In this document: positions 1 to 64,000 of the stretch, in pieces
How the letters are laid out: each line of letters starts with the position of its first letter
Numbering within the stretch: the stretch's first letter is position 1
Source: an uncultured Lachnospiraceae bacterium
GTDB taxonomy: Bacteria; Bacillota; Clostridia; Lachnospirales; Lachnospiraceae
Reading direction: 5' to 3'
Assembly (NCBI GenBank): GCA_964421915.1
Contig: CAYQZB010000005.1
Span: forward strand, 18,761 to 82,760
DNA length: 64,000 bases
Translations under genes and position numbers: made by a program
The notes under the pieces: model-generated
The model's database searches: none
Told to the model about the DNA's origin: nothing
What the model saw: the letters and a program-made list of their open reading frames with translations, nothing else

Positions 1-1328
1 CACAGGCAGTTATAGCTGAATACTTTGATGGTAAAGAACCCTCCTTTCCTATTGATCCATTTAAAATGATACGCGATTTTGGAATTATATATCAATTTAT
101 GGAATTTAAGGATTTGGAGGGTATTTACATTTTACCGGATGATGAAGATGATATTCCGGTTATAGGTATTAATTTTGGGAGACCTATAACCCGTCAAAGA
201 TATACTGCAGCACACGAATTGTGTCATCACATTAAAGACCGTGACAGTAGTATTTGTCCGATTAGCGGAAAGAAGAACAGTATAGAAAGCTTTGCTGATG
301 CATTTGCATCAGAGTTACTTATGCCAACAAAATTTCTTAGAGCTGAAGCAAGAAAGTACGCTGTAAATGGAATAGTAAACAGAAGTGATATTTTGAAGAT
401 TGCAGAGCATTTTGGTGTGAGCTTTGAATCTGCAGTTTTTTCGGTCGCCTATAAAATTAATATGTTGGATGGCGAGGCAGATGCCAAGATAATAAAACGG
501 GAGAATCGTAAGTTTAAGCCGGAACAAAAGAAAATAGAATTAGGCTTAGATACAGAAAACGTAAATCTGTGGGAGCAAGTAGTTAATTCATATGAGTATT
601 TTTGGAGTATAGACAATAAATATGCTTGGTACATATTTAAGAATGATTTTATTTATCATGAAAACCGTTTGGAAAGGCTCAACCTTGATGATGATGTAGT
701 TGCAGAAATAATTGCTGATTTGCGATACAACAAAAATGAGAGTCAGTATTGTAATGAAGAATATGAAGAAATCATACAAGTAGCAGGCCATTCTGCTTTA
801 TATGATTATATATATGACACGGAAGATAAGTTAGATATTTATAAAATACAGAAATTGAACAAGATGCTGTATCAATATGCCCCATTTCCAGAAGCAGGCG
901 GGTTGTATCGCCAAGATAATAATTTTGTTACAGGTGCAGAGTTTGAAACCGTAGATTATCATATGATTGTACAGGAAATAATTGCTCTAGACGCACCAAT
1001 GAAAGCGCTGACAGAAGAGATGGACAAGTTAACAGTTGCGGATGTTATAAAGCAGGCTGCAATAATCCATCACCGAATAACTGTAATCCATCCATTTGGA
1101 GATGGTAATGGAAGATGTTCACGGGCATTATTAAATTGGACATACAGACTTAAAGGACTTCCGCCAATTTATATAAAATATCCGGAAAAGGAGGAGTATT
1201 ATGAAGGTTTAAATAACATTGATAAAAGTCAGAATTATGATAAGCTTTTTAAAGTATTTATGCGAGAGGTAATACGAAGTTCGATGCAGCTTAATAAGGT
1301 TTTCATAGAGGAAAATGTAATAGTGTAG
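1..1328 (+). CDS. ImmA/IrrE-type zinc metallopeptidase fused to a C-terminal Fic domain; 5' end runs off the window
   Basis: The frame is open from base 3 (QAVIAEYFDGKEPSFPIDPFKM...), so the ORF-track start at 66 is internal. HExxH motif 'AAHELCHH'. Fic motif 'HPFGDGNGRCSR' near the C-terminus. Confidence 0.75.
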   Translation, partial: QAVIAEYFDGKEPSFPIDPFKMIRDFGIIYQFMEFKDLEGIYILPDDEDDIPVIGINFGRPITRQRYTAAHELCHHIKDRDSSICPISGKKNSIESFADAFASELLMPTKFLRAEARKYAVNGIVNRSDILKIAEHFGVSFESAVFSVAYKINMLDGEADAKIIKRENRKFKPEQKKIELGLDTENVNLWEQVVNSYEYFWSIDNKYAWYIFKNDFIYHENRLERLNLDDDVVAEIIADLRYNKNESQYCNEEYEEIIQVAGHSALYDYIYDTEDKLDIYKIQKLNKMLYQYAPFPEAGGLYRQDNNFVTGAEFETVDYHMIVQEIIALDAPMKALTEEMDKLTVADVIKQAAIIHHRITVIHPFGDGNGRCSRALLNWTYRLKGLPPIYIKYPEKEEYYEGLNNIDKSQNYDKLFKVFMREVIRSSMQLNKVFIEENVIV

Positions 1329-1526
1329 TGGGAGATGTGTTGCTCTGAATTAAGGGGGTTTTTGACCAATAAATTGAATTTTTGTCCAATGAGATTTATA
1401 AGTAGTAATAACTTGCTAAAATATGCTCTGATTTGCAACATTTGTTCTTTTGAGAGCAAGGCATAAGATATCTGGGAAACCTAGCAAAACTGGACGTTTT
1501 ACGGCATATTAAGGAGTTTGATAACA

Positions 1527-1982
1527 ATGATTAAAATACTTTTCGTCTGCCACGGCAATATTTGTCGCAGCACCATGAGCCAGTTTGTGCTTCAGCATAT
1601 GGTAAATACCATGGGGATCGCGGATCAGTTTTATATTGATTCTATGGCTACAAGCACTGAGGAAATCGGCAATCCGCCCCATTATGGAACGGTGAATAAA
1701 TTAAGAGAGGTGGGGATCCCTGTGCTTCCTCATAGGGCAAAGCAGATTTCCTGGGCGGATTACGACCGGTTTGATTATATCATCGGCATGGATGAATGGA
1801 ATATGAGAAATCTTAACCGGATGCTGAAAGGCGATCCGGACGGTAAGCTTTATAAGTTCCGGACTTTTACCGGTTCAAATGCAGATATTGCCGATCCATG
1901 GTATACGGGAAATTTTGATGAGACATATAAAGATGTCTCCGAATGTTGTGAGGGGCTTCTTGCTTATCTGAGGCAGCATTGA
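1527..1982 (+). CDS. Low-molecular-weight protein tyrosine phosphatase
   Basis: P-loop 'CHGNICRS' (CX5R-S) at the N-terminus and a 'DIADPWY' Asp loop. The AAGGAG RBS at 1511-1516 favours the ATG at 1527 over the TTG at 1518. Confidence 0.9.
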   Translation: MIKILFVCHGNICRSTMSQFVLQHMVNTMGIADQFYIDSMATSTEEIGNPPHYGTVNKLREVGIPVLPHRAKQISWADYDRFDYIIGMDEWNMRNLNRMLKGDPDGKLYKFRTFTGSNADIADPWYTGNFDETYKDVSECCEGLLAYLRQH

Positions 1983-2326
1983 CCTCTTGGATCCATTGAT
2001 GGATGCACGTGGTTTGCGGTGAAATCATCTTGCTTTGCGGTATTGATCCCGCACAGAAAATGCTATTATTTGTGTTTCCGAAAAACGATCAACTGGTGTC
2101 TTCCTAAAGTGTGAAAACAGCCGGATTTGACGTCTTTTTTATGCCCTGAAACAATGAAATAATTACATGGAAACTAAAATAAAATCAACCCAAATTAAAA
2201 AAATACGAAAAAATAGAGATGTTTTATAAAATTTTCGGAAATTTTAAAAATCCTCTGGACAAATAAAAAATATTGTGATACGATTCAAAACAAGTCAAAA
2301 CAAAAAGTCAAAGCAGGATCTTCTGC

Positions 2327-2380
2327 AAAATCTGTTACATCCAATTAGAATCTGAGGGTAATGTTTTATTAACAGATTTT
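2327..2380. repeat. 11-bp perfect inverted repeat (AAAATCTGTTA / TAACAGATTTT) with a 32-nt spacer, in the long untranslated region upstream of the Tad locus
   Basis: Read directly from the sequence. Lies inside the 523-bp AT-rich gap between 1982 and 2506. Confidence 0.4.
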
Positions 2381-2505
2381 CCCAGGAATCAAAGAGTTAC
2401 GAAGTGTGTTGTGTTTTAGTGTTTTTTAGCAAATTTATTGTCCTTTCTTCAAATGTAGTATGTAATGCTTGAGATGCGTGAAAAGTGTAAATATGTGAGG
2501 TAACG

Positions 2506-3270
2506 ATGATTGCAGGATTATTCTTTTTTCTGGTTCTGGCGGTGATTTTAGACCTCAGGACATACAGGATACCTAATGTTTTGACGATGACAGGAATGGC
2601 GGTCGGTGTGATCTATCAACTGAGCAGGGCCGGCCCGCCAGGAATGTTTGGAGCTTTAAAAGATCTTATTGGCAGTATTTTGATTTTGTTCCCATTATAT
2701 GTTATTAGATGTCTGGGAGCAGGAGACATTAAGCTTCTATCCGTTGTGACGGCAGTTCTCGGATTGAAACAGGGTATGACGATTTCTATCTATTCCTTAT
2801 TTGTAGGCGCAGCAATTGGAATAATCAAAGGTAGTATCTTATTCGTCCTTCGACGAAAAGAATCCACGGATCAACCAATCCTTAAGGAGACAATACAACA
2901 GATCATAAAAAATCTGGGAAAGGAGGTACTTTATTATTCCGCAGGGAAAACTGCAAAATTGACATTTTTATTTGACGAAAAATTCCAAAAATTCATAAAG
3001 GGGGTGGGAGATGGTAAACAAAGAAAAAATTTGCTTCAACAAAACCGTCATAAGATACAAATAAGTAATAGGAATATAAGTTCAAGTTGTAAACAAAAAG
3101 ATCAGATAGGAGAGATCAAAGAAACTGTTTATATGAATCATATGCAGCAGACAGAAGAAATGCATCATAAAGAAGAAATGCATCATAAAGAAATGGCAGG
3201 AAAGAAAAGATGTGTCATTCATTACAGCATAGCTATTCTAATTGCATTTTTGATTGTCTGTATGAGTTAG
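2506..3270 (+). CDS. Prepilin peptidase (A24 family, CpaA/TadV-like) with a long hydrophilic insertion/C-terminal extension
   Basis: 'DLRTYRIPN' and 'GAGDIKLL' match the two-Asp motif regions. Multiple TM segments. About 110 aa of polar sequence containing an 'EEMHHK' repeat precedes a last TM segment. Confidence 0.8.
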   Translation: MIAGLFFFLVLAVILDLRTYRIPNVLTMTGMAVGVIYQLSRAGPPGMFGALKDLIGSILILFPLYVIRCLGAGDIKLLSVVTAVLGLKQGMTISIYSLFVGAAIGIIKGSILFVLRRKESTDQPILKETIQQIIKNLGKEVLYYSAGKTAKLTFLFDEKFQKFIKGVGDGKQRKNLLQQNRHKIQISNRNISSSCKQKDQIGEIKETVYMNHMQQTEEMHHKEEMHHKEMAGKKRCVIHYSIAILIAFLIVCMS

Positions 3271-3281
3271 GAGGAAGCGTT

Positions 3282-4277
3282 TTGAAAAATGATCGTTTAG
3301 CAATCTGTGATTCTGATGAAAAATATATGGAGAAGCTGCAGCAGTACCTGATCAGCCGGAGTTCCTTTCCTTTTTCCGTTAGTATCTATGGGGATATCAA
3401 GGAATTTCAAAAAGAAAATGCTAAAAAAGGATTTGAGGTTGTTTTGGTTGGAGAAAACATGTTTCAGGATCTGGCAGAAAAACAGTCCTTTGGGATGGTC
3501 ATACTTTTGCAGGATCAAGGCAGTATAAATGGTAAGGCAGAGAGGATCATCCGTAAATATCAATCTGCTGAGACGATCCGGAAGAAGATCCTGGAGCTGT
3601 ACGCAGACTGGAATGGTATGGTAAAAGAACATGGTACGACACAGAAGGATAGCAGTCTGATCGGTGTGTATTCGCCCCTTGGAAGGTGTATCCAGACTTC
3701 TTTTTCCCTTCTTTTGGGACAGTTTCTGGCAAAAAAGCAGAGTGTTTTATATCTGAATTTTGAACCGTTTTCCGGATTGTCCGGACTGCTCGGCAGGGAA
3801 GAGGAAAAGGATCTGACGGATCTAGTATATTTTCTGGGCAATGGAAAAGAACGGTTCTTATACAAACTGGAAAGCATGGTATCTAATGTAAATGGCCTGA
3901 ATTATGTGGCGCCGGCATATTCCTATATGGATATTGCGGCAGTAAAGGCGGAGGATTGGCTTTTGCTGATCCATAGTTTAAAAGAATGTGCCAATTATGA
4001 CGTCATTATACTGGATCTTTCGGAGCTGGTGCAGGGACTTCCCGATGTCCTGCGGGAATGCAGCTATATTTACACGCTGAACCGGATGGACGGTGTGGCG
4101 CTCCACAAGATGAAAGAATATGAAGATCTTCTGGAACGGCAGGAATATCAGGATGTCATCAGCAAAACCAAAAAACTGGAGTTTCCAATTTTTAAATCTC
4201 TTCCCGCGACCTTGGAGGAGATGAGTTATGGGGAGCTGGCGGATTATGTGAGAAAGATCGCGGTGATGCCGGCGTAG
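3282..4277 (+). CDS. TadZ/CpaE-like protein (pseudo-receiver N-domain plus MinD/ParA-like domain with degenerate P-loop)
   Basis: Position between the peptidase and tadA. 'IGVYSPLGRCIQTS' sits where the MinD-type 'GxKGGxGKT' motif is expected. GGAGGA RBS followed by an in-frame TTG at 3282; the ORF-track ATG at 3210 overlaps the previous gene. Confidence 0.6.
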   Translation: MKNDRLAICDSDEKYMEKLQQYLISRSSFPFSVSIYGDIKEFQKENAKKGFEVVLVGENMFQDLAEKQSFGMVILLQDQGSINGKAERIIRKYQSAETIRKKILELYADWNGMVKEHGTTQKDSSLIGVYSPLGRCIQTSFSLLLGQFLAKKQSVLYLNFEPFSGLSGLLGREEEKDLTDLVYFLGNGKERFLYKLESMVSNVNGLNYVAPAYSYMDIAAVKAEDWLLLIHSLKECANYDVIILDLSELVQGLPDVLRECSYIYTLNRMDGVALHKMKEYEDLLERQEYQDVISKTKKLEFPIFKSLPATLEEMSYGELADYVRKIAVMPA

Positions 4278-4360
4278 CGTGAAAGGTCATTGATTTTATG
4301 GGATCATCATTATGTGTATTATTTTAGCGGTTATGCATATAAAAACAGGCGGGGTATATT

Positions 4361-5593
4361 GTGAGTGAGAAAAAATCGGAAAAAAGCGTCAAAACAGAAT
4401 TAAAAGAGGCGGTACAGGAGCGCATCAGTCTTTCCAGAGAAATGTCGGATGAGGAAATCCGGGAGCTGATTGATCAGGTGATCATCCAAAAAGGGCGGGA
4501 ATACGGTCTTGCTTATGAGCAGAAGAAAGAGCTTTCCAAAGAATTGTTTTATGCCATCAGAAAACTGGATATCTTGGAAGAGCTGACTTCTGATCCCGGT
4601 GTCACGGAGATTATGATCAATGGGGTAGATAATATATTTATTGAGCGTAACGGCAGGCTGATGCAATGGGACAAGACCTTTGAATCGCCGGAAAAGTTAG
4701 AGGATGTGATCCAGCAGATCGTCGCAAAGTGCAACCGTACGGTAAATGAGGCATCGCCGATCGCGGATGCCAGGCTGGAAAATGGTTCGCGTGTCAATAT
4801 TGTGCTTGCGCCGGTGGCATTAAATGGACCGATTGTTACCATTCGGAGGTTTCCGGAACATCCGATCCAGATGAAGGATCTGCTTAACTTTGGCGCTATT
4901 AACGAAGAAGCCGTTGATTTTCTAAGGGATCTTGTGGTGGCAGGGTATAACATTTTTATCAGCGGCGGTACCGGCAGCGGCAAGACGACATTTTTAAACG
5001 CATTATCCGATTACATACCTAAGGATGAGAGGATTATTACCATAGAAGACAGCGCAGAGCTGCAGATCCTTGGGGTGCCGAATCTGGTCCGTCTGGAAAC
5101 CAGGAATGCCAATGTGGAAGGCTGTGAGCCGATCAGTATCCGGGATCTGATCAAGTCAAGCCTCCGGATGCGTCCGGATCGGATCGTTGTGGGAGAAGTG
5201 CGTGGAGGGGAAGCAATCGATATGATACAGGCGTTAAATACCGGTCACGACGGATCGCTTTCTACCGGTCATGCCAACAGCGCAAGGGATATGCTGTCGC
5301 GTCTGGAGACGATGGTCATGATGGCTATGGATCTTCCGCTGGCGGCGATCAGGGGACAGATCGCCAGTGGGATCGATATCATTGTACATTTGGGAAGGCT
5401 TCGGGATAAGAGCAGAAAGGTACTGGAGATCGTGGAGGTGCTCGGTTATGAAAACAATGAGATCAAAACCTCCGTATTATATGCATTTCAGGAGGATGGG
5501 GAAGATGAGCAGGGAAAGATCAGAGGCAGGCTTTTGGCAAAGGAAAAACTCCGCTCGGACGCAAAGCTCAGGGCAGCCGGAATCTTACGATAA
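4361..5593 (+). CDS. tadA: Tad pilus secretion ATPase (CpaF/TadA family)
   Basis: Walker A 'GGTGSGKTT', Walker B-like 'RIVVGEVRG', His box 'GHDGSLSTGHAN'. GTG start. Confidence 0.95.
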   Translation: MSEKKSEKSVKTELKEAVQERISLSREMSDEEIRELIDQVIIQKGREYGLAYEQKKELSKELFYAIRKLDILEELTSDPGVTEIMINGVDNIFIERNGRLMQWDKTFESPEKLEDVIQQIVAKCNRTVNEASPIADARLENGSRVNIVLAPVALNGPIVTIRRFPEHPIQMKDLLNFGAINEEAVDFLRDLVVAGYNIFISGGTGSGKTTFLNALSDYIPKDERIITIEDSAELQILGVPNLVRLETRNANVEGCEPISIRDLIKSSLRMRPDRIVVGEVRGGEAIDMIQALNTGHDGSLSTGHANSARDMLSRLETMVMMAMDLPLAAIRGQIASGIDIIVHLGRLRDKSRKVLEIVEVLGYENNEIKTSVLYAFQEDGEDEQGKIRGRLLAKEKLRSDAKLRAAGILR

Positions 5594-5600
5594 CTATCGG

Positions 5601-6320
5601 ATGAATATCAGGGAGATTATCTGTTATGGTCTGCAGGGAGTGGGGATCGCGGCGTTGGTATCTTATGTGTTTTACCGTTCGGCGATCGTATTTCTGTTAT
5701 TGCTGATACCGGAGTTGATCTTTCTTCTTCGTCAAAAGAAAAAAAATCTTCTGCACAGGCGTAAGGAGGAGCTGAATCTTCAGTTCAAAGAAATGATGCA
5801 TGCTGTTATTGCGGGGCTGCAGGCGGGATATTCCATAGAAAATGCATTTACGCATGCATATCAGGATATCTGCCTGTTGTATGGGAAACAGTCCATGATG
5901 GCGAAAGAGCTGTTTCATCTGACCATGGAATTAAGAAATAACCGCAATATCGAAGATGTTCTTTCTGATTTTGCGGCAAGATGTCAGATCGCGGATATCC
6001 GGGATTTTGCGGAGGTATTTCATATTGCAAAGAAAAGCGGCGGCAATCTTGTGGGGATATTGAAAAATACAGCGGATATCATCAGCGACAAAATAGAGGT
6101 CAAACGTGAGATCACTACGATGATCAGCGCAAAGCGCTTGGAGCAGAGGATCATGGATATTGTGCCATTTGCGATTATTTTATATATTGACGCATCCTCA
6201 CCGGGATTTTTTGACGGGATGTATCATAATCCGGTGGGAATCGCAATCATGACAGTTCTGCTGGCCGTCTATATTGCCGCTTACCTGATGGCGGAAAAGA
6301 TCATCCATATAGATATCTGA
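5601..6320 (+). CDS. tadB: TadB-like inner-membrane platform protein (T2SS-F domain)
   Basis: Follows tadA directly. TM-cytoplasmic domain-TM layout. The ATG at 5601 lies just after the tadA stop; the ORF-track start at 5367 lies inside tadA. Confidence 0.8.
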   Translation: MNIREIICYGLQGVGIAALVSYVFYRSAIVFLLLLIPELIFLLRQKKKNLLHRRKEELNLQFKEMMHAVIAGLQAGYSIENAFTHAYQDICLLYGKQSMMAKELFHLTMELRNNRNIEDVLSDFAARCQIADIRDFAEVFHIAKKSGGNLVGILKNTADIISDKIEVKREITTMISAKRLEQRIMDIVPFAIILYIDASSPGFFDGMYHNPVGIAIMTVLLAVYIAAYLMAEKIIHIDI

Positions 6321-6413
6321 AAGCTTGATCTGCAGTATTTGAAAAATGCTCAGATTATAGCTGGAATAATAATTTTTTGCCAATCAGCTTAGATAAAGAG
6401 AGGACTACTATCA

Positions 6414-7865
6414 ATGATCATTAAGATTTTAATCATTATTTTGGGAATACAGGTTTTACTTCTCCTGCTTACAAGGAAGGAAAAGCTGCCGGAAGGAAAA
6501 GAGCTTTCCTCTTTCCTGCGGCCGTTTTACCGGGTGGGTGTATGGATCGCGGGACGTGTTGGCGGACTGTCCGTGTTTGCCAAGGATGGGGAAAAGCTTG
6601 GGACGCTTCATCCATCCGACAATACGGAAGCGCAGATGAGATGGTTTCTGGCGGAGAAGACGGCGCTTTGCTTTTTGACGATATTTGTCGGCTGTGTCAT
6701 TGCTGTTCTGATGGGGATCAAGGATCAGGGAAACGGATATCTGCAGGATGGAAGACTTCTAAATCGACAGGAATATTCGGAGGGAGGATATACAGCATAT
6801 CTTACTGCGTCGATCGGGGAAGATGCAGCCCAGACGATGGAGTTGACCATAGAAGAAAGACAATATACCGCGGATGAGATACAGGAGATGCTTCCGTCCT
6901 TTTATGAAGCCTTGGAAAAAGCAGTTCTTGGGGAAAATGTCTCAGCAGATCATGTTGACCAAAAAGTGAATTTAGTTGAGGCGGTAAAGGGTTATCCGTT
7001 TCAGATCGAGTGGAGCAGCAGTGACAAAGACATACTGGATCAATACGGGGTATTTGGTGAAAAGATTTCAGAAGAGGGCGATCTGATCACATTAACAGCA
7101 GACATAAGCTACAGGGATTTTGTGGAAATCTATAGCTTTCCGCTGATGATCTATCCTATGGAGCTTAGCCGGGAAGAGCAGATCAGAAGGGATCTGCAGC
7201 AGAAGCTGGATGAGGTTATCCGGCTGTCGCCGGAGGAAACGGAGATTCTTCTGCCGGAGGAGATAGATGGTATAAAGATTGTCTGGTCCGAGCAGAAAAA
7301 GCAGAATGCATTGATATTGCTGCTGCTTGTGATCGGCAGCAGCGTCGCTGTCTTTTGGGGAAAGAGCAATGATCTGGATAAAAAGATAAAGGAACGCAGC
7401 GAGCAGATGTTGCTGGATTATCCTGAGGTGGTCAGTAAGATGACGCTTTTCATCGGAGCAGGCATGACTGTCAGAGGGGCATGGAAAAAGCTTGTGTCGG
7501 ATTACAGGCATCGCAGGGAACATGGACAGCCGGTCAGATATATTTATGAGGAAATGCTGTTTACTTTATATGAAATGGAAAGCGGCATCGGGGAGTTGGA
7601 GGCGTACCAGCATTTTGCGGTCCGGTGTCAGGTGCAGAAATATGTTAAATTCGCCGCACTGCTGGAGCAGAATATCAGGCTGGGGGCAAAGGGGTTCCTA
7701 ACGGAATTAAACAAGGAAGCAAAGGATGCATTTGAAGAAAGAAAGAGCACCGCAAAACAGCTGGGAGAAACAGCCGGCTCCAAGCTGATGCTTCCCATGT
7801 TCCTGATGCTTGGTATCGTCATGGTTGTCATCATGGTTCCATCTTTTTTATCAATCGGGATGTGA
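6414..7865 (+). CDS. tadC: TadC-like platform protein with an extra ~300-aa N-terminal domain
   Basis: The C-terminal ~170 aa (LLDYPEVVSKMTLFIGAGMTVRGAW ... LMLPMFLMLGIVMVVIM) resembles a T2SS-F domain. The N-terminal part (TM then a soluble acidic domain) has no motif I recognise. Confidence 0.7.
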   Translation: MIIKILIIILGIQVLLLLLTRKEKLPEGKELSSFLRPFYRVGVWIAGRVGGLSVFAKDGEKLGTLHPSDNTEAQMRWFLAEKTALCFLTIFVGCVIAVLMGIKDQGNGYLQDGRLLNRQEYSEGGYTAYLTASIGEDAAQTMELTIEERQYTADEIQEMLPSFYEALEKAVLGENVSADHVDQKVNLVEAVKGYPFQIEWSSSDKDILDQYGVFGEKISEEGDLITLTADISYRDFVEIYSFPLMIYPMELSREEQIRRDLQQKLDEVIRLSPEETEILLPEEIDGIKIVWSEQKKQNALILLLLVIGSSVAVFWGKSNDLDKKIKERSEQMLLDYPEVVSKMTLFIGAGMTVRGAWKKLVSDYRHRREHGQPVRYIYEEMLFTLYEMESGIGELEAYQHFAVRCQVQKYVKFAALLEQNIRLGAKGFLTELNKEAKDAFEERKSTAKQLGETAGSKLMLPMFLMLGIVMVVIMVPSFLSIGM

Positions 7866-7907
7866 TCCATGGATATAGATCAGTGAGGCAGACAGGAAAG
7901 GAGGGAG

Positions 7908-8075
7908 ATGAATATGATCAGCAGATTTATAAAAGAAGATGACGGCATGGGAACCGTAGAGATCATTTTGATCATTGTCGTGTTGATTGGTCTGGTTATC
8001 ATTTTCAAAAAGGAGATCACGGATATCGTGAATGATCTGTTTAAAAATATTACAAATAAGACGTCAAGTTTTTAA
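7908..8075 (+). CDS. flp: Flp-family type IVc pilin (55 aa; absent from the ORF track because it is under 60 aa)
   Basis: Hand translation: MNMISRFIKEDDGMGTVEIILIIVVLIGLVIIFKKEITDIVNDLFKNITNKTSSF. It has the Flp-like 'G/xxxxE' processing motif (DDG-MGTVEI) followed by a hydrophobic helix. GGAGGGAG RBS upstream. Confidence 0.85.
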   Translation: MNMISRFIKEDDGMGTVEIILIIVVLIGLVIIFKKEITDIVNDLFKNITNKTSSF

Positions 8076-8156
8076 ATGATACATGGATTAAATCAATGCA
8101 TCAGCAGATCAGATCAAATTATTAGTAAAAAATTAAATAATCAATGGGGACAGAAC

Positions 8157-9665
8157 ATGGCAGCAGTCAAACAACAAAAAATTATTTTACGGATACATAG
8201 ATTATATGATGGGGAGTTGAACGTATATTTTGCATTGATGATAGCAGTAATCATCCCACTGATCTTGACAATGATAGAAGGCAGCAGGATCAATGCAATG
8301 AAGCTTCAACTGGAATGTGTTGTAGATATGGGCATGGATTCTGTCCTTGCAGAGTATAACAGACCATTATTGGAGCAGTATGATCTTTTGTTTATTGATT
8401 TGGCTTATGACCAGACATACGGTTCTCTGGAGTATCTGGAGGAGCATTTTGCAGAGTATGTTTCTTATAATCTGCAGCCGCAGAAAGAACTTTCAATCTT
8501 GCAGAATAGAGATTTTCTGGGGCTGGATATGGAATCAATGGAAATCCTGGCGGCATCCCGCGCGACAGATGAAAAGGGCGCGGTGTTTCGGTATATGGCG
8601 GTCTCATATATGTTAAATAAATATGGAATGGATTATATAGACGAACTGCGGGATATGATCGCGGTTACGGAGAGCAGCGGACTGTATGACAGTGATATTA
8701 TGGCGGAAAATGATAATGCGCAGAATGCAATTGACGGTATTGAGATTCCACCCCCGGAGGATCTTGAGGAAGGGGAGGAATGGAAGGAACCGGAAAAGGA
8801 TGATCCGACGGATCGGGTAAATGAGGTTAGATATCGGGGAATCCTTCCTTTGGTCTGCGAGGGGGAGATATCAGCCGCAGCTGTCAATCCTGACAGCTAT
8901 GTTATGGGAAGGACTCTGGTTAAGGGCAGCGGCATGGAGGAAAGCTGGCAGGAACGTATGCCGCTGGTGGAAGGACTCTTATTTAATGAATATATCATGG
9001 AAAAATGCGGTAACTACTGCCAAAGAAAAGAAGGAAGTCCGTTGTGCTATGAAACGGAGTATGTCATAGCGGGCAAGAGTAATGACACGGATAATCTGAG
9101 AATTGCCGCAGAGAGGATCTTATTGATCAGGGGCGGTGCAAACAGCATCTATTTTTTCAGCAATCAGGAGCTGAAGGCGGAAGCAAAAGCTCTGGCTGTT
9201 TCATTATCCTTTGTCCTGCTTTATCCGCAATTTGAGATGTTGTTTGAGGCAGCGATCATAGCGGCATGGATTTATGCGGAAAGCGTTGTAGATGTCAGAC
9301 AGTTATTTTCCGGAAAGAAGGTTCCCTTGCTCAAGGGAGCGGGAGATTGGAACTTAAGCCTGGAAAATGCTTTAGGACTTACCGCAGAAGCGGTCGGCGG
9401 TATGGCGGGAGGAGGAGATTCTTCAAATCATGAAGGAGAGTCCGGTCTGAGCTATGGGGATTATCTGAGATTATTGCTGTATATAACGCCGATGGAGGAA
9501 AAAACAGGGAGGTGCATGAATCTTGTGGAAATGAATATCAGAAAGGTTCCCGGCTATGAAAATTTCTGTCTGGATCAATGTGTTGCGGCTTTTACGGTTC
9601 AATTGGTGTTTTCAAGCAGTTACGGATACAGCTTTTTGATGAAAAGAAGCTGTCGTTATACATAA
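8157..9665 (+). CDS. Tad-locus protein with a pseudopilin-like hydrophobic N-terminus; function unknown
   Basis: 'ELNVYFALMIAVIIPLILTMIEGSR' resembles the TadE-type N-terminal segment. The remaining ~470 aa have no motif I recognise. GGGGA RBS before the ATG at 8157. Confidence 0.5.
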   Translation: MAAVKQQKIILRIHRLYDGELNVYFALMIAVIIPLILTMIEGSRINAMKLQLECVVDMGMDSVLAEYNRPLLEQYDLLFIDLAYDQTYGSLEYLEEHFAEYVSYNLQPQKELSILQNRDFLGLDMESMEILAASRATDEKGAVFRYMAVSYMLNKYGMDYIDELRDMIAVTESSGLYDSDIMAENDNAQNAIDGIEIPPPEDLEEGEEWKEPEKDDPTDRVNEVRYRGILPLVCEGEISAAAVNPDSYVMGRTLVKGSGMEESWQERMPLVEGLLFNEYIMEKCGNYCQRKEGSPLCYETEYVIAGKSNDTDNLRIAAERILLIRGGANSIYFFSNQELKAEAKALAVSLSFVLLYPQFEMLFEAAIIAAWIYAESVVDVRQLFSGKKVPLLKGAGDWNLSLENALGLTAEAVGGMAGGGDSSNHEGESGLSYGDYLRLLLYITPMEEKTGRCMNLVEMNIRKVPGYENFCLDQCVAAFTVQLVFSSSYGYSFLMKRSCRYT

Positions 9666-9890
9666 ATAACAATGGAAGGTCCGGTAAGACGTCCTTTTCC
9701 GAATAGATTTACTCAACATGCGTAAAAAAAATGTTCTCCTATCTGATCTGGGTTATCAAAGGTATTCTTGCTTTATCGATAGCCTTCTCATATTCGGGAA
9801 AGGATGTCTTAGCGGATCTTCCGTAAAATCAAGATTTTTATAAGCAGTGGATCGTTGTATCAATGTAGATATTGGTAAAAAGAACGATAT

Positions 9891-10802
9891 ATGAATGAGA
9901 AGAAAAGAAAAATCATGCGGATAAAAAAAATAATGCAATTAAAAGATTTTATGCGAATAAAGAATCAGGGATATCCGGGCAGTTTAACGCTGGAAGCGGC
10001 AATCCTGCTTCCTCTGTTTCTTTTCTTTATGATGACAATGCTTTCGCTTATGGATATGCTGTATTTTTATGGAACAGTTGAGCAGAGGCTTCATCAGATA
10101 GGAAAAAAGATGGCGATCTATGCGCCGGCGGCGGAGCTTGTTACTGAGTGTCTCACAGGAGAAACGGAAGATAGTAATGGTGAAGTCAATAGTAGGGAAA
10201 TCGGCACAATTGCAGCGGATATACTGGGAGAGCAGTATGTAAAAAACAATCTGATCAGCGGGATAATACAGCAGGAGCTGCGTACTTCGGGAGTGGTCGG
10301 CGGAAGCGGAGGATTAAATCTTTTGTATTCCAAGATCATGAGGGAAGGGGATGTAATCGATCTTGTTGTTTCTTATGAAATAGAACCGCGGAATAATTTT
10401 TTCTTTGTTCCCGCCTATCCGGTCCTAAACCGATGCAGAGTGCGGGCATGGACGGGATATGCGGTTGCGGCGGATGCAGTTAATGATGCCGGGGAAAGGA
10501 TAGTCTATATTACGGAGACGGGAACTGTTTTTCATCTGACAAAAACATGCACGTATCTTGCTCTAAGTATTCAGCCGGTTACAAGCGCAGAACTTGATCA
10601 GCGCCGGAATCAAAGCGGCGGGATCTATGGAAAATGCGAGCTTTGCGGCGACGGAGAGGCGGACATCTATTTTATCACCAATTACGGCGATTGTTATCAT
10701 ACCTCTTTAGGCTGCAGCGGATTAAAAAGAACAATCATGCAGATCCCTATTTCGCAGGTAGGAGATAAGCATGTATGTTCAAGGTGCGGAACAAATTATT
10801 AA
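9891..10802 (+). CDS. TadE-like pseudopilin with a C-terminal duplicated Cys-rich module
   Basis: N-terminal 'GSLTLEAAILLPLFLFFMM' (TadE-like). The C-terminus carries two copies of the pattern Y-x-T-x-x-G-x-x-(F/Y)H-x4-C-x2-L ... C-x2-CG. The exact start among several ATGs is uncertain. Confidence 0.65.
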   Translation: MNEKKRKIMRIKKIMQLKDFMRIKNQGYPGSLTLEAAILLPLFLFFMMTMLSLMDMLYFYGTVEQRLHQIGKKMAIYAPAAELVTECLTGETEDSNGEVNSREIGTIAADILGEQYVKNNLISGIIQQELRTSGVVGGSGGLNLLYSKIMREGDVIDLVVSYEIEPRNNFFFVPAYPVLNRCRVRAWTGYAVAADAVNDAGERIVYITETGTVFHLTKTCTYLALSIQPVTSAELDQRRNQSGGIYGKCELCGDGEADIYFITNYGDCYHTSLGCSGLKRTIMQIPISQVGDKHVCSRCGTNY

Positions 10803-10861
10803 ACGGAAAAAGCGAGGTTTTTATATTTATTTGAGCCGTCAAAGGCGGCAGGAGGATCAAT

Positions 10862-11290
10862 ATGGCGTTTCAGGAGATTGGCGCGGTTGTGATGCTGACG
10901 GTAGGAAGCATATGGGATATACGGTGGAAAAGGGTTCCGGCAGGACTGCTGATAATAAATGTGCTGTCGGGAGTGATCTTAATTGCGGCAAACAGGGAGA
11001 TCGATTGGCGGCGGGATTGGTATTTATATGCCGTGGGTATTTTGATCGGCATAATCCTTCTTTTGACAGGACGGTTTTGCGGGGGCTGTATCGGAGCGGC
11101 GGATGGCATCATGACTGCTGTTATCGGCGGGATGATAGGATACCAAAAAACACTGTTATTATTGATGAATGCGATGCTGGCGGCGGCAGCTTTTTCAATC
11201 CTGTTGATCGCTGTTAAAAAAGCGGGACGGAGAACAGCCATTCCGTTCCTTCCATTTATGCTGCTGGGTTATATTGTCATAATAGTGTGA
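10862..11290 (+). CDS. Second prepilin peptidase (A24 family, short form)
   Basis: 'DIRWKRVPAG' and 'GAADGIM' motif regions. 142 aa, all TM helices. Confidence 0.75.
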   Translation: MAFQEIGAVVMLTVGSIWDIRWKRVPAGLLIINVLSGVILIAANREIDWRRDWYLYAVGILIGIILLLTGRFCGGCIGAADGIMTAVIGGMIGYQKTLLLLMNAMLAAAAFSILLIAVKKAGRRTAIPFLPFMLLGYIVIIV

Positions 11291-11379
11291 AAAATATATC
11301 TAAGGCAGATTTGTCTGCTTTTTAGCGGCGGTTTTTCAATCCTATTTGAGTCGCAGGTTATGGAAAGGCATGGTTATTA

Positions 11380-11493
11380 GGTTGAAAAATCACACTGATG
11401 TGCTGATTTTTCAACCTGATCGCAGATGAGAAACCGCCTGCGCGGATTTCTCATCGCGTGTCGTCGCAGTAAAACTGCTCTGACATGGGGGAT
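11380..11493 (+). repeat. Modular hairpin repeat/leader, copy 1 (hairpins H1, H3, H4 plus RBS; H2 absent)
   Basis: H1 at 11380-11416 is a perfect 13-bp stem (GGTTGAAAAATCA/TGATTTTTCAACC). H3 is at 11421-11458 (GATGAGAAACCGC..GCGGATTTCTCATC). H4 is at 11459-11485. GGGGGA then precedes the GTG at 11498. The core matches copies at 13541 and 62566. Confidence 0.8.
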
Positions 11494-11497
11494 TAGT

Positions 11498-12022
11498 GTG
11501 AGAAAAAGAATCAAAATCTGTCTGAAAAAAGATAACAGAGGCGTGATGACGATAGAAGCCTGTATTTTGATTCCGATCATCATCATGCTCAGTCTGCTGG
11601 TGATCTGGCTGGGTTTCTTTTTATATGATAAAACGCTTTTGATGGAGTGTGCCGGTATCGCGGCAGTTAAGGGGAGCCAGATGGCGGAGGCGGACAATGA
11701 GACAATTGCGGGCACGGTCGCAGCCAGAGCAGAGGAGCTGCTGGCGCAGAAAACGGTTGCTATGGAGATCCGGGATATCATCGTAAGTGTGGATCATGGA
11801 GCGATCACGGTAAAAATTACAGGCATTATGCAGGTTCCGCAAGCAATTTTTCTTATGGATATCTATCAGGATGATATATGGGAGATCCATGTGGAACAGA
11901 CTGCGGAAAGGCTCAGAAGCTGCAGTATCTTAAGAACCATAGAAAGAGTGCGAAAAGCACGCAGCAACAGCGCAGAACAGCAAAGCAACAGCGCGCAGCA
12001 AGCCGGAACAGCGGAGCAATAG
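11498..12022 (+). CDS. TadE-like pseudopilin
   Basis: 'GVMTIEACILIPIIIMLSLLVIW' TadE-type N-terminus. A GTG at 11498 follows the GGGGGA RBS. The ORF-track start at 11426 lies inside the repeat element. Confidence 0.7.
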   Translation: MRKRIKICLKKDNRGVMTIEACILIPIIIMLSLLVIWLGFFLYDKTLLMECAGIAAVKGSQMAEADNETIAGTVAARAEELLAQKTVAMEIRDIIVSVDHGAITVKITGIMQVPQAIFLMDIYQDDIWEIHVEQTAERLRSCSILRTIERVRKARSNSAEQQSNSAQQAGTAEQ

Positions 12023-12070
12023 TACGCAGCAACAGCGCAAAATAAGCAGGCGAAAAAGGAGAAACAGGAT

Positions 12071-13243
12071 ATGCAGGAAATCAATCAATTTATTGCAAAA
12101 ATAGAATATCAGAAAAGCCTGAACCAGAATTATCTGGTATATAAAAACGAGCAGGGAGCGGAAGATTATGAGCTTCGTATGCTGACGGAAAATCATATAG
12201 AATATTTGCTGCCGCTTGAACTGAGATCGATTGACGGCAGAGATGATATGTATTATCAAATAGGATCGTTGCAGCCTCTTAGCAAATTGTACAAGAGTAG
12301 GGAAATGAAGCTGGAGGATGTAAGAATTATTTTAATTGGATTAACGGGAGCAATCGCAGCAATACAGGAATATATGCTGGATGAAAGACATGTTGTGTTG
12401 CTGCCGGAGTATATTTTTATACATAGGGAAAGCAGGGAGATTCGTCTGCTTTTCCATCCGTTTTATGAGGTAGATATCAGAGAGGGAATAAGGGAATTTG
12501 CAGATTATATGATTGGCAGGATCGACCATACGGAACAGCAGGCAGTGATGATGGGTTATCAGTTTTACCGTATTGTCAGGGAGGATAATTTTATTATAGA
12601 GGATATTGTTAAACTATACCAAAAGGAGCAGCCGGCTGCAATAGCTAAAGACATTGAATATGCGCAGGAAAATGATTTTGAAATCAATGAATATGCATTA
12701 AAAGACAGCTCAGAAAACACAGCATCTGATATGTTGAAAAACACATCAAACAATACATGGCAGAATAGATTTGCAAAAACAAGCAGAACTTCATTAAAAA
12801 ATACGGACAGTTCAGAAGAAGGATATATAAAAAAAGATAAATATAGAATAAATGAGAAAGGCGCGGAAGAAATCAATGAAAATGCGGAAGCAAGCCTGAA
12901 GAAATTGCTTGTTTGCAGCGTTTTGGCATTAGCAAGCGGGTTTTTTCTGTGTTTTGGGATCGGTCATTATCAGCCGGATCGGATGGCAAAAGTCATGCTT
13001 GCATTGATCATGCTGATTTCAGTATTGGGAATCATCAAAGAAATCATGCATCATATCCGGAATCGGAAAGGAAAGAGTTCTGAGAAAAATAATTATGATG
13101 AAATTTTTTCCAACAGCGCAGATCTTTCCGATCAGAAAAAAGCTGATTTGAATAATTCCTATCAAAACAGGGATGATGCTGATAATATCTTTCAAGAGGA
13201 AATCAATGGGGGGACTGTGCCCCTTTCTGCAGATGGAAAATAG
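12071..13243 (+). CDS. Tad-locus-associated membrane protein (N-terminal domain resembling DUF6382-type proteins, central TM region)
   Basis: The N-terminus 'IEYQKSLNQNYLVYK...ELRMLTENHIEYLLPLELRSIDGRDDMYYQIGSLQPLSKLY' is a pattern I associate with proteins encoded next to clostridial Tad loci. Family assignment is from memory only. Confidence 0.45.
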   Translation: MQEINQFIAKIEYQKSLNQNYLVYKNEQGAEDYELRMLTENHIEYLLPLELRSIDGRDDMYYQIGSLQPLSKLYKSREMKLEDVRIILIGLTGAIAAIQEYMLDERHVVLLPEYIFIHRESREIRLLFHPFYEVDIREGIREFADYMIGRIDHTEQQAVMMGYQFYRIVREDNFIIEDIVKLYQKEQPAAIAKDIEYAQENDFEINEYALKDSSENTASDMLKNTSNNTWQNRFAKTSRTSLKNTDSSEEGYIKKDKYRINEKGAEEINENAEASLKKLLVCSVLALASGFFLCFGIGHYQPDRMAKVMLALIMLISVLGIIKEIMHHIRNRKGKSSEKNNYDEIFSNSADLSDQKKADLNNSYQNRDDADNIFQEEINGGTVPLSADGK

Positions 13244-13488
13244 CGGAAAATATATTAATAAAACCTATGTTAGTGGCGTTCTTTTGGATAAAGAAGAAAA
13301 ATGCCGATCGACGCAGATGATGGGATCAGAATTGGAAGAATTAGCCTGTTTAATCAGTAAATAAAAAAGAATGGAATTGAAAGTGATAAAAATTATGATA
13401 CAATAATGAGTAATAAGAAAGATTTGAAAGATCATATCAATGTGAAAAGTTTTTTATTACTATTTGTGTCGCTCCGGAATGGGGATAG

Positions 13489-13620
13489 ATTGAAAAATAA
13501 GATTTTTTAATCGGCAATTTGAGTCAGAGCCTCAATTGCTTTGATCGCAGATGAGAAACCGCCTGTGCGGATTTTTCATCGCGTGTCATCGCAGTAAAAC
13601 TGCTCTTGCATGGGGGATTT
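13489..13620 (+). repeat. Modular hairpin repeat/leader, copy 2 (degraded H1, then H2, H3, H4 plus RBS)
   Basis: Near-identical to copy 3 from 'AGATTGAAAAATAAGATT' onward, except for a ~10-nt deletion in H1. Ends in GGGGGA before the ATG at 13623. Confidence 0.8.
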
Positions 13621-13622
13621 TT

Positions 13623-15077
13623 ATGAAAAATGAGAAAGAGATCGAAAAAGAAACAGAGCAGCCAAAAGAAAGCAGCGATTATGAGTTTATCAAGGAACAG
13701 ATAAAGGATCGGCCGATTAATAAAAAGAAGCTGGTTCGTAAGATGTTTTTTACGGCCGGCATGGCTGTTATGTTCAGTCTGATCGCGTGTATTTCCTTCC
13801 TTTTGCTGGAGCCTGCTCTGGAAGATATCTTTATTCCTGAGGAATCAATAGAATTGAATCAGGTAACGCTGCCGGAAGCTCCGGAGGAGGATGAGGAACC
13901 TGTGAATATCGGTCCCATCATAGTGGAGACGCCGTTAGAAGATATGAGTCTGACGGATGAGGATATAGATGCATTAGGAGAGCAGGATCAGGGAGCGGAA
14001 GACGGTGCATCCGGCGATACGCAGGGCGATGTGCCTTCAGACGGACAAGGTACGGCTACCGAGTCGGAAAACAGCGTACCGGCTCCTGTACCGCAGGAAA
14101 TCGAGCTTTCGGATTATCAGTTATTGTATCGTAAGCTTTATGCTCTCTCTGCAGAAGTATCTAAAAGCATTGTAACGGTTACAGGGATCACTTCAGACGT
14201 AGACTGGATGAACGAAACCTATCTCAGCACAAAGCAGACAACCGGGCTGATTATTGCGGATAATGGATACGAGCTTTTGATTCTGGCTGATTATAAAAAT
14301 ATTGAAAATGCGGAAAGCGTCAGGATAACATTTGTTGACGGCACCAGCGCGGAAGCTTCTTTTAAGCAGTTGGATGCGAATACGGGATTATCTGTTTTTG
14401 CGGTCAATCTTTCTGATATCAAAACAGAGACGAAAGAAACCATCACAGCGGCAACACTTGGAAGCTCTTATTCCACGATGCTTTTGGGCAATGCCGTGAT
14501 TGCTGTTGGGAATCCTTTGGGCAGTGGAAGATCTGTATGCTATGGCGCTATTACATCTATGGATCGGACGGTCAGCCTGATGGATGCCAATTATCAGTTG
14601 TTGACGACGGATATCTATGGCAGCAGGAATGCGAATGGCGTATTGATCAATATAAAGGGTCAGGTGGTTGGATTTATTACACAGGATTATAACAGTGAGG
14701 ATATGCAGAATCTGATCTATGCTTATGGAATCAGCAGTATCCGGCAGCTGGTGCAGAATCTGTCAAATGGTGATGAAAAGGTTCATCTTGGACTATATCT
14801 TTCTGAAGTGCCGCAGGAGGCGATCGAGGAGGCGGGACTTCCCAGCGGCGTATATATAACGGATGTGGAGATCAATACGCCGGCGATGAATTATGGGCTT
14901 GCCAAAGGCGATGTGATTACAATGATTGGAGATAAACAGATCACTTCCGTCAATCTATATATGCAGGCTGTTTCGGAGCTGAATCCGGGAGATGCTATCA
15001 CAATAACTTATGCAAGACTTAGTAACGGGATATATAAATCCATGGAAGTTGATATTGAAATTAACGACGGAGTATAA
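13623..15077 (+). CDS. Membrane-anchored HtrA/DegP-like trypsin-fold plus PDZ protein, apparently lacking the catalytic triad
   Basis: 'GNPLGSGRSVCYGAITS' and a PDZ-like 'GVYITDVEINTPAMNYGLAKGDVITMIGDKQI'. 'RNANG' replaces GNSGG, there is no His in the 'TNxHV' block ('LILADYKNI'), and 'GLS' replaces 'DLA'. Confidence 0.7.
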   Translation: MKNEKEIEKETEQPKESSDYEFIKEQIKDRPINKKKLVRKMFFTAGMAVMFSLIACISFLLLEPALEDIFIPEESIELNQVTLPEAPEEDEEPVNIGPIIVETPLEDMSLTDEDIDALGEQDQGAEDGASGDTQGDVPSDGQGTATESENSVPAPVPQEIELSDYQLLYRKLYALSAEVSKSIVTVTGITSDVDWMNETYLSTKQTTGLIIADNGYELLILADYKNIENAESVRITFVDGTSAEASFKQLDANTGLSVFAVNLSDIKTETKETITAATLGSSYSTMLLGNAVIAVGNPLGSGRSVCYGAITSMDRTVSLMDANYQLLTTDIYGSRNANGVLINIKGQVVGFITQDYNSEDMQNLIYAYGISSIRQLVQNLSNGDEKVHLGLYLSEVPQEAIEEAGLPSGVYITDVEINTPAMNYGLAKGDVITMIGDKQITSVNLYMQAVSELNPGDAITITYARLSNGIYKSMEVDIEINDGV

Positions 15078-15182
15078 GAGATGAGTAAACGACGAGCAGC
15101 GCGTAAGGGAAATAAAGGGATCTGAGCGGCTTAAAGTAGAACAATATGTAAAAATCAAAAATAATTTTATGCGGAGGAGAGT

Positions 15183-16127
15183 ATGAAATTTATCAAGGAA
15201 TTGGCGGAAGGGAATAATATTCAGGGAGTATATCTTTGTAAAAGCAAATTATCTACAGAGACTAAAAATGGGAAACCCTATGACAGCCTGCTCTTACAGG
15301 ATAAGACAGGGACCTTGGATACTAAGGTCTGGGAACCCTATAGTCCGGGGATCGGTGAATATGCTGCCGGAGATTACATCGAAGTGGTAGGAGAGGTGAT
15401 CACCTTTAATGGCGCAAAGCAGGCAAAGCTTACAAGGATTCGTAAGTGTCAGGAGGGAGAGTACGATCCGGCAGATTATCTTCCCTGCACGGACAAAAAT
15501 ATTGGTGAAATGTATGAGCAGGTGTTGTCTTATATCAACTCCATGCAGAATGAATATCTGAAAAAGCTGCTGCAGTTGTTCTTTGTAGAGGATGAGGAGT
15601 TTATCAAGGTATTTAAAAATTCATCGGCTGCTAAAATGGTACATCATGGGTTTATCGGAGGACTTTTAGAGCATACGCTCAGCGTAACAAATCTTTGTAA
15701 TTATTTTGCCGGTGCATATCCCTTGATTAAAAGAGATCTTCTTCTTACGGCGGCCTTATGCCATGATATTGGAAAAACCAGGGAGATATCCGCGTTTCCG
15801 GAGAATGACTATACCGATGAGGGACAGCTTCTGGGGCATATTGTGGTAGGGGTCGAAATGGTTTCCGAAAAAATACGATTGATAGAAGGATTCCCGGTGA
15901 AGCTTGCGAATGAACTGAAGCACTGTATCGTCTCTCATCATGGCGAGCTGGAATACGGCTCCCCCAAGAAACCGGCGTTGATTGAAGCGATTGCGCTTAA
16001 TTTTGCGGATAATGCGGATGCCAAATTAGAGACGTTCACGGAAGCATTGAAAAATGCGGATTCACCTGACTGGCTGGGATATAACAAATTTTTGGAATCC
16101 AACGTAAGAAAGACTGGAAAGGTATAA
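15183..16127 (+). CDS. yhaM: 3'-5' exoribonuclease YhaM (OB-fold plus HD domain)
   Basis: N-terminal OB-fold region. HD motifs 'HHGFIGGLLEHT', 'CHDIGK' and 'SHHGELEYGSPK'. Confidence 0.85.
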   Translation: MKFIKELAEGNNIQGVYLCKSKLSTETKNGKPYDSLLLQDKTGTLDTKVWEPYSPGIGEYAAGDYIEVVGEVITFNGAKQAKLTRIRKCQEGEYDPADYLPCTDKNIGEMYEQVLSYINSMQNEYLKKLLQLFFVEDEEFIKVFKNSSAAKMVHHGFIGGLLEHTLSVTNLCNYFAGAYPLIKRDLLLTAALCHDIGKTREISAFPENDYTDEGQLLGHIVVGVEMVSEKIRLIEGFPVKLANELKHCIVSHHGELEYGSPKKPALIEAIALNFADNADAKLETFTEALKNADSPDWLGYNKFLESNVRKTGKV

Positions 16128-16244
16128 AGAAAAATTGATATTAAGGAAAATTATTATTAAGCGTAAATTAATAATAATAGAAAACTGATATTAAAAAAAT
16201 TGATAATAATAGAAAACCGATATTAAAAGAAAATTGATATTAAA
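16128..16244. repeat. AT-rich degenerate direct repeats (AGAAAAYYGATATTAA x4, including a ~31-bp tandem pair) between yhaM and rlmD
   Basis: Copies start at about 16128, 16180, 16211 and 16229. TGATAATAATAGAAAAC(C/T)GATATTAAAA occurs twice in tandem. Confidence 0.6.
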
Positions 16245-16269
16245 TGAAAATCAATACAAGGATATTGAT

Positions 16270-17973
16270 ATGTACCGGAAAAATGAAATATATAATGTGA
16301 CAATAACGGATCTTGGCGCAGAGGGTGAAGGAATCGGAAAAATCGACGGCTATCCTCTGTTTGTGAAAGACGCCCTTCCCGGAGATGTGGTTGAAGCCAG
16401 ACTGACAAAGGTAAAGAAATCATATGCATATGCCAGAATGGAAAAACTGCTGCAGCCGTCACCGGACAGGATTGAGGCTGCCTGTCCTTATGCAAGACAG
16501 TGCGGGGGCTGCCAGATTCAGACATTGGCTTACCGGAAGCAGTTGGAATATAAGAAACGAAAGGTATTCAACAATCTGATGCGTATTGGCGGCGTGCCTG
16601 AAAAATTGCTGAAAGAGATCATGGAGCCGATCATCGGAATGCAGCCTGAGGATTGGGAAGATACCGGAGTTGACCGGGATGTTTCCGGATGCAGTCATGA
16701 CGAGCGCTGTGGCAAGATAAACGAGGATGGTGTTTCGGCGGGAAATCATACGACACAGAAGTACGAAGTCCCTGTCAGGTATCGGAATAAAGCGCAGTAT
16801 CCATTTGGCATGGATAAGGAAGGCAGAACCGTCTGCGGATTTTATGCAGGGAGGACGCACAATATCATAGCGAATACAGACTGTCTTTTGGGAGCAAAGG
16901 AAAATGAAAGTATCTTAAAGGCAGTCTTATCTTATATGGAGGAATCCCATATAAAACCTTACTGTGAAACAACAGGGAAAGGTCTGATCCGTCATGTGCT
17001 GATCCGCAAAAGCCGGGTAACGGGTCAGATCATGGTGTGTATCGTCATCAACGGACAAGATCTGCCTAAAAAAGAAGAATTGATTCAGAAACTTATGAAG
17101 ATTCCCGGAATATATTCTATCTCAATCAGCCCAAATGAAAAAAATACAAACGTTATTTTAGGAGATACCTATAAGACGATATGGGGAGATTCTAAGATTG
17201 CTGATGAAATATGCCAGACGGCGTTTGTAATATCAAAAGATAAGGATAAAAATATTGATGATCCGTATCCGTCAACTTTACGGTCGGTAGAAACAAATGC
17301 TTCCGGTAACAGGGAATCGGGAAGATGGGAAAGAATTGCGGAGACCGGAATCAGATTTAAAATTTCTCCCTTGTCTTTCTATCAGGTCAATCCGGTTCAG
17401 ATGGAGCGGCTTTATTCCACTGCGTTGGAATACGCGGGACTGACCGGAAAGGAAACTGTATGGGATCTTTATTGCGGTATTGGGACGATTTCCCTATTTC
17501 TTGCAAAGAGTGCAAAACATGTCTATGGTGTGGAGATCGTGCCGCAAGCGATCGAGGATGCCAAGGAGAATGCCGCATGGAATCAGATCGACAATGTTAC
17601 GTTTTATGTGGGAAAAGCGGAAGAGATATTACCACGATTTTATGAGCAACAGGTAACAGGTATACATGCATCCAGAATGGAAGATGGCGGACAATCAGGC
17701 ACATCTGAGGAAAAAGAGAAGGAAACAGACTCTATGAGGCATCCTGACGTCATCGTAGTGGATCCTCCCCGGAAAGGCTGTGATGAAGGATGCCTTTCAA
17801 CGATGGTCATGATGAAACCAGAGAGGATCGTCTATGTAAGCTGCGATTCCGGGACTCTGGCGAGGGATGTAAAGTATCTGCGTGAGAATGGATACGAGTT
17901 AAAAAGGGTGAGGGCCTGCGATATGTTCCCAAATACGGGGCATGTGGAGACGGTTGTCTTGCTTTCCAAGTAA
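16270..17973 (+). CDS. rlmD: 23S rRNA (uracil-C5)-methyltransferase RlmD/RumA family (TRAM plus Fe-S plus SAM MTase)
   Basis: TRAM-like N-terminus. Cys cluster 'CPYARQCGGCQ'. 'DLYCGIGTISL', 'VDPPRKG' and a C-terminal 'DMFPNTGHVETVVLLSK'. Confidence 0.9.
   Translation: MYRKNEIYNVTITDLGAEGEGIGKIDGYPLFVKDALPGDVVEARLTKVKKSYAYARMEKLLQPSPDRIEAACPYARQCGGCQIQTLAYRKQLEYKKRKVFNNLMRIGGVPEKLLKEIMEPIIGMQPEDWEDTGVDRDVSGCSHDERCGKINEDGVSAGNHTTQKYEVPVRYRNKAQYPFGMDKEGRTVCGFYAGRTHNIIANTDCLLGAKENESILKAVLSYMEESHIKPYCETTGKGLIRHVLIRKSRVTGQIMVCIVINGQDLPKKEELIQKLMKIPGIYSISISPNEKNTNVILGDTYKTIWGDSKIADEICQTAFVISKDKDKNIDDPYPSTLRSVETNASGNRESGRWERIAETGIRFKISPLSFYQVNPVQMERLYSTALEYAGLTGKETVWDLYCGIGTISLFLAKSAKHVYGVEIVPQAIEDAKENAAWNQIDNVTFYVGKAEEILPRFYEQQVTGIHASRMEDGGQSGTSEEKEKETDSMRHPDVIVVDPPRKGCDEGCLSTMVMMKPERIVYVSCDSGTLARDVKYLRENGYELKRVRACDMFPNTGHVETVVLLSK
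17936..17954. repeat. Left copy of a 19-bp direct repeat (CGGGGCATGTGGAGACGGT) inside the rlmD 3' end; putative attL
   Basis: The identical 19-mer recurs at 29204-29222, with further partial identity (GTCTTG) just downstream. Confidence 0.75.
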
Positions 17974-17991
17974 GAGATCAACTCGAAGAAA

Positions 17992-18255
17992 TTGCGGGTA
18001 AAGTTCTCGATGGAGGATATGGATATGTCTGGTTTCCGGAAAGGGGCGACTTATCAGGAGATAAAGGAATATGTGAAAGAGCAGACGGGGCTGTCGGTAT
18101 CATCTCTATATATCACACAGGTAAAACGGAAATGCGGGCTGGATGTAGGTCAAAACTATAATTTGGCAAAGAAAGCAAATGCTAAAGTACTGCAGTGCCC
18201 GCAGGAAAAAGACGAGGCTATTAGGGAGGCACTTAAGTATTTTAAAATCATTTAA
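17992..18255 (+). CDS. Small hypothetical protein at the island's left end
   Basis: ORF 'ATYQEIKEYVKEQTGLSVSSLYITQVKRKCGLDVGQNYN'. The start is uncertain: GGAGGA at ~18012 suggests the ATG at 18019 or 18025. Confidence 0.5.
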   Translation: MRVKFSMEDMDMSGFRKGATYQEIKEYVKEQTGLSVSSLYITQVKRKCGLDVGQNYNLAKKANAKVLQCPQEKDEAIREALKYFKII

Positions 18256-18506
18256 TTGGGTAGGAGGAACTAATTATGGATAATGGAGATATTAGGTCAA
18301 AATGTATGACAATTGAGAGAAGTCTTTATTTATATACTTCTTATTAAAATGATGATGTAATTAATTAGTTAAAAGGTTATGAGTAAAATATTATAATATT
18401 TTTGTATGATTTGATTGTATTTTAGAAATTGTATGATATATTTCATTTGTTTATTTTTTGATATTATTATATAGTAGTACCAAGAAGAGACAGAGGTTAA
18501 AAGGAT

Positions 18507-19049
18507 ATGATTATTTGGGTTGATGGTACATATGGTGTTGAAAAAACAGCAGTAGCAATGAGGTTAAAGGAAAAATTTTCTGATGATAACATTGAATTAT
18601 TGGAATCGGATTATTATTGTGATGAGATGGTGAAACCTCTGATTAAGAAAGCAAAAGCAAACAATTGTTTTCCGCAAATAGGTGATACAGTGCCTCAAAA
18701 TAATATGAATTTTATTAAAGAATTTAGAGAAACGATTAAAGAAAAATTCCAAAAAGCAAATAAAAAATTAGTTGTTGATATGGCTCTAACGATGAAAGAA
18801 TGTAAAGAAGAACTTTTTGACTATTTGAAAAATAATGGTATGAATATTGTGCATATTATTCTTACTGCTGATGAAGATACCATAAGAGAGAGAATTAAGA
18901 ATGATGAGAACAGAATGAAAGAAGCCGCTTTAGATAGGTTGACACAGAATATTGTATTTTTGAATAAAAATTTTCCTGATGCAATACGAATAAAAACCGA
19001 TAATTGTAATGTTGATGATGTAGTTGCAAAAATAATGGATGCAATTTAA
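18507..19049 (+). CDS. TmrB-like P-loop ATPase/kinase-fold protein with a variant Walker A
   Basis: 'MIIWVDGTYGVEKTAVA' parallels, from memory, the B. subtilis TmrB N-terminus 'MIIWINGAFGSGKTQTA'. The Walker A Gly before Lys is Glu here. The C-terminal 'IKTDNCNVDDVVAKI' is also TmrB-like. Confidence 0.55.
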   Translation: MIIWVDGTYGVEKTAVAMRLKEKFSDDNIELLESDYYCDEMVKPLIKKAKANNCFPQIGDTVPQNNMNFIKEFRETIKEKFQKANKKLVVDMALTMKECKEELFDYLKNNGMNIVHIILTADEDTIRERIKNDENRMKEAALDRLTQNIVFLNKNFPDAIRIKTDNCNVDDVVAKIMDAI

Positions 19050-19126
19050 TATACAAGATGTTTTAATGTTTGTAAAATATAAATGAACCAAATTATTTTT
19101 TTAGATAATCAGGAGGTGCATAAAGG

Positions 19127-21334
19127 ATGAAGATGGTAGAGACAGCAAAACAGGTCGTTGTGAATGGACAACAAAAAAATTTGATAGCAATAAGCGAGGA
19201 TTTATCTACGATTACTTACATAAATCAAAATATCTCAAGAAATTATAATAATCCTGAAGAAAAGATACAAGCAGAAGCCTTTTGTGAGCTTGTGTTAAAA
19301 TATAATTATCCCGTGGAACAGATAAAACAGTATGTAAAGGTTACTGTTGGTTCAGATGTAAAAGAAGCAGATATTATAGTATATAATGATAAAGAATGTA
19401 AAAAACCGCACATCATTGTTGAGTGTAAAAAAGCAGCAATTAGCGAACAAGAATTCAGACAGGCAGTACGACAGGCATTTTCATATGCCTTTGCTACCGC
19501 TGGAACAATAAAATATATATGGGTTACATCTGGAATAAAAAACGAATATTATGCATTTGACAAAGAAATAGATAGTAGGGAAAGTGTAACAGACATACCA
19601 CAATATAAGGTAAATAAATTAGCGAGCTACAAATTTGCAAAAAATGGGGGGACAACTGCTGATGGACAGAAATTGTTTCCGTTGGCAAAAGTCGAGGAAT
19701 CAGAACTTACAAATCGATTTAAGCAGGCACATCAGGCATTATGGGGCGGTGGAGAGTTAAATCCATCGGAAGCATTTGATGAATTAGATAAGTTGATTTT
19801 TTGCAAAATTTTCGATGAAAAGAAAAAACGTGGGAATGGACAGCCATATGATTTCCAGATTATCAAAGTAGAGCCTAAAAGTAAGGATAAGAGAGACATC
19901 GAAAAAGCAGATCAAGAAACAAGTGAAAATTTACTAAAAAGATTGATTTCGCTTTATGAAGAAGGCAAAAATATAGGCCAGCGGAAAAATGATACAGAGA
20001 TTTTTAGAGAAGGAATTAAATTAAATGCATCAAAGGCAAGAACTGTTGTCAGTTATCTTGAAGGAGTTGATTTATTACATACAGATCTTGACAGCAAGGG
20101 GCGTGCGTTTGAAACATTTATGGGTTCCTTTTTCAGAGGTGATTTTGGACAGTATTTTACACCTAGGAATATTGTCAGCTTTATTGTGGATAGTTTGCCA
20201 ATAGATGAAAAACATCGAGTATTGGATACATCATGTGGAAGTGGAGGCTTTTTGCTTCATGCATTGGATAAGGTTAGAAAAGCAGCAAGGAATTTTTATG
20301 ATGTGAAGGAGGGTGAACAGGAGTCTATTGAATGTCATAATCAATGGCATGATTTTGCAGAATATAATTTATATGGAATAGAAATAAATGAGCAAATTTC
20401 AAGAACGGCTAAGATGAATATGATTATTCACGATGATGGTCATACAAATGTTGTTGCATCGGATGGACTTATCGCTCCAGAGGATTTGCGAATAAAGACA
20501 AATAATGACGGCTTCAAGGAAAATTCATTTGATTATATTATTACAAATCCACCCTTTGGTTCTACGGTCAAACAGACAGAGAAGGCATATTTGCATCAGT
20601 ATAAATTGGCGACAAAAGAGGTTGACTGGTTAAATCCCAATAGTAAGGCATCCGATCGACCCAGCCAAAGTACAGAAGTTTTGTTTATAGAGCAGGCCGA
20701 AAAGTATCTGATAGATGGTGGCTATTTGGCTATTGTTATTCCGGATGGAGTGTTAACGAATACCAGCATGCAATATGTTAGAGATTATATCAGTGATACG
20801 TTTAGAATTGTCGCTGTTATTTCGATGCCTCAGACTGCTTTTTCTGCTAATGGTGCGGGTGTAAAAAGTTCTGTTATGTTTTTAAAAAAATATTCTTCTG
20901 CTGAGAAAAAGATGAGAATTGATTTGAGAAATAATACACAAAACAGATTGATTGCACATTCTGAAGACGGAAAGAAATTATTCCAATTACTAAAAGACAA
21001 AAAAGGTAGTCTTGATAATATAAATAAGCAGCTAAAACGTATGGAACACTCTGGCAATATTGATGTGACGGAGCAGTTAGTTAACAAAAAACAAGTTGTT
21101 ACGGAAGAGTTTGATGAACAGATAGAATTTACAAAAGAAAATCTTTCAGAGGCGTATTTGGAGCAATACAGGAATGAACTCATGGATTATCCTATTTTTA
21201 TGGCGATCGCAGAAGATATAGGATATGATGCCACTGGTAAGGAAACTGGTAAAAATGAATTGCCAGAAATTGCAAAGGAACTTTCTAAATTTATTCAAGC
21301 TATTGAGGAAGGTACAGACTATTTTTTTCAGTAA
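19127..21334 (+). CDS. Bifunctional nuclease-methyltransferase: HsdR-N-like PD-(D/E)xK domain plus gamma-class N6-adenine DNA methyltransferase (BcgI-A-like, type IIB/IIG)
   Basis: N-terminal 'EADIIVYND..PHIIVECKK' (D...ExK). MTase motif I 'VLDTSCGSGGFLLH'. Motif IV 'ITNPPFGS'. No separate HsdR gene nearby. Confidence 0.8.
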   Translation: MKMVETAKQVVVNGQQKNLIAISEDLSTITYINQNISRNYNNPEEKIQAEAFCELVLKYNYPVEQIKQYVKVTVGSDVKEADIIVYNDKECKKPHIIVECKKAAISEQEFRQAVRQAFSYAFATAGTIKYIWVTSGIKNEYYAFDKEIDSRESVTDIPQYKVNKLASYKFAKNGGTTADGQKLFPLAKVEESELTNRFKQAHQALWGGGELNPSEAFDELDKLIFCKIFDEKKKRGNGQPYDFQIIKVEPKSKDKRDIEKADQETSENLLKRLISLYEEGKNIGQRKNDTEIFREGIKLNASKARTVVSYLEGVDLLHTDLDSKGRAFETFMGSFFRGDFGQYFTPRNIVSFIVDSLPIDEKHRVLDTSCGSGGFLLHALDKVRKAARNFYDVKEGEQESIECHNQWHDFAEYNLYGIEINEQISRTAKMNMIIHDDGHTNVVASDGLIAPEDLRIKTNNDGFKENSFDYIITNPPFGSTVKQTEKAYLHQYKLATKEVDWLNPNSKASDRPSQSTEVLFIEQAEKYLIDGGYLAIVIPDGVLTNTSMQYVRDYISDTFRIVAVISMPQTAFSANGAGVKSSVMFLKKYSSAEKKMRIDLRNNTQNRLIAHSEDGKKLFQLLKDKKGSLDNINKQLKRMEHSGNIDVTEQLVNKKQVVTEEFDEQIEFTKENLSEAYLEQYRNELMDYPIFMAIAEDIGYDATGKETGKNELPEIAKELSKFIQAIEEGTDYFFQ

Positions 21335-21417
21335 GCCCCAATTTTGATGAAAACAAAGTTTTTCTAAAAACTTGGGGCGGTATTGACGAGCGTTTAGATC
21401 CGCAATTTTATTTAAAT

Positions 21418-22794
21418 ATGATTCTGTTAGATAAAAATATTGTACAAAAGTCTAAGTATCTTGTGGCTACGTTTAAGCAGAAGATTAAAATGCAGAGGGG
21501 GAGATTTGGGCATCGTCCAAGAAATGACTCTCGTTATTATAATGGTATATATCCATTTATTCAGACAGGAAATGTTGTAAAAGCAAGTGAAGGAAATGAA
21601 AAAATTGAATATACCCAAACTTTGAATGAGTTAGGGTTATCTACAAGTCGTCTATTTGATGAAAAAGTATTAGTTATCACAATAGCTGCCAATATTGGAT
21701 ATACTGCTATTCTTGATTATGCAGCTTGCTTTCCTGATAGCTTGGTTGCTTTAACCCCCAAGAGCAATGACTTTACTTTAGAATATTTAAACATATACGT
21801 AAGGTTGATACGGCAATATATTGAAAATCTTGCACCACAGGCAGCGCAAAAAAATATAAATTTAAAGCAATTAGGGAAATTGCCGATTATTATTCCTGAT
21901 AAAGATGTTCAACAAGAAATTGTATTTATCATGGACCGTGCATATTCTAAAAAAATTCAATTGGAAAGTGAAGCACATGCTTTATTGGAAAGTATTGATA
22001 CTTATTTATTACAGGAGCTGGGAATAGATTTACCTTCACAAGAAGAAAATACACTTGAAAGCAGAATGTTTTATGTTAGTTCAGATAAAACTTTAGGAAA
22101 TAGGCTTAATCCTAGAAAATATACTCAAAAATATCAGCATCTTTTTTCTGTTATTGAAAATACACCATTTCCCAAAAAGTATTTAAGAGATTTGATTGTC
22201 GATAGTGTCTCTGGAAATTGGGGCAAAGATGATTTAGTGGAAAATGAAAACTTAGTTTCTTCCTTAGCAATAAGAGCTACAGAATTTGACAATAAATACA
22301 ATCTTAATTTGGACAATAAGCGGATGAAATTTCGAAAGTATGATCCGACGATTTATGAAAAAATTAAGTTATCTCCAAATGATATATTGATCGAAAAGTC
22401 AGGAGGAAGTGATAATCAACCTGTTGGGCGAGTTGCATTTATCGAGAAAGAAATGGTTGAAACTCGATCGTTGGCATATAGTAATTTTATTCATAAAATA
22501 GTTATTAATGAAGCCGAGGCAGTGCCGCGTTATGTGTATGAATATTTAAGATTAATACATAACATCAAGATTACAGAAGTTATGCAGACTCAAACCAATG
22601 GAATAAGAAATTTAATAATGGGAGAATATTTTAATTTATCTATAATTCTACCTAAAAAAGACAAGCAATTGACAATAGCAAGGGAAGCATCAAGGAAACG
22701 AAGACAGGCATTAGAAATAGAAACGAAAGCTAGTCAAATTTTAGAAGCAGCAAGAATACAAGTGAAAAAGTTATTATTAGGAGAAAGTTTATGA
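21418..22794 (+). CDS. Restriction-modification specificity (S) subunit with two target-recognition domains; conserved N-terminal segment lies upstream without a start codon
   Basis: Two half-repeats, each introduced by '(V/M)F..x..(E/N)RL(D/N)P(Q/R)xY'. The first such segment (KVFLKTWGGIDERLDPQFY) is encoded at 21355-21411, upstream of the first ATG/GTG/TTG in that frame. Confidence 0.75.
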   Translation: MILLDKNIVQKSKYLVATFKQKIKMQRGRFGHRPRNDSRYYNGIYPFIQTGNVVKASEGNEKIEYTQTLNELGLSTSRLFDEKVLVITIAANIGYTAILDYAACFPDSLVALTPKSNDFTLEYLNIYVRLIRQYIENLAPQAAQKNINLKQLGKLPIIIPDKDVQQEIVFIMDRAYSKKIQLESEAHALLESIDTYLLQELGIDLPSQEENTLESRMFYVSSDKTLGNRLNPRKYTQKYQHLFSVIENTPFPKKYLRDLIVDSVSGNWGKDDLVENENLVSSLAIRATEFDNKYNLNLDNKRMKFRKYDPTIYEKIKLSPNDILIEKSGGSDNQPVGRVAFIEKEMVETRSLAYSNFIHKIVINEAEAVPRYVYEYLRLIHNIKITEVMQTQTNGIRNLIMGEYFNLSIILPKKDKQLTIAREASRKRRQALEIETKASQILEAARIQVKKLLLGESL

Positions 22795-24260
22795 GATTAA
22801 CAGGAATTATTGATTATACAATGGACAATTTTTTATGTATTCGTGGTTTTGCACCTATGTTACAATTGGCAAAAATTTCAAAGGCAGATGAAAATATTCA
22901 GAGAGATTTAATTGAAGACCATAGAGGTGATATGGAGGCATTTTTATCTGATGGAAAATTTACTTTTTTTCCAGAAGTTATTTTAGGGATTAATATGAAA
23001 GGCTCCGATAGCGATATCGATAAAATAAATCTCCTGCGTGAAGAAGTTCGTGCCGAAAGGAGTCTGAAGAAAATAGTAATCAATGACATTAAGTATACAA
23101 TAAAAAGGAGTGCAATAAAAAAAGAAAATAATGATTTATCCTATGATGTTACACAGACGGTTGTTATGGAGTTTGAAAAATCATCAATTATTGGAAAAGA
23201 ATTTCTAAGAATTGATGGGAATCATCGTTTGAGCGCCGTTAATGAGCAGTCCTCTTACACAAACAAAAGAATACCATATTGTTTGTTGCTATTTCGAGAT
23301 GATATTGAAACAGATAAGTTTTGCAGAGCACTTTTTTATAATATAAATGCAAAACAGATTTCGTTAAAAATGGAACATAATTTAAAAGTTATTATTGAGA
23401 GTGAACAGGCTTTCGATGACGAAACATTAAAAAAATCATTTGGTATCAATTATTATTTAGCTAGAAAGATAATAAAAACAGCTGATTTTAATAACTTTCC
23501 TTTTATTAAAACGCTTGTGTTTGAGAATATGTATACATATTTTGTTGATGTTCTTGCGCTTTTGTTAGAAAAAGATTTGATTAAGGAAAGCGATGAGAGC
23601 ATTAGTATAATTTCTGAGGTTCTTATAGATATAAATAAAGCATTGAAGTATGCTGAAACAGTAGGTGTACCAAATTGTTTGGCTCTTATCGGAGCATTTA
23701 CTTATTATACTTTAATAGATAAATATAAAGCGGACAAGTTTTTAAAGTGGGTACAGCAAAACAGACTTATGAACATTCCAGAGTTACATATTTATGATGT
23801 GATTGATATTTATGATAAAATATATGATAGTACACCTAAGAAAATTTTTATGTCAATGTGGTTTAATAAAAAGACAGAGGATACTTATAAAGAGGTTAAT
23901 GATGTTAAAAAAATTGTAAAAGAGAAATATAATGTGGAACTTGAGATTATTAAAGTGGATGAGCATAAGGACGGCTATTCTGATGTCATAAGTAAAAGAA
24001 TTATTGAAGGGATTGATAATTGCGATTTACTCATTGCGGATTTATCATATGGGAATAAAAATGTGCATCATGAGATAGGTTATGCGCAGGGGAAAGGAAA
24101 GAAAGTGCTGCTATTATATCAAATTCGTGATGACGCAAATCCATCTGATGAAATTGGATCAAATCTTTCAATGCATGATCAATTACGGTTTGATACATAT
24201 GGAAAATTAAGAGATGGTTTGCTTGAAAAAATTAAAGATTGTTTTTCGTTAGAAAAATAG
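22791..24260 (+). CDS. DGQHR/DndB-like (ParB-Srx fold) domain fused to a nucleoside 2-deoxyribosyltransferase/SLOG-like C-terminal domain
   Basis: N-terminal 'QRDLIEDHRGDMEAFL..FFPEVILGI' and 'LRIDGNHRLSAV...FCRALFYNINAKQ'. C-terminal 'KIFMSMWF...DLLIADLSYGNKNVHHEIGYAQGKGKKVLLLY'. The ATGA start overlaps the S-gene stop. Confidence 0.65.
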   Translation: MRLTGIIDYTMDNFLCIRGFAPMLQLAKISKADENIQRDLIEDHRGDMEAFLSDGKFTFFPEVILGINMKGSDSDIDKINLLREEVRAERSLKKIVINDIKYTIKRSAIKKENNDLSYDVTQTVVMEFEKSSIIGKEFLRIDGNHRLSAVNEQSSYTNKRIPYCLLLFRDDIETDKFCRALFYNINAKQISLKMEHNLKVIIESEQAFDDETLKKSFGINYYLARKIIKTADFNNFPFIKTLVFENMYTYFVDVLALLLEKDLIKESDESISIISEVLIDINKALKYAETVGVPNCLALIGAFTYYTLIDKYKADKFLKWVQQNRLMNIPELHIYDVIDIYDKIYDSTPKKIFMSMWFNKKTEDTYKEVNDVKKIVKEKYNVELEIIKVDEHKDGYSDVISKRIIEGIDNCDLLIADLSYGNKNVHHEIGYAQGKGKKVLLLYQIRDDANPSDEIGSNLSMHDQLRFDTYGKLRDGLLEKIKDCFSLEK

Positions 24261-24551
24261 CATAGTATAAAGTTTTATGGAAGAAATAGAGAATGTATCC
24301 TAGAAGAAACCAGATAATATTTTTACCATTTAATGAATTATTTTTGTATAGCAATTACAGAAAGTGTAGGTAATGATTTTTCGCAGAAAATAAAGAATTG
24401 GGAGTTGAATAACATTTTAGAGGATTGATTTATGCTGGATACATAAAGACTGATTACGCTGAGGATTTAGAAATTGTAGGGAATATGCTGAAAATATGAA
24501 TGATGAGCATTGGATGGCACTTGAAGATGTGTTCTAGGAGGATATTTAAGG

Positions 24552-25139
24552 TTGGATAATTGGAATAATTTATTAGATGAGGATATTTTAAAAGCCAATA
24601 TAAATTTTGCAGCATTATTTGTACTGAATTTTGAGTGTTTAAAAGATTATATTGTTACACAACCCAAAACATTTTATAGTGATGTCGAAATTAAGGACGG
24701 AGAACTGTACTGTGAAGAAACAGAAGAATATAAAAAAGAAGTGCGGTCATTGGAGAAAAATATAGAGAATGCTTCGTTGCGCTGGTTTGTTAATGCAGAG
24801 GCTATTACAGAGGAAGAGTATAACTTATACCAAGAATTGCGGAGAAAAAGGAACGATATCACGCATGAACTTTTAAAAAATTTAAATAATGGTTTTAATC
24901 AAGCAGATGCAAAGTTGTATGTAAAGTTACTAGAATTATATCAAAAAATAGACAAATGGTGGATAAATGAAATTGAAATTCCTATTTCAGGTGAGTTACT
25001 GCCGGATGAATATGATCCGGAACAGGTTTTTGGCGGACAGGCAATGATATTATCAATAATTAACGATATTATTTTTGATAATAATAAAGAGAGATATAGA
25101 AGCTTATTAGATGAATTAAAGAAAATGGGAATAGCGTGA
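24552..25139 (+). CDS. Hypothetical protein (195 aa, acidic, helical)
   Basis: ORF with AGGAGG RBS and TTG start. No motif recognised. Confidence 0.5.
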   Translation: MDNWNNLLDEDILKANINFAALFVLNFECLKDYIVTQPKTFYSDVEIKDGELYCEETEEYKKEVRSLEKNIENASLRWFVNAEAITEEEYNLYQELRRKRNDITHELLKNLNNGFNQADAKLYVKLLELYQKIDKWWINEIEIPISGELLPDEYDPEQVFGGQAMILSIINDIIFDNNKERYRSLLDELKKMGIA

Positions 25140-25251
25140 TTAAATAAGTACAAATAGAATTCTTTTCATTTGAAGAATGTAGTTTAGTAATTGTGTGTTG
25201 ATAAATGGTATGATAATATTTAATTATCAAAGTATGATGGGGAGATATATA

Positions 25252-25668
25252 ATGTACAAAAGGATATGTCTTTGGTTTGGATTTACACTTATTATGGGAA
25301 TTCTCCCATTGCTGTTCACATTAGTCATAAAATATATCACAAAGAGTGAAATTTCTATATCAGTTATAAGCCCAGAACTTATTTTTTTTAATGTAATGGT
25401 TTATGCTGATGGTTTAAAAACATTATATAATATTAGAGAAAGCGATAAAAATAAAAAAATTAAAACCACTCTACTTGTTTCCGTTGTAATACTTTTAATA
25501 TTTTTAGCTGTAATATATGGAATATTATTATTAAATAGTAATATACCTAATTTAAATCTTCAATTGGAATTACTAAATATATCATCTGTAATATCTACAA
25601 TAATTTGTGTAATTTTGTCAGCGTGTATACAGATAATAGGAGGGTTAGAGGATGAATGCGATAATTAA
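25252..25668 (+). CDS. Hypothetical integral membrane protein (~4 TM)
   Basis: GGGGAG RBS before the ATG at 25252. Four hydrophobic segments. Confidence 0.55.
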   Translation: MYKRICLWFGFTLIMGILPLLFTLVIKYITKSEISISVISPELIFFNVMVYADGLKTLYNIRESDKNKKIKTTLLVSVVILLIFLAVIYGILLLNSNIPNLNLQLELLNISSVISTIICVILSACIQIIGGLEDECDN

Positions 25669-25939
25669 TAGTTTATGTATTGCCATGCTGTCTGGTTCTA
25701 TTGTATCCTTATCTGTATCGTTATTTGGGACGTTTAAGGCCTATAAAAAGCATATTAAAGCTAAGAAAGAGTTCGAGATGGTAAAAAAGGATCAAGAGAC
25801 AAAGCTGGATGAGATTTTAAATACTCAAAAAGAAATTATGAAAATCATAGATAGTATGGAAAATTCAGATAAAGATTTAGCAATAGAAGTATTAAAAGAG
25901 ACGAAGAAAGAATTAGAGAAAAATTATCATAAACATTAA
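25652..25939 (+). CDS. Hypothetical single-TM protein with a charged helical tail
   Basis: GGAGGG RBS. Start overlaps the end of the previous gene by 17 nt. N-terminal TM segment then a K/E-rich helix. Confidence 0.55.
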   Translation: MNAIINSLCIAMLSGSIVSLSVSLFGTFKAYKKHIKAKKEFEMVKKDQETKLDEILNTQKEIMKIIDSMENSDKDLAIEVLKETKKELEKNYHKH

Positions 25940-26190
25940 CAGATAAATAGAGTATCCAATAATTAATTTCAATTAGCCATCAAAAATAAAATGGATCATT
26001 TTTTATTGTATTGGTAACAGCAATGGATAATGAACAAATCATAGCTACCGTTTTATTGTTTTTGCAATAGCCTATGTTTTTATTTTTGAATTTTCTGCCA
26101 AAGGGTCTTGTGAAAAACAGTTTATGAGGGTGCACATAGAATTCTTTTCATAGTCTGAGAATAGCTGGCGTTTTTGACGGAGAGCCGTAG

Positions 26191-26457
26191 CTATTTTATT
26201 TTCTTCAAAGCCTTTTGCCGTTCCGGATTGCTGTGATTCTTTTTCAGTACTGCCATATATTCAAACAAGTCGCGCCTTGTCGCATCATCCAACACAAAGA
26301 AATCAGCAATCAGCTGATCAACCATCGGCAGTTCGGTATAGTCAAAATTCTTAATAATCTTTAGGGTGCGGTCAGAAAAATAGGCTTTCTTTTTCATGCC
26401 GACTATAAGACGCTCCCTGTCTGAAGGCAGCATTTTCAGATTTTTTCCGTATTCCAT
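26191..26457 (-). CDS. Small hypothetical protein (88 aa)
   Basis: The internal ATG at 26457 is preceded by GGAAATAAAG. The longer ORF-track version (to 26790) runs antisense through the mobC remnant. Confidence 0.45.
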   Translation of the reverse strand: MEYGKNLKMLPSDRERLIVGMKKKAYFSDRTLKIIKNFDYTELPMVDQLIADFFVLDDATRRDLFEYMAVLKKNHSNPERQKALKKIK

Positions 26458-26485
26458 AACTTTATTTCCCTTCTTCCTTTTTACC

Positions 26486-26793
26486 CTGTATCTCGGTGAT
26501 GACGAATATCGGATTTTATGCGCTAAATTTGAAATATCCGAAATGCGGAGTAAGTCGGTTTTCTGCGCCAGCTGATTGTGGCAGGTTTTGTGTACAACGT
26601 AGATTATTCTTATCTTAGGGAATACAATTATCTGCTTGGAAAAATTGGCGCGAATCTCAATCAGATTGCAAAGAAGATTAACGAAACGAGGAGTATCTAT
26701 CAGGCGGATATGGATGAGGTAAAAGGAGAGATGGAGAAACTCTGGAAAGTTCAAAAAGCTATGCTGAAGAAACAGCCGGTAATGATTCAATAA
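26486..26793 (+). pseudogene. MobC-family mobilisation protein, frameshifted and lacking a start
   Basis: MobC signature 'LLGKIGANLNQIAKKINETRSIY' in the 26578 frame. The expected upstream part (TLYLGDDEYRILCAKFEISEMRSKSVF) is in another frame, joining near the T-run at ~26560, with no start codon. Confidence 0.6.
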
Positions 26794-26859
26794 CAGAGAT
26801 TTTGAGTATCATTTTGAGATTGTTACACAATTGGATATGCAAAGAGATCATGTCTACCG

Positions 26860-27090
26860 GTGACATGTAAAATATACCGGAATATACAGCGAAAGTGCAG
26901 GAGGGAGCGAGCTTATGTGGAGCATAAGAAAAATACATATTATGATGATTCAAAGGATAATACCGCCTTCGAACGCTGTATTGATGTTATGAGCAGATTG
27001 ATACTGAAATACGGATCGGATATGCTGGAAAAGATAGAGCAGAAAGAAATGCGGGACATGCATTGCGAAGAAGTGGATAATGTGCTATGA
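26860..27090 (+). CDS. Hypothetical small protein
   Basis: ORF only; no motif recognised. Confidence 0.3.
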   Translation: MTCKIYRNIQRKCRRERAYVEHKKNTYYDDSKDNTAFERCIDVMSRLILKYGSDMLEKIEQKEMRDMHCEEVDNVL

Positions 27091-27120
27091 TACATATATC
27101 GCAATGCGTGGAGGGTGTGT

Positions 27121-27310
27121 ATATGGATATAGCAAAAAGAATAACGGAACTTCGTGAGGAAGCGGGCGAGAATAGAAAAGAATTTTCGGTTCATACGGGG
27201 ATACCTGTCCGCACATTAGAGGACTGGGAGGCGGGGCGGCGCACTCCGCCGGAATATATCCCGCGGTTGATAGAGTATCAGATGAAGTATGAGAAATTGG
27301 TTAAAGAAAA
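27121..27310. repeat. ~190-bp direct repeat, copy 1 (covers the small HTH gene)
   Basis: Matches 28701-28890 with about seven substitutions counted by eye. Confidence 0.85.
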
Positions 27311-27317
27311 AGGGTAA
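27123..27317 (+). CDS. Small HTH DNA-binding protein (XRE-like), copy 1
   Basis: 'MDIAKRITELREEAGENRKEFSVHTGIPVRTLEDWEAGRRTP'. Confidence 0.7.
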   Translation: MDIAKRITELREEAGENRKEFSVHTGIPVRTLEDWEAGRRTPPEYIPRLIEYQMKYEKLVKEKG

Positions 27318-27557
27318 AGCAATCAAAAAGTTAAGAATTTTAAACGTATCGAATTCGATACGTTTAAAATGACTGTAACCGTGTGTAATTCAAGTCGGTT
27401 ATAATCAGGAGATTTTTTAAAACAATTTGTGGACGAAATTTTCGTCCGCAAATTGAGATGTTTGACTATGCTAATTGCCTCGAATTGGAGGCAGTTAAAA
27501 AATTTGTAGATGTTTGATCATTTTCGTGATGTCACGAAAATGATAGGGAGGATTGGT

Positions 27558-28412
27558 ATGGATAAAAAGATAATTACGCAATTAAAGAATCTATTTGATG
27601 GTATTATGCATGATGAAGATGGGGTGCAATATTGGCTTGCAAGAGAACTTATGGTGCCGCTCGGATATGAGAGGTGGGAAAATTTTAATAATGCTGTAAA
27701 TCGTGCCATGACAGCATGCAGTGAAAGCGGAATTGATTCTACGGATCATTTTCGTGAGATCACGAAATTGACCACTGTAGGAAAAGGAGCCCAAAGAGAA
27801 TTGCTTGATTATATGCTGACCCGATATGCATGCTATCTTATTGCGGAAAACGGTGATCCTCGCAAGGAACAGATTGCTTTTGCACAAAGTTATTTTGCAA
27901 TTCAAACTAGAAAGATGGAACTTATTGAGGAAAGAATATCTTATATTGAGAGGACAGAAGCTAGAGGAAGGCTTAGGGAGTCAGAAAAAAGATTATCACA
28001 GAATATCTATGAGCGTGGGGTTGATGATGCTGGGTTTGGGCGAATAAGATCTAAGGGCGATAAAGCACTGTTTGGAGGTCGTTCCACTAAGGAGATGAAA
28101 GATTGTCTTGGTGTGAAGGAGAACCGTCCTTTGGCAGATTTCCTTCCGACATTAACTATTGCAGCCAAAAATCTTGCTACAGAGATGACAAATTACAATG
28201 TTGAAGAGAAAGACCTTCAAGGAGAATCTGCGATTACAGTCGAGCATATCGAGAATAATACATCAGTTAGAAAAATGCTCGGCGAAAGAGGGATCAAGCC
28301 TGAGAATCTTCCGCGTTCAGAAGACATCAAAAAACTAGAGCGCAAGGTAAAGCGGGAGAATAAAAAACTTGCAGAAGAGTCTGGAAAGCTTAAACGAAAT
28401 TCAAATAAGTAG
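27558..28412 (+). CDS. dinD: DNA damage-inducible protein D (DinD) family
   Basis: 'YWLARELMVPLGYERWENF', 'LTRYACYLIAENGDPRKEQIAFAQSYFAIQTR'. GGGAGG RBS before the ATG at 27558. Confidence 0.8.
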   Translation: MDKKIITQLKNLFDGIMHDEDGVQYWLARELMVPLGYERWENFNNAVNRAMTACSESGIDSTDHFREITKLTTVGKGAQRELLDYMLTRYACYLIAENGDPRKEQIAFAQSYFAIQTRKMELIEERISYIERTEARGRLRESEKRLSQNIYERGVDDAGFGRIRSKGDKALFGGRSTKEMKDCLGVKENRPLADFLPTLTIAAKNLATEMTNYNVEEKDLQGESAITVEHIENNTSVRKMLGERGIKPENLPRSEDIKKLERKVKRENKKLAEESGKLKRNSNK

Positions 28413-28424
28413 GGAGAGGGAGAA

Positions 28425-28541
28425 ATGCCTAAGCAGAAAAAATGTTATATCTACACTCGCGTATCTACAGCAATACAGGTGGATGGATATAGTCTGGACG
28501 CACAAAAGGATAAGTTACGCAACAGCAGTTGTCAGAATTAA
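28425..28541 (+). pseudogene. Serine recombinase N-terminal fragment (38 codons, then a stop)
   Basis: Hand translation MPKQKKCYIYTRVSTAIQVDGYSLDAQKDKLRNSSCQN* contains the catalytic-Ser motif 'YxRVST..Q...SLxxQ'. The rest of the gene is missing. Confidence 0.75.
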
Positions 28542-28700
28542 GAAAGATAAACTCTACTTATATGACATCATAAACATAAAAAAAGAAGCGAGTACGCCGC
28601 TTTAGTCCGAAGACCGTACGGTAGAAAACCGCTTCCTTTTAAAAAGAGATTATCATGAAGTTTACGCGGTGTCAAGAGTGTTTTGAAAAGAGGATAATCA

Positions 28701-28890
28701 ATATGGATATAGCAAAAAGAATAACGGAACTTCGTGAGGAAGCGGGCGAGAACAGAAAAGAATTTTCGGTTCATACGGGTATACCTGTCCGCACATTAGA
28801 GGATTGGGAGGCGGGGCGGCGCACCCCGCCGGAATATATCCCGCGGTTGATAGAGTATCAGATGAAGTATGAGAAGCTGGTGAAAGAAAA
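28701..28890. repeat. ~190-bp direct repeat, copy 2
   Basis: See 27121-27310. Confidence 0.85.
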
Positions 28891-28924
28891 AGCGGTTCCG
28901 GCAGCACGGCATATGATGTCGTGA
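28703..28924 (+). CDS. Small HTH DNA-binding protein (XRE-like), copy 2, with a different C-terminal tail
   Basis: The first 63 aa (through ...KLVKEK) are identical to copy 1; the tail is 'AVPAARHMMS'. Confidence 0.65.
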   Translation: MDIAKRITELREEAGENRKEFSVHTGIPVRTLEDWEAGRRTPPEYIPRLIEYQMKYEKLVKEKAVPAARHMMS

Positions 28925-29100
28925 AGAAATATACGGAAGAAAAAATCGGCAAGTTTACCAGCGCGGATGTTATCGCCCATTGTCCAAGCATAGGAAGGTC
29001 TTCTGCACTTTCTGCTTTGAAGAAACTTACGGAGGAAGGGCTTATTATCCGGGAAGGATCAGGAAGAAGTACTTTTTATGTTCGAGCTGACAGCAAATGA
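28921..29100 (+). pseudogene. Winged-helix DNA-binding C-terminal fragment (as found at the C-terminus of Fic/other regulator-type proteins)
   Basis: Hand translation 'KKYTEEKIGKFTSADVIAHCPSIGRSSALSALKKLTEEGLIIREGSGRSTFYVRADSK*'. Only 59 codons from a GTG. Confidence 0.4.
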
Positions 29101-29172
29101 TTTTCGTCCAAAACCATGCCGATTTGGATGAAAATGTTTCGGTTGGATGAAAACGATAATGAAGCGGGGATT

Positions 29173-29238
29173 GCCCGATTATTTGACATCAATCCGGAGC
29201 AATCGGGGCATGTGGAGACGGTAGTCTTGATGTCACGA
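29173..29238 (+). pseudogene. Remnant of a RumA/RlmD-type methyltransferase 3' end
   Basis: 'ARLFDINPEQSGHVETVVLMSR' parallels the rlmD C-terminus 'ACDMFPNTGHVETVVLLSK'. Confidence 0.7.
29204..29222. repeat. Right copy of the 19-bp direct repeat (CGGGGCATGTGGAGACGGT); putative attR
   Basis: Identical to 17936-17954. Confidence 0.75.
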
Positions 29239-29409
29239 ATAAAGGGACAACTGTTGAAAAAGTGCTGCATTTTCGGACTTTTCGGATATTTAGCCGTCAG
29301 CGCCGGAGAACAGATTTGACTGCAAAAAACGCAATGTCCAACGATTCGCTGTTTATGGTAAAGACAATCCGGTGGAGATTTGCTATGCTTTTCTTAGGAG
29401 GTGAGCCAT

Positions 29410-29589
29410 ATGGATCTTATGAAAACAGGAAAATTTATAGCGGCTCTTCGTAAAGAAAAAGGTCTTACACAAGAGCAGCTTGGAGACAAAATCGGAGTGA
29501 CAAATAAGACAGTCTCCCGATGGGAAACAGTAGATAGCCAAATCGCTGTTACGACAAATTCTATGCTAAAAGTTTGTAGAAAGTTATAG
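29410..29589 (+). pseudogene. Truncated XRE-family HTH regulator
   Basis: 'MDLMKTGKFIAALRKEKGLTQEQLGDKIGVTNKTVSRWET' matches the N-terminus of the intact 42937 gene, then diverges and stops after ~60 aa. Confidence 0.6.
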
Positions 29590-29607
29590 GGATGTTATAT
29601 TCCAAAT

Positions 29608-29928
29608 TTGTATCATGATACTGATGACGGAATCACAGAAATATGTGATATATTGTCTATTGGAGCTTCTATTCAGAATATATTACTTACGGCAACAGAA
29701 TTAGGATATGGAACACTTTGGATTGCAAATACATGTTTTGCGTATGATGAATTGGTTGATTTTATAGGAATAACCGGTCAGTTAGTTGGTGCAATATCAT
29801 TAGGACATTCTGATGAACATCCTAATCCCTGGCCGAGAAAAAGTGTCGAAGAACACAATGCAAAACAAACCATTCATTTTAGGATGCTGCCTTTGGACGT
29901 TCTTTTTTTGTACGCTTGTATAATATAA
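29608..29928 (+). pseudogene. Nitroreductase-family C-terminal fragment
   Basis: 'SIGASIQNILLTATELGYGTLWIANTCFAYDEL...ISLGHSDEHP'. No N-terminal half. Confidence 0.6.
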
Positions 29929-30040
29929 ATGCCGAATACGGCAAAAAAATTAGATAAAAGATTGCGTAATTTATCTGTGGTGGGTATAATCTATATTATA
30001 AAAGTGCCAGTAACGGCAAAAATATTAGATGGAGCATGTT

Positions 30041-31203
30041 ATGGAAATAAAAAGAGATGTATATCTTGACAGACTCATTGTTAGAAAACACAACGGGTTT
30101 ATTAAGGTAATTACGGGAATCCGGCGAAGCGGGAATCTTATTTATTGAATACATTGTTTTATAATCATTTGGTTGCTGAAAACATTGCATCGGATCATAT
30201 TATTAAATTTGCGTTTGATTTGGCTGAAGATTTAATGAAGATTGGTGAAAATCCAATTGTTCTCGATAATGAAAAAGAAGACCGTAAGGTGGATCCTTCC
30301 AAGTTTATCAATTGGTTAATGCCACAAATAAGTGGGGAAGGAATGTATTACCTACTACTTGATGAGGTTCATGTACTTCCACTGTCTTTCTCTGAATATT
30401 ATGCTTTTAAGCAGGGTGACAAAAGTGAAGCGTATGATGATTATTCGGTTTATGGTGGACTTCCGGCAGTAGCTCTTATGGCAGCGGAAGAGCAAAAAAC
30501 AAATTATTTGATTTCACAAATGCAGAATTTGTATCTGAGAGATATTATTAACAGGTACTCTGTGCAGGATGAAGCTGCACTTGGAGAGGTAATGGATGTA
30601 ATTGCTTCTGGTATCTCTACACTGACTAATCCGAGAAAAATTGCAATCACAATGAATTCTGTTCATGGAACGACTACCTGTGATGCAACGGTGGATAGAT
30701 ATATTGGATATGCGGAAGAGGCATTTATGCTTACCCGTGTAAAAAGATATAATGTCAAAGGAAGAAAATACATCGGCACTCCTTATAAGATTTATTTTGA
30801 GGATGTAGGACTTCGAAATGCCCGCTTGTCTTTTAGACAGATTGAAGGAACTCATATTATGGAGAACATTATTTATAATGAACTCAGGTACAGAGGGTAT
30901 CAGGTAGATGTAGGAACTGTGGAATCAAGAGAAAAGGATGCTGATGGAAAAGATATCCGTGTGCAGAGAGAGATTGATTTTATTGCTTCTTTGGGAAGTA
31001 AAAAATATTATATCCAGTCTGCGTATGCTATTTCCAGTCAGGAGAAGTATGAACAGGAAACAATATCCTTTGCACGTACAATGGACTCATTCAAAAAAAT
31101 AATCATTGTCGAAAAGAGTATGAAACCCCGTTATGATGAGAATGGTTATTTGATGATGGGCGTTAAAGAATTCCTGCTTGATGCTAATAGTTTACTTATC
31201 TAA
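30041..31203 (+). pseudogene. AAA ATPase with DUF4143-type C-terminus, frameshifted in the Walker A motif
   Basis: ATG at 30041 gives MEIKRDVYLDRLIVRKHNGFIKVITGIRRSGN-stop. The expected 'GIRRSGKSYLLNTLF' continues in the next frame (ORF-track 30145), implying a 1-nt loss at 'GGGAA(A)TCT'. 'LLLDEVHVLPLSF' also suggests an internal deletion. Confidence 0.7.
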
Positions 31204-31376
31204 TCTTTCTTGTAAAACAATGCAAAACAAAACATTACAAAATATTGACGATGTTTGCTGCATATACTATGTGGAAAATGTAAGAAGCTGTCCAAGGGGG
31301 CATTCTAAAGACAGACTAAGGACCTTCACTACTGGCAGATGATGATTGAACGGAAGAGGGGCAAAGAGGATTAACC

Positions 31377-32141
31377 ATGATAAACAAACGTATATCAATC
31401 AGTATTACTATACTGACTTTAATAATGACATTTATGGAAATGACCGCATTACCTGCGGCTTTATTTTGTAATATACAAATCAAGGATATAGAACCAATTT
31501 ATTTTTCTTTGATGATAAATTTTATATTAGCTTTTGCTTTATGTTATGTATGCAGGAAAACAATTATAAAAGAATGGAATTTTGGATTGCAATTTCAAAA
31601 TATTCTGACTGGTTTGAAAAAGTATGGCATTCCTTCCCTTGTTGCTACACTTATAGTGGCAGTTACTTTTTGCATAGGACTTTCACCGTTTAATAATAAA
31701 CCAACAATATATAGAGTTATTGTAGAAGGTGTTGTGTATTACATAGGTGTTGCCATAATGGAAGAAATTTATCTGAGAGGATTATTGCAGAATGTCATTG
31801 AAAAATGGTTTGGTAAACGAAATAATGCCACATTATATGCAGTTATTATATCATCTACACTGTTTGGATTTGGACATATTTTTGGCGCACTCGGTCAACC
31901 GATTTTAACAATTATATGCAAAGCGGTTTGGGCTGCTGCATTAGGAATTTACTTTGGAGCAGTTTATGTCAAAACCCGAAATTTATGGATACCGATTATT
32001 TTACATTTTATAGTAGATTTGTGTGGTATACCATTTTGTTTTTCTAAAAGCATTCAATATCCAGCTATAGGCTTAGCCGCTTGTCTATCAATGTATTTAT
32101 TATTAGGAATATATGGTATTTATATTCTACGGAAAAATTAA
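31377..32141 (+). CDS. CPBP family intramembrane glutamic endopeptidase (CAAX protease-like)
   Basis: 'EEIYLRGLLQ', 'FGFGHIF', 'HFIVD'. Polytopic. Confidence 0.85.
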   Translation: MINKRISISITILTLIMTFMEMTALPAALFCNIQIKDIEPIYFSLMINFILAFALCYVCRKTIIKEWNFGLQFQNILTGLKKYGIPSLVATLIVAVTFCIGLSPFNNKPTIYRVIVEGVVYYIGVAIMEEIYLRGLLQNVIEKWFGKRNNATLYAVIISSTLFGFGHIFGALGQPILTIICKAVWAAALGIYFGAVYVKTRNLWIPIILHFIVDLCGIPFCFSKSIQYPAIGLAACLSMYLLLGIYGIYILRKN

Positions 32142-32246
32142 GATAACTAATCTTTGGCAGCAGTTTATCATAACGCAATGGGTATCCGGCTTTAAAAATA
32201 TAGAAAAGATAGAGAAATTTGCTGACTACATACCCTGCGGCTTATA

Positions 32247-33488
32247 TTACCCGTTTTCTTTTTTTATCTTTTTTTCAAGATACATATTTCTGTCCGATTC
32301 GGTAATGTATGTGTGGAAGTTATCCTTCCTGCTATCCATGACAGATACCCCAAATGAAATGCTTAACTGCTGATCTTCTATGCAAAACAGTTTTTCTTTT
32401 TCTTTCATAAGCTTTACAAGGTGCAGGACTGTTTCCTCTGAAGTAGCTGGTAATAGAATGAGAAATTCATCACCGCCCATACGAAACAATATACGCTCTT
32501 GTGGTAAAACCATTTGGAAAAGGCTTACGGTAGCTTTGATGTATTCATCTCCCGCAGCATGACCGTATGTATCGTTGATTTCTTTAAGTCCGTCACAATC
32601 AGCAGAGATAATGGCGATTGGATAGTAGGTTTCGTTGTGCGTTTTAATAAATTCCTCCAGAAATGACCTGTTATACAGACCTGTCAGTTCATCGGTTATT
32701 GCCTGTTTTCTGAGTTTCTTTTTCAGTAATTCAAATTCGGTCACATCGTTGATCAGACCGATAATGCCGTTAACAGATCCTTCTTCATCGAAAAGAGGCT
32801 GTTTTATGATTTGTAGAAATTCCTGTATTCCATCCTCATTGATTTCAATTGTATATGTCGTTCCCTTGCCGGTTTTAATGATTTCCATATCTTTTTTATG
32901 CGCTGCGATTGCGTTTTCTTTATCCTTGCGTATCTCAGGATCGATCTTTCCCCTGATTGTCCAATTGGGATCGTCCGCCGATTTCAGATGATGCCAGTAT
33001 TTTGTCGCAAAAATATAACGGCACTCATTATCTTTGAGAAAAATGTTTGAAGGAAGCTGCTTAAGTATGGTTTCAATTCCGTAGAAAGTCATGGAATCCG
33101 TAAATGCAATCGCATTTGCAATCCTGTTTTTAACAACTTTATTAATATAAGGTTTGGAAATGCAATCGATCACACCAGATCCTAGACATGCAAACTTGTC
33201 CTCAGAATTATTTTCGTCAACGAAAATAAGAATTGGTATGGAAATAAGCTTTTTGCTTTTTTTCATATATTCCACAGCCTTGCGAATATCTTCCTGTAGA
33301 TCCGCATTGATCAGGATGGCATTAAAATCCGCCTTACTCTGTTTCAGAAGTTCCTTTGCGGCTGTCATATCCTTTACTACCGTTATATCGTATTCGTCTT
33401 CAAGGATTCGGCAAAGTTCTTCACAAGACTGTGTGTTATCAATAAAAAGCAGCTTTTTTGTTGTTTCTATTTGACTCATTTTGTGCAT
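32247..33488 (-). CDS. Response-regulator receiver - PAS - GGDEF diguanylate cyclase
   Basis: 'TDELTGLYNR', 'RMGGDEFLILL'. N-terminal receiver-like domain. No RxxD I-site directly upstream of GGDEF ('QERILFRMGGDEF'). Confidence 0.85.
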   Translation of the reverse strand: MHKMSQIETTKKLLFIDNTQSCEELCRILEDEYDITVVKDMTAAKELLKQSKADFNAILINADLQEDIRKAVEYMKKSKKLISIPILIFVDENNSEDKFACLGSGVIDCISKPYINKVVKNRIANAIAFTDSMTFYGIETILKQLPSNIFLKDNECRYIFATKYWHHLKSADDPNWTIRGKIDPEIRKDKENAIAAHKKDMEIIKTGKGTTYTIEINEDGIQEFLQIIKQPLFDEEGSVNGIIGLINDVTEFELLKKKLRKQAITDELTGLYNRSFLEEFIKTHNETYYPIAIISADCDGLKEINDTYGHAAGDEYIKATVSLFQMVLPQERILFRMGGDEFLILLPATSEETVLHLVKLMKEKEKLFCIEDQQLSISFGVSVMDSRKDNFHTYITESDRNMYLEKKIKKENG

Positions 33489-33725
33489 CCTTTCAAATGA
33501 GCTTTATTTCAAAGGTTTTTTTAAAATTGTATTTATTATACATTAAAGCAGAGAAAAAGTATACTAGTATAGCTATTTTTATGGTTTTCGTCATTTACGA
33601 AAGCAGGTTGACGTAATCTAACTTTATGTTAGAATTAGAAGAATAAAACGAAAATTATATAACTGAAGATTATATAACCTTTGCTTATAAGGGAACTGCA
33701 TTTATGAAAGAAACGGAGAAAGTGA

Positions 33726-34223
33726 ATGGGATCAAAAAAATGGACGACAGGTTTATTGATATTCTATCTTATTGCATTGACATGGATTATCATTTTTAAA
33801 CTTCAATTTTCCCTAACGGACTTGCCGCATTTAAGAAATATAAATTTAATTCCGTTCGGGGAATCGGTGATTGCCAATGGAAGAGTATATTTAAATGAAA
33901 TTATTTGGAATCTGTTGGTATTTATACCATATGGGCTGTTTATTCATATTATATGGGAAGACAGACCGTTGCTAATGCAGTTTGTCCCTATTATTTGTAC
34001 CAGTCTTTTGTTTGAAACTGTACAATTTATTTTTGCCATTGGAGCAAGTGATATTACGGATGTTATTACAAATACATTGGGAGGAATCATAGGCGTATTT
34101 GTTGCTATTGGCATTTCAAAGGTCGTTAAAAAAATTTGGGTAAAACTGATTAACATTTTAAGTCTGACCGGAGGCTTTCTTTTAACATTATTGATAGCGA
34201 TATTGCTTTTGGCTAATCTATAA
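33726..34223 (+). CDS. VanZ-like family membrane protein
   Basis: 165 aa, 4 TM. 'NLIPF' and 'DITDVITNTLGGIIG' patterns typical of VanZ-like proteins. Confidence 0.7.
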   Translation: MGSKKWTTGLLIFYLIALTWIIIFKLQFSLTDLPHLRNINLIPFGESVIANGRVYLNEIIWNLLVFIPYGLFIHIIWEDRPLLMQFVPIICTSLLFETVQFIFAIGASDITDVITNTLGGIIGVFVAIGISKVVKKIWVKLINILSLTGGFLLTLLIAILLLANL

Positions 34224-34271
34224 CTTTCCGGTTCCGTTTTGACATGAGCGGAATATGTGAAATATATGCTT

Positions 34272-35018
34272 TTACTTTGAAAATGGCATAGCCCGGAAAT
34301 ATTTCTTACGGTACTGCATAGGCGATAAACCGGTTGTCCTTTTAAATACTGCAGAAAAATAGCTCTGGTTGGGATAGGCAAGTATGGCGGCGATTTCTGC
34401 CGGGGAATATTCAGAGTATAGAAGCATATTCTGGGCGGTGGCAGTTTTCTTTTCCATAATGTAGCCGCTGATGCTCATGCCGGTTTCTTTTTTAAAAAGT
34501 CTTGATAAGTAAGACGGGTTCAGACAGACATAATCCGCCAGGGTTTCTACAGTAATGCGGGTATGAAGATTTTCGTAGATATAATCGATGCATTTAACTA
34601 TGGGCTGGGAACAGACCCTCTTTTTTTGAAGGCTTTTCATGCGTTTAGCATAATCCAAACACATTGTTGAATGAAGCTCTGCAATCTGTTCCGGTCTGTC
34701 GCATAGATCGGCTTTCTGGATATAAAAATCGCTGAGGGCATAGCCTTCGGAAAGCGCCATTCCTCCTTCAATGCAATAGCGGGCTACCATAGCCGTGGTA
34801 ATAATAAAATGATACCTGATATTATTCAGTGGATTTTGTGATAAAATGCCAAGACCCTGTTTTTCCAGAAGACTTTCCCGGCACATTTCTTTTGTTTTAT
34901 TGACATCTCCCGATTGGATGACAGCGTAAAATTCCAATTCCGGTTGATATGGAGCCCGGAAAATATTATTTTCCCTTTGCAGAAATTCCCTGTATGCAAG
35001 TTCTTTACGATATTCCAT
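34272..35018 (-). CDS. AraC-family transcriptional regulator
   Basis: C-terminal dual HTH 'LADYVCLNPSYLSRLFKKETGMSISGYIMEKK...FSAVFKRTTGLSPMQYR'. Divergent from the GH16 gene. Confidence 0.85.
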   Translation of the reverse strand: MEYRKELAYREFLQRENNIFRAPYQPELEFYAVIQSGDVNKTKEMCRESLLEKQGLGILSQNPLNNIRYHFIITTAMVARYCIEGGMALSEGYALSDFYIQKADLCDRPEQIAELHSTMCLDYAKRMKSLQKKRVCSQPIVKCIDYIYENLHTRITVETLADYVCLNPSYLSRLFKKETGMSISGYIMEKKTATAQNMLLYSEYSPAEIAAILAYPNQSYFSAVFKRTTGLSPMQYRKKYFRAMPFSK

Positions 35019-35222
35019 AAGTAACGGCTCCTTTGTTCATCATGTTTTATCTGTCTTTAATATACTTTCTTTTTATATTATGTCATGAAACCATCAATAA
35101 TGTAAAGAAAAAGATATGATAGAAAAAGTAAATATGACATAATAAAATCATGGATTTATTAAAATACGTTGCTGGATAATCGTACTGTACATATAAAAAC
35201 AGAAAGGAGAGATGTATTGGTT

Positions 35223-36638
35223 ATGAAAAAAAAGAGTTTAGTAATGATGGCTGCAATGGCATTATCCTTGATTTTTGCAGGCTGCAATAATTCTGCTGTG
35301 GACAATGCCGCTTCCGCGGATGGAGAAGGTCAGACGGTTAATGATCAGGAAGAAGTGGTGCAGACGCAGGTTCCCGAGCTTGCGGGATATGAACTGTTGT
35401 GGCACGATGAGTTTGATGCTGACACGCTTGATGAATCTATCTGGAATTATGAACCCCATGAGCCGGGATGGACAAATGAAGAATTGCAGGAATATACCGT
35501 GGGCACCGACAATGTTTTTCTTCGGGACGGCAATCTGGTCATAAAGGCGATTATGACGGAGGGTGATAACGGTAATCCTTATTATACCTCAGGCAAAGTG
35601 ACCAGCCAGAATAAAGAAGATTTTATGTATGGCAAGGTAGTTGTCAGCGCAAAGGTTCCGGAAGGACAGGGACTCTGGCCGGCGATCTGGATGATGCCTA
35701 CCGATGAAAGCTATTACGGGCAGTGGCCTAAGTGCGGTGAAATCGATATTATGGAAGTTTTGGGTAACCAGACGGACATAGCGTATTGTACCGTTCATTA
35801 TGGAGAACCTCATTCGGAACAGCAGGGAATCTACCAGCTTACCGGCACGACCTTTGCGGAAGATTTTCATGAATATTCCGTAGAATGGGAACCGGGGGAA
35901 ATGAGATGGTATATTGACAATAATCTTGTCCTTACGGTAAATGATTGGTTTACCGCAGTGTCGGGAGAGGACGAAAAGCCGTATCCGGCGCCGTTTAACC
36001 AGACCTTCTTCGTACAGATGAATCTGGCGGTCGGCGGTACATGGCCTGGCAATCCGGATGAAACGACGGATTTTGATAAAGCGGAATTTGAAATTGATTA
36101 TGTGCGGGTATATCAGAAGCCGGAATATGACACCAATGTGGAGAAGCCGGAACCTGAGTTCCGGGAGATACTTCCGGACGGCAATCTGGTATATAACGGT
36201 GATTTTGCGGAAGCGGAAGCTTTGGATGATGAAGAGAACTGGTATTTCCTGCTTTTTGAAGGCGGAGAGGGTTCGGCAAAGATCGAGGATGGCGTATTGA
36301 CCATTTCGACGGAAGCGATGGGAAGTGTTGATTATTCCGTACAAATAGTGCAGCCGCAGCTTCCTATGATAAAAGGAACTAGCTATCGGTTGACATTTGA
36401 AGCCTGTGCTGCGGAGGAAAGAGACATGATCGTGTGTGTTTCCGCTCCTACGGCGGGTTGGATCCGCTATCTGGAGGATACGATGTTGTCAATGACAACC
36501 GAATGGCAGACCTATACCTATGATTTTACAATGACTGAAAAGAATGATAATAATGGGCGTCTGGAGTTTAACATGGGTAATAAGGGTTCTACTGCGGAAA
36601 TATATATCAGAAATGTAAGAATTGAGATTGTGGAATAA
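35223..36638 (+). CDS. Lipoprotein glycoside hydrolase family 16 (beta-glucanase/laminarinase) with a C-terminal carbohydrate-binding module
   Basis: Lipobox 'LIFAGC'. Catalytic 'GEIDIMEVLG'. 'GLWPAIWMMP'. C-terminal ~150 aa beta-sandwich-like region. Confidence 0.85.
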   Translation: MKKKSLVMMAAMALSLIFAGCNNSAVDNAASADGEGQTVNDQEEVVQTQVPELAGYELLWHDEFDADTLDESIWNYEPHEPGWTNEELQEYTVGTDNVFLRDGNLVIKAIMTEGDNGNPYYTSGKVTSQNKEDFMYGKVVVSAKVPEGQGLWPAIWMMPTDESYYGQWPKCGEIDIMEVLGNQTDIAYCTVHYGEPHSEQQGIYQLTGTTFAEDFHEYSVEWEPGEMRWYIDNNLVLTVNDWFTAVSGEDEKPYPAPFNQTFFVQMNLAVGGTWPGNPDETTDFDKAEFEIDYVRVYQKPEYDTNVEKPEPEFREILPDGNLVYNGDFAEAEALDDEENWYFLLFEGGEGSAKIEDGVLTISTEAMGSVDYSVQIVQPQLPMIKGTSYRLTFEACAAEERDMIVCVSAPTAGWIRYLEDTMLSMTTEWQTYTYDFTMTEKNDNNGRLEFNMGNKGSTAEIYIRNVRIEIVE

Positions 36639-36657
36639 TAAGCAATCCGACAAAATT

Positions 36658-36691
36658 CCCTGTCAGAGAAATCTGGCAGGGAGTTATTTTT
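36658..36691. terminator. Putative bidirectional rho-independent terminator between convergent genes
   Basis: Stem CCCTGTCAG/CTGGCAGGG (one G-U pair) followed by a T-rich run. Confidence 0.55.
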
Positions 36692-36698
36692 CTCCTTT

Positions 36699-37265
36699 TT
36701 ATTTATTTCTTCTAATTAGTTTATTAAGCATATGAAGTATATAGCCTAACACCCATAATATAATTGCAAGCACAAAGACAATCATAAGTGCAACGATTCC
36801 GCTATAATCCATAAAAATCAAACTGGCAGGAAATGGACAACTTCCGCTTATCTTAAAAAGTATAAATGCGAACAACATATATAACAACGGAAAGACAACA
36901 ACTGAAAAAGTGCCTTTCCAATTCATAGTTCTCTGATCACAGAACACGAACCAATAAACAGCTAAGATGATTGGATTTATGATATGTATAAACCAAAAAG
37001 TACCGTCCAAATTTAGTCTGATTATTACTGTTGCAATAAAGATAACAAATATATCAGTCAAACATGCCAAATAAATACCAGAATTCAGCAGCTTACCATT
37101 TTTTTGTTGTTGTAAAAAAGACACAAAAAATATAACACCTGCCAGAATCCCTGATATAAAGCAGTATTCACTCATATGCGAAACATCTTTATAATACCCC
37201 AGTATAACGCTTATAATAAACAAAACACTTAAAACCAACTCAATATATTTTCTAATCTTATTCAT
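36699..37265 (-). CDS. Hypothetical polytopic membrane protein
   Basis: AGGAGA RBS before the ATG at 37265. Six hydrophobic segments. Confidence 0.55.
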   Translation of the reverse strand: MNKIRKYIELVLSVLFIISVILGYYKDVSHMSEYCFISGILAGVIFFVSFLQQQKNGKLLNSGIYLACLTDIFVIFIATVIIRLNLDGTFWFIHIINPIILAVYWFVFCDQRTMNWKGTFSVVVFPLLYMLFAFILFKISGSCPFPASLIFMDYSGIVALMIVFVLAIILWVLGYILHMLNKLIRRNK

Positions 37266-37424
37266 CGTTTTTCTCCTGTAAACTACGGTTTGTAAGTGCA
37301 ATTATAACCTGTTTGTAAAGTGTATGCAACTTTGAAAAGGGAGTTGTTTTTTGCAGTAAAATATGCAAATATAAAAATAACTTGAAATAAGTTTAACAAG
37401 ACCGGTAGAAAGGCGGCGCTCAAA

Positions 37425-38291
37425 ATGAATAGAGCAGAAAAAGCAGATGTTCTTTTGGAAAAATTAAAAGAAGATTCGGCGGAATATAGAGAACTTGAAA
37501 CTGACGGATACAGCCCGGAGGAAACGAAACAAATGATCCGTTCTCTGATGAATGTCCGTATGCCAAAAGCACTGTCTGATGAATTGTTAAAATTGCAGGA
37601 TGAGTATCTTCAGGAAGAGTTGCAGGAAAAGGGCATCGTAACCTTGGCGGAGATACCCACCATAAAGGAACAAATAGGTGGCACAGATTACCATATGGAG
37701 ACCTCTTTTTTTGCGGGAAAGCAGCCTTTTCTTGCGGAAAGATTATCGATCTGGCAGGGGGATATTACAAGGCTGAAAGCCGGTGCAATTGTAAACGCCG
37801 CAAACTCACAGATGCTGGGATGCTTTGTGCCCTGTCACAGATGCATTGACAATGCTATCCATAGTGCGGCGGGGATGCAGCTGCGGGAAGAATGCAGCCA
37901 TATCATGAGCCGCAGGCGGCAACGGTACGGTGGAAACTATAAGGAGCCCACTGGAACAGCCACCCTGACTTCCGCCTACAATCTTCCCTGCGACTATGTG
38001 ATCCATACCGTGGGACCCATCGTATATGGAGGATTAAATCAAGCCTTGTGTCAGGATCTGCGGAATTGTTATGAAAATGTTTTGCAATGTTGTCTGGAAC
38101 ATAAGATCAGGTCGGTTGCTTTCTGCTGTATTTCCACAGGTGAATTTCATTTTCCGAATGATAAGGCGGCAGAGATTGCTGTAAAAACGGTAACCGATTT
38201 TCTGGAAAAGAATGGAGACTGCATGGAACGGATCATTTTTAATGTATTTAAAGAAAATGATTATGAAATTTATAAAAATATTTTAGAATAA
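37425..38291 (+). CDS. Macro-domain protein (ADP-ribose/O-acetyl-ADP-ribose hydrolase type) with an N-terminal helical extension
   Basis: 'WQGDITRLKAGAIVNAANSQMLGCFVPCHRCIDNAIH' and 'TGEFHFP'. Confidence 0.8.
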   Translation: MNRAEKADVLLEKLKEDSAEYRELETDGYSPEETKQMIRSLMNVRMPKALSDELLKLQDEYLQEELQEKGIVTLAEIPTIKEQIGGTDYHMETSFFAGKQPFLAERLSIWQGDITRLKAGAIVNAANSQMLGCFVPCHRCIDNAIHSAAGMQLREECSHIMSRRRQRYGGNYKEPTGTATLTSAYNLPCDYVIHTVGPIVYGGLNQALCQDLRNCYENVLQCCLEHKIRSVAFCCISTGEFHFPNDKAAEIAVKTVTDFLEKNGDCMERIIFNVFKENDYEIYKNILE

Positions 38292-38490
38292 AGTTGTTGA
38301 GGGGTATTAAGTGATAAAAGAAATAAGTGACTTATTATTATATTACAGACGGTCTTAAGAAATGTACAGAGATATTAGAAAAATAAATTGGATAATGTTG
38401 CGCTTTAAAAGAGATGGCTGTCGAGTGTAAAAAGTCAGATAAGGATATGCCATAAAAGAGATGGCTGTAGTCGTAAAAAGGAGGATCAGG

Positions 38491-38904
38491 ATGGCTGTAT
38501 CAACAATCAAGGCTGAGTTTCAGTGCGAAGTAGAAAAAGTGTGGAAAATAGTAACATCATTAGAGGAGTATTCATGGCGGAGTGATTTAGATAAGATCGT
38601 GGTGACAGTACCGGAAAAAGAGTTTGAAGAACATACAAAAGATGGTTATGTCACGAAGTTTCATATTACAGTTTACGATCAATATAAGAGATATGAATTT
38701 GATATGGAAAATGGTAATATGCAGGGGCATTGGACCGGAAATTTTTCCTATAGCGACGGTATTACCGTAATTGAATTTACTGAAAATGTCACTGCAAAAA
38801 AGTTGATTATGAAACCGTTTGTGGGAGCCTATTTAAAACAACAACAGGCAAAGTATATTCAAGACCTAAGGAATGCATTGGAAGCAGATAGGGTTCGGGA
38901 ATAG
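38491..38904 (+). CDS. SRPBCC/START-like small protein
   Basis: Size and a beta-rich pattern with a terminal helix. AGGAGG RBS before the ATG at 38491. Weak assignment. Confidence 0.45.
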   Translation: MAVSTIKAEFQCEVEKVWKIVTSLEEYSWRSDLDKIVVTVPEKEFEEHTKDGYVTKFHITVYDQYKRYEFDMENGNMQGHWTGNFSYSDGITVIEFTENVTAKKLIMKPFVGAYLKQQQAKYIQDLRNALEADRVRE

Positions 38905-38926
38905 AGAGGAATAAAAATATTTTACT

Positions 38927-39592
38927 ATGGAATACGACAATATTACCCGCGCCACCTTCTTAAGCCGTCCCAATCGTTTTATTGCCGAGGTAGAGATCAA
39001 TGGACATAAAGAAACGGTTCACGTAAAGAATACCGGTCGATGCAGAGAATTATTGATTCCGGGCTGTGAAGTATATCTGACAGAGCAAGGAAAGCCGGAA
39101 AGAAAGACCCGATATGATCTTGTGGCGGTAAGGAAAGAGAACGGCATACTTTTTAATATTGACAGTCAGGCTCCAAATCAGGCGGTCAGAGAATGGCTGG
39201 CAGGGCAGGGTTTTGACAAGGTGATACCGGAATATACTTATGGCGATTCCAGAATCGATTTTTATATGGAACGGTATAAGGGAGAAAGAGAACCGGAGCG
39301 CCATCTGATGGAAGTCAAAGGCTGTACGCTGGAGATAGACGGCATCGGATATTTTCCGGATGCGCCGACAGAGCGTGGTATCAAGCATCTTCGGGAACTT
39401 ACGAAAGCAGTGATGGATGGATACAAAGCGTCTCTTGCTTTTGTTATACAGATGGACGGAGTGACAGAGGTGCGGCCGAATATCGAAACGCACCCGGAGT
39501 TTGGGGAGGCATGGAAAGAGGCGCAAGTGGCAGGAGTAGAAGTGCTGTTTCTGACTTGCCATGTGGAACCGAATCGTTTGGTGATTCTATAG
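38927..39592 (+). CDS. sfsA: Sugar fermentation stimulation protein A homologue
   Basis: 'FLSRPNRFIAEVEINGHKETVHVKNTGRCRELL', 'RIDFYM', 'EVKGCTL'. Confidence 0.9.
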   Translation: MEYDNITRATFLSRPNRFIAEVEINGHKETVHVKNTGRCRELLIPGCEVYLTEQGKPERKTRYDLVAVRKENGILFNIDSQAPNQAVREWLAGQGFDKVIPEYTYGDSRIDFYMERYKGEREPERHLMEVKGCTLEIDGIGYFPDAPTERGIKHLRELTKAVMDGYKASLAFVIQMDGVTEVRPNIETHPEFGEAWKEAQVAGVEVLFLTCHVEPNRLVIL

Positions 39593-39671
39593 AAGGATGA
39601 ACCTTTATCAGGAAAAGGAAACAACCTTTTATAGAAAATAATTGAAAGGGAATGGGAGGAAGTGTAAAAGA

Positions 39672-40196
39672 ATGAAAACCATTGTAATTTACAATTCTCA
39701 GACAGGTTTTACAAAACATTATGCAGAGTGGATAGCGGAAGAAAGCGGCGCGGATTGTTTTGAACTGGGTACGGCTAAAAAGAAAAATATGGATGATTAT
39801 GATGCTGTCATATTTGGAGGCTGGGCATGTGCTGGAAATATAAAGATGCTTAGCTGGTTTAAAAGACAGATGCATAAATGGAGTGATAAAAAATTAATTG
39901 TGTATTGTGTCGGAGCAAGCCCGCTTGAAAATCCTGATTTAGAGACGACTCTCAGGCGGAATTTTAATGAGGAAGAATGGGAAAGGGTACATGTATTTTA
40001 TTGTCCGGGAGGATTAAATTATGAGAAAATGTCAGCTTCATCAAGATTTATGATGAAGATGCTTTTAAAGGTTTTAAAAGCAAAAAAAGATAAGACGGAA
40101 CAGGATGAAGCTATGATAAAAATGATTTCTTCCTCTTATGACATTTCTGATAAAAAATACATTGCTCCAATCTTAGAATATTTAAATAATAAATAA
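39672..40196 (+). CDS. Flavodoxin-like domain protein
   Basis: 'MKTIVIYNSQTGFTKHYAEWIAEE', 'DAVIFGGW'. Confidence 0.7.
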   Translation: MKTIVIYNSQTGFTKHYAEWIAEESGADCFELGTAKKKNMDDYDAVIFGGWACAGNIKMLSWFKRQMHKWSDKKLIVYCVGASPLENPDLETTLRRNFNEEEWERVHVFYCPGGLNYEKMSASSRFMMKMLLKVLKAKKDKTEQDEAMIKMISSSYDISDKKYIAPILEYLNNK

Positions 40197-40232
40197 TCCA
40201 TATTGTTGGGAAAATGTAAATCGTTCTGCGTA

Positions 40233-40272
40233 AAAACCGATTTTTTTGTAAGTGAAAGAAAATCGGTTTTTT
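40233..40272 (+). terminator. Putative terminator hairpin (AT-rich stem AAAACCGATTTT/AAAATCGGTTTT plus T-run)
   Basis: Perfect 12-bp inverted repeat read from the sequence, downstream of the flavodoxin-like gene. Confidence 0.45.
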
Positions 40273-40440
40273 GTATTGACATAATGATATGATTTATATA
40301 TAATATGTGTTATATAACAGTAATTATATAAAAAGCGGAGTAATGTATTCTTTGGTATGTCGGCATCCCGGCAGGGAGATTAAGTCGAAATATAAAAATA
40401 GCTCGAAAATTAAGATTGTTATCTGACGGGGAGGATCAAG

Positions 40441-41085
40441 ATGAACAAAAGTAAATTAAGTGTAATAGCAATGCTGGTTATGACGGTATTTTCATTTTCG
40501 GGATTTTTGGTTTTATTTGGAAATGATAGTGTCAACCTGAGCAGTGTTACTTTGATTATTGGTATTATTTTCTATTTTATCACAAGAGAGCCGGAGGAAA
40601 AAGAGACCATGAGTCTGAAGGCAGTTCCCAAGCTGCTGAAGGACCGGAAGACCGATCTACTCATTCTTATGCCGGTTGTTATGAATATAATCTGTTATGC
40701 ATTAGCAAAAATGTTTCTTCCTGAATTTATAGAACATCTATCGGATCGCACGGATTTTCTTTCCTTTGAACAAATCATCGTTTTAGTGGCAGAGTTAGTG
40801 ATTGCAGCCTGGGGTGAAGAAATCGCATGGAGAGGATTTTTCTTAGATAAGCTGTCAAAACGCTTACCGTTTGTTCCGGCGCTGCTGATCACGGCAACTC
40901 TGTTCTCCTTATGCCATTTTACCGTCGGAAGCTTTGCTGTGGTGCTGTATGATTTGTTCTTTATTGTTGTCAATGCGGTATTTTATGGACTTGTCTATAA
41001 GAGATCACATAACATCATCGTAAGCACGATCTCTCATCTTTTAGCCAATACGGTTGGTGTAATAGGGTTAGTTTTGATAATATAA
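40441..41085 (+). CDS. CPBP family intramembrane glutamic endopeptidase
   Basis: 'GEEIAWRGFFLDKL', 'FSLCHF', 'HLLAN'. Confidence 0.85.
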   Translation: MNKSKLSVIAMLVMTVFSFSGFLVLFGNDSVNLSSVTLIIGIIFYFITREPEEKETMSLKAVPKLLKDRKTDLLILMPVVMNIICYALAKMFLPEFIEHLSDRTDFLSFEQIIVLVAELVIAAWGEEIAWRGFFLDKLSKRLPFVPALLITATLFSLCHFTVGSFAVVLYDLFFIVVNAVFYGLVYKRSHNIIVSTISHLLANTVGVIGLVLII

Positions 41086-41346
41086 TTTTTTTGAGGTGAA
41101 AATCAACTTTAGGCAACTTTTGTTCAAATGCTTGACATTTGATCCAATATGCGATATTCTCATTCCAGCGCATGTTGCTTAATGTCTGGAATTTCATTGG
41201 CAGATCGCCGACGATTTCTTATTTGTATCTTCTTAAGTGTTTTTCTTTTGGAGTTGTTTTTTATTTGTTTTATGATTATTCAGCATCAAAAAAATTCAGT
41301 TTTCAAAAAGGTATTGTCTGATGTATAATAAAAGTGGTGAGGGAAG

Positions 41347-42192
41347 GTGATATTGTTGAATACAACAAAGCAGACACACCAAAAACTGATGCATCAAGAA
41401 CAAATGCATCAGTTGGATTTAGAGAGATTGAAAGCATTCCGCTATATGGATGATGATTTTATGACTGCATGCCTTAAAGATAATATTGAGGGTGTGGAAC
41501 TGATACTACGGATTGTTTTAGGAAAAAAGGACATAAAAATCAAATCGGTTCGGACGCAGGAGGTATTGAAGAATCTGTGGGGACGTTCCGCCACGTTGGA
41601 CGTTCATGCGGTTGATGGCGATAAAAAGGAGTTTGACGTGGAAATCCAGCGCAAGGACGCAGGAGCAGGCGCAAAAAGGGCAAGGCACAACAGCAGCCTT
41701 TTGGACGCGCATATATTAAAGAGTGGTGAAGAAACAGAGGACATTCCTGACAGCTATGTTATCTTCATTACAGAAAAAGATGTTATGAAAGGAAATCAAC
41801 CGATATATCCGGTAGAGAGATTCGTTACAATCGGGGAAAAGAAAGTATTGTTTGGTGACGGTTCGCATATCCTATATGTGAATGGAACGTACAGGGGCGA
41901 TGATGAAATCGGTAAGCTGATGCACGATTTCTCATGTACTGATCCCGACGATATGAATTATGAAGCGCTTGCTAAAAAAGCACGATACTTTAAGCAAGAC
42001 GAGAAAGGAGTTGCAGCCATGTGTAAGATTATGGAAGATATGAGAAACGAAGCAGAATTGAATAAAGCAAAAAAGACAGCGGTTCATTTAATAAAATTAG
42101 GCAAGATGTCTTTAGAGGAAATAGCGGAGGCTACGGAGTTGTCTCTTGAAACAGTAAAAGAATTAGAAAGTCAAACAATGCAACCGGCATAA
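41347..42192 (+). CDS. PD-(D/E)XK nuclease family transposase-like protein (PDDEXK_2/Rpn-like)
   Basis: 'ATLDVHAVDGDKKEFDVEIQRKD' (D..ExQ block). C-terminal HTH-like tail. GTG start. Confidence 0.7.
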   Translation: MILLNTTKQTHQKLMHQEQMHQLDLERLKAFRYMDDDFMTACLKDNIEGVELILRIVLGKKDIKIKSVRTQEVLKNLWGRSATLDVHAVDGDKKEFDVEIQRKDAGAGAKRARHNSSLLDAHILKSGEETEDIPDSYVIFITEKDVMKGNQPIYPVERFVTIGEKKVLFGDGSHILYVNGTYRGDDEIGKLMHDFSCTDPDDMNYEALAKKARYFKQDEKGVAAMCKIMEDMRNEAELNKAKKTAVHLIKLGKMSLEEIAEATELSLETVKELESQTMQPA

Positions 42193-42220
42193 TCAATCTT
42201 CATGCACAAACCCCGACGAT

Positions 42221-42463
42221 ATGAATTATGAAGCGCTTGCTAAAAAAGTACGATACTTTAAGCAAGACGAGAAAGGAGTTGCAGCTATGTGTAAGATTAT
42301 GGAGGATATGAGGAATGAAGCGGCATTAAACACCGCTAGGGAAACCGCAGAAAGATTGATAAAAAAGGGGAAAATGACTCTTGAAGAAATTGCAGAGTGT
42401 GTTCCTCTATTATCTCTTGATGAACTAAGAGAAATTGAAATGAGAGTTATGCAGTTGGCATAA
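42221..42463 (+). CDS. Stand-alone copy of the C-terminal module (cassette 2, 80 aa)
   Basis: The N-terminal 34 aa are near-identical to residues of the 41347 protein; the C-terminal half has diverged. Expression is uncertain. Confidence 0.4.
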   Translation: MNYEALAKKVRYFKQDEKGVAAMCKIMEDMRNEAALNTARETAERLIKKGKMTLEEIAECVPLLSLDELREIEMRVMQLA

Positions 42464-42491
42464 TCAATCTTCATGCACAAACCCCGACAAT

Positions 42492-42731
42492 ATGAATTAT
42501 GAAGCGCTTGCTAAAAAAGCACGATACTTTAAGCAAGACGAGAAAGGAGTTGCAGTCATGTGTAAGATTATGGAGGATATGAGGAATGAAACCGCGATAA
42601 GAAATGCAAAAGAAATAGCGGTTCGTATGATTAAAGCAGGTAAAATGTCATTGGAGGATATAGCCGATTACACAGAGTTATCCCTTGATACAATAAAAGA
42701 ATTAGCAAGTCAGTCAATACAGTTGGCATAA
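42492..42731 (+). CDS. Stand-alone copy of the C-terminal module (cassette 3, 79 aa)
   Basis: As for cassette 2. Confidence 0.4.
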   Translation: MNYEALAKKARYFKQDEKGVAVMCKIMEDMRNETAIRNAKEIAVRMIKAGKMSLEDIADYTELSLDTIKELASQSIQLA

Positions 42732-42936
42732 TCAATCATATCAATCGAAATTTAATACAATAACAGCAGTCTCCTGCCCACACTTGACACGGTGTGGGCA
42801 TATTACTCTAAAATGGAGATCCCTGCCCCATGTACCGGGAATCCTTTTAAACAGTGGATTCTCGTTACAATGGATTGCCGTTTAGGAAGATCCTTGATAG
42901 GATAAAATTATCAAAGGATAGGGAGGAGCGGCATTT

Positions 42937-43857
42937 ATGGATAAAAAGAAAACAGGTGAACTCATTAAAGACGCCAGAACAAGAAAGAATTATACCCAAA
43001 GCGAATTAGGTGAGCTGCTTGGGGTTACCAATAAGGCAGTGTCACGCTGGGAGACCGGAGAGAGTTTTCCGGATATCGGGTTATTGGAGAGCCTATCCAA
43101 TGTTCTTGATCTTAAGATACAGGATATCGTTGTGGGGGAAATACAGGCAGATGATGAGACCGCATTTACTGAAATAGTGAGATTGTCCAGATTGCAGGAA
43201 AAGGCAAAACAGAAGAAGATCGTGCATTTTGCCATTGGGATAATGATTATAATATATAGTTGTTTGATAGGATATAACGCATTGAGAGGCAGCAGTATAC
43301 TCGGCAATCATTCAGGAATGATTTATCTGATTTCATTGGCAGTTATATTAATGATTCTTCTATATGGGACTAAAAAAAGTGACTTTAATGAAAAGAGTAA
43401 TCTTGACGAAAAAGATAATTTTGCTAAAACAGATAGCAAAGTGAATCGAATTCTGCTGATTGTTTCAGTTATTTCAGGTATCTGGATCATTCTGGTCACA
43501 TGTTCTACTGCCATTATGGTTGGGAATGGAATCATGCCGTTTCATATGGATGCATCTTCTGTGGGACCATTTCTGAATGTTCAATTAATTGCGGTATTCC
43601 TTCTCAATATGGCGATCATGGTTACAGAGTTCTATAGAATGGATAAAAGGATGGAGGATACTTATCGTGGGATTTTTGTTTCCATATCGGTGGTTTATTT
43701 AGCAGTTTTATACGCAGATGTGTTACATTGCTTATCTGCAATTCAGGAAATTTATCAAATGATTTTTTCCAGAACAATCATCGTTTTAGCTGAATTATTA
43801 CTTATTTTTGCTGTCGCTGCATTGGTATTAAAGAGAAAAAATTGCTTGCATCAATAA
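42937..43857 (+). CDS. XRE-family HTH domain fused to a polytopic membrane domain
   Basis: 'YTQSELGELLGVTNKAVSRWETGESFPD' followed by ~6 TM segments. Confidence 0.75.
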   Translation: MDKKKTGELIKDARTRKNYTQSELGELLGVTNKAVSRWETGESFPDIGLLESLSNVLDLKIQDIVVGEIQADDETAFTEIVRLSRLQEKAKQKKIVHFAIGIMIIIYSCLIGYNALRGSSILGNHSGMIYLISLAVILMILLYGTKKSDFNEKSNLDEKDNFAKTDSKVNRILLIVSVISGIWIILVTCSTAIMVGNGIMPFHMDASSVGPFLNVQLIAVFLLNMAIMVTEFYRMDKRMEDTYRGIFVSISVVYLAVLYADVLHCLSAIQEIYQMIFSRTIIVLAELLLIFAVAALVLKRKNCLHQ

Positions 43858-44030
43858 AAAAAATCTGTTATTCTACTTTATAAATTAAATAAAAACATAA
43901 ACGACACATGTAGTGCTTCGCACGTAAATCTGATCACGGTACGTATGTAATCTCGTAAAGATAAGATATTGCCGGATTGGTGAGCAGCGGGGTAACATGT
44001 GTTTTTTATGCCAGAAAAGGAGAAAAAGTT

Positions 44031-44723
44031 ATGCCAAGAAATCAATTTCAGAGGATGGTATTTGCATTCCTCACAGTTTTAATTACCGTACACGGATATG
44101 TATTTTATAGTCTGTATGTCGTTAATGGAAACACTCTGATGCAGGTAACAGGAGCAGATAGCGTTATCCATGCCATCAATGCGCAGGGAGGCGTTTATAT
44201 GTTTGGGGACATGTTTCCCATATGGGCGGTCATAGTTGTTGAGCTTTGCCTTGCGTATTTGCTGGAGTGTCTATTAGGAAGTCCGTTATCCTTCAAGATG
44301 GCGTGCAGGATGTTTGATCCGAGAAGAAATCATCCCATGATTTTTGAAACGGTTATTATTTGTTGTACTGTTTTGATTATGTGTCCGTTGATGAGCTTTT
44401 TGGCAGCAGGAATGTATTATCCGTATTATTCAGGTTTTCATATTTTAACATTATTAGCTAATTGGATAAAGCTTGTCTGCTTCAATTTACCGTTTGCTTT
44501 CTTTTCGCAGATTTTCATTATCCAGCCTATTGTGAGATGGGTATTTGGTAAATTGTTTGCAAAGGATATAGCGGCGCGAAATTCTCAAGAGGAACCCGAA
44601 CGTCCTCAAAATGAGCAGGAAGCCATTGCGGATATCTTCAAGAGAATGGATGAAATACAGGAGAATCTTGCGCATGAAAGACGGCAGAGAAAGAAACTTG
44701 CTGAGAAAATAGAACAGATATAA
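44031..44723 (+). CDS. Membrane protein, DUF2798-like (tentative), with a charged C-terminal tail
   Basis: AAGGAGA RBS before the ATG at 44031. Four TM helices in two similar halves. Confidence 0.5.
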   Translation: MPRNQFQRMVFAFLTVLITVHGYVFYSLYVVNGNTLMQVTGADSVIHAINAQGGVYMFGDMFPIWAVIVVELCLAYLLECLLGSPLSFKMACRMFDPRRNHPMIFETVIICCTVLIMCPLMSFLAAGMYYPYYSGFHILTLLANWIKLVCFNLPFAFFSQIFIIQPIVRWVFGKLFAKDIAARNSQEEPERPQNEQEAIADIFKRMDEIQENLAHERRQRKKLAEKIEQI

Positions 44724-44806
44724 CGTACTGTTCAAGTCAATCAAAATAGTTTATAATAACAAAAGAACCTTAAAGTGCGACAGCATAAGTATGTAAAAAT
44801 GGAGGA

Positions 44807-45943
44807 TTGGCTATGGATCAAGCAAAAAAACTGGGATTCGGATTGATGCGTCTGCCGCTGATTGACAAGAGCGATGCGGGCAGCGTAGATGTAGAACAGG
44901 TGAAGAAGATGGTGGATGCGTTTATTGCCGGAGGATTTACTTATTTTGATACGGCGTGGATGTACTGCGGCTTTCAAAGCGAGAAGACTGCAAAGGTTGC
45001 TTTGGTGGATCGTTATCCCAGAGAGAGTTTCACAATTGCTTCTAAATTACATAGTGGATTTTTTGATGCATTTGAGGGCCGGGATAAGATATTTAATGCA
45101 CAGCTGGAAAATACGGGCGCAGGATTTTTTGACTATTATCTTTTGCATGGCATAGAATCAGGAAGCATCCATAAATATGAAGAATATGACTGCTTCAACT
45201 GGCTTCGGGAAAAGAAAAAACAGGGACTGGTAAAGCATATAGGATTTTCTTATCATGATACGCCGGAGCTTCTTGATGAGATCCTGACAAAGCATCCCGA
45301 TATGGAATTTGTACAGCTGCAGCTGAATTATCTGGATTGGGAAAGCCCGTGGGTGCATGCGCGCGCCTGTCATGAAGTAGCGGTAAAACATAATATCCCG
45401 ATCATCGTCATGGAGCCGGTGAAGGGCGGAACGCTGGCAAAGCTTCCGGAGGCAGCGGAAAAGCTTCTGAAAGACTATGCGCCGGAGCGGTCCATATCTT
45501 CCTGGGCGATCAGATATGCGGCGTCCCTTGACAATGTTATGATGGTTCTTTCCGGAATGAGCAATATGGAACAGATCGAGGATAATCTTGCAACGATGGA
45601 AGATTTTCAGCCATTGAATGAAGAGGAAAAGAAGCTTGTATTCATGGCGGCGGATATCATCAATGGAAAAACTGCGATCCCGTGTACGGGATGCTCCTAT
45701 TGTACGGAAGGCTGCCCGCAGAAGATAGCAATACCGCAGTATTTCTCGCTTTATAATGAAGATATGAGAGAACCTGCGGAAAAAGGATGGACGGTCAATC
45801 TGGGCAATTATGAACTTTTGACGCGGGAGTTTGGAAGGGCGTCAAGCTGTGTCGGATGCGGTCAGTGCGAAGGAGTATGTCCTCAGCATCTGCCGATCAT
45901 AGAACATCTGAAAGCGGTTTCAAAACGTTATGATGCGCAATAA
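44807..45943 (+). CDS. Aldo/keto reductase with a C-terminal 4Fe-4S ferredoxin-type domain
   Basis: 'LGFGLMRLP', 'FDTAWMY'. Cys clusters 'CTGCSYCTEGCP' and 'CVGCGQCEGVCP'. Confidence 0.85.
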   Translation: MAMDQAKKLGFGLMRLPLIDKSDAGSVDVEQVKKMVDAFIAGGFTYFDTAWMYCGFQSEKTAKVALVDRYPRESFTIASKLHSGFFDAFEGRDKIFNAQLENTGAGFFDYYLLHGIESGSIHKYEEYDCFNWLREKKKQGLVKHIGFSYHDTPELLDEILTKHPDMEFVQLQLNYLDWESPWVHARACHEVAVKHNIPIIVMEPVKGGTLAKLPEAAEKLLKDYAPERSISSWAIRYAASLDNVMMVLSGMSNMEQIEDNLATMEDFQPLNEEEKKLVFMAADIINGKTAIPCTGCSYCTEGCPQKIAIPQYFSLYNEDMREPAEKGWTVNLGNYELLTREFGRASSCVGCGQCEGVCPQHLPIIEHLKAVSKRYDAQ

Positions 45944-45952
45944 AGACCGGGA

Positions 45953-46840
45953 TTACTCAACCCTCTCTTTTCCCCAGAAGAACAGCGCCACTGTGCCGGG
46001 ACCGGTATGACTGCCGATGACCGTACCGATGGAATTGATTTCCACCCGGCCGTTCAGATGGGGAAATGCTTTTTCTACCAGATCGGCAACGGCGCGCGCG
46101 TCTTCATAGCACGCGGACTGAGAGATATAGCATTTACCGGGGTAATTGACGCCTTGATCAGCGTATTCCTTCATTTTTTCCACGATAGCTGCGATGACCT
46201 TTTTCTTGGTGCGGATCTTATATCGCGGGATCAAGCGGCCGAGGTTATCCATATTCAGCAGGGGACAGATATTTAAAAGGTTTCCTACAGTGCCGGCAGT
46301 TTTTGAGACGCGACCGCCTTTGATATAGAAAGTCAGGTCGGTGGAGAAAAACCAATGATTTAATTTTAATCTGTTTTCTTCTGCATACTGGAAGACCTTA
46401 TCAATGGATTTTCCGCTGTCACGAAGATCTGCAAGCTGGTCCATCAGAAGTCCGTAGCCGGAGGATGCACCCAGAGAATCTACAACATAGATCTTCCGGT
46501 CGGGATATTCTTCCTGCAGCGTATTTTTAGCGATCATGGCGGAGTTGAGCGTGCTGGAGATTCCGGAGGACAGGGTCAGGTGCAGGATATCATGACCTTC
46601 CTCCAAAAATTTTCTGAAATATGCTTCGTATTCGTCTGCATTGACCTGTGAAGTCTTGGTATCGGCACCATCCACCATAGCCTGATAAAATTTATCAAAG
46701 GGCATGGACTGTCCGAGATCGTCAGGATACTGTACCCCGTCTAATTCATAGTGGAAACAGATATAAGAGATATCACGCGCTTCAAAATGTTCTTTGGATA
46801 GATCTGCGGTAGAACAACAGCTTAAAATAAATTTACTCAA
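45953..46840 (-). CDS. DegV family (fatty-acid-binding, FakB-like) protein
   Basis: 'ILSCCSTADLS', 'YVVDSLGASSGYGLLM', 'GTVIGSHTGPGTVALFF'. A TTG at 46840 follows GGAAAGGAAG. Confidence 0.8.
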   Translation of the reverse strand: MSKFILSCCSTADLSKEHFEARDISYICFHYELDGVQYPDDLGQSMPFDKFYQAMVDGADTKTSQVNADEYEAYFRKFLEEGHDILHLTLSSGISSTLNSAMIAKNTLQEEYPDRKIYVVDSLGASSGYGLLMDQLADLRDSGKSIDKVFQYAEENRLKLNHWFFSTDLTFYIKGGRVSKTAGTVGNLLNICPLLNMDNLGRLIPRYKIRTKKKVIAAIVEKMKEYADQGVNYPGKCYISQSACYEDARAVADLVEKAFPHLNGRVEINSIGTVIGSHTGPGTVALFFWGKERVE

Positions 46841-46972
46841 TGTTATATCTTCCTTTCCTGCCAAGATTCCATTATTGTTAGTGATATTAAGTGTAGCACA
46901 ATGCTGTCCAAATAACAAATATTATAATCAAAAAAATTACAAAAATTTTATAATTTATATCATAGTTACCTG

Positions 46973-48298
46973 TTATACTATATTCGGCACGATCCCATGT
47001 TTTATCTGTTTTCTGTAATACAGATTTACGAAGAAATAGAAAAATGTCTGAAAAGGTCTCCGTAAGACGGATCTTGTAAGGAGCGTCCGTTTCAGGATGC
47101 ATTTGATGGAATAAACATCATTGTAAAGGTCCCAGTACGCTTTTGTCAGTTCTTCCGGCGTCATATTCTTAGGGATATGTACGGCTTCGCAGGAATTATA
47201 GGAATACATATCCGTGTTATAGATCCTGTTTTGCTGTTTCATTTCTTCCCAATATTTTGTTCCGGGGATCGGTGTTAAAATATAAAATCTCGGCACTGCA
47301 ATATGATTTTTTTCGATAAACCGAGCTGTCTTCCTGATGGATTCCAAGGTGTCGCCCTCCGCGCCGATGACCATTTCCGTGGAAATATCAATACCGTGTT
47401 TTCGGATGATCCCTATCTGCTCCGGATATTTTGCAGGATCAGCCCATGCCTTACTCATTCCCAGCAGGCTTTCCTTACTGATGCTTTCCAGACCGAAGCT
47501 TAAGACGTAACAGCCGCTGGAGGCTATGATATCCAACAATTCTTCATCCCCGGCAATATCGATGGAGCATTGCGTCATCCATTTCATTTTTAACTTTTTG
47601 ATCTCAGCGCATAATCTGACGGCATAATCCCTGTCGGAAAAAATATTATCATCCAATAACAGAAACTGCCGAAATCCCAATTCTTTTATTTTTTTAATAT
47701 CCCTGATAACATCAGAAATCTCTCTTTGCAAATATTGTCCCTGATAAAGACAATAAATAGAGCAAAAGCTGCATGTTTTCGGGCATCCTCTGCCTGCCTG
47801 CACCGGCAGAAAATTTCCTATTTTCTTATCCAGCAGCATTTCATAGCTGGGCAGCGGTGTTTTCAATTCCGTTAGTTTTTTACGATATATTTTTTTTAGA
47901 TTCCCGTTTTTATAATCCTCGATCATTTCACCCCATGTTTCCTCGGAGTCGCCGATCATGACAGAGTCGCCGTATTTCAATGCTTCGTCAGGCATAAGAC
48001 TTACCATATATCCGCCCAAAACCACTGTTTTTCCCAATTTCCGGAATTTTTTAGCGATGTCGATCGTCCTCATGACGGCGTGTCCCATGCTGCTGATGCC
48101 GATCAGATCAGCGTCTGTATCAAAAGGAACATCTTCTATTGTCTCATAGCAAAGTTCAACATCAACGTCCTCCGGAGTAAGTGCCGCCAGTAACGGTAAT
48201 GCCAGTCCCACAAAATATAACCGGTTCTTTTTCACCAGATTGCCGTATTGGTCATATGGCGTAGGTTGAATCAATAAAATTTTATGAGTACTCTTCAT
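46973..48298 (-). CDS. B12-binding-domain radical SAM enzyme (class B), paralogue 4
   Basis: 'GRGCPKTCSFCS' (CxxxCxxC) after an N-terminal Rossmann-like ~150 aa ('ADLIGISS...VVLGG'). Confidence 0.8.
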   Translation of the reverse strand: MKSTHKILLIQPTPYDQYGNLVKKNRLYFVGLALPLLAALTPEDVDVELCYETIEDVPFDTDADLIGISSMGHAVMRTIDIAKKFRKLGKTVVLGGYMVSLMPDEALKYGDSVMIGDSEETWGEMIEDYKNGNLKKIYRKKLTELKTPLPSYEMLLDKKIGNFLPVQAGRGCPKTCSFCSIYCLYQGQYLQREISDVIRDIKKIKELGFRQFLLLDDNIFSDRDYAVRLCAEIKKLKMKWMTQCSIDIAGDEELLDIIASSGCYVLSFGLESISKESLLGMSKAWADPAKYPEQIGIIRKHGIDISTEMVIGAEGDTLESIRKTARFIEKNHIAVPRFYILTPIPGTKYWEEMKQQNRIYNTDMYSYNSCEAVHIPKNMTPEELTKAYWDLYNDVYSIKCILKRTLLTRSVLRRPFQTFFYFFVNLYYRKQIKHGIVPNIV

Positions 48299-48319
48299 TT
48301 GTTACCCCCTTAAGATGAA

Positions 48320-49645
48320 TCAAAACCATCCCTTTTTCTTAGTATCATACGCAGAGTGGAATAATGTCCTTACCAATACTTTTGGATAGGTCAGAACATG
48401 AAGCCAATAAAATCTCATCTGAAACATAAATGCACTCATATGTTCAGGGGGGATGGTTACATGCAGCCCGTCTCTGTTTTTAGCCTTAAAGTTGACCAAT
48501 TGATCTTTGTATTGCTCATAAGCATCCGTGCCTTTGTATGGAGTAAATATGCCAAATAACGGCCAAAGCAGATTGTTTTCTTTTATAAAATCAAAAAGTT
48601 TTCTAAAGTCCTGTTTAGTTGATTTATGGCTGATCACAAACAGACCATTGCAGACAATATTATTTTCATGGCAGTGCTTTATGGCTAAAACATTGTCATT
48701 TTTAGAAGTCTGCTTATTATATTCCTTTAACTGTTCATCATTTACAGCTTCAAGCCCTATGAGCAGATCTCTGAATCCGGCGCTGTATGCCAGAGGCAGA
48801 ATATCCGGATTTTTTGCAATAAAATCTGCTCTGGCATAAGCCATGAACTGCTTCTTAATCCCCTTTTCAATTATTTTTTCGCAAAATAATTTTACTCTCT
48901 CTTTATGAAAGAAAAAGGTATCATCTACAAACCATATTTTGTCATGATCAATTGACTCAACCTCTTCGATAACCTCATTGATATCTCTTTCGGTATATAT
49001 TCCGCTGTTCATTTTGGTACAATAACAAAAGCTGCAATGAAAGGGACAGGAAAAGGATGCCTTGCTGAGCGCATATTTCCCTTTCAAAAAAATAAAGTTC
49101 TTTTTTAATCCTCTGTAAAATTCAGTTCTGTCCGGCTTTACGATAAAACCGTTTACAGGTTTTCCCTTCTCTTTTATGATCCATTCATTATCCTTTTTAT
49201 AGCATATTCCTGATTGTTCCTCCAGTACATCTCCCTTAAGATTACTCTCCCACATATTTTTTAATGTCTGAAGTCCATTATCATGATAGACAAGATCGAT
49301 ATCATCAGTACAAAAGTCTTTGTAATTCAATTCCGCTTCCGGTCCGCCAACCATGATCGTGATATCTTTGAACTTTTTCTTTAGCTGTTCGGATCTTCCC
49401 TTTATGTAGTCGACCGTATTTGCATTTGCGTTAAAACCTATAAAATTATATCCATTCTTTTTTATTTTACGGACAATTCTGTTATATCGAAAGAACCATG
49501 AGTGTTGAAATTCATCTAATATTTCACACTCTATTTTTAAATCTCTGCACAGCCCGGCCAAATACTCCAGTCCTAATGGTTCCAAATTTGCGACAAGAGA
49601 TGAATATTTGGGTCTTATGAGTAATACTTTTAATTTCTCTCCCAT
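48320..49645 (-). CDS. B12-binding-domain radical SAM enzyme (class B), paralogue 3
   Basis: 'SFSCPFHCSFCYC'. N-terminal 'FIGFNA...TIMVGGPEA'. Confidence 0.8.
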   Translation of the reverse strand: MGEKLKVLLIRPKYSSLVANLEPLGLEYLAGLCRDLKIECEILDEFQHSWFFRYNRIVRKIKKNGYNFIGFNANANTVDYIKGRSEQLKKKFKDITIMVGGPEAELNYKDFCTDDIDLVYHDNGLQTLKNMWESNLKGDVLEEQSGICYKKDNEWIIKEKGKPVNGFIVKPDRTEFYRGLKKNFIFLKGKYALSKASFSCPFHCSFCYCTKMNSGIYTERDINEVIEEVESIDHDKIWFVDDTFFFHKERVKLFCEKIIEKGIKKQFMAYARADFIAKNPDILPLAYSAGFRDLLIGLEAVNDEQLKEYNKQTSKNDNVLAIKHCHENNIVCNGLFVISHKSTKQDFRKLFDFIKENNLLWPLFGIFTPYKGTDAYEQYKDQLVNFKAKNRDGLHVTIPPEHMSAFMFQMRFYWLHVLTYPKVLVRTLFHSAYDTKKKGWF

Positions 49646-49648
49646 AAT

Positions 49649-51010
49649 TTACTCCCCAATCAGTTTTTCCAGATATTGTATATTCACTTTAAATGCACCG
49701 AAACTTAATTTTAAAGTATCTTTTATGCCATATTTTTTGATCATATACAGGGCGCTTTTGGGATTGACCATGATTTGATAATACAGCATCATCGTATAAA
49801 AATAATATTTTCTTACGGATAGGTACGTCGGCTTTACGACAAGATGCGCCAAGTCCCATTTTTCATATTCATCTTCCCTGATGATAAAATCTTTTTTATA
49901 TTTTTCATAAAGCTCTGTTCCCCGAAGCGGCGTCAATGGTTGTAAATTGACAAATACGATACCCAGCTTTTTGATCCAGCGTTCCAATGCCTTAAAATCT
50001 TCTTTTTTCCAGTCAATTCCGGTAATAAAGGTTCCGTAACATTCAACGTCGTATTTTTTTAAGATACCGACTGCCTTTTCGTTTACGGCAACCTGCGTCA
50101 TTTTATGATAATCATTCAGTTCTTTGCTGTCGCAGGATTCCAGACCGACAATAACAGCGCGCAGACCTACTTTTTTAAACACCTTGATAACATTCTCGTT
50201 TTTTGCAATAAAATCCGCCCTGCCATAGATCAGGTATCTTTTTTTGATATGATTCTGCTTTAATAATTGGCAGAATTTAAGGATGCGGGTTTTATTCACA
50301 AGAAAGTCATCGTCAACAATATAGATCTCCGTTTCCTTAATAGTCTTTAATTCCGCAATGATATCTTCCAGATCTCTGGTAAAATAATTACCGTCAGTGA
50401 TCTGCCTGCAAAAACAAAAGGAACACTGATAAGGGCAGCCGAAAGAAGTTTTGATAAGGCTGCAGTTGCGGTGAAACATATAATAATATTTGGAGCGGTA
50501 GCGGTCCACCTTTCTCCTGTCTGGAAATGCATAAGGAAAGCAGGTTTCCTTATGGGGCTTTTCTCCATTTTTCCGGTAGATGCAGGGAAGATCAGTGGCA
50601 GCAGTTTTCTGTTCCAGATGGTCAAGGATTTCCGTAATTGTTTTTAATCCGTTGGCACGGATGATATAATCAATGTTTTCCGATTCAAAATCTTCCGGGT
50701 TTACTTCCGCATGTACCCCACCGACAAGCACTTGAATAGCGGGATCATAAGCCTTGATTTCCTCGGCATATTTTTTAATAACATTTACATGGGCGATATA
50801 TCCGGTGATGCCCACTGCCTGCGGATGATATTTTTGGATAAAATAGGTAAGATCCCTTTTTTCAAGAATCATATCGATGATGATGGACTTATGTCCATGT
50901 GTCCTGATGTTGGATGCGATATATTCCAATTCCAGCGGCTCGCAGATCATCAGGTTCTGCAGTCCTATCGTGTCTTTGTGCGGTTTTGGACGTATCAATA
51001 AAATGTTCAT
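49649..51010 (-). CDS. B12-binding-domain radical SAM enzyme (class B), paralogue 2
   Basis: 'SFGCPYQCSFCFC'. N-terminal 'AVGITG...QVLVGGVHA'. Confidence 0.8.
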   Translation of the reverse strand: MNILLIRPKPHKDTIGLQNLMICEPLELEYIASNIRTHGHKSIIIDMILEKRDLTYFIQKYHPQAVGITGYIAHVNVIKKYAEEIKAYDPAIQVLVGGVHAEVNPEDFESENIDYIIRANGLKTITEILDHLEQKTAATDLPCIYRKNGEKPHKETCFPYAFPDRRKVDRYRSKYYYMFHRNCSLIKTSFGCPYQCSFCFCRQITDGNYFTRDLEDIIAELKTIKETEIYIVDDDFLVNKTRILKFCQLLKQNHIKKRYLIYGRADFIAKNENVIKVFKKVGLRAVIVGLESCDSKELNDYHKMTQVAVNEKAVGILKKYDVECYGTFITGIDWKKEDFKALERWIKKLGIVFVNLQPLTPLRGTELYEKYKKDFIIREDEYEKWDLAHLVVKPTYLSVRKYYFYTMMLYYQIMVNPKSALYMIKKYGIKDTLKLSFGAFKVNIQYLEKLIGE

Positions 51011-51077
51011 GATTAGTCTCCGTGCAGCAGTTGTTTTTTATAACTCTGCTTTTATCAATAAATTATGGCGCAGGTTT

Positions 51078-51698
51078 TTACTTCTCCAGATGAAATAACG
51101 CGATCGTGGGCATATAGAATTTTTCCCGTATGACCTTTACTTCCTGTAGCTTTAATCCGGCATTATGAAAAAGGACTTTCATTTCCTTTACTGACAGATA
51201 TCTTGCTTTGCTTGTAGTTGCCTTCAAAAAGAAATTGATCATCAGGTCTTTGAAGCTGTTTGTGGACGAATTGACGATGATGACCGTTGCCCCAGGATTG
51301 CATAAATCCGCAAATTTACAAAGAGTCTCCTCTTTATTCGGAAAATAAGGAAATGCATGGGTACAAATTATGATATCATATTTCTCCGTATTCTTGAAAT
51401 CTTCCACAGGGCATAATTGAAACAGGATATTCTGTCCTTTCACGCTTTCCTTTGCAAGGCCGATCATATTATGGGCAACGTCGATTCCCAGATAATTGAT
51501 CTGCGGGTATTGTTCGGAAATTTCCTGGATCAATTGTCCCGTCCCGCAGCCGGCTTCAAATAGTTTTAATGATGCATCAGCCTGTAGTTTGGGCAGTACA
51601 ATCTTTAAGACCTCCCGTCTGGTGGGACCCAAAGAATATTTCTGTACCCATAGACGGTTATATTTGTGAGCAAGATTTTCCCATTTTTGATACTTCAT
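51078..51698 (-). CDS. Class I SAM-dependent methyltransferase
   Basis: 'LFEAGCGTGQLIQEI' motif I. 206 aa. Confidence 0.8.
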   Translation of the reverse strand: MKYQKWENLAHKYNRLWVQKYSLGPTRREVLKIVLPKLQADASLKLFEAGCGTGQLIQEISEQYPQINYLGIDVAHNMIGLAKESVKGQNILFQLCPVEDFKNTEKYDIIICTHAFPYFPNKEETLCKFADLCNPGATVIIVNSSTNSFKDLMINFFLKATTSKARYLSVKEMKVLFHNAGLKLQEVKVIREKFYMPTIALFHLEK

Positions 51699-51859
51699 CT
51701 TTATCCTCCATGTTATGATTGTTTTTCAACCTGTCTCCATGTCAATTTATATCTTATTTTTTCATATTTAATGAGTATCCTTTTCAATAACCTGCAAACT
51801 TTGGGCCGCAGGCACAAATTTGCAATTGAAAAAATAAGATAATATCTTATTTTTTCAAT
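51699..51859 (-). repeat. Variant copy of the modular hairpin repeat (H1, H2-like hairpin, RBS end; long H3 hairpin absent), minus orientation
   Basis: H1 at 51825-51859 (ATTGAAAAAATAAGAT..ATCTTATTTTTTCAAT) overlaps the rSAM stop codon. H2-like hairpin at 51793-51824 (TGCAAACTTTG..CAAATTTGCA). On the minus strand the element ends 'ACATGGAGGATAAAGATG', like copy 3 'ACATGGAGGATAAATATG'. Confidence 0.65.
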
Positions 51860-53211
51860 TTGAGTCCTTTGACTACTTCCACCCAATATTCCAGAGAAGC
51901 GTTGATTGCCGCACCCAGATAGCGGAACGGCAGGACTCTTTTTCTCAGGGTCAGCATAGCCTGTTTTACGTATAACTTGTAAAATTCAAAATAAAATGTA
52001 GTCCTGCTCATCTTGGAAGGGTTAATGGTCAAATGAACAAAATCCCATTTTCTATAGTCGTTCGTAACGATCCTGTCTTTGTATTTTTCATACTGTGCGG
52101 TACCCGGCATAGGGGTAAGGATAGAGATCGTTGATAAGTAAAGTTCATACTTTTTGATAAATTCATAAAGTTTTTTAAAATAACTTTTTTCTGCGTCGAT
52201 ATCTATCATAAAAAGACCGATACAGGTAATATTGCATTCCTTTAATATGCGGATCGCACTTAAGATGATATCAACGCTGCTGTCCTTTTCGTATTTTTTT
52301 AAGACCTCATCGTCGATCACTTCCAATCCGACAGCGCACATGGAGACACCTATTTCCGATAGTTTTTTCATATATTCCGGATGCCCGGCAATAAAATCGG
52401 CGCGGAAATACAAGAAAAACTTCTTTTTTATCTTCTCTTTTTTTATTAAATCAATAAAACGGTCTAATTTTTTTACATCAACATAAAACGTATCGTCAAC
52501 GATCCAGATATTGTCGCAATTGATCGTTTTGATTTCTTCCACAACATGTTCCGGTTCCCTGCAAAGATATTGCCCACCGTTTAAAAGCGTGGAAAAGCAG
52601 TAATTACAATGATGGGGACAGCTATAGCTTGCTTTTAGGATCGCCAGTGGTTTTGCCGTCACGTATTTATATCTTTTCAGGTTCCGGTACAGATGCTCCC
52701 TGTCGGGAAAAGGCAGATCCGCGATACGGAAGATCTCCCGATCATTTTTATGCCATACATTCCCGTCATAATAACAGATTCCCTTGATATTCCGGTAATC
52801 CGCAGGCTGTTCGGATATGATCGCTTCAAAGGGCTGGAATCCGCCGCTGTGGATGATCACGTCGATCCCTTCAAACTGAAAATCCTCCGGCATCACTTCC
52901 GCATGGGGACCTCCGACAACGGTAAGGATATCAGGATTGTAATTTTTTATGGTCTTAACATATTTTTTAATGGGGTATATATGCACAAAATTGGCGGTCA
53001 TTGCCACAATATCCGGCTGGAATTGACGCAGCAGGCGCTTTAACGACGTATGCTTAATCGTAAGGTCGCAGATCCTGCTTTCCACTCCCTGTCTTTTGCA
53101 GATGGCGGTCATATATTCCAGTTCCAGCGGTTCGGTGACGATCAGGGATAATTTGGTAAATACATTTTTAAAACTTGGCTTGATCAATAATACTTTCATT
53201 AAATTCTCCAT
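51847..53211 (-). CDS. B12-binding-domain radical SAM enzyme (class B), paralogue 1
   Basis: 'SYSCPHHCNYCF'. N-terminal 'IVAMTA...TVVGGPHA'. Confidence 0.8.
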   Translation of the reverse strand: MENLMKVLLIKPSFKNVFTKLSLIVTEPLELEYMTAICKRQGVESRICDLTIKHTSLKRLLRQFQPDIVAMTANFVHIYPIKKYVKTIKNYNPDILTVVGGPHAEVMPEDFQFEGIDVIIHSGGFQPFEAIISEQPADYRNIKGICYYDGNVWHKNDREIFRIADLPFPDREHLYRNLKRYKYVTAKPLAILKASYSCPHHCNYCFSTLLNGGQYLCREPEHVVEEIKTINCDNIWIVDDTFYVDVKKLDRFIDLIKKEKIKKKFFLYFRADFIAGHPEYMKKLSEIGVSMCAVGLEVIDDEVLKKYEKDSSVDIILSAIRILKECNITCIGLFMIDIDAEKSYFKKLYEFIKKYELYLSTISILTPMPGTAQYEKYKDRIVTNDYRKWDFVHLTINPSKMSRTTFYFEFYKLYVKQAMLTLRKRVLPFRYLGAAINASLEYWVEVVKGLKLKK

Positions 53212-53273
53212 TAAGCAGCTCTTTGCAAAAATCCTTCATGCCACCTTTGGCGGCTCAAATAGAAACTATCTTC

Positions 53274-54269
53274 TTACATCAGCGCACGGTAATTCGGAAA
53301 ATCATATTTGTATTCCAGGAGCCCTTTTCCGAGCCTTGCTGCGGCATTTAGTATTCTGTTTGAGTGGTGCGCGTAAAAATATTTCTTTTCCAGTCTTGCC
53401 CCGAATCTCAGCTTTGTGTCTTCCGAAGTCTGTCCGAAGTCGATCGCGCCGCACCCGTGCGATATAGCATAACATATGATGTGATACAGCATATAATAAT
53501 ATAGATCCGCGGTGTGATAATTATAGTCCATGCCGCACAGCATAAAAATAAGTTTTTCTCGGTTTTGTTTTAAAAGCACAAAGCCTACCGGATCGGTATC
53601 CTGAAAAAATACCAGCCTGACGGCGTCGATTTTGTCAAAAAAGCCCTTTTCCAGTTTCTCCAGTTTATAATTGGACTTTTCGTAGGTATTCAGATATAAT
53701 CTGTAAATATCAACGCTGCCGTCATTAATTTCCTTTACGGTCAGGTCTTTGCATGCAGCTGTGGCCTTTCTGATCCTTCTTCTATAGGGGCTTCTTAAAT
53801 GGGTCATATATTCCTCTATGGAATCCAGATGTCTGTCCAGAATACATGTGGGAAGCGTTTCCCCGATCGTCATCTGTCTTACGGATGGGCAGCTGCTGAT
53901 ATTCCCCACGTTTAATACAAGTTTGGCGCCTTTGATTTTTTTGATATAATCAAACATCATTTCCTCATCATTGGTAAGGTAACCGCAGCAGCTTAAGGAA
54001 CAGGGGTAGCCGATCACCTTTAGCTTCAGGAAGCATTTCAGCTTTCCGAAAGTAAAAATGTTCATTTTATTTTCATAGATCGTAAAAAAAGCATAGGCGT
54101 CATTTTTCTGAATAAATACATATTTTTGACGCAGCTTGTTTTCTTCTTTTAACAGATTCAACAGCCCGCTTTCAAAGGGATATTCCAGAATATCTTTGAC
54201 AAGACCGCTGATCTCGTCAAAATGATCGCTGATATAAACGGTTTTTTCCTGATCAGATATCTTTTTCAT
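53274..54269 (-). CDS. GNAT-fold acyltransferase of the FemAB/CelD-like (Acetyltransf_6) type
   Basis: 'VGFVLLKQNREKLIFMLCGMDYN...GCGAIDFGQTSEDTKLRFGARLE' resembles the BioF2-like/CelD acetyltransferase pattern. Assignment from memory. Confidence 0.55.
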   Translation of the reverse strand: MKKISDQEKTVYISDHFDEISGLVKDILEYPFESGLLNLLKEENKLRQKYVFIQKNDAYAFFTIYENKMNIFTFGKLKCFLKLKVIGYPCSLSCCGYLTNDEEMMFDYIKKIKGAKLVLNVGNISSCPSVRQMTIGETLPTCILDRHLDSIEEYMTHLRSPYRRRIRKATAACKDLTVKEINDGSVDIYRLYLNTYEKSNYKLEKLEKGFFDKIDAVRLVFFQDTDPVGFVLLKQNREKLIFMLCGMDYNYHTADLYYYMLYHIICYAISHGCGAIDFGQTSEDTKLRFGARLEKKYFYAHHSNRILNAAARLGKGLLEYKYDFPNYRALM

Positions 54270-55335
54270 AAGTTACATAGTCCTTATATCTGCTGTCGCA
54301 TATTGCCTGACAAAAGCTGTTGGAGTCCTTATTTTCGTCTAAGATCCAGGAGGTTTCCGCTCTGGTGATATGGTAATGCTTCAAGTTCTTAAAGATCTGG
54401 TTGATCAGTGCTAATGCCAGTCCTGATCGCCTGTTTTCGTCCAAAATCCCGTATTCCATGATCTTAGCCGTTTTTATCCGGCTGCCAAAAAAAATATTTT
54501 TGATAAAATGCTTTGCGCCGAAGATATCGCCCTTTTTACCCAGCTCGTTAAAGTCGGGATACCACATGATAAATCCCACCGGCTGATCTCCCTGAAATGC
54601 AAAAATCAGGGAATCCTCCTTCATAAACAGGAATAATTCTTTTAACATTTCAATATCTTCCTGATAATTCCGTTGATAGTAATATCTGTGGCTGGCAAAG
54701 GTTTTGTTATTCAGATTGGTATATATTTTTGCATCCTCAATAAATCTTTTTTTGTCAAAATTACGGAAAGTATATGTTTTGTCCAATTTTTCAAATAGTT
54801 TTTGAAAGTTATCCAGTCGTTGATCAATTGCTCGGATCACATAGGTATTCATTTTGATCTCCGAAAAATCCATGCCCTTAAAATAATCATGATAATAGCT
54901 TGGATTGGCGGCTGCGGAAAAGGAATTGATTGTATTGTAATGGGAGCTTAAGAAACCCAGCCCGTAATTTACGTGACCGTTCAGCCCTACTACAATTTTT
55001 TTGCAGCCTTTATCTTTTCCTATTTTGATTGCTCTATCCACCAGCAGCTTCACAGCTTCGGACTGTTCCGGCAGACTTTCAAAAAAACATAGTTGGATAT
55101 AATCCGGCAGATCCTTGGCAAAAACCACGATCCCCTGACTGACGATCCTGCCGTCATGTATGACATTGATCGGATAGATGTCCTTGCCGTTGATAAAGCT
55201 TGTCTGTTTCCGGAACACCTCCCGGATCATAAAGTAACTGTTATCTATAAAGTTATTGTTGCTTTGATATAAGTCTTTCCGAAATCTTAAAAACTGTTTT
55301 TCGTCCTTTTTATGCGTAATTGCCGCTAATTCCAT
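54253..55335 (-). CDS. Two-domain GNAT-like acyltransferase (putative)
   Basis: C-terminal 'VGFIMWYPDFN...YGILDENRRSGLALALINQIFKNLK...RAETSWILDENKDSN' resembles the GNAT acyl-CoA-binding core. Weak assignment. Confidence 0.45.
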   Translation of the reverse strand: MELAAITHKKDEKQFLRFRKDLYQSNNNFIDNSYFMIREVFRKQTSFINGKDIYPINVIHDGRIVSQGIVVFAKDLPDYIQLCFFESLPEQSEAVKLLVDRAIKIGKDKGCKKIVVGLNGHVNYGLGFLSSHYNTINSFSAAANPSYYHDYFKGMDFSEIKMNTYVIRAIDQRLDNFQKLFEKLDKTYTFRNFDKKRFIEDAKIYTNLNNKTFASHRYYYQRNYQEDIEMLKELFLFMKEDSLIFAFQGDQPVGFIMWYPDFNELGKKGDIFGAKHFIKNIFFGSRIKTAKIMEYGILDENRRSGLALALINQIFKNLKHYHITRAETSWILDENKDSNSFCQAICDSRYKDYVTYEKDI

Positions 55336-55416
55336 TTTCTTTTGCGTCCTTGTCTAAATATCGTTTTTCGGAGTGAAATTTCAAGCAATTGCCTGAAATA
55401 CCTTTTTACACGGCGC

Positions 55417-55674
55417 TCAGCTCTTGGCATTTTCAATATATTCTATCAGATCGCCCACCGTATTGATAGAATGGTATTTTTCCTCATCTATCTCAATATG
55501 AAAAGTATCTTCAATAAGAGCTATCAAATTGATAAAGTCAAAGGAAGTAAGTCCGAGATCGGTTTTTATGTTCGTCTCCGTGCTGATATCGTCAATATGA
55601 TAATTCTCTTTTAATAAAGTCTTCAGTTGGCTTAACATAGCGTCTCCTTGAGCATAAATCTTTTTATTTTTCAT
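55417..55674 (-). CDS. Acyl carrier protein
   Basis: 'DLGLTSFDFINLIALIED' phosphopantetheine-attachment type motif. 4-nt ATGA overlap with the ligase stop. Confidence 0.8.
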   Translation of the reverse strand: MKNKKIYAQGDAMLSQLKTLLKENYHIDDISTETNIKTDLGLTSFDFINLIALIEDTFHIEIDEEKYHSINTVGDLIEYIENAKS

Positions 55675-57353
55675 CTTTTTAATAAAGTGTTTTCTGTCGG
55701 TGCGGTATATCTGCTTCTGATGATTTTTTGGGAACTTGTTTTTTCAAATTCTTCGGAAACGATCTCATAATCATCAATACGCATATATGGGGGAAGCGTG
55801 CGGTTGATTGCTTCGATATCCTTTTTTAATTGATCGATTTTGCCTTCATTGCAGGCCTTGTCCTGATTATCAGCGCTGTTGTTATTGCCTTCATTGCCTT
55901 CAATGACGGCAATAAGTATTTTGGCGATAATGATCTCTGCGGAGTTTCTGACGTCTGCCATCACCAGACATTCCTTGACATAGGGAAGCCGCAGCAGTTT
56001 TTTTTCTACGGCTTCCGGCGAAAAGTTTTTTCCGTTTTTTAATATGATCAGATTCTTTTTACGTCCTGTGACATACAGAATGTCACCTTCCAGATACCCG
56101 ATATCTCCGGTTTTGTAATATCCGTCCACGAAAGAACGCTCGGTTTCCTCTTTGTCGTTATAATAACCGGACATAACATTCCAGCCTTTTACTAAGATTT
56201 CTCCGTCATCCGCAATCTTAACTTTTGTTCCCTGGATAACAGCTCCTGCGCTGCCCCGGATATTATTCCTGTCCCGGTTGACGCTGATCAGCGGCGCACA
56301 TTCTGTCATGCCGTAGCCGTTTAATACGGTAATTCCGATTTCCTCAAATCTGTCAACATAGACGGGATCCAAAAATGCACCCCCGCAGACGATGATCCGA
56401 AGCCTTTTATTGATCAGATTTTGAAAAAGAAGGTGTCTGATATCAAGATGGCATTTCCTTAATCCGTTGCTTATTTTGATCAGTCCGTAAAGCAGCTTTT
56501 CTTTCTTTCGGCGTCTTGCTTCGCGGATGATATTTTTATAGATCCCCTCCAGCATAACAGGCACAACGCCGATATAATACGGGTTGTAATACTTAAAATC
56601 CTTTGCAATATCCTTTAACGCCATATTAATGCATACCGTATCCCCGTTATAAAGCGGTGATAAAAGGTCGGGGTGGAATCCGTACATATGGCTCATCGGT
56701 AAAAGCTGCAGCATGGGGGATTCCAGATGCATGTATAATAAAGGCGCCCGCAGATTGGTAACGATATTACGTTGGGATAGCATGGCTCCCCTGACTGCGC
56801 CGGTAGTTCCGGAAGTAAATGCCAGAACGGAAAATTTATGGCTGTCCGTATGCTCCGTATCCCTAAAAAATGAGTCGGGAGCGTAATGCTCCTGCGTGAT
56901 CGTCTGATAGTCGGCATCTATATTGATCAGTCTTAGTGTATCTTTGCCCGATAGAGCATCCAGTTTTTCTTTGGTTTTATCTGTATAAAATAACACTTTA
57001 ATGTCAAACTTTTCAATCAAGGAAGCCAGACCGTCAGCGGTAAGCTCCCGGTCAATCGGAGCGATGACATTCTGAAATACGCCGGCAAGATAGATCGTGA
57101 TATACTCATACCGATTCTCGGATAGTATGCCTATGTTGCTGTTTTGGATATCATTCTTTTTATAAAAATGATAAAGATCAGAAATCTGCCGGATCAAGGC
57201 GTCATAGGTAATACTTGTTTCCTTCCCGTTTTTTCTGAATCTTATAGCCGTTCTTTCAGAATAATTGTCATATATCCCTTTAAGCAGCTCGTGGAAATTA
57301 TCATATTTTACAACGTCGTAATCGCCGGGCGGCATATGTTTTGTTTTTTTCAT
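55671..57353 (-). CDS. AMP-forming acyl ligase (FadD/FAAL-like), probable acyl-ACP loading enzyme
   Basis: 'FTSGTTGAVRGAMLSQRN', 'NGYGMTECAP', 'YYKTGDIGYL', 'GRKKNLIILKNGKNFSP'. Confidence 0.85.
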   Translation of the reverse strand: MKKTKHMPPGDYDVVKYDNFHELLKGIYDNYSERTAIRFRKNGKETSITYDALIRQISDLYHFYKKNDIQNSNIGILSENRYEYITIYLAGVFQNVIAPIDRELTADGLASLIEKFDIKVLFYTDKTKEKLDALSGKDTLRLINIDADYQTITQEHYAPDSFFRDTEHTDSHKFSVLAFTSGTTGAVRGAMLSQRNIVTNLRAPLLYMHLESPMLQLLPMSHMYGFHPDLLSPLYNGDTVCINMALKDIAKDFKYYNPYYIGVVPVMLEGIYKNIIREARRRKKEKLLYGLIKISNGLRKCHLDIRHLLFQNLINKRLRIIVCGGAFLDPVYVDRFEEIGITVLNGYGMTECAPLISVNRDRNNIRGSAGAVIQGTKVKIADDGEILVKGWNVMSGYYNDKEETERSFVDGYYKTGDIGYLEGDILYVTGRKKNLIILKNGKNFSPEAVEKKLLRLPYVKECLVMADVRNSAEIIIAKILIAVIEGNEGNNNSADNQDKACNEGKIDQLKKDIEAINRTLPPYMRIDDYEIVSEEFEKTSSQKIIRSRYTAPTENTLLKR

Positions 57354-57522
57354 TTTTTTATTTTACCATAACTACAGTGTATTTAATAGAAAAAAATTAT
57401 TTTTAGAAATCGGGATAAAGAGAAATATAACAGATATAGTGGCAGGAGATATGTCTATATACAAAATATGGAAATCCATTTTCCGTATTTATGAAATAAT
57501 TGTGAATACCTTGATTTGGTAT

Positions 57523-57551
57523 TTGACAGCGGTATTCTGTAGTCATAAAAT
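57523..57551 (+). promoter_or_regulatory. Sigma-70-type promoter for the RND operon (TTGACA-17 nt-TAAAAT)
   Basis: TTGACA at 57523-57528 and TAAAAT at 57546-57551. Followed by the inverted repeat GATATAAT..ATTATATC at ~57575-57596. Confidence 0.5.
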
Positions 57552-57682
57552 AGATATGTTATTGTGAGATATAATTGAGATATTATATCCCAAAAGGTTA
57601 CTGAATATAAGATGTACTAATGCAGGATCGGATGTATACGCTGATATTGGATAAAATTTGGATGAAAGGTATGGATGGTGAT

Positions 57683-59350
57683 ATGAGAAAAAGATGGATA
57701 GCAGATATGATGGTAGTATGCATGATCGTATGTGCTTTTGCATTTTCAGGCTGCGGCGCGGCGGATACGGCAGCTTCGCTGATATCCGGAGAGACGGATA
57801 CGGCGCTTCTTGAAGTGGATACGGTGAATCCGCTGATTACGGATATTTCTGTAGAAGGTGAATATGTAGGCATTTTGGAGTATGAAGATCAGGTATCTGT
57901 GGTTCCGTTGCTTAATGGAGAAGTAACGGCAACTTATTTTGAAGAGGGTGATTACGTTGAGGCGGGTGATCTGTTATTCACCATTGATGACGAGGCATAT
58001 CAGCTCCAGCTTAGGAATGCGCAGATCGCGTACCAGCAGGCGCAGTCGGGAATTGATTCCCAGTTAGGCCAGCTGCAGATGGGCAGGGATTCTGCCGTCA
58101 ATACGGTATCTTCAGCACAGGAGGGGATCAGCCAGATTCAGGATTCCTACGATTTTTTTAACAGTCAGCTTGCGGATTTAGATGCGTCGAAAGCTGATCT
58201 TGCAGAAGACAGGGCGGAAATGAAGGAGGATCTTCTGGAGGTCAGGGATCAGATTTCAGACCTTGAAAAAAGCATAGCGAGTATGCAGAGTGAATATAAC
58301 GATATGTATGCCGCATATGTAGCTGCAGAGACCCAGTATAAGATACAGGAGTCACAAAAAAATTCCATGGAAGGATCGATATCGGAAGGCTCAATACCGG
58401 AAGGTGTTATGCCTGACAATATGAATGTGAATATAATTACGGAGAGTGATTTGATCAAAATGGATACCGCATGCGATCAGCTCTCCAATGCATTAAGTGC
58501 GGCAAGATCTATGCTGTCCAGTCTGCAAAGTGCGGAGAAACAGCTGGATAGTGCGATCGCCCAGTATGACAGCAGTATGGACCAGATAGATTCCTCCAAG
58601 GACAGTATCATATATCAGAGGGATAACCTTGATTATAATATGGAACAGGCGTTACGGGGGGAACAGCTGGCACAGGCGCAGCTGGATTATTATGATAATT
58701 ATACGATACCTTCCGCGCAGATGTCTGCTACGACGACACTGCAGCAGGCGCAGCTGGGGATCGATTCGGCGCGGCTTCAGTTAGGCTACACACAGGTGAC
58801 GGCGCCGGTATCCGGCACGATCCTGTCTAAAAATGTAGAGGAGCTTGGAATCGCGCAGATGGGATATCCGGCATATGTGATCATCAGTGATGAAGGAACG
58901 ATAGCGTCCTTTGGCGTACCGGAAAGCACGTATCGTATGCTGTCGCCGGGGCAGGAAGTCAGAGTGGAAAGAAACGGCGTGGTCTATGACGGCAGTATTG
59001 TAGAGATTCCCCTGCAGGTCAATCCGCAGACGGGATTATTTACGATCAAGGCTGCTTTGAAGGGGGATACAGATCAGCTGATCATGGGCACCTCCGTAAA
59101 GGTTACGCTTGCGGTAAGGCATACGGAACGCGCATTGACGATACCTATCGACTGTGTCTATTATGAAGGCGGCGAGGCTTATACCTATGTGCTGGAGGGC
59201 AATATCGTCCGGAAGGTATCCATAGAGACAGGTCTTTATGATGGTGTGAATATGCAGATACTGAGCGGCATTACAGAGGATATGCCGATCATTACGACAT
59301 GGTCGTCTGATCTGAGAGATGGACTGGAAGTTAAGGTAAGCGGCGAATAA
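57683..59350 (+). CDS. RND efflux periplasmic adaptor (HlyD/MFP family) lipoprotein
   Basis: Lipobox 'AFSGCGA'. Long coiled-coil. 'YTQVTAPVSGTILS'. The start is chosen at the ATG preceding the signal peptide. Confidence 0.8.
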   Translation: MRKRWIADMMVVCMIVCAFAFSGCGAADTAASLISGETDTALLEVDTVNPLITDISVEGEYVGILEYEDQVSVVPLLNGEVTATYFEEGDYVEAGDLLFTIDDEAYQLQLRNAQIAYQQAQSGIDSQLGQLQMGRDSAVNTVSSAQEGISQIQDSYDFFNSQLADLDASKADLAEDRAEMKEDLLEVRDQISDLEKSIASMQSEYNDMYAAYVAAETQYKIQESQKNSMEGSISEGSIPEGVMPDNMNVNIITESDLIKMDTACDQLSNALSAARSMLSSLQSAEKQLDSAIAQYDSSMDQIDSSKDSIIYQRDNLDYNMEQALRGEQLAQAQLDYYDNYTIPSAQMSATTTLQQAQLGIDSARLQLGYTQVTAPVSGTILSKNVEELGIAQMGYPAYVIISDEGTIASFGVPESTYRMLSPGQEVRVERNGVVYDGSIVEIPLQVNPQTGLFTIKAALKGDTDQLIMGTSVKVTLAVRHTERALTIPIDCVYYEGGEAYTYVLEGNIVRKVSIETGLYDGVNMQILSGITEDMPIITTWSSDLRDGLEVKVSGE

Positions 59351-59466
59351 ATCACCGCTTTCTTAGAGGCTCCGGCGGATACGCACGGATCTGCAAAGAA
59401 ACATGCTGCATTACGGAATAAATTGCTTACGCTTTGACGCTCAGGGTGTGGCAGAGATGAGGAATC

Positions 59467-62400
59467 ATGCACAATTTTACTAAATTATGTTTAAAAAAAC
59501 CGGTATCCACGGTTATCATTATTATGGCATTGGTCATTTTCGGCATTGCTTCGGTTCTGGGTATGAATATGCAGCTGACGCCGGATATGCAGCTGCCGAT
59601 GATCATTGCCTTTACAGTGTATCCACAGGCAGGACCGGAGGAAGTGGATCGTCTGGTGTCACAGGAGCTGGAGCAGGTGGGCGCGACCATTGAAGGTTTG
59701 AAAAGCGTAACCTCCCAGTCCATGGAAAATATTTCCTATATGATCTATTCCTTTGAATACGGAACGGACATAGACGAGGCATATACGGATCTTCAGCAGG
59801 AGATCAATACGATCAAGAGCAGTCTGCCGGATGAATGCAGCGATCCGATTTTGATTGTCATGGATATCAATGCCGCGCAGTCTATGACATTGTCGATTAC
59901 TTCCGACATGGGGGCGGATGTCCGTTCCTTTGTAAATGATTCTTTGGAGCCTGAGATCGCGTCGATTCCAAACGTAGCAAGGACGGCAGTAACCGGCGGT
60001 CAGGAGGACTATATCCGGGTACAGGTCGTTCCGGAGCTTCTGTCGGAATACGGATTGGATATGGCGACGCTTGTTACATATATCACATCTTCAGATTTTT
60101 CAATTCCCGCAGGTACGGTGGATATGGGATCCCAGACATTAAACGTCAATACAAAGGTTGCGTATGAGAGCATCTATGACTTAGAGGATATCCCGATCCT
60201 GACAGCAAGAGGCAGCACGATCCATTTAGGAGATGTTGCAGTGATTTCTTTTGCCAGGAAGGATGCGGATTCCATCAGCCGCTATAATGGCGAGGATAAT
60301 GTAACGCTGGATATCACAAAGAAACAGGGTACGAATGCGGTAGAGCTTTCCCGTGATGTGAAGAAGGTCATAGAGAAGATGGCGGTGGATTATCCGAAAA
60401 TGCAGGTCAATATCATCTATGACAGTAGCGACTCCATCATCAGTTCCCTGACCAGCGTAGGGGAGACGCTTGCGCTGGGCGTTGTGTTTTCTATGGCGGT
60501 ATTGTTTATCTTTTTCGGTGATTTTAAGGCAAGTCTGATCGTCGGCAGTTCCATGCCGGTATCCCTTCTGGTAACGCTGCTTTTGATGGGTGCATGCGGG
60601 TTTTCTTTGAATGTCGTTACGCTGGGAGCTATGGTTATCGGCATCGGTATGATGGTGGATAACTCTATCGTTGTATTAGAGATGTGTTTTCAAAAGAGGG
60701 ATCAGGGGTATTCCTTTGAAGAAGCCGCGTTGAGTGCGGTCAAGACCGTGGCGATGTCTATTACGGCATCTACGATCACGACGATCGTTGTGTATCTTCC
60801 TCTGGCATTGATGAAGGGGCTTTCGGGACAGATCTTCGGACAGCTGGGATTTACGATCATCTTTTCGCTGACGGCATCCCTGATCGCTTCGGTAACGCTT
60901 GTTCCGCTTTGCTTTGCGAAATATCATCCCATTGAGAAAAAGAAATTTATCATTGCCCGCGGTGTAAAATGGTTTTCTGAGAAATACGGTAAGTTTTTGA
61001 GTAAGGTGTTGAATAAAAAACTGATTGCGGTTCTTGTGACAGCAGCGATCGTGGCGTTGACTGCCTTTGGCATCACACAGCTACATACCCAGCTGATGGC
61101 GCAGTCGGATGAGGGAACGATCGCCATGTCGGTTAATGTAAGGCCGGGATTGGGACTGGAAAGCAAGGATGCAGTATTGCGTGAACTGGAAGCCTTTGTG
61201 GCTGCAGATCCGGATGTGGCCAATTATAATGTCAGCGCTTCGGATGGCACGTCAACAATCAGCGTGACGGCATATCTGAGGAAGGACAGATCGCGGGCTA
61301 CGATAGAGATCGTGGATGAATGGAATCTTGCACTGGCGGATATGAAAGACGCGGAGGTATTGTGTACTTCCACCAGCACCATGTCTATGGGCTCGATGGG
61401 AACGGATTCCAAGGAGATCGATATCCGGTGCGCCGGTCTGGAACAGTTAAAGGTGGCTTCCGTGCAGATAGCGCAGGCGATTCAGGATGTGCCGGGCGTA
61501 GTCAATGTCAGTACGGATTTTGAAGATTCCTCCAATAAGGCGGAGATCGTTATCGATCCGGTAAAAGCCACGGGAGCAGGTATCCTTCCGGCGCAGGCGG
61601 CATCAGCGCTTTATGCTGCCAAAAACGGTACGGAAGCCATGGATCTTGCAATCAATGAAAAAGATTATACGGTGATCGTGGAATATCCGAAGGATCGTTA
61701 TGATACGATTGCCGATCTGATGAATATGCAGCTGACAAGCAACTTTGGTACAGGTATCATCCTCTCGGATATTGCTGAAGTCAGATATACTGATAGTCCC
61801 CAGACGATTAAGCGTGCAGATAATTATTATCAGGCGGCGATCGTGGCAAGCCTGTCTGATGAATTAAAATATGAAGCCATGGATCAGATCGACGAGATCG
61901 TAGCCGGTATTAAACTGCCAAGCGGCGTATCATATGCGGAGGATCAATATACGGAGATGATGACGGAAGAATTTATGGCGATCTTTCAGGCAATTTTAGT
62001 TGCGCTATGGCTGGTATTCATGGTGATGACCATGCAGTTTGAATCAGCAAGGTACTCCGGAATGATCATGTTCTGTATCCCGTTCTCATTGATCGGTTCG
62101 GTGGCTATGCTCTGGATCACCGGTATTCCGCTGGATATGACTTCCATGATGGGATTGTTGATGCTGGAAGGTATCGTGGTAAATAACGGTATTCTGATGG
62201 TCGATACCACGAATCAGAATCTGGAAGAGGGCATGCCGGTGAATGAGGCGCTTGTGGAAGCAGGTAAGTCAAGGCTTCGCCCGATCCTTATGACGACGTT
62301 GACGACGATCCTTTCCATGGTGCCGATGGCGCTTGGCATTGGCTCCAACGGCCAGCTGATGCAGGGTATGGCGATGGTTATCGTCGGCGGTCTGGTTGCT

Positions 62401-62499
62401 TCAACATTGTTGACGCTGATCCTTCTGCCGACCTTCTACCTGATCATTAGGAAGCGACCAAAGAAAAGAAGAGTGAAAAGAGTTACCGAGGGAGATTAG
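59467..62499 (+). CDS. RND efflux permease (AcrB/HAE family)
   Basis: 1010 aa with a 12-TM layout and two large loops. 'GIGMMVDNSIVVLE' and 'LMLEGIVVNNGILMVD'. Confidence 0.9.
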   Translation: MHNFTKLCLKKPVSTVIIIMALVIFGIASVLGMNMQLTPDMQLPMIIAFTVYPQAGPEEVDRLVSQELEQVGATIEGLKSVTSQSMENISYMIYSFEYGTDIDEAYTDLQQEINTIKSSLPDECSDPILIVMDINAAQSMTLSITSDMGADVRSFVNDSLEPEIASIPNVARTAVTGGQEDYIRVQVVPELLSEYGLDMATLVTYITSSDFSIPAGTVDMGSQTLNVNTKVAYESIYDLEDIPILTARGSTIHLGDVAVISFARKDADSISRYNGEDNVTLDITKKQGTNAVELSRDVKKVIEKMAVDYPKMQVNIIYDSSDSIISSLTSVGETLALGVVFSMAVLFIFFGDFKASLIVGSSMPVSLLVTLLLMGACGFSLNVVTLGAMVIGIGMMVDNSIVVLEMCFQKRDQGYSFEEAALSAVKTVAMSITASTITTIVVYLPLALMKGLSGQIFGQLGFTIIFSLTASLIASVTLVPLCFAKYHPIEKKKFIIARGVKWFSEKYGKFLSKVLNKKLIAVLVTAAIVALTAFGITQLHTQLMAQSDEGTIAMSVNVRPGLGLESKDAVLRELEAFVAADPDVANYNVSASDGTSTISVTAYLRKDRSRATIEIVDEWNLALADMKDAEVLCTSTSTMSMGSMGTDSKEIDIRCAGLEQLKVASVQIAQAIQDVPGVVNVSTDFEDSSNKAEIVIDPVKATGAGILPAQAASALYAAKNGTEAMDLAINEKDYTVIVEYPKDRYDTIADLMNMQLTSNFGTGIILSDIAEVRYTDSPQTIKRADNYYQAAIVASLSDELKYEAMDQIDEIVAGIKLPSGVSYAEDQYTEMMTEEFMAIFQAILVALWLVFMVMTMQFESARYSGMIMFCIPFSLIGSVAMLWITGIPLDMTSMMGLLMLEGIVVNNGILMVDTTNQNLEEGMPVNEALVEAGKSRLRPILMTTLTTILSMVPMALGIGSNGQLMQGMAMVIVGGLVASTLLTLILLPTFYLIIRKRPKKRRVKRVTEGD

Positions 62500-62640
62500 A
62501 TTGAAAAATAAGATTGATATCTTATTTTTCAATCTGCAATTTGAGTCAGAGCCTCAAATTGCTTTGATCGCAGATGAGAAACCGCCTGCGCGGATTTCTC
62601 ATCGCGTGTCATCACAGCAAGCTGCTCTGACATGGAGGAT
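62500..62640 (+). repeat. Modular hairpin repeat/leader, copy 3 (most complete: H1, H2, H3, H4, RBS)
   Basis: H1 at 62500-62533 has a perfect 15-bp stem. H2 is GCAATTTGAG..CTCAAATTGC. H3 is GATGAGAAACCGC..GCGGATTTCTCATC. H4 is TGTCA..CAGC-AA-GCTG..TGACA. GGAGGA then precedes the ATG at 62645. Starts one base after the RND stop codon. Confidence 0.85.
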
Positions 62641-62644
62641 AAAT

Positions 62645-64000
62645 ATGAAAGAACGGCTTCGGATCAGACCCGTCTGGACGCTGCGGCGATATAATATCCG
62701 CAATCTTCCGCAGGATCTTCTTGCGGGCGTGATCATTGCGGCTGTTTCGATCCCGATCTCTATGGGTTATGCGCAGATCGCGGGGCTTCCCGGTGTTTAT
62801 GGCTTGTATGGCTCCGTATTTCCGATCCTTGTTTTTGCACTGTTATCCACATCACCGCAGTTTATCTTTGGAGTAGATGCCGCGCCGGCAGCGATCGTCG
62901 GGGCGGCGCTTTTACAGCTTGAAGTCATTCCGGAATCAGAGCAGGCGTTGGAGATCGTTCCGTTGATCACGCTGTTTACCGCAATGTGGCTGCTGCTCTT
63001 TTTCTTCTGTGGCGCGGGAAAGCTTGTTAATTATATCTCCATGCCTGTCATGGGCGGATTTATCACGGGCATCTGCTGTACGATCGTCTTGATGCAGCTG
63101 CCGAAGATGATGGGCGGAAGCTCCGGTGTAGGCGAGCTGTTTGAGCTGGCGTCGCATCTGATACATACATGCAGAGAGGTACACTGGCTTTCTCTTGGTC
63201 TTGGACTGTCTGCTTTGTTCATTTTATTACTTTCCAAAAAGCTGATACCAAAATTTCCTATGGCAGTCGTTGTCATGGCAGTAGGAGCTATCCTTTCCGT
63301 AACGTGTGATCTGAAAGAAAGGGGTGTCGCTCTGTTGCCCGGTGTAACACCGGGACTTCCGGCATTTTCTTTTCCGAACTTGGGCGCGGTGGAGCATTCG
63401 GACATCATCGGCATGAGCATGACGGTTGCCATCGTGATCATGGCGGAGACGCTGCTTGCAGAGAATAATTTTGCCCATAAGAATGGCTACCGACTGGAAG
63501 ACAATCAGGAGATTCTGGCGTTTTCTATGGGGAATCTGGCGGCGGCATTTACCGGCTGCTGTCCGATCAATGGTTCCGTATCCCGGACGACCATGGGAGA
63601 ACAGTACGGTGCAAAGAGTCAGCTGACAGGGATTGTGGCAGGACTTTTGATGATTGTCGTGCTTTTGTGGGGAAGCGGATTTATCCAGTATCTTCCGGTG
63701 CCGGTGCTGACGGCGATTGTGGTGAGCGCACTGATGGGCGCGATGGAGTTTCACCTTGCGGGGAAGCTGTGGAGGGTGAACCGGACGGAATTTTATATTT
63801 TTATGGGAGCCTTTTTGAGCGTGCTTTTTCTGGGTACGATCTACGGCGTCATCGTCGGCATCGTTCTTTCTTTTGTCAATGTGATCGTAAAGTCCGCCGA
63901 TCCTCCCAGATGCTTTCTGGGTATCCTGCCCGGACATACTGATCTTGTTGATATTTCCAAATATAAACATATCTATCCGATTGAAGACATTGTGATCTAT
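62645..64000 (+). CDS. SulP-family anion transporter, 3' end beyond the window (not in the ORF track because no stop is reached)
   Basis: Hand translation MKERLRIRPVWTLRRYNIRNLPQDLLAGVIIAAVSIPISMGYAQIAGLPGVYGLYGS... and later 'DNQEILAFSMGNLAAAFTGCCPINGSVSRT'. Both are SulP hallmarks. The long minus-strand ORFs here are shadows. Confidence 0.85.
   Translation, partial: MKERLRIRPVWTLRRYNIRNLPQDLLAGVIIAAVSIPISMGYAQIAGLPGVYGLYGSVFPILVFALLSTSPQFIFGVDAAPAAIVGAALLQLEVIPESEQALEIVPLITLFTAMWLLLFFFCGAGKLVNYISMPVMGGFITGICCTIVLMQLPKMMGGSSGVGELFELASHLIHTCREVHWLSLGLGLSALFILLLSKKLIPKFPMAVVVMAVGAILSVTCDLKERGVALLPGVTPGLPAFSFPNLGAVEHSDIIGMSMTVAIVIMAETLLAENNFAHKNGYRLEDNQEILAFSMGNLAAAFTGCCPINGSVSRTTMGEQYGAKSQLTGIVAGLLMIVVLLWGSGFIQYLPVPVLTAIVVSALMGAMEFHLAGKLWRVNRTEFYIFMGAFLSVLFLGTIYGVIVGIVLSFVNVIVKSADPPRCFLGILPGHTDLVDISKYKHIYPIEDIVIY

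Follow-up and report, generated by a model that had tools for sequence, protein, structure and literature searches.

A ParB-like–NDT-like fusion gene attached to S-subunit-type restriction–modification operons as a candidate accessory effector

What is encoded by a gene that starts on the stop codon of a restriction–modification (RM) specificity gene, and does its product serve the RM system to which it is attached? The question is raised by a window of 64,000 nucleotides from an uncultured Lachnospiraceae bacterium (GCA_964421915.1, CAYQZB010000005.1:18761-82760), in which the first-pass annotation proposed a fusion of a DGQHR (DndB-like)/ParB-fold domain to an NDT-like domain, coupled to a BcgI-like RM system. 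The ORFs at 22791-24260, 19127-21334 and 21418-22794, all on the + strand, are referred to below as T, MT and S, respectively. The features of the locus, in window coordinates, are as follows.

19127..21334, + strand: MT, BcgI-like bifunctional subunit, 735 aa (Pfam HSDR_N_2 1.6e-16, N6_Mtase 2.2e-36)
21418..22794, + strand: S, type I-like specificity subunit, 458 aa (Pfam Methylase_S 8.5e-20, two stretches)
22779..22794, + strand: putative translational-coupling junction, AGGAG followed by ATGA (T start/S stop)
22791..24260, + strand: gene T, 489-aa fusion of DGQHR/DndB-like, helical and NDT-like domains
22791..23375, + strand: predicted ParB-superfamily DGQHR (DndB/DpdB-like) domain, T aa 1-195 (profile matches, invariant columns)
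23376..23825, + strand: predicted all-helical middle domain, T aa 196-345 (AF2 secondary structure)
23826..24257, + strand: predicted NDT/DNPH1/MilB-like flavodoxin-fold N-glycosidase domain, T aa 346-489 (profile and fold matches)

The T gene and its RM neighbours

MT joins an N-terminal PD-(D/E)xK nuclease (HSDR_N_2) to a gamma-class N6-adenine methyltransferase and matches the PADLOC model MTase_I (PDLC03030) at 7.9e-181, and S matches PADLOC Specificity_I at 1.3e-72. With nuclease and methylase in one ORF and S encoded separately, the pair is predicted to form a BcgI-like (type IIB) system. The nuclease motif D82...E99-x-K101 of MT is conserved to at least 95% among 67 homologues encoded beside T, and the possibility that T substitutes for an absent nuclease was rejected because this PD-(D/E)xK motif is conserved. 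Membership of MADS was likewise rejected, the cutoffs being 720 bits for MAD2, which scores 302, and 400 for MAD5, which scores 67.6; the mad models matched neither T nor its relatives, and the locus holds no further mad genes. When 17.9-25.3 kb was scanned for promoters and terminators, the counts were no higher than those of shuffled sequence, which makes the scan uninformative on operon boundaries.

The ATG of T (22791-22793) overlaps the TGA of S (22792-22794) to give ATGA, and AGGAG (22779-22783) lies 7 nt 5' of this ATG. The frame comprises 489 codons and a stop, so the coordinates agree with the 489-aa ORF starting on the S stop codon that had been proposed. Every motif quoted in the first-pass annotation is present in the T protein, namely QRDL (aa 37-40), FFPEVILGI (aa 59-67), LRIDGNHRLSAV (aa 139-150), FYNINAKQ (aa 182-189), DLLIADLS (aa 412-419) and NVHHEIGYAQGKGKKVLLL (aa 424-442). 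The GC content of the ORF is only 29.7%, at which stop codons are expected often by chance, and by our own estimate the probability of a random open frame of 489 codons is approximately 1e-18. Homologues of T are full length, at about 489 aa, with identities from 85% down to 23%, and the family comprises at least 236 clusters at 50% identity (full-length, E<=1e-30). Judged from its sequence, T is a real gene and not a chance frame, and it belongs to a conserved, unnamed and widespread family whose members are now annotated as hypothetical proteins. Within the window, T is situated in a low-GC island.

Domain composition of T

The N-terminal region of T matches TIGR03187 (DGQHR) over aa 31-190 with 19.3 bits (E=7.8e-4), below the curated cutoff of 58.85 bits, and the same model is matched by 63 of 67 diverse T relatives (E<=0.01; best 4.5e-16). 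The earlier DGQHR (DndB-like)/ParB call, sub-threshold for T alone, is thus right for the family, and the T of the window is by its profile scores a divergent DGQHR relative by transitivity, not a member under the curated rule. Neighbouring models are matched less widely: the Pfam DndB profile by 16/67 relatives, DpdB models weakly by 17/67 (best 2.3e-7, with no match for the window T protein itself), GmrSD_N weakly by 4/67 and the DndB equivalog TIGR03233 weakly by just 2/67. Residues Gln-37, Arg-38, Glu-62, Asp-142, Asn-144, His-145, Arg-146 and Asn-186 are invariant among the 67 relatives and Gly-143 is kept in at least 90% of them. The ParB-like pocket signature, an upstream QR and a DGQHR box, is therefore present in the T family, where the box reads DGNHR, the Gln position being Asn throughout. 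The domain also contains a β-rich insert at approximately aa 88-128. A Foldseek search of the PDB with the model of aa 1-345 gave no match below E=0.28, and against BFVD the N-terminal model gave weak, low-TM matches enriched for the names GmrSD_N, DndB and ParB-like; the ParB-fold call consequently derives from sequence profiles, not from structural matches. These profiles show the N-terminus of T to be a predicted ParB-superfamily DGQHR domain whose putative NTP-pocket residues (QR, DGNHR) are intact.

The helical middle domain retains a single invariant residue, Trp-320, and a nearly invariant Phe-317 among the 67 relatives, and gave no match in Pfam or PDB searches. A HEPN-like assignment, as reported for the middle domain of DndB, was ruled out, since the T family has no conserved Rx4-6H motif.

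Evidence for the C-terminal domain comes from both profiles and fold. PF05014 (Nuc_deoxyrib_tr) matches T at aa 388-448 with 25.6 bits (E=1.5e-5), short of the gathering score of 28.8, and is matched by 13/67 relatives (E<=0.01). The PDB sequence-profile search, in which the broader alignment A3 was less informative than A1, returned solely NDT, DNPH1 and BcmB. In these alignments Glu-428 of T falls on the active-site Glu of FEVG (2a0k), IEIG (BcmB) and YELG (Rcl). Foldseek matches of the AlphaFold model of the domain in the PDB were to BcmB, MilB, NDT and DNPH1 (E 3.9e-5 to 1e-3, probability 1.0, target TM-score 0.5-0.75), and all 21 matches at E<=0.001 belong to NDT/DNPH1/MilB/BcmB but for one unnamed 'conserved protein'. 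The modelled fold is flavodoxin-like, and its nucleophile Glu lies where the central strand-loop ends on the C-terminal side. Phe-353, Asn-424, Val-425 and Glu-428 are invariant among the 67 relatives, and Asp-417 nearly so. Fold and profile searches agree in placing Glu-428 on the catalytic Glu, so the NDT-like assignment, although below the Pfam threshold, was correct; they show a modelled NDT-family N-glycosidase fold at the C-terminus of T in which the nucleophile Glu and the adjoining loop are invariant. The AlphaFold model of T has a pTM of 0.57 and for this reason does not predict the inter-domain geometry.

Genomic context of the T family

The neighbourhood of T was compared across more than ten phyla in 80 genomes, each a species representative, which hold the best 80 of 213 confirmed T relatives; family-wide frequencies may differ from those given here, as this sample and that of MT described below are each the best 80. 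An RM operon directly adjoins T on the same strand in 71 of the 72 loci whose upstream sequence is long enough to judge, and among these informative loci none has T without an RM or S gene. Sixty-six of the best 80 loci have a BcgI-like nuclease-methylase gene and an S gene beside T, mostly in the order MT-S-T but also as MT-T-S, with T inserted between the two, or as a fused MT-S followed by T. Classical type I operons (hsdM-hsdS-hsdR-T) with an EcoR124-type HsdR account for 5/80, S with a transposase for 1/80, and 8/80 were too short upstream to judge. The attachment to an RM system is thus corroborated by the homologues; the BcgI-like partner proposed for it holds in the window and in the 66 loci, but not exclusively, given the five hsdMSR loci. 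T is usually the last gene, at the 3' end of the RM operon, and in 40 of the best 80 loci it shares a 4-nt overlap with the upstream gene. Gene order and overlaps show T to be, by prediction, co-transcribed with and translationally coupled to the RM genes. None of the other flanking ORFs of the window recurs beside T elsewhere.

Related RM operons were sampled as the best 80 of at least 592 MT loci, and of the 56 informative metagenome loci among them 32 have T and 24 (~43%) do not. Related RM operons without T therefore exist, and a conserved nuclease motif belongs to the RM core itself. As the RM clade is often without it, T counts as an optional addition to the system, not as one of its core subunits. 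The slot in T-less loci is filled by ApeA-HEPN, KAP NTPase, T5orf172, ORF6N or DUF3375 genes, and some T loci carry Ymh-HEPN, HNH or LA2681-HEPN genes alongside T. T thus fits the RM-embedded accessory arrangement, in which an S-subunit-type RM operon has an optional gene within it or as its last gene. A phage or plasmid origin was rejected: T has no match in GenBank phages, four loci in IMG/VR and three weak plasmid matches, one of them a decayed chimera. A tblastn search of phages with the C-terminal domain alone gave only non-significant Staphylococcus phage matches.

Proposed role of T and relation to known systems

Its occurrence almost exclusively in RM operons across phyla suggests that T is probably a dedicated accessory effector. 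The explanation that we favour, with moderate confidence, is that T serves S-subunit-type RM systems through an NTP-gated ParB-like module that controls an N-glycosidase. The N-terminal domain would bind NTP and DNA as a switch, like ParB, DndB, DpdB, SspE and GmrSD, and its NTP-driven dimerisation would bring two NDT domains together. The active sites of NDT and DNPH1 are built across the dimer, so that dimerisation of T would switch on hydrolysis of N-glycosidic bonds. The switch may follow the state in which M/S is found on DNA, whether engaged with unmodified DNA or put out of action by a phage inhibitor, and the output would be a second line of defence, by depletion of nucleotides or NAD+ or by excision of bases from DNA. 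We infer physical contact of T with MT/S as well as its dimerisation, trigger and substrate, and we likewise infer the label 'backup or modification-sensing effector' given in the first-pass annotation. Precedents exist for the separate parts. A DndB-like protein binds ATP and GTP (bioRxiv 10.1101/2025.10.10.680097), and DpdB is described as a ParB-like ATPase driving base insertion by DpdA (PMC10164549, in the summary given by PMC12839542). NDT domains have been predicted as Abi-type toxins (PMC3710099), and, once activated, the retron Ec86 effector depletes adenine derivatives through its NDT-like domain (bioRxiv 10.1101/2023.08.16.553469).

It is rather unlikely that T instead acts on DNA itself, as a restriction glycosylase or base-exchange enzyme whose ParB-like ATPase loads an NDT-type transglycosylase on duplex DNA. 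T would then be a single-chain analogue of DpdB plus DpdA and would supply the RM system with another 'R' or 'M' activity, with bases excised or swapped at or near the sites read by M/S. Such a role is favoured by the DpdB matches of 17/67 relatives, the invariance of Glu-428, the position of T between MT and S in some operons, and NDT chemistry, which is transglycosylation through a Glu-deoxyribosyl intermediate. It also gains from the proposal of Anantharaman et al. that DNA bases are the target of the NDT domains found in conflict systems (PMC3710099). Against it, no base-biosynthesis genes lie beside T, no DNA-glycosylase structure is among the Foldseek matches of the C-terminal domain, and by our reading of the alignment the loop between Asp-417 and Glu-428 has a length like that of DNPH1, a free-nucleotide enzyme. 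Moreover, the RM system already has a conserved nuclease and stands as a unit without T in 24/56 loci. The broader form of this idea, that T is a new class of RM component in which an NTP-gated ParB-type clamp delivers an NDT-family transglycosylase to DNA, is slightly less likely again. If true, restriction or a second self-marking would proceed by base excision or exchange at M/S-set sites, and T, as DpdA and DpdB in one protein, would be a new kind of restriction glycosylase.

T could also be a regulator, its DndB-like, ATP-dependent DNA binding tuning the RM operon and its NDT-like domain serving as a SLOG-like nucleotide-sensing pocket, but this is improbable. DndB is reported to repress the dnd operon under modulation by ATP (PMC4507180; see also the discussion in PMC10853773), T has a DndB-type domain and the presumed target always shares its operon. 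In contrast, the invariant residues of the C-terminal domain (Asn-424, Val-425 and Glu-428, with Asp-417 nearly so) lie at or beside the catalytic position, more than a binding pocket would call for, and Pfam and NCBIfam profiles detect no HTH or other sequence-specific DNA-binding domain in T. In addition, T is the 3'-most gene of its operon, the RM clade can do without it, and its slot otherwise holds toxin-type genes such as ApeA-HEPN and KAP.

A variant of the favoured N-glycosidase model, equally improbable, would make the C-terminal domain a TIR-like NADase, with T killing or arresting the cell by NAD+ depletion. The chemistry could be of this kind, and not nucleoside or nucleotide hydrolysis, because the strong PADLOC match is to a TIR-labelled model: PDLC00733 ('Effector TIR') matches 59/67 relatives (best 5.4e-9) against 13/67 for PF05014. 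The flavodoxin-like folds of TIR and NDT are related and have a similarly placed active-site Glu, and the NDT-like retron-Eco1 effector reportedly hydrolyses NAD+, both of which count in favour. However, at E<=0.01 none of the 67 relatives matches a Pfam TIR family, no TIR structure appears among the 50 best Foldseek PDB matches of the domain, and the PDB sequence-profile search gave the NDT/DNPH1/BcmB family alone.

The least probable explanation, that T is an independent single-gene defence system lying near RM genes in defence islands but functionally uncoupled from them, draws on the many unrelated stand-alone defence genes hosted by the same slot of related RM operons and on the low-GC island around T, and runs against the same-strand RM operon in 71/72 informative loci of the best 80 of 213 in more than ten phyla, a constant neighbour type not expected of stand-alone island genes, against the 40 junctions with a 4-nt start/stop overlap and the loci with T between MT and S, and against the finding that no informative locus of that sample has T without an RM or S gene.

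No named defence system corresponds to T in PADLOC, NCBIfam, Pfam or the literature searched, and the initial impression of an unrecognised architecture is upheld; searches on DGQHR, DndB-like, deoxyribosyltransferase with ParB/anti-phage, and MADS returned no account of a T-type fusion. The RM linkage points to a defined functional dependence, open to testing, that would link an RM complex with an enzyme cleaving nucleotides or bases. If the accessory-effector explanation is confirmed, T would constitute a new accessory layer for type I and type IIB restriction, a function would be assigned to a widespread family of hypothetical proteins, and a simple system would be at hand in which to study how a ParB-type NTP switch controls an attached enzyme.

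Among known systems, GmrSD, BrxU and SspE resemble T in having an N-terminal ParB-superfamily NTP-binding domain (QR, DGxxR) followed by a C-terminal enzymatic effector, and in their tie to DNA-modification defence (BREX and Ssp in their case). Their N-terminal domain is DUF262 and their effector a DUF1524 HNH nuclease, whereas T has the DGQHR/DndB branch and an NDT-like N-glycosidase and, unlike them, partners type I-like and BcgI-like methylation systems. Classification of T as a GmrSD-type type IV enzyme was rejected, as T has no DUF1524/HNH match and its C-terminal domain is NDT-like. DndB and DpdB share with T the DGQHR domain family and an operon partnership with DNA-modification machinery, but lack the additional predicted catalytic C-terminal domain. 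T differs further in having no dnd or dpd genes nearby, in its DGNHR in place of DGQHR and in scores all below the equivalog cutoffs. Identity with DndB of the Dnd system was rejected, with no dnd genes in the window or the related loci examined, as was identity with DpdB of the Dpd system, with no TGT-like gene nearby and the window T unmatched by the model.

PrrC and RloC, anticodon nucleases whose genes lie within type Ic RM loci, are, like the putative effector T, optional accessory genes inside S-subunit-type RM operons, but their domains, an ABC-type ATPase and an anticodon nuclease, are unrelated to the ParB-like and NDT-like domains of T, and regulation of T by the RM complex is conjectural. 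DNPH1, MilB, BcmB and the nucleoside 2-deoxyribosyltransferases, the top structure and profile matches of the C-terminal domain with the catalytic Glu aligned, are enzymes of metabolism or antibiotic biosynthesis that stand alone, are 120-160 aa long and have 12-24% identity to T. The retron Ec86 (Retron-Eco1, type II) effector, as is proposed for T, uses an NDT-fold domain with a conserved active-site Glu as the toxic output of defence, inactive while in a complex and working as a dimer (bioRxiv 10.1101/2023.08.16.553469), a likeness of fold in which no direct sequence match to T is shown. Alongside this domain it has a wHTH, and RT-msDNA holds it, in contrast to the ParB-like NTP switch and RM operons of T. 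Fusions of ParB-like domains to effectors (GmrSD, BrxU, SspE) and RM-embedded genes (PrrC, RloC) are thus known themes; new in T are the predicted NDT/DNPH1-family N-glycosidase as the effector and a linkage to RM operons that, in the best 80 of 213 relatives, is near-complete over more than ten phyla.

Operon junction, family and domains of T

T, the DGQHR/DndB-like and nucleoside 2-deoxyribosyltransferase (NDT)-like fusion protein, is encoded downstream of a BcgI-like nuclease-methylase (MT) and a specificity subunit (S):

19127–21334, +, MT ORF, HSDR_N_2 and N6_Mtase protein, 735 aa, upstream of T
21418–22794, +, S-subunit ORF, Methylase_S protein, 458 aa, upstream of T
22791–24260, +, T ORF, 489 codons plus stop

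The start ATG of T overlaps the TGA stop of the S-subunit ORF in an ATGA junction, as the first-pass annotation had described, and AGGAG lies 7 nt upstream of this ATG. T is a member of the restriction-modification (RM) operon and is translationally coupled to its genes. Because the GC content of the T ORF is 29.7%, an open frame this long is estimated to be essentially impossible by chance. All motifs quoted in the annotation were found at the expected positions, comprising QRDL (37–40), FFPEVILGI (59–67), LRIDGNHRLSAV (139–150) and FYNINAKQ (182–189) in the N-terminal part and DLLIADLS (412–419) and NVHHEIGYAQGKGKKVLLL (424–442) in the C-terminal part.

A word-indexed search identified 920 T relatives, the best 120 of which are nearly all 486–495 aa long, annotated as hypothetical and mostly from Lachnospiraceae and other gut Clostridia. 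A profile built from 32 relatives and scored against 1.84 billion cluster representatives retrieved 236 clusters at E<=1e-30, most of them full-length (480–550 aa). In an alignment of 67 members, with identity down to 23%, residues R18, S30, Q37, R38, E62, D142, N144, H145, R146, F182 and N186 of the N-terminal part and W320, F353, N424, V425 and E428 of the remainder are invariant. The conservation of the full-length family and of these positions therefore indicates that the fusion arose long ago and has been kept by selection, rather than being a local accident.

The assignment of the N-terminus to DGQHR (DndB-like) domains is weak for the window protein alone (TIGR03187 DGQHR, E=7.8e-4, 19.3 bits versus a cutoff of 58.85; no match in a Pfam search) but stands across the family, where 63 of the 67 members match DGQHR (best 4.5e-16), 17 DpdB, 14 DGQHR_dnd_1, 16 Pfam DndB (best 5e-9) and 4 GmrSD_N. 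The Q of the DGQHR box is replaced by N in T (DGNHR). Judged from sequence, the invariant QR and DGNHR boxes match the nucleotide pocket of the ParB superfamily, which is intact in T. The predicted ParB-type fold of this domain rests on profiles and its structural support is poor, since an AF2 model of residues 1–345 (pLDDT 80) found nothing in the PDB and only weak matches in BFVD, including proteins named GmrSD N-terminal domain, DNA-sulfur-modification-associated and ParB-like. In contrast, structure comparison upheld the NDT-like identity proposed for the C-terminus. With the full-length model (pLDDT 80, pTM 0.57), Foldseek matches at E<=0.001 are almost exclusively BcmB, MilB, NDT and DNPH1, the C-terminal matches having a probability of 1.0 and target TM-scores of 0.5–0.75. 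The same identity is indicated by PF05014 (1.5e-5, 25.6 bits versus a cutoff of 28.8) and by the family profile, which among all PDB sequences retrieved only NDT, DNPH1/Rcl and BcmB chains, in whose FEVG, IEIG and YELG motifs the Glu is aligned with E428. The NDT-type catalytic position is intact. The intervening residues 196–345 are all-helical, with no detectable relatives and no conserved HEPN motif. Among the relatives from the profile search, the middle domain of P0217 and P0227 is interrupted by long inserts that are probably coiled coils. In the distant relative P0267 (627 aa), the start of the DGQHR domain is replaced by a ~230-aa N-terminal extension with an Rx4H motif ('RNPKAH') that looks HEPN-like by eye.

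Linkage of T to RM operons

A pattern scan of 185,579 species-representative genomes gave 213 confirmed T relatives. The best 80 loci, which were fetched, belong to Bacillota, Verrucomicrobiota, Alpha-, Beta- and Gammaproteobacteria, Bacteroidota, Planctomycetota, Deinococcota, Thermotogota, Melainabacteria, Desulfobacterota, Nitrospinota, Acidobacteriota, Lentisphaerota and others. An MT homologue adjoins T on the same strand in 66 of these best 80 loci and a classical type I hsdM-hsdS-hsdR set (EcoR124-type HsdR) ends just 5' of T in 5, bearing out both the proposed attachment of T to an RM system and the RM adjacency of its homologues; one further locus (L080) has an S gene with a transposase in MT's place, and 8, whose upstream sequence is shorter than 4.5 kb, are uninformative. 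MT and T are usually ~1.4 kb apart in the 66 MT loci, corresponding to one S gene; alternative orders are MT-T-S (L087, L092), MT-S-X-T and an MT-S fusion with T after it (L035). T overlaps the preceding gene by 4 nt in 40 of the 80 loci. The MT-S-T order was also found by independent look-ups in three T homologues (72%, 47% and 44% identity) whose neighbours are otherwise unrelated, and none of the window's other flanking ORFs recurs beside T in the fetched loci. In one T lineage (L008, L009, L011), MT is preceded by genes with overlapping stops and starts for a 264-aa radical SAM protein, a 440-aa (L011: 400-aa) protein and an Mrr-family nuclease, and T is followed by a 903-aa AAA/UvrD-type helicase; the region may be a larger composite island.

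The reverse search, with the MT alignment against metagenomes, yielded a second 'best 80' subset like that of the T loci (L101–L180, from at least 592), of which 56 loci have enough downstream sequence. T is present in 32 of these (20 MT-S-T, 12 MT-T-S) and absent from 24, interleaved among close MT relatives: L101 (84% identity) carries T and L104 (81%) does not, and likewise L105 (70%) and L111 (69%). T-less loci have ApeA-like HEPN, KAP NTPase, T5orf172, ORF6N, DUF3375 (JetA-like) or further hsdM or hsdS genes after S, and some T loci contain inserted Ymh-HEPN, HNH, DUF5655 or LA2681-HEPN genes. The slot after S is thus variable in this RM clade, with a self-sufficient RM core to which T is an optional addition. 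Yet T was practically never encountered in the absence of an S-type RM system, and the relationship is thus asymmetric, the RM system not needing T. The PD-(D/E)xK triad D82, E99 and K101 is conserved at least 95% in 67 MT homologues from T-linked loci, which rules out T as a substitute for a lost RM nuclease.

Local setting and mobility

Further features surround the RM-T genes:

18444–18471 and 24931–24958, imperfect inverted repeat, 28 nt, 89% complementary
18507–19049, +, AAA_33/kinase-like P-loop ORF, 180 aa, just upstream of MT
24552–25139, +, 195-aa ORF with an Rx4H motif (RNDITH), 292 nt downstream of T
27510–28412, +, Bro-N domain protein, 300 aa

A low-GC island at ~18.5–26 kb (18500–26000; 28–35% GC versus 40–44% in the flanks) contains the AAA_33 ORF, the RM genes, T and three small ORFs, consistent with horizontal acquisition. 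The module lies downstream of housekeeping genes for an HtrA-like protease, a YhaM-like HD protein and an RlmCD-like methylase, the latter two being syntenic in the closest genome, a Butyrivibrio MAG (T 85% identity). The AAA_33 ORF is absent from this syntenic locus (L016) and all other T loci and is therefore placed outside the conserved module. The 195-aa ORF, which lacks a homologue in the other fetched loci, has weak HEPN matches (Pfam DUF4145, E=0.019; PADLOC Csx1 and CARF-HEPN, E=0.0016–0.0057) and may encode an accessory HEPN RNase similar to the Ymh, LA2681 and ApeA HEPN genes of related RM operons. The two arms of the inverted repeat enclose the AAA_33 ORF, MT, S and T, together with the 5' part of the next ORF downstream. 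Although a rough estimate makes a chance occurrence unlikely, the repeat is AT-rich and low in complexity; its arms might be cassette ends. A close homologue of the Bro-N protein (E=1e-89) lies at 8152–9006 of L141, an unrelated RM locus from a metagenome, where a truncated MT gene and an S gene flank it. This suggests that the gene is mobile and either targets RM operons of this kind or moves along with them.

T is absent from GenBank phages, nearly absent from IMG/VR (4 loci) and rare on plasmids, where the one good match is a decayed locus. There, on Leisingera thetidis plasmid NZ_CP109788.1 (L096, 6864–9107), a gene annotated 'N-6 DNA methylase' is an in-frame MT(133–507)::T(138–487) chimera, left by a deletion within an MT-S-T operon and still called as a single gene.

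Predicted function and relation to known systems

NTP binding leads to dimerisation of ParB-superfamily N-domains, and in SspE and GmrSD a ParB-type domain is coupled to a nuclease. In NDT and DNPH1 enzymes, which are obligate dimers, the active sites are shared between the subunits. Both ATP and GTP are bound by a DndB-like protein (bioRxiv 10.1101/2025.10.10.680097), and base insertion by DpdA is driven by the DpdB ATPase (PMC10164549, as cited in PMC12839542). Retron Ec86 has an NDT-like effector, a latent toxin that depletes adenine derivatives upon triggering (bioRxiv 10.1101/2023.08.16.553469), and NDT domains are predicted Abi-type effectors (PMC3710099).

On balance we favour T as an RM-coupled accessory N-glycosidase effector, dedicated to its RM system. 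Beyond domain identity and linkage, we infer that an NTP- and DNA-dependent switch in the N-domain would assemble the NDT dimer and thereby turn on N-glycosidic bond cleavage, the state of the RM complex setting the switch, either when it engages unmodified DNA or when a phage disables it. Free nucleotides, NAD+ and bases in DNA are candidate substrates. DNA is favoured by the ParB-like module, and T could conceivably be a DNA glycosylase or base exchanger; we consider this unlikely. In length, the catalytic loop from D417 to E428 (11 residues) is similar to the loop of DNPH1, which acts on nucleotides. A DndB-like regulator, suggested by the family's DndB matches, is still less probable, and with scores below the cutoffs and no partner genes, T was rejected as a DndB, DpdB or MADS component. 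Equally improbable is a TIR-like NADase. PADLOC model PDLC00733 ('Effector TIR') matches 59 of the 67 family members, but these match no Pfam TIR family, and the top 50 Foldseek matches include no TIR structure. Given the NDT, DNPH1, BcmB and MilB matches, the C-domain is therefore treated as a predicted NDT-branch N-glycosidase, with TIR-like chemistry kept as a variant. An uncoupled, stand-alone gene is the least credible reading.

The first-pass finding is confirmed and its interpretation supported and sharpened. DUF262/DGQHR genes within type I loci were noted in earlier comparative work (PMC3632139). Neither the searchable literature nor PADLOC 2.0, Pfam or NCBIfam yielded a description of the DGQHR-NDT fusion or its RM linkage, in agreement with the annotation, which did not recognise the architecture as a named defence system. 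The family is widespread and uncharacterised; its genomic dependency is unusually strict and can be tested, and its predicted effector chemistry is unusual for an RM accessory. T most resembles GmrSD, BrxU and SspE in its predicted working, a ParB-like switch with an effector, and PrrC and RloC in its arrangement as an optional gene embedded in type I loci, and is set apart from all five families because its effector domain differs.

Follow-up and report, generated by a model that had tools for sequence, protein, structure and literature searches.

What does a block of minus-strand genes make when it combines a ligase and a carrier protein with two transferases, a methyltransferase and four radical SAM proteins? 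This question is raised by a locus in an uncultured Lachnospiraceae bacterium, examined here in a window of 64,000 nucleotides, which is the whole stretch of DNA analysed (Table 1). A sequence-only reading had described an orphan, lipid-type operon of ten genes that it could assign to no characterised pathway. This still holds, as no published description was found in the literature, including two 2026 reviews on B12 and lipid radical SAM enzymes. Our preferred reading, held tentatively and at just short of an even chance, is that the block represents one form of a modular, previously uncharacterised small-molecule cassette with the core G1-G2-rB-rD, and that its product is a C-methylated N-acyl amide.

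Table 1. Genes of the block and its co-directional neighbour (positions in the window).
Gene	Product family	Position	Strand	Length (aa)	Remarks
LIG	ANL-superfamily acid-carrier protein ligase, OaaA-like	55671..57353	-	560	accessory arm of cassette
ACP	discrete acyl carrier protein	55417..55638	-	73	longest ORF extends to 55674
G1	tandem-GNAT N-acyltransferase	54253..55335	-	360	core
G2	FemX/MprF/Sbb17-like double-GNAT transferase	53274..54269	-	331	core
rA	B12-binding radical SAM protein	51847..53211	-	454	accessory
MT	class I SAM-dependent methyltransferase	51078..51698	-	206	accessory
rB	B12-binding radical SAM protein	49649..51010	-	453	core
rC	B12-binding radical SAM protein	48320..49645	-	441	accessory
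rD	radical SAM protein, separate subfamily (PhpK/QCMT/AprD4-like)	46973..48298	-	441	core
DegV	DegV-family protein	45953..46840	-		co-directional neighbour, outside cassette

The genes from LIG to rD form a real nine-gene operon. A check of the ORFs in the window recovered the ten co-directional genes at their expected positions, with 17 nt shared by G1 and G2 (54253-54269) and a 3-nt spacer between rB and rC (49646-49648). The ATGA overlap previously noted between LIG and ACP (55671-55674) is probably an artefact of taking the longest ORF. An internal ATG at 55638 is preceded, at a distance of 5 nt, by an AAGGAG Shine-Dalgarno sequence, and the ACP start is placed at this ATG because of this site and the resulting 73-aa length, as in relatives. 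Pfam matches of all ten genes lie above the gathering score, bearing out the enzyme families that had been named, including real B12-binding domains, and the adenylation, carrier-protein, CxxxCxxC and methyltransferase motifs are all present in the translations. In the NCBIfam profile search, none of the ten gene products reached a named equivalog.

DegV had been counted as a member of the operon, which the comparison of loci does not bear out. Its product is matched by Pfam DegV (207 bits) and TIGR00762 (225 bits), and its predicted start is most likely the TTG at 46840, placing it 132 nt after rD, behind an AT-rich gap and a Shine-Dalgarno sequence of its own. Of the compared loci, only L011, L012 and L014, which belong to the window's own species group, have it next to the cassette. 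The divergent HlyD/RND genes, like DegV, lie outside the cassette, and the RND pump too is a neighbour in this group only. The block was correctly seen as more AT-rich than the adjacent genes (GC of 0.394, compared with 0.46-0.48 in the immediate neighbours). However, its GC equals the window mean (0.399), so composition is uninformative on horizontal acquisition. The flanks in relatives differ in every lineage; they include TIR_2 proteins, AbiEii, a PIN toxin, JetA and a NADase, and in L091-L093 the cassette sits among the housekeeping genes lepB, ylqF and rnhB. These unlike flanks in different genomes suggest that the cassette is mobile.

The cassette occurs widely among Lachnospiraceae of the gut and rumen. 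The comparison set comprised about 90 loci from 110 species-level genomes, including isolates of Lachnospiraceae, Acetoanaerobium, Alloiococcus, Lawsonibacter and Desulfopila. Among the 58 complete loci, G1 is present in 58, rB in 56, G2 in 54 and rD in 51, while the ligase, always with ACP alongside, is found in 37, rC in 36 and the methyltransferase in 21. The constant core is the four genes G1, G2, rB and rD, and these make up the smallest locus (L076). A co-conserved biosynthetic operon had been proposed and is confirmed, but its constant unit is this core and not the ten genes. Each locus has two to five radical SAM genes, with those outside the core being variable. The methyltransferase travels with rA, whose orthologues are confined to loci that carry it (Fisher p 5.6e-6). 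In 21 of the complete loci, including all of the distant ones, radical SAM genes and both transferases occur without ligase or ACP, which argues that the radical SAM enzymes are independent of this ACP and that the acyl donor can differ.

The ligase carries the TSGTTG, GYGMTE and YKTGD motifs, with Pfam matches to AMP-binding (171 bits) and AMP-binding_C_3. It falls below every NCBIfam cut-off, the best model being a long-chain-fatty-acid-CoA ligase (173 bits against a cut-off of 476). The carrier protein has a PP-binding match (43 bits) and a DLGLTSFD serine motif. By sequence, the pair is most like OaaA and OaaACP, which load fatty acids in the fatty-acid-amide (FAA) pathway of the gut Clostridia species Coprococcus eutactus. 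Across 518 aa, almost the whole of the ligase, LIG and OaaA share 32.6% identity (E 7e-72), a level that does not fix fatty-acid specificity; for ACP and OaaACP the identity is 37% (E 8e-11). OaaA puts oleate and other fatty acids onto OaaACP for amide formation (PMC13310621).

Both transferases of the core are double-GNAT proteins. In G1, Pfam detects Acetyltransf_1 (28 bits, residues 227-343), and Foldseek matches of the AF2 model (pLDDT 89.9) are headed by tandem GNATs, namely the clostridial glucosamine N-acetyltransferase 5kf1 (E 1e-14), MAB_4324, CBG and MshD, the last with a target-normalised TM-score of 0.72. Within the G1 family alignment R302-x-x-G305 is nearly invariant, and the window protein reads R302-R-S-G305-L-A. 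G2 matches Acetyltransf_6 (34 bits); its only NCBIfam match is pepcterm_femAB (TIGR03019; 24 bits against a cut-off of 260), and a sequence search matched it to no solved FemABX/MprF member. Its AF2 model (pLDDT 89.4) is closest to the aminoacyl-tRNA-dependent peptide synthases Sbb17 and Sba18 (E 5e-11, TM-score 0.59-0.67), followed by MprF and FemX. Use of tRNA by G2 is predicted from these folds, through Foldseek matches with TM-scores of ~0.55-0.67 that have no counterpart at the sequence level. In one relative G1 and G2 are naturally fused in a protein of 718 aa, with an rB-like gene as the sole radical SAM gene alongside. In another locus a ferredoxin-like N-terminal domain with two cysteine clusters is fused to G1 and followed by G2-MT-rB-rD. 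Together with the 17-nt overlap, these fusions physically tie the core together. A LysA-like PLP decarboxylase gene overlaps the fused G1-G2 gene by 4 nt, and its presence there fits an amine acceptor.

All four radical SAM proteins have an N-terminal B12-binding domain followed by a CxxxCxxC core (CPKTCSFC, CPFHCSFC, CPYQCSFC and CPHHCNYC). Matches to B12-binding and Radical_SAM are 61 and 51 bits for both rA and rB, 43 and 57 bits for rC, and 35 and 57 bits for rD, where the B12-binding match is marginal (cut-off 32.1 bits). The four had been described as paralogues, but they are not equivalent. Mutual identity is 30-36% among rA, rB and rC, whereas rD is only ~25% identical to these over part of its length and belongs to a different subfamily. 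It is also the most conserved gene, with 61-69% identity where G1 shows 32-37%; rB is 49-63% identical in distant phyla. The best NCBIfam models are HpnR for rA (182 bits) and rB (194 bits), with a cut-off of 650, and the PhpK family for rD (93 bits, cut-off 600). The best PDB matches of rD are 9ccb (QCMT, E 3.7e-12), which methylates a protein glutamine, and AprD4, which to our knowledge does not use cobalamin. Some loci have a CobW/HypB-like GTPase and a protein with a corrinoid-FeS-type cluster motif inserted among the radical SAM genes, consistent with real cobalamin use. The methyltransferase has a GCGTG motif and matches Methyltransf_23, _12 and _31; its best NCBIfam model is BioC (64 bits against 185).

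Based on enzyme families and folds, the cassette probably makes a fatty-acyl amide that is altered by several B12-dependent radical enzymes. The OaaA-like ligase would adenylate a fatty or other carboxylic acid and load it onto the dedicated ACP. G1, which keeps the R-x-x-G-x-A loop for binding CoA or pantetheine, would then pass the acyl group to an amine, and G2 would make a further bond, amide or ester, for which an aminoacyl-tRNA is the likeliest donor; the two donors may be interchanged between G1 and G2. Next, rB and rD, with rA and rC as optional partners, would methylate or otherwise rework unactivated carbons of the scaffold, and the class I methyltransferase may add a methyl group to a heteroatom. 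Class B radical SAM enzymes also perform cyclisation, ring contraction and dehydration, and the pathways to thienamycin, bottromycin and polytheonamide each employ several of them. The proposed route would lead to a C-methylated N-acyl amide, for example an acylated aminoacyl amine or a lipo-amino acid, and the variable radical SAM set would yield different decorations in each species. As no exporter is conserved across the compared loci, the product may be retained inside the cell or in its membrane.

The route first suggested for this locus had the radical SAM enzymes acting on the ACP-tethered chain, by iterative C-methylation or C-C coupling, with transfer afterwards giving an unusual branched lipid. 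Ligase and ACP do come first in the operon, and a lipid substrate is in keeping with the best matches of rA and rB, to a hopanoid C-3 methylase (HpnR), with the 80 bits of rD against a 'lipid biosynthesis B12/radical SAM' model and with a Citrobacter plasmid on which rD-like enzymes adjoin genes for PAP2 and fatty-acid desaturase. The HpnR scores are nevertheless far below cut-off, and G1 and G2, not ACP, are the fused or overlapping partner linked to the radical SAM genes. Given the 21 loci without ligase and ACP, this order of events is unlikely; of the lipo-amino compound proposed with it, a fatty-acyl amide remains plausible, owing to the OaaA/OaaACP-like pair and the two amide-forming transferases that follow. 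A small chance is also given to modification of a cell-envelope molecule, in which a lipid head group or peptidoglycan precursor is aminoacylated and acylated in the manner of MprF or FemX and then methylated by radical chemistry. MprF aminoacyl-phosphatidylglycerol synthase domains and FemX are among the structural neighbours of G2, and the glucosamine N-acetyltransferase match of G1, the lack of a conserved exporter and the housekeeping setting in L091-L093 would fit. Against this, every core protein is free of predicted membrane segments, no glycosyltransferase, flippase or cell-wall gene nearby is conserved across the compared loci, and a gene set that varies and is spread patchily, in the manner of islands, is typical of accessory metabolism.

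Tailoring of a ribosomal peptide encoded elsewhere, giving a lipidated and C-methylated RiPP for which selidamide- and proteusin-type pathways are the model, is very unlikely, even though an rD-like protein (38% identical) occurs within a YcaO/TOMM cluster on a Clostridium plasmid and QCMT acts on a protein. Domain and small-ORF screens upheld the earlier view that PKS/NRPS modules, a SPASM-type cysteine cluster in the radical SAM proteins and a precursor peptide are absent. No conserved small ORF was found within 2.5 kb of screened clusters, and Pfam search and neighbourhood comparison revealed no RRE domain for binding a leader peptide, no protease and no exporter. The lack of any conserved precursor ORF, exporter or regulator across the loci speaks against a RiPP and against an exported product. 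The defence-type genes flanking relatives' cassettes, and a NUDIX gene inside the cassette in one locus type, might indicate part of an anti-phage island that produces or modifies a signal or toxin derived from a nucleotide. This has a near-negligible probability, since PADLOC gave no specific match (PDC-M51A was hit weakly, as a generic radical SAM protein, and the methyltransferase match was likewise generic), the flanks are unlike in every lineage, and no gene of these types adjoins the operon in the window itself.

The C-methylated N-acyl amide reading can be set beside several known systems. Like the FAA pathway of C. eutactus (OaaA/OaaACP/OaaC; PMC13310621), the cassette pairs a free-standing ANL ligase with a small ACP of its own and then uses an amide-forming enzyme, and both systems come from a gut Clostridia species. 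The cassette lacks a homologue of the condensation-domain protein OaaC and has two double-GNAT transferases instead; its ligase/ACP arm is optional, and the FAA pathway for its part lacks radical SAM enzymes and a methyltransferase. G2 shares its double-GNAT fold and Acetyltransf_6 with the FemABX/MprF superfamily (FemX, the MprF synthase domain and streptothricin-type Sbb17/Sba18), but its partner is a second tandem GNAT, to which it is fused in one relative. In the mycothiol route, MshC joins an amino acid to an amine, after which the new amino group is N-acylated by the tandem GNAT MshD. The likeness, a tandem GNAT after amine joining with MshD among the best structural matches of G1, is an analogy only, as the cassette has no MshC-like ligase or sugar-inositol genes and the organisms differ. 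The exosortase A/PEP-CTERM-associated set comprises an AMP-forming ligase, ACP, a FemAB-like protein and a PLP decarboxylase, with no radical SAM enzymes. The cassette shares its unusual mix of ligase, ACP and FemAB-like protein, and G2 and the fusion-locus decarboxylase match its models (TIGR03019, and TIGR03099 at 93 bits) with scores far below the cut-offs, but without an exosortase or PEP-CTERM context. Finally, all four radical SAM proteins share the B12-binding and CxxxCxxC architecture of class B enzymes such as HpnR, BchE, PhpK, QCMT/MgmA, CysS and TokK, but reach no equivalog cut-off, and the two 2026 reviews do not describe such enzymes paired with a G1/G2 transferase couple.

Ten co-directional genes on the minus strand of the window encode a ligase (LIG), a carrier protein (ACP), two double-GNAT transferases (G1 and G2), four B12-binding radical SAM proteins (rA to rD), a methyltransferase (MT) and, after rD, DegV; all but DegV make up the operon. 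An ORF listing bears out the number, direction and spacing of genes described by the sequence-only reading, and every motif quoted there recurs in the translations. The families that it named all score above the Pfam gathering threshold (AMP-binding, PP-binding, Acetyltransf_1, Acetyltransf_6, class I methyltransferase, and DegV), and B12-binding and Radical_SAM domains occur together in each of the four radical SAM proteins. None of the nine proteins other than DegV is assigned to a named NCBIfam equivalog. The ACP gene probably starts at an ATG preceded by AAGGAG, and the ATGA overlap reported between LIG and ACP is therefore likely to be an artefact of longest-ORF calling. No convincing internal terminator was found in a scan of the operon block, promoter-like sites were uninformative (48 found, 36 expected), and an Rfam scan of the whole window detected no riboswitch or other RNA.

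Positions of features in the window and in related loci
Feature	DNA	Position	Strand	Observation
Operon with DegV	window	45953-57353	minus	ten genes
G1	window	54253-55335	minus	least annotated gene of the operon
ACP start, probable (ATG)	window	55638	minus	
DegV start, probable (TTG)	window	46840	minus	132 nt past rD
Efflux region	window	57354-62499	divergent from operon	synteny limited to the window's own species group (L011, L013, L014)
HlyD-family adaptor gene	window	57620-59350	divergent from operon	
AcrB-type RND pump gene	window	59467-62499	divergent from operon	
Restriction-modification island	window	18507-24260		lowest GC of the window (0.29-0.34); AAA_33 kinase-like protein, 735-aa HSDR_N + N6_Mtase fusion, type I S subunit, 489-aa protein without Pfam match
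281-aa ORF	window	41347-42192		PD-(D/E)XK transposase-like nuclease domain (under Pfam cut-off) and sigma-70 region 4 helix-turn-helix
TIR_2 genes	L001; also L002, L003, L021, L026, L027, L029, L032, L040	4018-8114 (L001)	same as ligase	two or three proteins of ~610-730 aa directly upstream of ligase
Acetatifactor-type variant	L004, L005, L016	15731-16186		no ligase or ACP; NUDIX hydrolase gene between rB and rD; AAA-ATPase/PDDEXK_9 gene and jetA downstream
Insert of rG loci	L008, L009; also L018, L028, L031, L066	7311-9441 (L008, L009)		three genes among the radical SAM genes: ABC-type ATPase, CobW/HypB-like GTPase, 215-aa protein
Cassette between lepB and ylqF/rnhB	L091-L093	2071-12873		lepB stop overlaps ligase start; widely sampled Lachnospiraceae lineage (92 collection blocks)
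Citrobacter portucalensis cluster	L095, mobilizable IncF plasmid NZ_CP134684.1	51417-63512		unannotated; GH3-type adenylase, five rD-like radical SAM genes, 341-aa N-acetyltransferase, PAP2 phosphatase, fatty-acid desaturase

Relatives of G1 were found in at least 110 genomes in a scan using one genome per species, and the window proteins, together with those of five reference loci, were mapped onto the 80 loci that it returned. Gene counts were restricted to the 58 loci in which the cluster is clear of DNA ends. G1 is present in all 58, rB in 56, G2 in 54, and rD in 51; ligase with ACP is found in 37, rC in 36, MT in 21, and rA in 17, the last two co-occurring (Fisher p 5.6e-6). Three further radical SAM genes of the relatives, rE, rF, and rG, occur in 30, 28, and 10 of these loci, and each locus has two to five radical SAM genes. 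The most frequent layout is LIG-ACP-G1-G2-rB-rC-rE-rF-rD (22 loci), and the minimal one, G1-G2-rB-rD, is seen at L076. Of the co-conservation proposed for all ten genes, it is this core of four that stands; ligase, ACP, rA, rC, and MT are variable, and DegV drops out. DegV follows the cassette only in three loci of the window's own species group (L011, L012, and L014). These are ∼90% identical to the window in nucleotide sequence and match it in their flanks, HlyD/RND genes included, so DegV and the efflux genes adjoin the cassette and are not part of it. A comparison of flanking genes identified no exporter, regulator, or phosphopantetheinyl transferase common beyond single lineages.

The protein collection holds 220 relatives of G1, and all those with a named source are from Lachnospiraceae; like those of G2, they are named only ‘hypothetical protein’ or ‘GNAT family N-acetyltransferase’. 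The cassette is abundantly represented in assemblies from the rumen and from mouse and human gut, and cultured carriers that could be used for genetics include Lachnospiraceae bacterium G41 and AB2028, Acetoanaerobium noterae DSL2, Lawsonibacter faecis NSJ-52, Alloiococcus sp. CFN-8, and Desulfopila sp. IMCC35008. Some lineages have additions of their own. In the rG loci, the N-terminus of the 215-aa protein resembles the Fe-S motif of the acetyl-CoA synthase corrinoid protein, and the three inserted genes may be a cobalamin-loading or reactivation module. In one Lachnospiraceae sub-lineage, the last TIR_2 gene ends 33 nt before the ligase, each of two TIR_2 proteins checked (628 and 727 aa) has about five predicted membrane segments, and a lipoprotein-like 479-aa protein and a HAD hydrolase are encoded downstream; these loci gave no PADLOC match.

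The mobility of the cassette is better argued from its genomic context than from its composition. AT-richness had been taken as consistent with horizontal acquisition, a sign that is rejected here, as the GC content of the operon block (0.394) equals the window mean (0.399) and is lower only than that of its immediate neighbours. On contigs carrying G1 and G2 relatives the gene order is constant and the surroundings are quite different, with flanks that differ in every lineage. In one of these the cassette is inserted between housekeeping genes, and identity to the related locus L006 is mosaic, at 91% for rB-rD versus 80% for LIG-G2.

Sequence and profile searches of the PDB with G1 and G2 returned nothing usable, and matches were obtained by fold searches alone, using AlphaFold models built from 35-sequence alignments (pLDDT of 89.9 for G1 and 89.4 for G2). 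Foldseek identified G1 as a tandem GNAT (5kf1, 7q3a, 2wpw, and 1ozp), the top match being the clostridial glucosamine N-acetyltransferase 5kf1 (E 1e-14) and other best matches being MAB_4324, the clavulanate-pathway protein CBG, and the mycothiol synthase MshD. The pantetheine-pyrophosphate loop R-x-x-G-x-A is kept in its C-terminal GNAT domain as RRSGLA, and R302 and G305 hardly vary across the alignment of the family. The double-GNAT fold of the G2 model is nearest to the aminoacyl-tRNA-dependent Sbb17/Sba18 (E 5e-11), then to MprF synthase domains and FemX, and G2 scores 34 bits for PF13480 (cut-off 22). Aligned by hhalign, the two transferases share a single GNAT strand and otherwise no real homology. 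When 1.84 billion representative proteins were searched with a profile, 142 members of the G1 family were recovered (clusters at 50% identity, E <= 1e-30), among them a G1-G2 fusion protein of 718 aa. The gene for this protein overlaps both of its neighbours, which encode a LysA-like PLP decarboxylase (upstream) and an rB-like radical SAM protein (downstream). In a second fusion, a ferredoxin-like domain is joined to G1 and followed by G2-MT-rB-rD. These natural fusions indicate that G1 and G2 cooperate with each other and with the radical SAM enzymes. A hint of polyamines from an arginase-family neighbour in the related locus L080 was dropped because this neighbour exceeds the cut-off for HutG and is that protein.

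Few class B radical SAM enzymes have been assigned a substrate, and the C-H functionalisations that they catalyze include some of the most difficult known. The CxxxCxxC motif lies at residue 198 in rA, 192 in rB, 200 in rC, and 172 in rD, and all four proteins score 51-57 bits for PF04055 (cut-off 29.5). The N-terminal cobalamin-binding domain that had been proposed from the sequence is detected throughout (PF02310; 61.1, 60.9, 43.2, and 35.0 bits for rA to rD, cut-off 32.1), marginally so in rD, and cysteine maps agree that the C-terminal auxiliary-cluster motifs of SPASM/twitch proteins are absent. The PDB relatives of rB and rD include AprD4, which has the cobalamin-binding domain but is not known to use cobalamin. 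None of the four reaches the NCBIfam equivalog cut-off for HpnR, BchE, PhpK, HpnJ, ladderane-type, BzaD, or QCMT; the best scores are for HpnR (194 bits for rB and 182 for rA, against 650) and PhpK (93 bits for rD, against 600). They are also not the four equal paralogues first described. Mutual identity is 30-36% among rA, rB, and rC, which resemble HpnR and BchE, whereas rD is only ∼25% identical to these, over part of its length, and resembles PhpK-type enzymes, the glutamine C-methyltransferase QCMT (9ccb), and AprD4.

By far the best-conserved gene of the cassette is rD: in Alloiococcus, Lawsonibacter, Desulfopila, and Acetoanaerobium its identity is 61-69%, against 32-37% for G1. Each rD relative for which a contig was inspected (P0262, 85% identical) sits in this cassette as well. 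At ∼30-38% identity, rD-like proteins belong to other pathways, such as a Citrobacter plasmid cluster and a Clostridium YcaO/TOMM cluster, which show that enzymes of this type serve several kinds of pathway and do not fix the substrate of rD in the cassette. The radical SAM proteins of the Citrobacter cluster are ∼30% identical to rD, and the cluster has the look of another lipid cluster with multiple radical SAM enzymes, likewise uncharacterised.

All parts of the cassette belong to known superfamilies, and the kind of pathway would be that of an acyl-amide small molecule. The best-supported reading is a four-step route, built on the gene families, co-conservation, fusions, and folds that were observed, for which we infer every catalytic step. 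LIG would load an acid onto ACP, and G1 would move the acyl group to an amine. G2 would then form a second amide or ester bond, probably with an aminoacyl-tRNA as donor, as its modelled fold suggests, and the resulting scaffold would be decorated by rB and rD, along with optional radical SAM enzymes and MT. The earlier proposal that radical chemistry acts on a chain tethered to ACP loses weight because 21 complete loci contain neither ligase nor ACP. A RiPP pathway, in which the radical SAM enzymes would act on a peptide, loses weight for lack of a conserved precursor ORF: the window showed none, and a screen of clusters for conserved ORFs of 18-130 aa at distances up to 2.5 kb turned up only shadow ORFs inside neighbouring genes. 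Modification of the cell envelope is likewise weakened because membrane segments and conserved envelope genes are absent from the cassette. A role in anti-phage defence finds no support from PADLOC, which returned only weak generic matches (PDC-M51A at 48 bits and a methyltransferase) for the ten proteins and the accessory proteins of relatives.

Taking the acyl-amide route further, we tentatively suggest, as a possibility that may well prove wrong, that gut and rumen Lachnospiraceae and scattered other anaerobes possess an undescribed type of pathway, in which a fused or coupled double-GNAT pair (one of them tRNA-dependent) builds an acyl-aminoacyl-amine scaffold and two to five cobalamin-dependent radical SAM enzymes, drawn from a combinatorial set, alkylate unactivated carbons. 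If this is true, the pathway would yield a family of lipo-amides that are heavily C-methylated and could be signals directed at the host or at microbes, like the fatty-acid amides of Clostridia. The cassette would also connect cobalamin availability in the gut with secondary metabolism. As the sequence-only reading had supposed, the gene combination seems uncharacterised: full-text literature searches and 2026 reviews of lipid-modifying and of B12-dependent radical SAM enzymes gave no mention of it, and no characterised system corresponds to the core G1-G2-rB-rD. With a defined transferase pair tied to two class B enzymes that are conserved and as many as three that are optional, the cassette offers a tractable route to the chemistry of these enzymes.

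The loading arm of the cassette comprises LIG and ACP, whose genes are adjacent. LIG carries the adenylation motifs TSGTTG, GYGMTE, YKTGD, and SSQKIIR, and its matches to solved ANL enzymes are weak and partial. ACP scores 43 bits for PF00550 (cut-off 20.8), with the phosphopantetheine-attachment serine within DLGLTSFD, and falls under the NCBIfam AcpP cut-offs (57 against 66 bits). In the fatty-acid-amide pathway of Coprococcus eutactus, adenylation falls to a stand-alone enzyme, OaaA (sequence from Table S5 of PMC13142362), which loads the carrier protein OaaACP with oleate and other fatty acids for amide formation (PMC13310621). LIG is 32.6% identical to OaaA over 518 aa (E 7e-72) and ACP is 37% identical to OaaACP, a likeness that is the best evidence, and suggestive, that the acid used by LIG may be a fatty acid. 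The two systems differ in their amide synthase: the C. eutactus pathway employs a stand-alone NRPS-type condensation domain, OaaC, whereas the cassette has no domain of this type, with no condensation domain found in the operon by Pfam and no BLASTP match to OaaC in the translations of the operon or of five related loci. The kinship of the loading arm is to a pathway for GPCR-active fatty-acid amides, so the product of the cassette could be a new class of microbiome metabolite.

Follow-up and report, generated by a model that had tools for sequence, protein, structure and literature searches.

A modular repeat at gene starts in gut Lachnospiraceae genomes: a candidate non-autonomous mobile element that carries a Shine-Dalgarno sequence

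Described repeats of bacterial intergenic regions

The Neisseria repeat REP2 (CREN) and similar inverted-repeat sequences of Borrelia plasmids are intergenic, 120-150 bp long, without terminal inverted repeats (TIRs) and with internal stem-loops (PMC3184786), characters shared by the 145-nt element described here. REP2 is the closest known analogue, with BOX, BIME and MIRU more distant. REP2 lies immediately upstream of ORFs in the sense orientation and carries a ribosome-binding site (RBS), forming a portable 5' UTR (PMC3184786), and the same is seen here; the likeness is one of described organisation. REP2 also has a promoter and an ATG, whereas the present element has no conserved promoter and the start codon is the gene's own. 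REP2 has two hairpins and 23-26 copies per Neisseria genome, while the present element has four modular, swappable hairpins and a copy number that looks higher (three per 64 kb). The hosts differ as well, being Proteobacteria for REP2 and Firmicutes here. The stacking on older copies and the Shine-Dalgarno (SD)-like left flank seen here are not mentioned for REP2 in PMC3184786.

The BOX repeat of S. pneumoniae resembles the present element in its Firmicute host, its modular composition (boxA/B/C), its hairpins and a size that varies by gain and loss of modules (PMC3049150). BOX is transcribed with neighbouring genes and affects their expression (PMC3049150), and it is over-represented between convergent genes (PMC3049150, Table 1). 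Unlike the present element, it has TIRs, keeps no fixed distance from start codons and supplies no SD; it also has target duplications.

The REP/BIME sequences of E. coli are likewise mosaics in transcribed intergenic regions of operons, built from imperfect palindromes of ~35 nt (compare hairpin H3 below). They are described as mRNA stabilisers. They have also been reported as attenuators (PMC3049150). BIMEs differ from the present element in lying 3' of genes, at no set position relative to the following start codon, and in supplying no SD, and REPs are linked to RAYT transposases. The mycobacterial MIRU, like the element here, is short, intercistronic in operons, co-oriented with transcription and species-polymorphic, and its ends reach the stop codon on one side and the start codon on the other (PMC3184786). 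MIRUs differ in containing small ORFs that overlap the flanking genes (translational coupling) and in forming tandem VNTRs. The Correia (NEMIS) and ERIC repeats are transcribed hairpins with an orientation-dependent effect on mRNA processing (PMC3049150); unlike the present element, they are single long TIR hairpins that insert both ways round and whose distance to genes varies.

Architecture of the sulP copy and its relatives in the window

The window is the whole 64-kb stretch of DNA that was analysed. The sequence-only reading had described four hairpins and an RBS between the RND stop codon and the sulP start, and each feature was confirmed when the sequence was read again (Table 1). The element lies directly 3' of the RND stop codon (TAG, 62497-62499), and the SulP product, starting at the ATG at 62645, matches the Pfam family Sulfate_transp (1.4e-75). 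In this copy, H3 has a bulged A in its 5' arm and an additional A in its 3' arm.

Table 1. Positions of the repeat copies and related features in the window.
Feature	Position	Strand	Description
Decayed older element 5' of the tadE copy	11332..11379	+	TTTTTCAATC-CTATTTGAGTC-GCAGGTTATGGAAAGGCATGGTTATTAG; E-type 3' end kept
tadE A-type copy	11380..11497	+	Variant H1 (11380-11416), H3, H4, SD GGGGGA (11487-11492); without H2
Promoter-like site	13377..13404	+	TTGAAA-16-TACAAT, TG upstream; kept in element-less orthologues
Decayed C-type remnant	13441..13488	+	TGTGAAAAGTTTTTTATTACTATTTGTGTCGCTCCGGAATGGGGATAG; left edge where the ancestral htrA start codon lay
htrA A-type copy	13489..13622	+	Apical part of H1 deleted, 1-nt deletion in H2, two substitutions in H3, H4 present
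Composite region	51699..51859	-	E-type short element, then two internally deleted fragments, SD GGAGGA, methyltransferase ATG 51698
Complete A-type copy, H1-H2-H3-H4-SD	62500..62644	+	Between the RND stop and the sulP ATG; 145 nt
H1	62500..62533	+	ATTGAAAAATAAGAT-tgat-ATCTTATTTTTCAAT; A-tract/stem/T-tract palindrome; 15-bp perfect stem, loop TGAT
H2	62536..62562	+	GCAATTTGAG-tcagagc-CTCAAATTGC; 10-bp stem
H2-loop segment	62545..62552	+	GTCAGAGC; complements GCTCTGAC at 62624-62631
H3, core hairpin	62569..62606	+	38 nt; 9-bp and 4-bp stems, bulged A residues, variable tetraloop
H4	62607..62632	+	Outer stem TGTCA/TGACA, inner stem CAGC/GCTG
SD GGAGGA	62634..62639	+	Element-supplied; 5 nt 5' of the sulP ATG 62645

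Both the sulP copy (z = -6.8) and the tadE copy (z = -7.4) gave much better RNA folds than shuffled sequences. The minimum-free-energy fold of the sulP copy uses the GTCAGAGC:GCTCTGAC pairing, which competes with H4 and which may be a second, long-range helix or else an inverted repeat within the element. Sequestration of the SD by H4 was ruled out, as the consensus SD is unpaired and lies 1-5 nt 3' of H4.

Compensatory changes were found in all four hairpins, with double changes in 19 of 45 pairs. The proportion of paired cells was 97.2%, against 86.4% in shuffles, and the covariation score of 0.291 exceeded those of shuffles (0.105) and of slid controls (0.051 or less). Apical and basal pairs of H1 covaried across 59 copies; double changes affected four of eight pairs in H2 and six of eight in H4, and the covarying pairs of H3 were CGC/GCG, GGC/GCC and CAT/ATG. 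The alternative helix between the H2 loop and H4 was paired in 89% of cells, compared with 80% in shuffles and 20-42% in slid controls, and contained three covarying pairs. G-U and A-C mismatches were about equal in number except in one column, so these counts neither separate selection at the RNA level from selection acting on single-stranded DNA nor show which strand folds. The H3 stem as a whole was swapped for another hairpin in some copies.

A terminator role for H1 was not supported by a consensus scan: in A-, B- and C-type copies the scan did not call H1, because its T-tract pairs with the upstream A-tract. The A-tract/T-tract layout of H1 resembles that of a bidirectional terminator. 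Nor was there support for the idea that H1 is a terminator lost from copies that follow a promoter: its presence was associated neither with a promoter-like site (Fisher p = 0.6) nor with the end of an upstream gene close by (p = 0.8). The only promoter match in the element was a 9/12 palindromic match inside the A-type H1, with none in B- or C-type copies.

The recurrence of the core upstream of the TadE-like and HtrA-like genes was borne out. The 45-nt core was present at 11418 (0 mismatches), 13543 (2 mismatches) and 62566, and in none of 100 shuffles. Each of the three is followed by an SD and then by a gene start, namely the GTG at 11498 of the TadE-like gene, the ATG at 13623 of the HtrA-like gene (SD GGGGGA, 13612-13617) and that of sulP. 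Four copies, one of them a variant, had been counted in the window; the three core copies stand, although the tadE copy lacks H2 and the H1 of the htrA copy is deleted apically. The methyltransferase variant at 51699-51859 is indeed related and provides an SD, but it is a minus-strand composite with deleted fragments, in which H1 (51859-51825) and H2' (GCAAATTTGTGCCTGCGGCCCAAAGTTTGC) are present and the core, H3 and H4 are absent.

The H1 of the tadE copy differs from that of the sulP copy (GGTTGAAAAATCA..). Related genomes (loci L131, L138, L144) carry a tadE copy with H2 at an apparently orthologous gene start, judged by similar first codons. The E-type 3' end that precedes H1 at the tadE locus also stands 5' of H1 in L003, L016, L024, L095 and L098, and intact E-type copies were found as well. 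For comparison with the C-type remnant at the htrA locus, L112 and L121 read ..AAGAAAGAT(A/T)AGGTT..ATG.

Distribution, placement and insertion

The core was found at no fewer than 107 loci in 21 Lachnospiraceae/Clostridiales genomes (species-representative genomes), and an anchor consisting of H2 only recovered 28 further loci from metagenomes. The genes downstream were functionally unrelated and included Pth, CTP synthase, a phosphoglucomutase-family enzyme, shikimate kinase, MgsA, ComEC, SulP, HtrA and TadE. Rfam gave no match for the whole window at the gathering threshold, and only chance-level matches for 62400-62700 at E up to 10. A DnaX frameshift match (21 bits, E = 0.011) was discarded as a run of Lys codons followed by H1. 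Full-text literature searches, also with the core sequence itself as search text, turned up no account of the family, and this repeat of many gut Lachnospiraceae genomes is apparently undescribed.

The orientation and position bias noted in the window also held across genomes. A co-oriented start codon lay 35-44 nt 3' of the core end in 85 of 112 copies (~76%), and the independent H2-anchored metagenome set showed the same placement in 18 of 26 (69%). The SD within the repeat was GGAGG, GGGGG or GAGG, 5-7 nt 5' of the start codon. Directly 5' of the element is another SD-like sequence, variable and spaced as it would be from a start codon; GGAG, GAGG or AGGA occurred at -16 to -4 from the NTG of H1 in 40 of 56 left flanks (71%), compared with 9.3% of control windows. 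The left and right SD-spacer regions of a single copy were more alike than permuted pairs (p = 0.008 for subfamily A, p = 0.0006 for B); this direct-repeat signal had a small mean effect, was driven by a subset of copies and was absent in subfamily C. Gene starts of the form NTG-AAAAA were found in 11% of element-bearing genes and in 3% of others (p = 0.002).

The htrA locus provided evidence of insertion. Syntenic HtrA loci in L111, L112, L114, L115, L120 and L121 have no element, the same promoter and their own SD. As the element is absent from these HtrA orthologues, which are 73-89% identical at the amino-acid level, it represents an insertion in the window, and conservation of the promoter-like site in the element-less orthologues places the htrA copy inside the 5' UTR. 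In L116, a 96%-identical relative, the elements are arranged differently. The right junction in the window, GGGGGATTTTT, is hybrid in sequence, part of it being the spacer specific to this locus. In metagenomes, a pattern built for htrA alleles without the A-type copy gave no match. No strain-level empty site was recovered; exact-protein matches of TadE and RND gave only contigs with the element or breaking in it.

A-type copies were 94% identical both within and between genomes. The sulP copy was 96-98% identical to copies in other genomes, while its RND and sulP coding flanks were 88-90% identical to their counterparts; copies at unrelated loci (94-98%) likewise exceeded the orthologous coding flanks (88-90%). 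This excess, together with the covariation, would equally fit strong functional selection. Loop and linker bases were conserved as much as stems, which is a better fit to young copies than to structural constraint. One subfamily dominates each genome, and orthologous loci in different genomes at times carry different subfamilies (L003/L053, L022/L035), a pattern that could likewise stem from an old functional element evolving in concert. Modules were lost or swapped, and stacked, tandem (rare; L033) and internally deleted copies were present, with new copies stacked downstream of the 3' stumps of older ones.

With a probability of about 70%, we consider the 145-nt sequence to be a copy of a short (about 95-150 bp), modular, non-autonomous interspersed repeat family of gut Lachnospiraceae that inserts at translation initiation regions and is transcribed with the gene as a leader or spacer. 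It has the look of a mobile repeat, selfish or co-opted, and not of a riboswitch. We infer insertion at translation initiation regions, which both ends of the element appear to mimic (SD, ~6 nt, NTG, AAAAAT). Integration would push the resident SD upstream; as the gene would remain translatable from the SD of the element, insertion would be nearly neutral, which would explain the extreme positional bias. Spread may occur by recombination or template switching at the microhomology of initiation regions, or through a putative hairpin-recognising recombinase. Once inserted, the element would be co-transcribed as a 5' UTR or intercistronic spacer, in which the stable hairpins probably modulate mRNA processing or stability and leave the SD single-stranded just 3' of H4.

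Alternative explanations and implications

An unlikely alternative is a shared cis-regulatory RNA leader with a large regulon, such as a riboswitch or a binding site for a global RNase or RNA-binding protein; H3 would be the hairpin that is recognised, and the H2-loop/H4 helix would act as the switch. The covariation of all helices and of the alternative long-range helix agrees with such a leader, as do the strict sense orientation beside the SD and the 31-nt H3 core, which is invariant in more than 100 copies from several genera (partly through ascertainment). There is also a precedent in Neisseria, where REP2 lies upstream of genes co-regulated on host-cell contact (PMC3184786). The absence of an Rfam match, the unrelated downstream genes and the element-less orthologues nevertheless argue against the shared riboswitch or co-regulatory leader that the sequence-only reading had offered as one of two options. 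Moreover, H1, H2 and H3 appear dispensable, each being absent or replaced by an unrelated hairpin in copies with the gene still directly downstream, and the tandem, stacked and internally deleted copies and the conservation of loops and linkers do not favour a regulatory structure.

The other option, a mobile BOX/MITE-like cassette with a leader and an RBS, survives in broad outline, given the at least 107 copies, their fixed placement, the polymorphic htrA insertion and the stacked, tandem and deleted copies, but not as a classical MITE. That a MITE was moved in trans by an IS transposase, with inverted repeats of 8-10 bp as its TIRs and TAG/TTAG as its target duplication, is a slightly poorer prospect than the regulatory leader. 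Inverted repeats do flank H3 in subfamilies A, B and C (GTCAGAGC...GCTCTGAC in A, TTTCTGAGCG...CGCTCAGAAA in B), TAG or TTAG occurs 5' of H1 and at the element end before the start codon in most copies, and the family resembles MITEs in copy number, in its subfamily bursts and in its internal deletions. However, these inverted repeats are internal (H2 loop and 3' strand of H4), with conserved sequence reaching ~45 nt to their left and ~15 nt to their right, and the true termini, ATTGAAAAAT... and ...GGAGGATTAG or ...CATGGAGGATTAG, are neither complementary nor inverted repeats. The direct repeats that flank many copies vary from 8 to 23 nt and span the SD, the spacer and sometimes the start codon, and no target duplication of fixed length is apparent. 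No partner transposase or recombinase was seen among the flanking ORFs: an all-against-all comparison of 995 ORFs (~0.8 Mb of flanks of 107 loci) contained no recurrent paralogous or IS-like ORF, and only orthologous neighbourhoods recurred. There were also no matches in viral contigs searched with the core, or in phage records and plasmids searched with the full 145-nt element.

A REP/BIME-like nature, in which a RAYT or an IS200/IS605-type Y1 transposase would recognise the bulged H3 and move the element as single-stranded DNA, with the other hairpins as mosaic accessories, is very improbable. H3 is in keeping with this, being an imperfect palindrome of ~38 nt in which the bulges are conserved, the loop varies and the foot is preceded by a conserved GAT on its 5' side, and so is the mosaic, modular architecture. 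Insertion is directly 3' of TTAG/TAG, and the 3' end of the element has the same tetranucleotide. IS200/IS605 elements show this arrangement, inserting 3' of a short tetranucleotide that is also found at the element 3' end. However, no Y1 transposase gene is evident, E-type copies and deletion variants without H3 are still start-adjacent, and a 4-nt target cannot account for the placement of 70-76% of copies exactly at start codons.

An in-frame coding insertion, translated as an N-terminal extension in the manner of the Rickettsia palindromic elements, is scarcely credible even though the TTG at 62501 shares the frame of the sulP ATG and no stop separates them (read by eye), the core ATGs at 11426 and 13551 are in frame with tadE and htrA (the ORF listing extends both genes back to them) and several database HtrA homologues have 495-522 aa, since frames and stop codons differ between subfamilies and a coding or leader-peptide reading was rejected on that ground. 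The element has no conserved ORF: the frame that starts at the H1 NTG meets a stop within H2 of the B- and C-type copies, and that of A-type copies is different. The sulP copy has its core ATG in another frame than the gene, and across copies the core-to-start spacing varies from 35 to 44 nt. Every copy places a strong SD 5-7 nt 5' of the conserved N-terminus, and that N-terminus aligns with element-less orthologues. As L112 and L121, which were checked, have no upstream element, the extra HtrA length is not element-derived there.

The mobile, start-adjacent repeat remains the preferred reading, and it has practical consequences. Lachnospiraceae are dominant gut commensals. Assemblies and contigs break exactly at the element, and a repeat that sits on the RBS of a sizeable fraction of Lachnospiraceae genes fragments metagenome assemblies. 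It also misleads gene callers into N-terminally extended ORFs, as with the TadE-like and HtrA-like ORFs that reach the core ATG. As the element would have to be transcribed and unfolded each time its genes are expressed, it probably shapes their expression. The family further offers natural portable 5' UTR/RBS cassettes, with a structure supported by covariation, for organisms with few genetic parts. It also poses a mechanistic question, namely how a small non-coding element reaches start codons with about 70-76% precision and yet is harmless.

Targeting of initiation regions, if confirmed, would amount to a new insertion-site logic among bacterial repeats. More tentatively, it is possible that the family homes to initiation regions via the microhomology of its ends, maybe without a transposase, swaps in its own SD and puts a covarying two-state RNA before many unrelated genes; the two states would be the local H2 and H4 hairpins or the long-range H2-loop:H4 helix. 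Extrapolation from the three copies in the window gives perhaps ~100 copies per genome. If such homing does occur, the repeat could provide the host or the element with a global handle on translation or mRNA stability.

The sulP copy and other repeats in the window

The sequence-only reading had described a four-hairpin element ending in a ribosome-binding site immediately 5' of sulP, and H1 to H4 and a GGAGGA Shine-Dalgarno (SD) sequence were all located there. The gene on the 5' side encodes a 1010-aa AcrB-type RND pump (Pfam ACR_tran, 4e-200) and that on the 3' side a SulP permease (Pfam Sulfate_transp, 1e-75).

Components of the sulP copy of the element
Feature	Position	Strand	Remark
sulP copy of element	62500-62644	+	between RND TAG and SulP ATG (62645)
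H1	62500-62533	+	perfect 15-bp stem
H2	62536-62562	+	
H3	62569-62606	+	bulged A residues
H4	62607-62632	+	
SD GGAGGA	62634-62639	+	

The recurrence of the core before a TadE-like and an HtrA-like gene was borne out. The 45-nt segment around H3 was found again at 11418 (identical) and 13543 (two mismatches), and matched in 0 of 100 shuffles. Each time an SD lies ~35 nt further on, followed by GTG 11498 of the TadE-like gene or ATG 13623 of the HtrA-like protease gene. The tadE copy lacks H2. RNA fold stability relative to shuffles gave z = -6.8 for the sulP copy and -7.4 for the tadE copy. The supposed fourth copy (51699-51859, minus strand, 5' of a methyltransferase gene) held in part: H1 is shared, but H2 is different and H3 and H4 are absent. 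The region comprises an E-type form (A to E denote types of copy) followed by two internally deleted fragments.

Other repeats were present in the window. Three tandem 267-nt units at 41932-42737 (100%, 66% and 82% identity) lie at and past the 3' end of ORF 41347-42192, whose product has weak PDDEXK_2 (PD-(D/E)XK nuclease family transposase) and Sigma70_r4 matches. A 192-nt direct repeat (27121-27312 and 28701-28892; 96% identical, 1.58 kb apart) flanks a Bro-N domain ORF (27510-28412) and adjoins a small HTH_31 ORF; it may be what is left of a phage-like or mobile island. Tandem 32-nt repeats (AAATTRATAATAATAGAAAACYGATATTAAAA) at 16165-16245 lie just 5' of, and overlap, the start of ORF 16234-17973, a TRAM/tRNA-U5-methyltransferase. 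A sub-threshold Rfam match to the DnaX frameshift element at 62446-62506 (21.4 bits against a gathering threshold of 35, E = 0.011) was judged a chance match, due to the Lys-rich AAAGAAAAGAAGAG run that ends the RND gene and is followed by hairpin H1.

Distribution and downstream genes

A search for copies in other genomes and an Rfam scan had been proposed as checks. With the exact H3-core query GATGAGAAACCGC-N4-GCGGATTT-N-TCATC, scanned against one genome per species, at least 107 stretches were matched in 21 MAGs labelled Lachnospiraceae, Lachnospira, Eisenbergiella, Acetatifactor, Eubacteriales or Clostridiales, from deer, rabbit, chicken and mouse gut. An A-type-H2-only anchor gave 28 further loci in a metagenome scan, woodrat cecum assemblies among them. 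Among the matches listed, genomes hold as many as 19 copies, and one subfamily dominates each genome. The only full tandem among these matches was at locus L033 (4454-4762, minus strand), where two complete D-type copies with a period of 143 nt stand in direct repeat before one gene. No match was found to the core in 2.9 million viral contigs, or to the full 145-nt element in phage records and plasmids. Rfam 15 gave no hit above its gathering threshold, and none beyond chance level when E values up to 10 were allowed. A full-text literature search, which included the core as a literal string, returned no description of the family. The family is genuine, and these searches turned up no catalogue entry for it.

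Public assemblies of this organism or of sister organisms (L109, L110, L116-L119, L124, L125) start or stop within the element or precisely at the start codon that follows it; the repeat thus fragments short-read metagenome assemblies. Contig breakage of this kind is what a high-copy repeat usually causes.

Among the matches listed, the core is followed after 35-44 nt by the SD and start codon of a co-oriented ORF (at least 60 aa) in 85 of 112 copies (76%), and the other 27 mostly get to a start codon via another element or module. The same spacing to a co-oriented start codon was seen in 18/26 of an independent H2-anchored set. The downstream products include peptidyl-tRNA hydrolase, CTP synthase, a phosphoglucomutase-family enzyme, shikimate kinase, MgsA, ComEC, an SDR and a lipase and, in the window, the TadE-like, HtrA-like and SulP proteins. 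As the genes served are unrelated, a ligand-specific riboswitch is disfavoured, and the suggestion of a riboswitch or shared leader co-regulating a regulon, to which no Rfam family corresponds, is unlikely.

At six loci (L008, L050, L058, L061, L085, L104), partial elements (H3, H4 and SD) are pressed against an upstream ORF, and the TGA of the core (GATGAGAAA) is the stop of the upstream frame; these frames are stop-to-stop ORFs, not annotated genes.

Conserved helices and exchangeable modules

The structural alignment A2, of 59 distinct full-length copies, contains four helices with 45 pairs, 19 of which show both-sided changes. Paired cells made up 97.2% of A2 and 86.4% of shuffles. Covariation, a check proposed in the sequence-only reading, scored 0.291, compared with 0.105 for shuffles and no more than 0.051 with slid partners, and there were double changes in all four helices (7/14 pairs of H1, 4/8 of H2, two at the base of H3 and 6/8 of H4). 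At the level of aligned sequences, the hairpins are shown to be kept up by compensatory change.

Part of the apparent constancy of the H3 stem is ascertainment. Copies found via other modules have a different hairpin in its place, with the stems GTCGGAAAT/ATTTCCGAC, GACGCAAAT/ATTTGCGTC and GCCGAGAAT/ATTCTCGGC. In some copies H3 is cleanly deleted between TCGCAG repeats, in some H1 or H2 is absent, and the E-type short form consists of H1, H2' and GGTTATGGAAAGGCATGGTTATTA-ATG, without H3 and H4. Comparison of the copies shows that modules have been lost and swapped among them.

The H2 loop complements the 3' strand of H4 in types A (GTCAGAGC/GCTCTGAC), B (TTTCTGAGCG/CGCTCAGAAA) and C (CCGGAGCG/CGCTCCGG). 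This helix has 89% of cells paired and three covarying positions; it rivals H4, and the sulP copy's minimum-free-energy fold adopts it. It could be an alternative or tertiary RNA pairing, or an internal inverted repeat. Apart from one column, G-U and A-C mismatch counts are about equal, which fits RNA and single-stranded DNA alike.

Insertion at start codons and a possible mechanism

Relatives with HtrA 73-89% identical share synteny over the neighbourhood of htrA (A24 prepilin peptidase, TadE-like, DUF6382/FHA, HtrA, HD, TRAM methyltransferase). The element 5' of htrA is absent in 6/6 of these loci (L111, L112, L114, L115, L120, L121), which keep a promoter (e.g. TTGACT..TATGATAAAA) and their own SD. 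The same promoter is present in the window (13377-13404), so the htrA copy sits within the 5' UTR. On its left, the oldest remnant at this site begins where the ancestral start codon lay (..AAGAAAGATAAGGTTGTCAT-ATG in L112 vs ..AAGAAAGATTTGAAAGATCATATCAA-TGTGAAAAG in the window). At the right junction in the window, CATGGGGGATTTTT-ATG combines the element's 3' end with the locus-specific spacer seen in L116 (GAGGGATTTTT-ATG). One relative (L116-L119, HtrA 96% identical) has another arrangement, an A-type copy and then a mini-element. A-type copies share 94% identity across unrelated loci, within and between genomes alike. The window sulP copy and copies in other species share 96-98% identity, while the RND/sulP coding DNA reaches only 88-90% with its orthologue in the nearest genome (L021). 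Judged by these comparisons, the element is an insertion, and probably young.

The DUF6382 gene of the window (12071-13243, and 13244-13376) encodes 390 aa, and its syntenic orthologues (L111, L112, L114, L115) 469-575 aa with C-terminal Yop-YscD_cpl/FHA domains. The window protein appears to be truncated C-terminally, just 5' of the stack of repeat copies.

The left flank of H1 is variable and SD-like. Among 56 left flanks in which no other element could be recognised, 40 have GGAG, GAGG or AGGA at -16 to -4 from the NTG with which H1 opens, vs 9.3% of control windows. Another element's 3' stump (half of H4, SD and TTAG), often of another subfamily, forms the flank in at least 18 more cases; the window copies at 11380 and 13489 both have such stumps. 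The left and right SD-spacers of one copy were more alike than permuted within-subfamily pairs in A (p = 0.008) and B (p = 0.0006), and not significantly so in C; notable identities were 23 nt at L018, including an unusual ATGGAAAAT, and 19 nt at L077. Genes that start, like the 5' arm of H1, with NTG-AAAAA made up 11% of element-bearing genes vs 3% of others in the same loci (p = 0.002). Taken together, the element appears to occupy the exact former start-codon site, with the old SD pushed upstream and a new one provided. Insertion would therefore be nearly neutral, and the element's own 3' end would become a new target, which would explain the stacking.

The family belongs to the small structured intergenic repeats, and within these resembles the rare RBS-bearing type. 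Neisseria REP2 (120-150 bp, directly 5' of ORFs, with internal stem-loops and without terminal inverted repeats) bears a promoter, RBS and ATG, and the Borrelia IR sequences are similar to it (PMC3184786). By analogy, these are the closest functional counterparts. The logic of a portable, RBS-bearing leader is common to both, but the element has no promoter, four swappable hairpins and a Firmicutes host; compared by description, it functions in the manner of REP2 without being counted among its members. BOX shares modularity and a Firmicute host, but has terminal inverted repeats, target duplications and enrichment between convergent genes (PMC3049150). BIME is likewise a mosaic of a ~35-nt imperfect palindrome with other motifs. 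MIRU shares intercistronic, co-oriented placement but depends on small ORFs, and no small ORF is conserved in the element family.

A repeat family with insertion polymorphism, fixed at the translation initiation region and supplying the SD, is shown. The mobile cassette of the sequence-only reading stands to that extent; as to its terminator, H1 presence, compared with promoters and upstream gene ends, gave no support for a context-dependent one. No transposase was found near copies when flanking ORFs were compared all-against-all. No clean empty site was found by a metagenome pattern search at htrA or by TadE and RND protein look-ups, and no promoter inside A-, B- and C-type copies by a consensus scan.

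We tentatively propose, with a probability of about 0.3, that the element, by mimicry at its ends, homes to translation initiation regions and forms a two-state leader RNA before many genes. End mimicry would guide integration, possibly by recombination or template switching at microhomology, or by a hairpin-reading recombinase. The inserted element would be co-transcribed as a leader or spacer, as use of its SD makes necessary. The hairpins are predicted to influence the processing or stability of the mRNA while the SD stays free 3' of H4, and the element may be co-opted for regulation.
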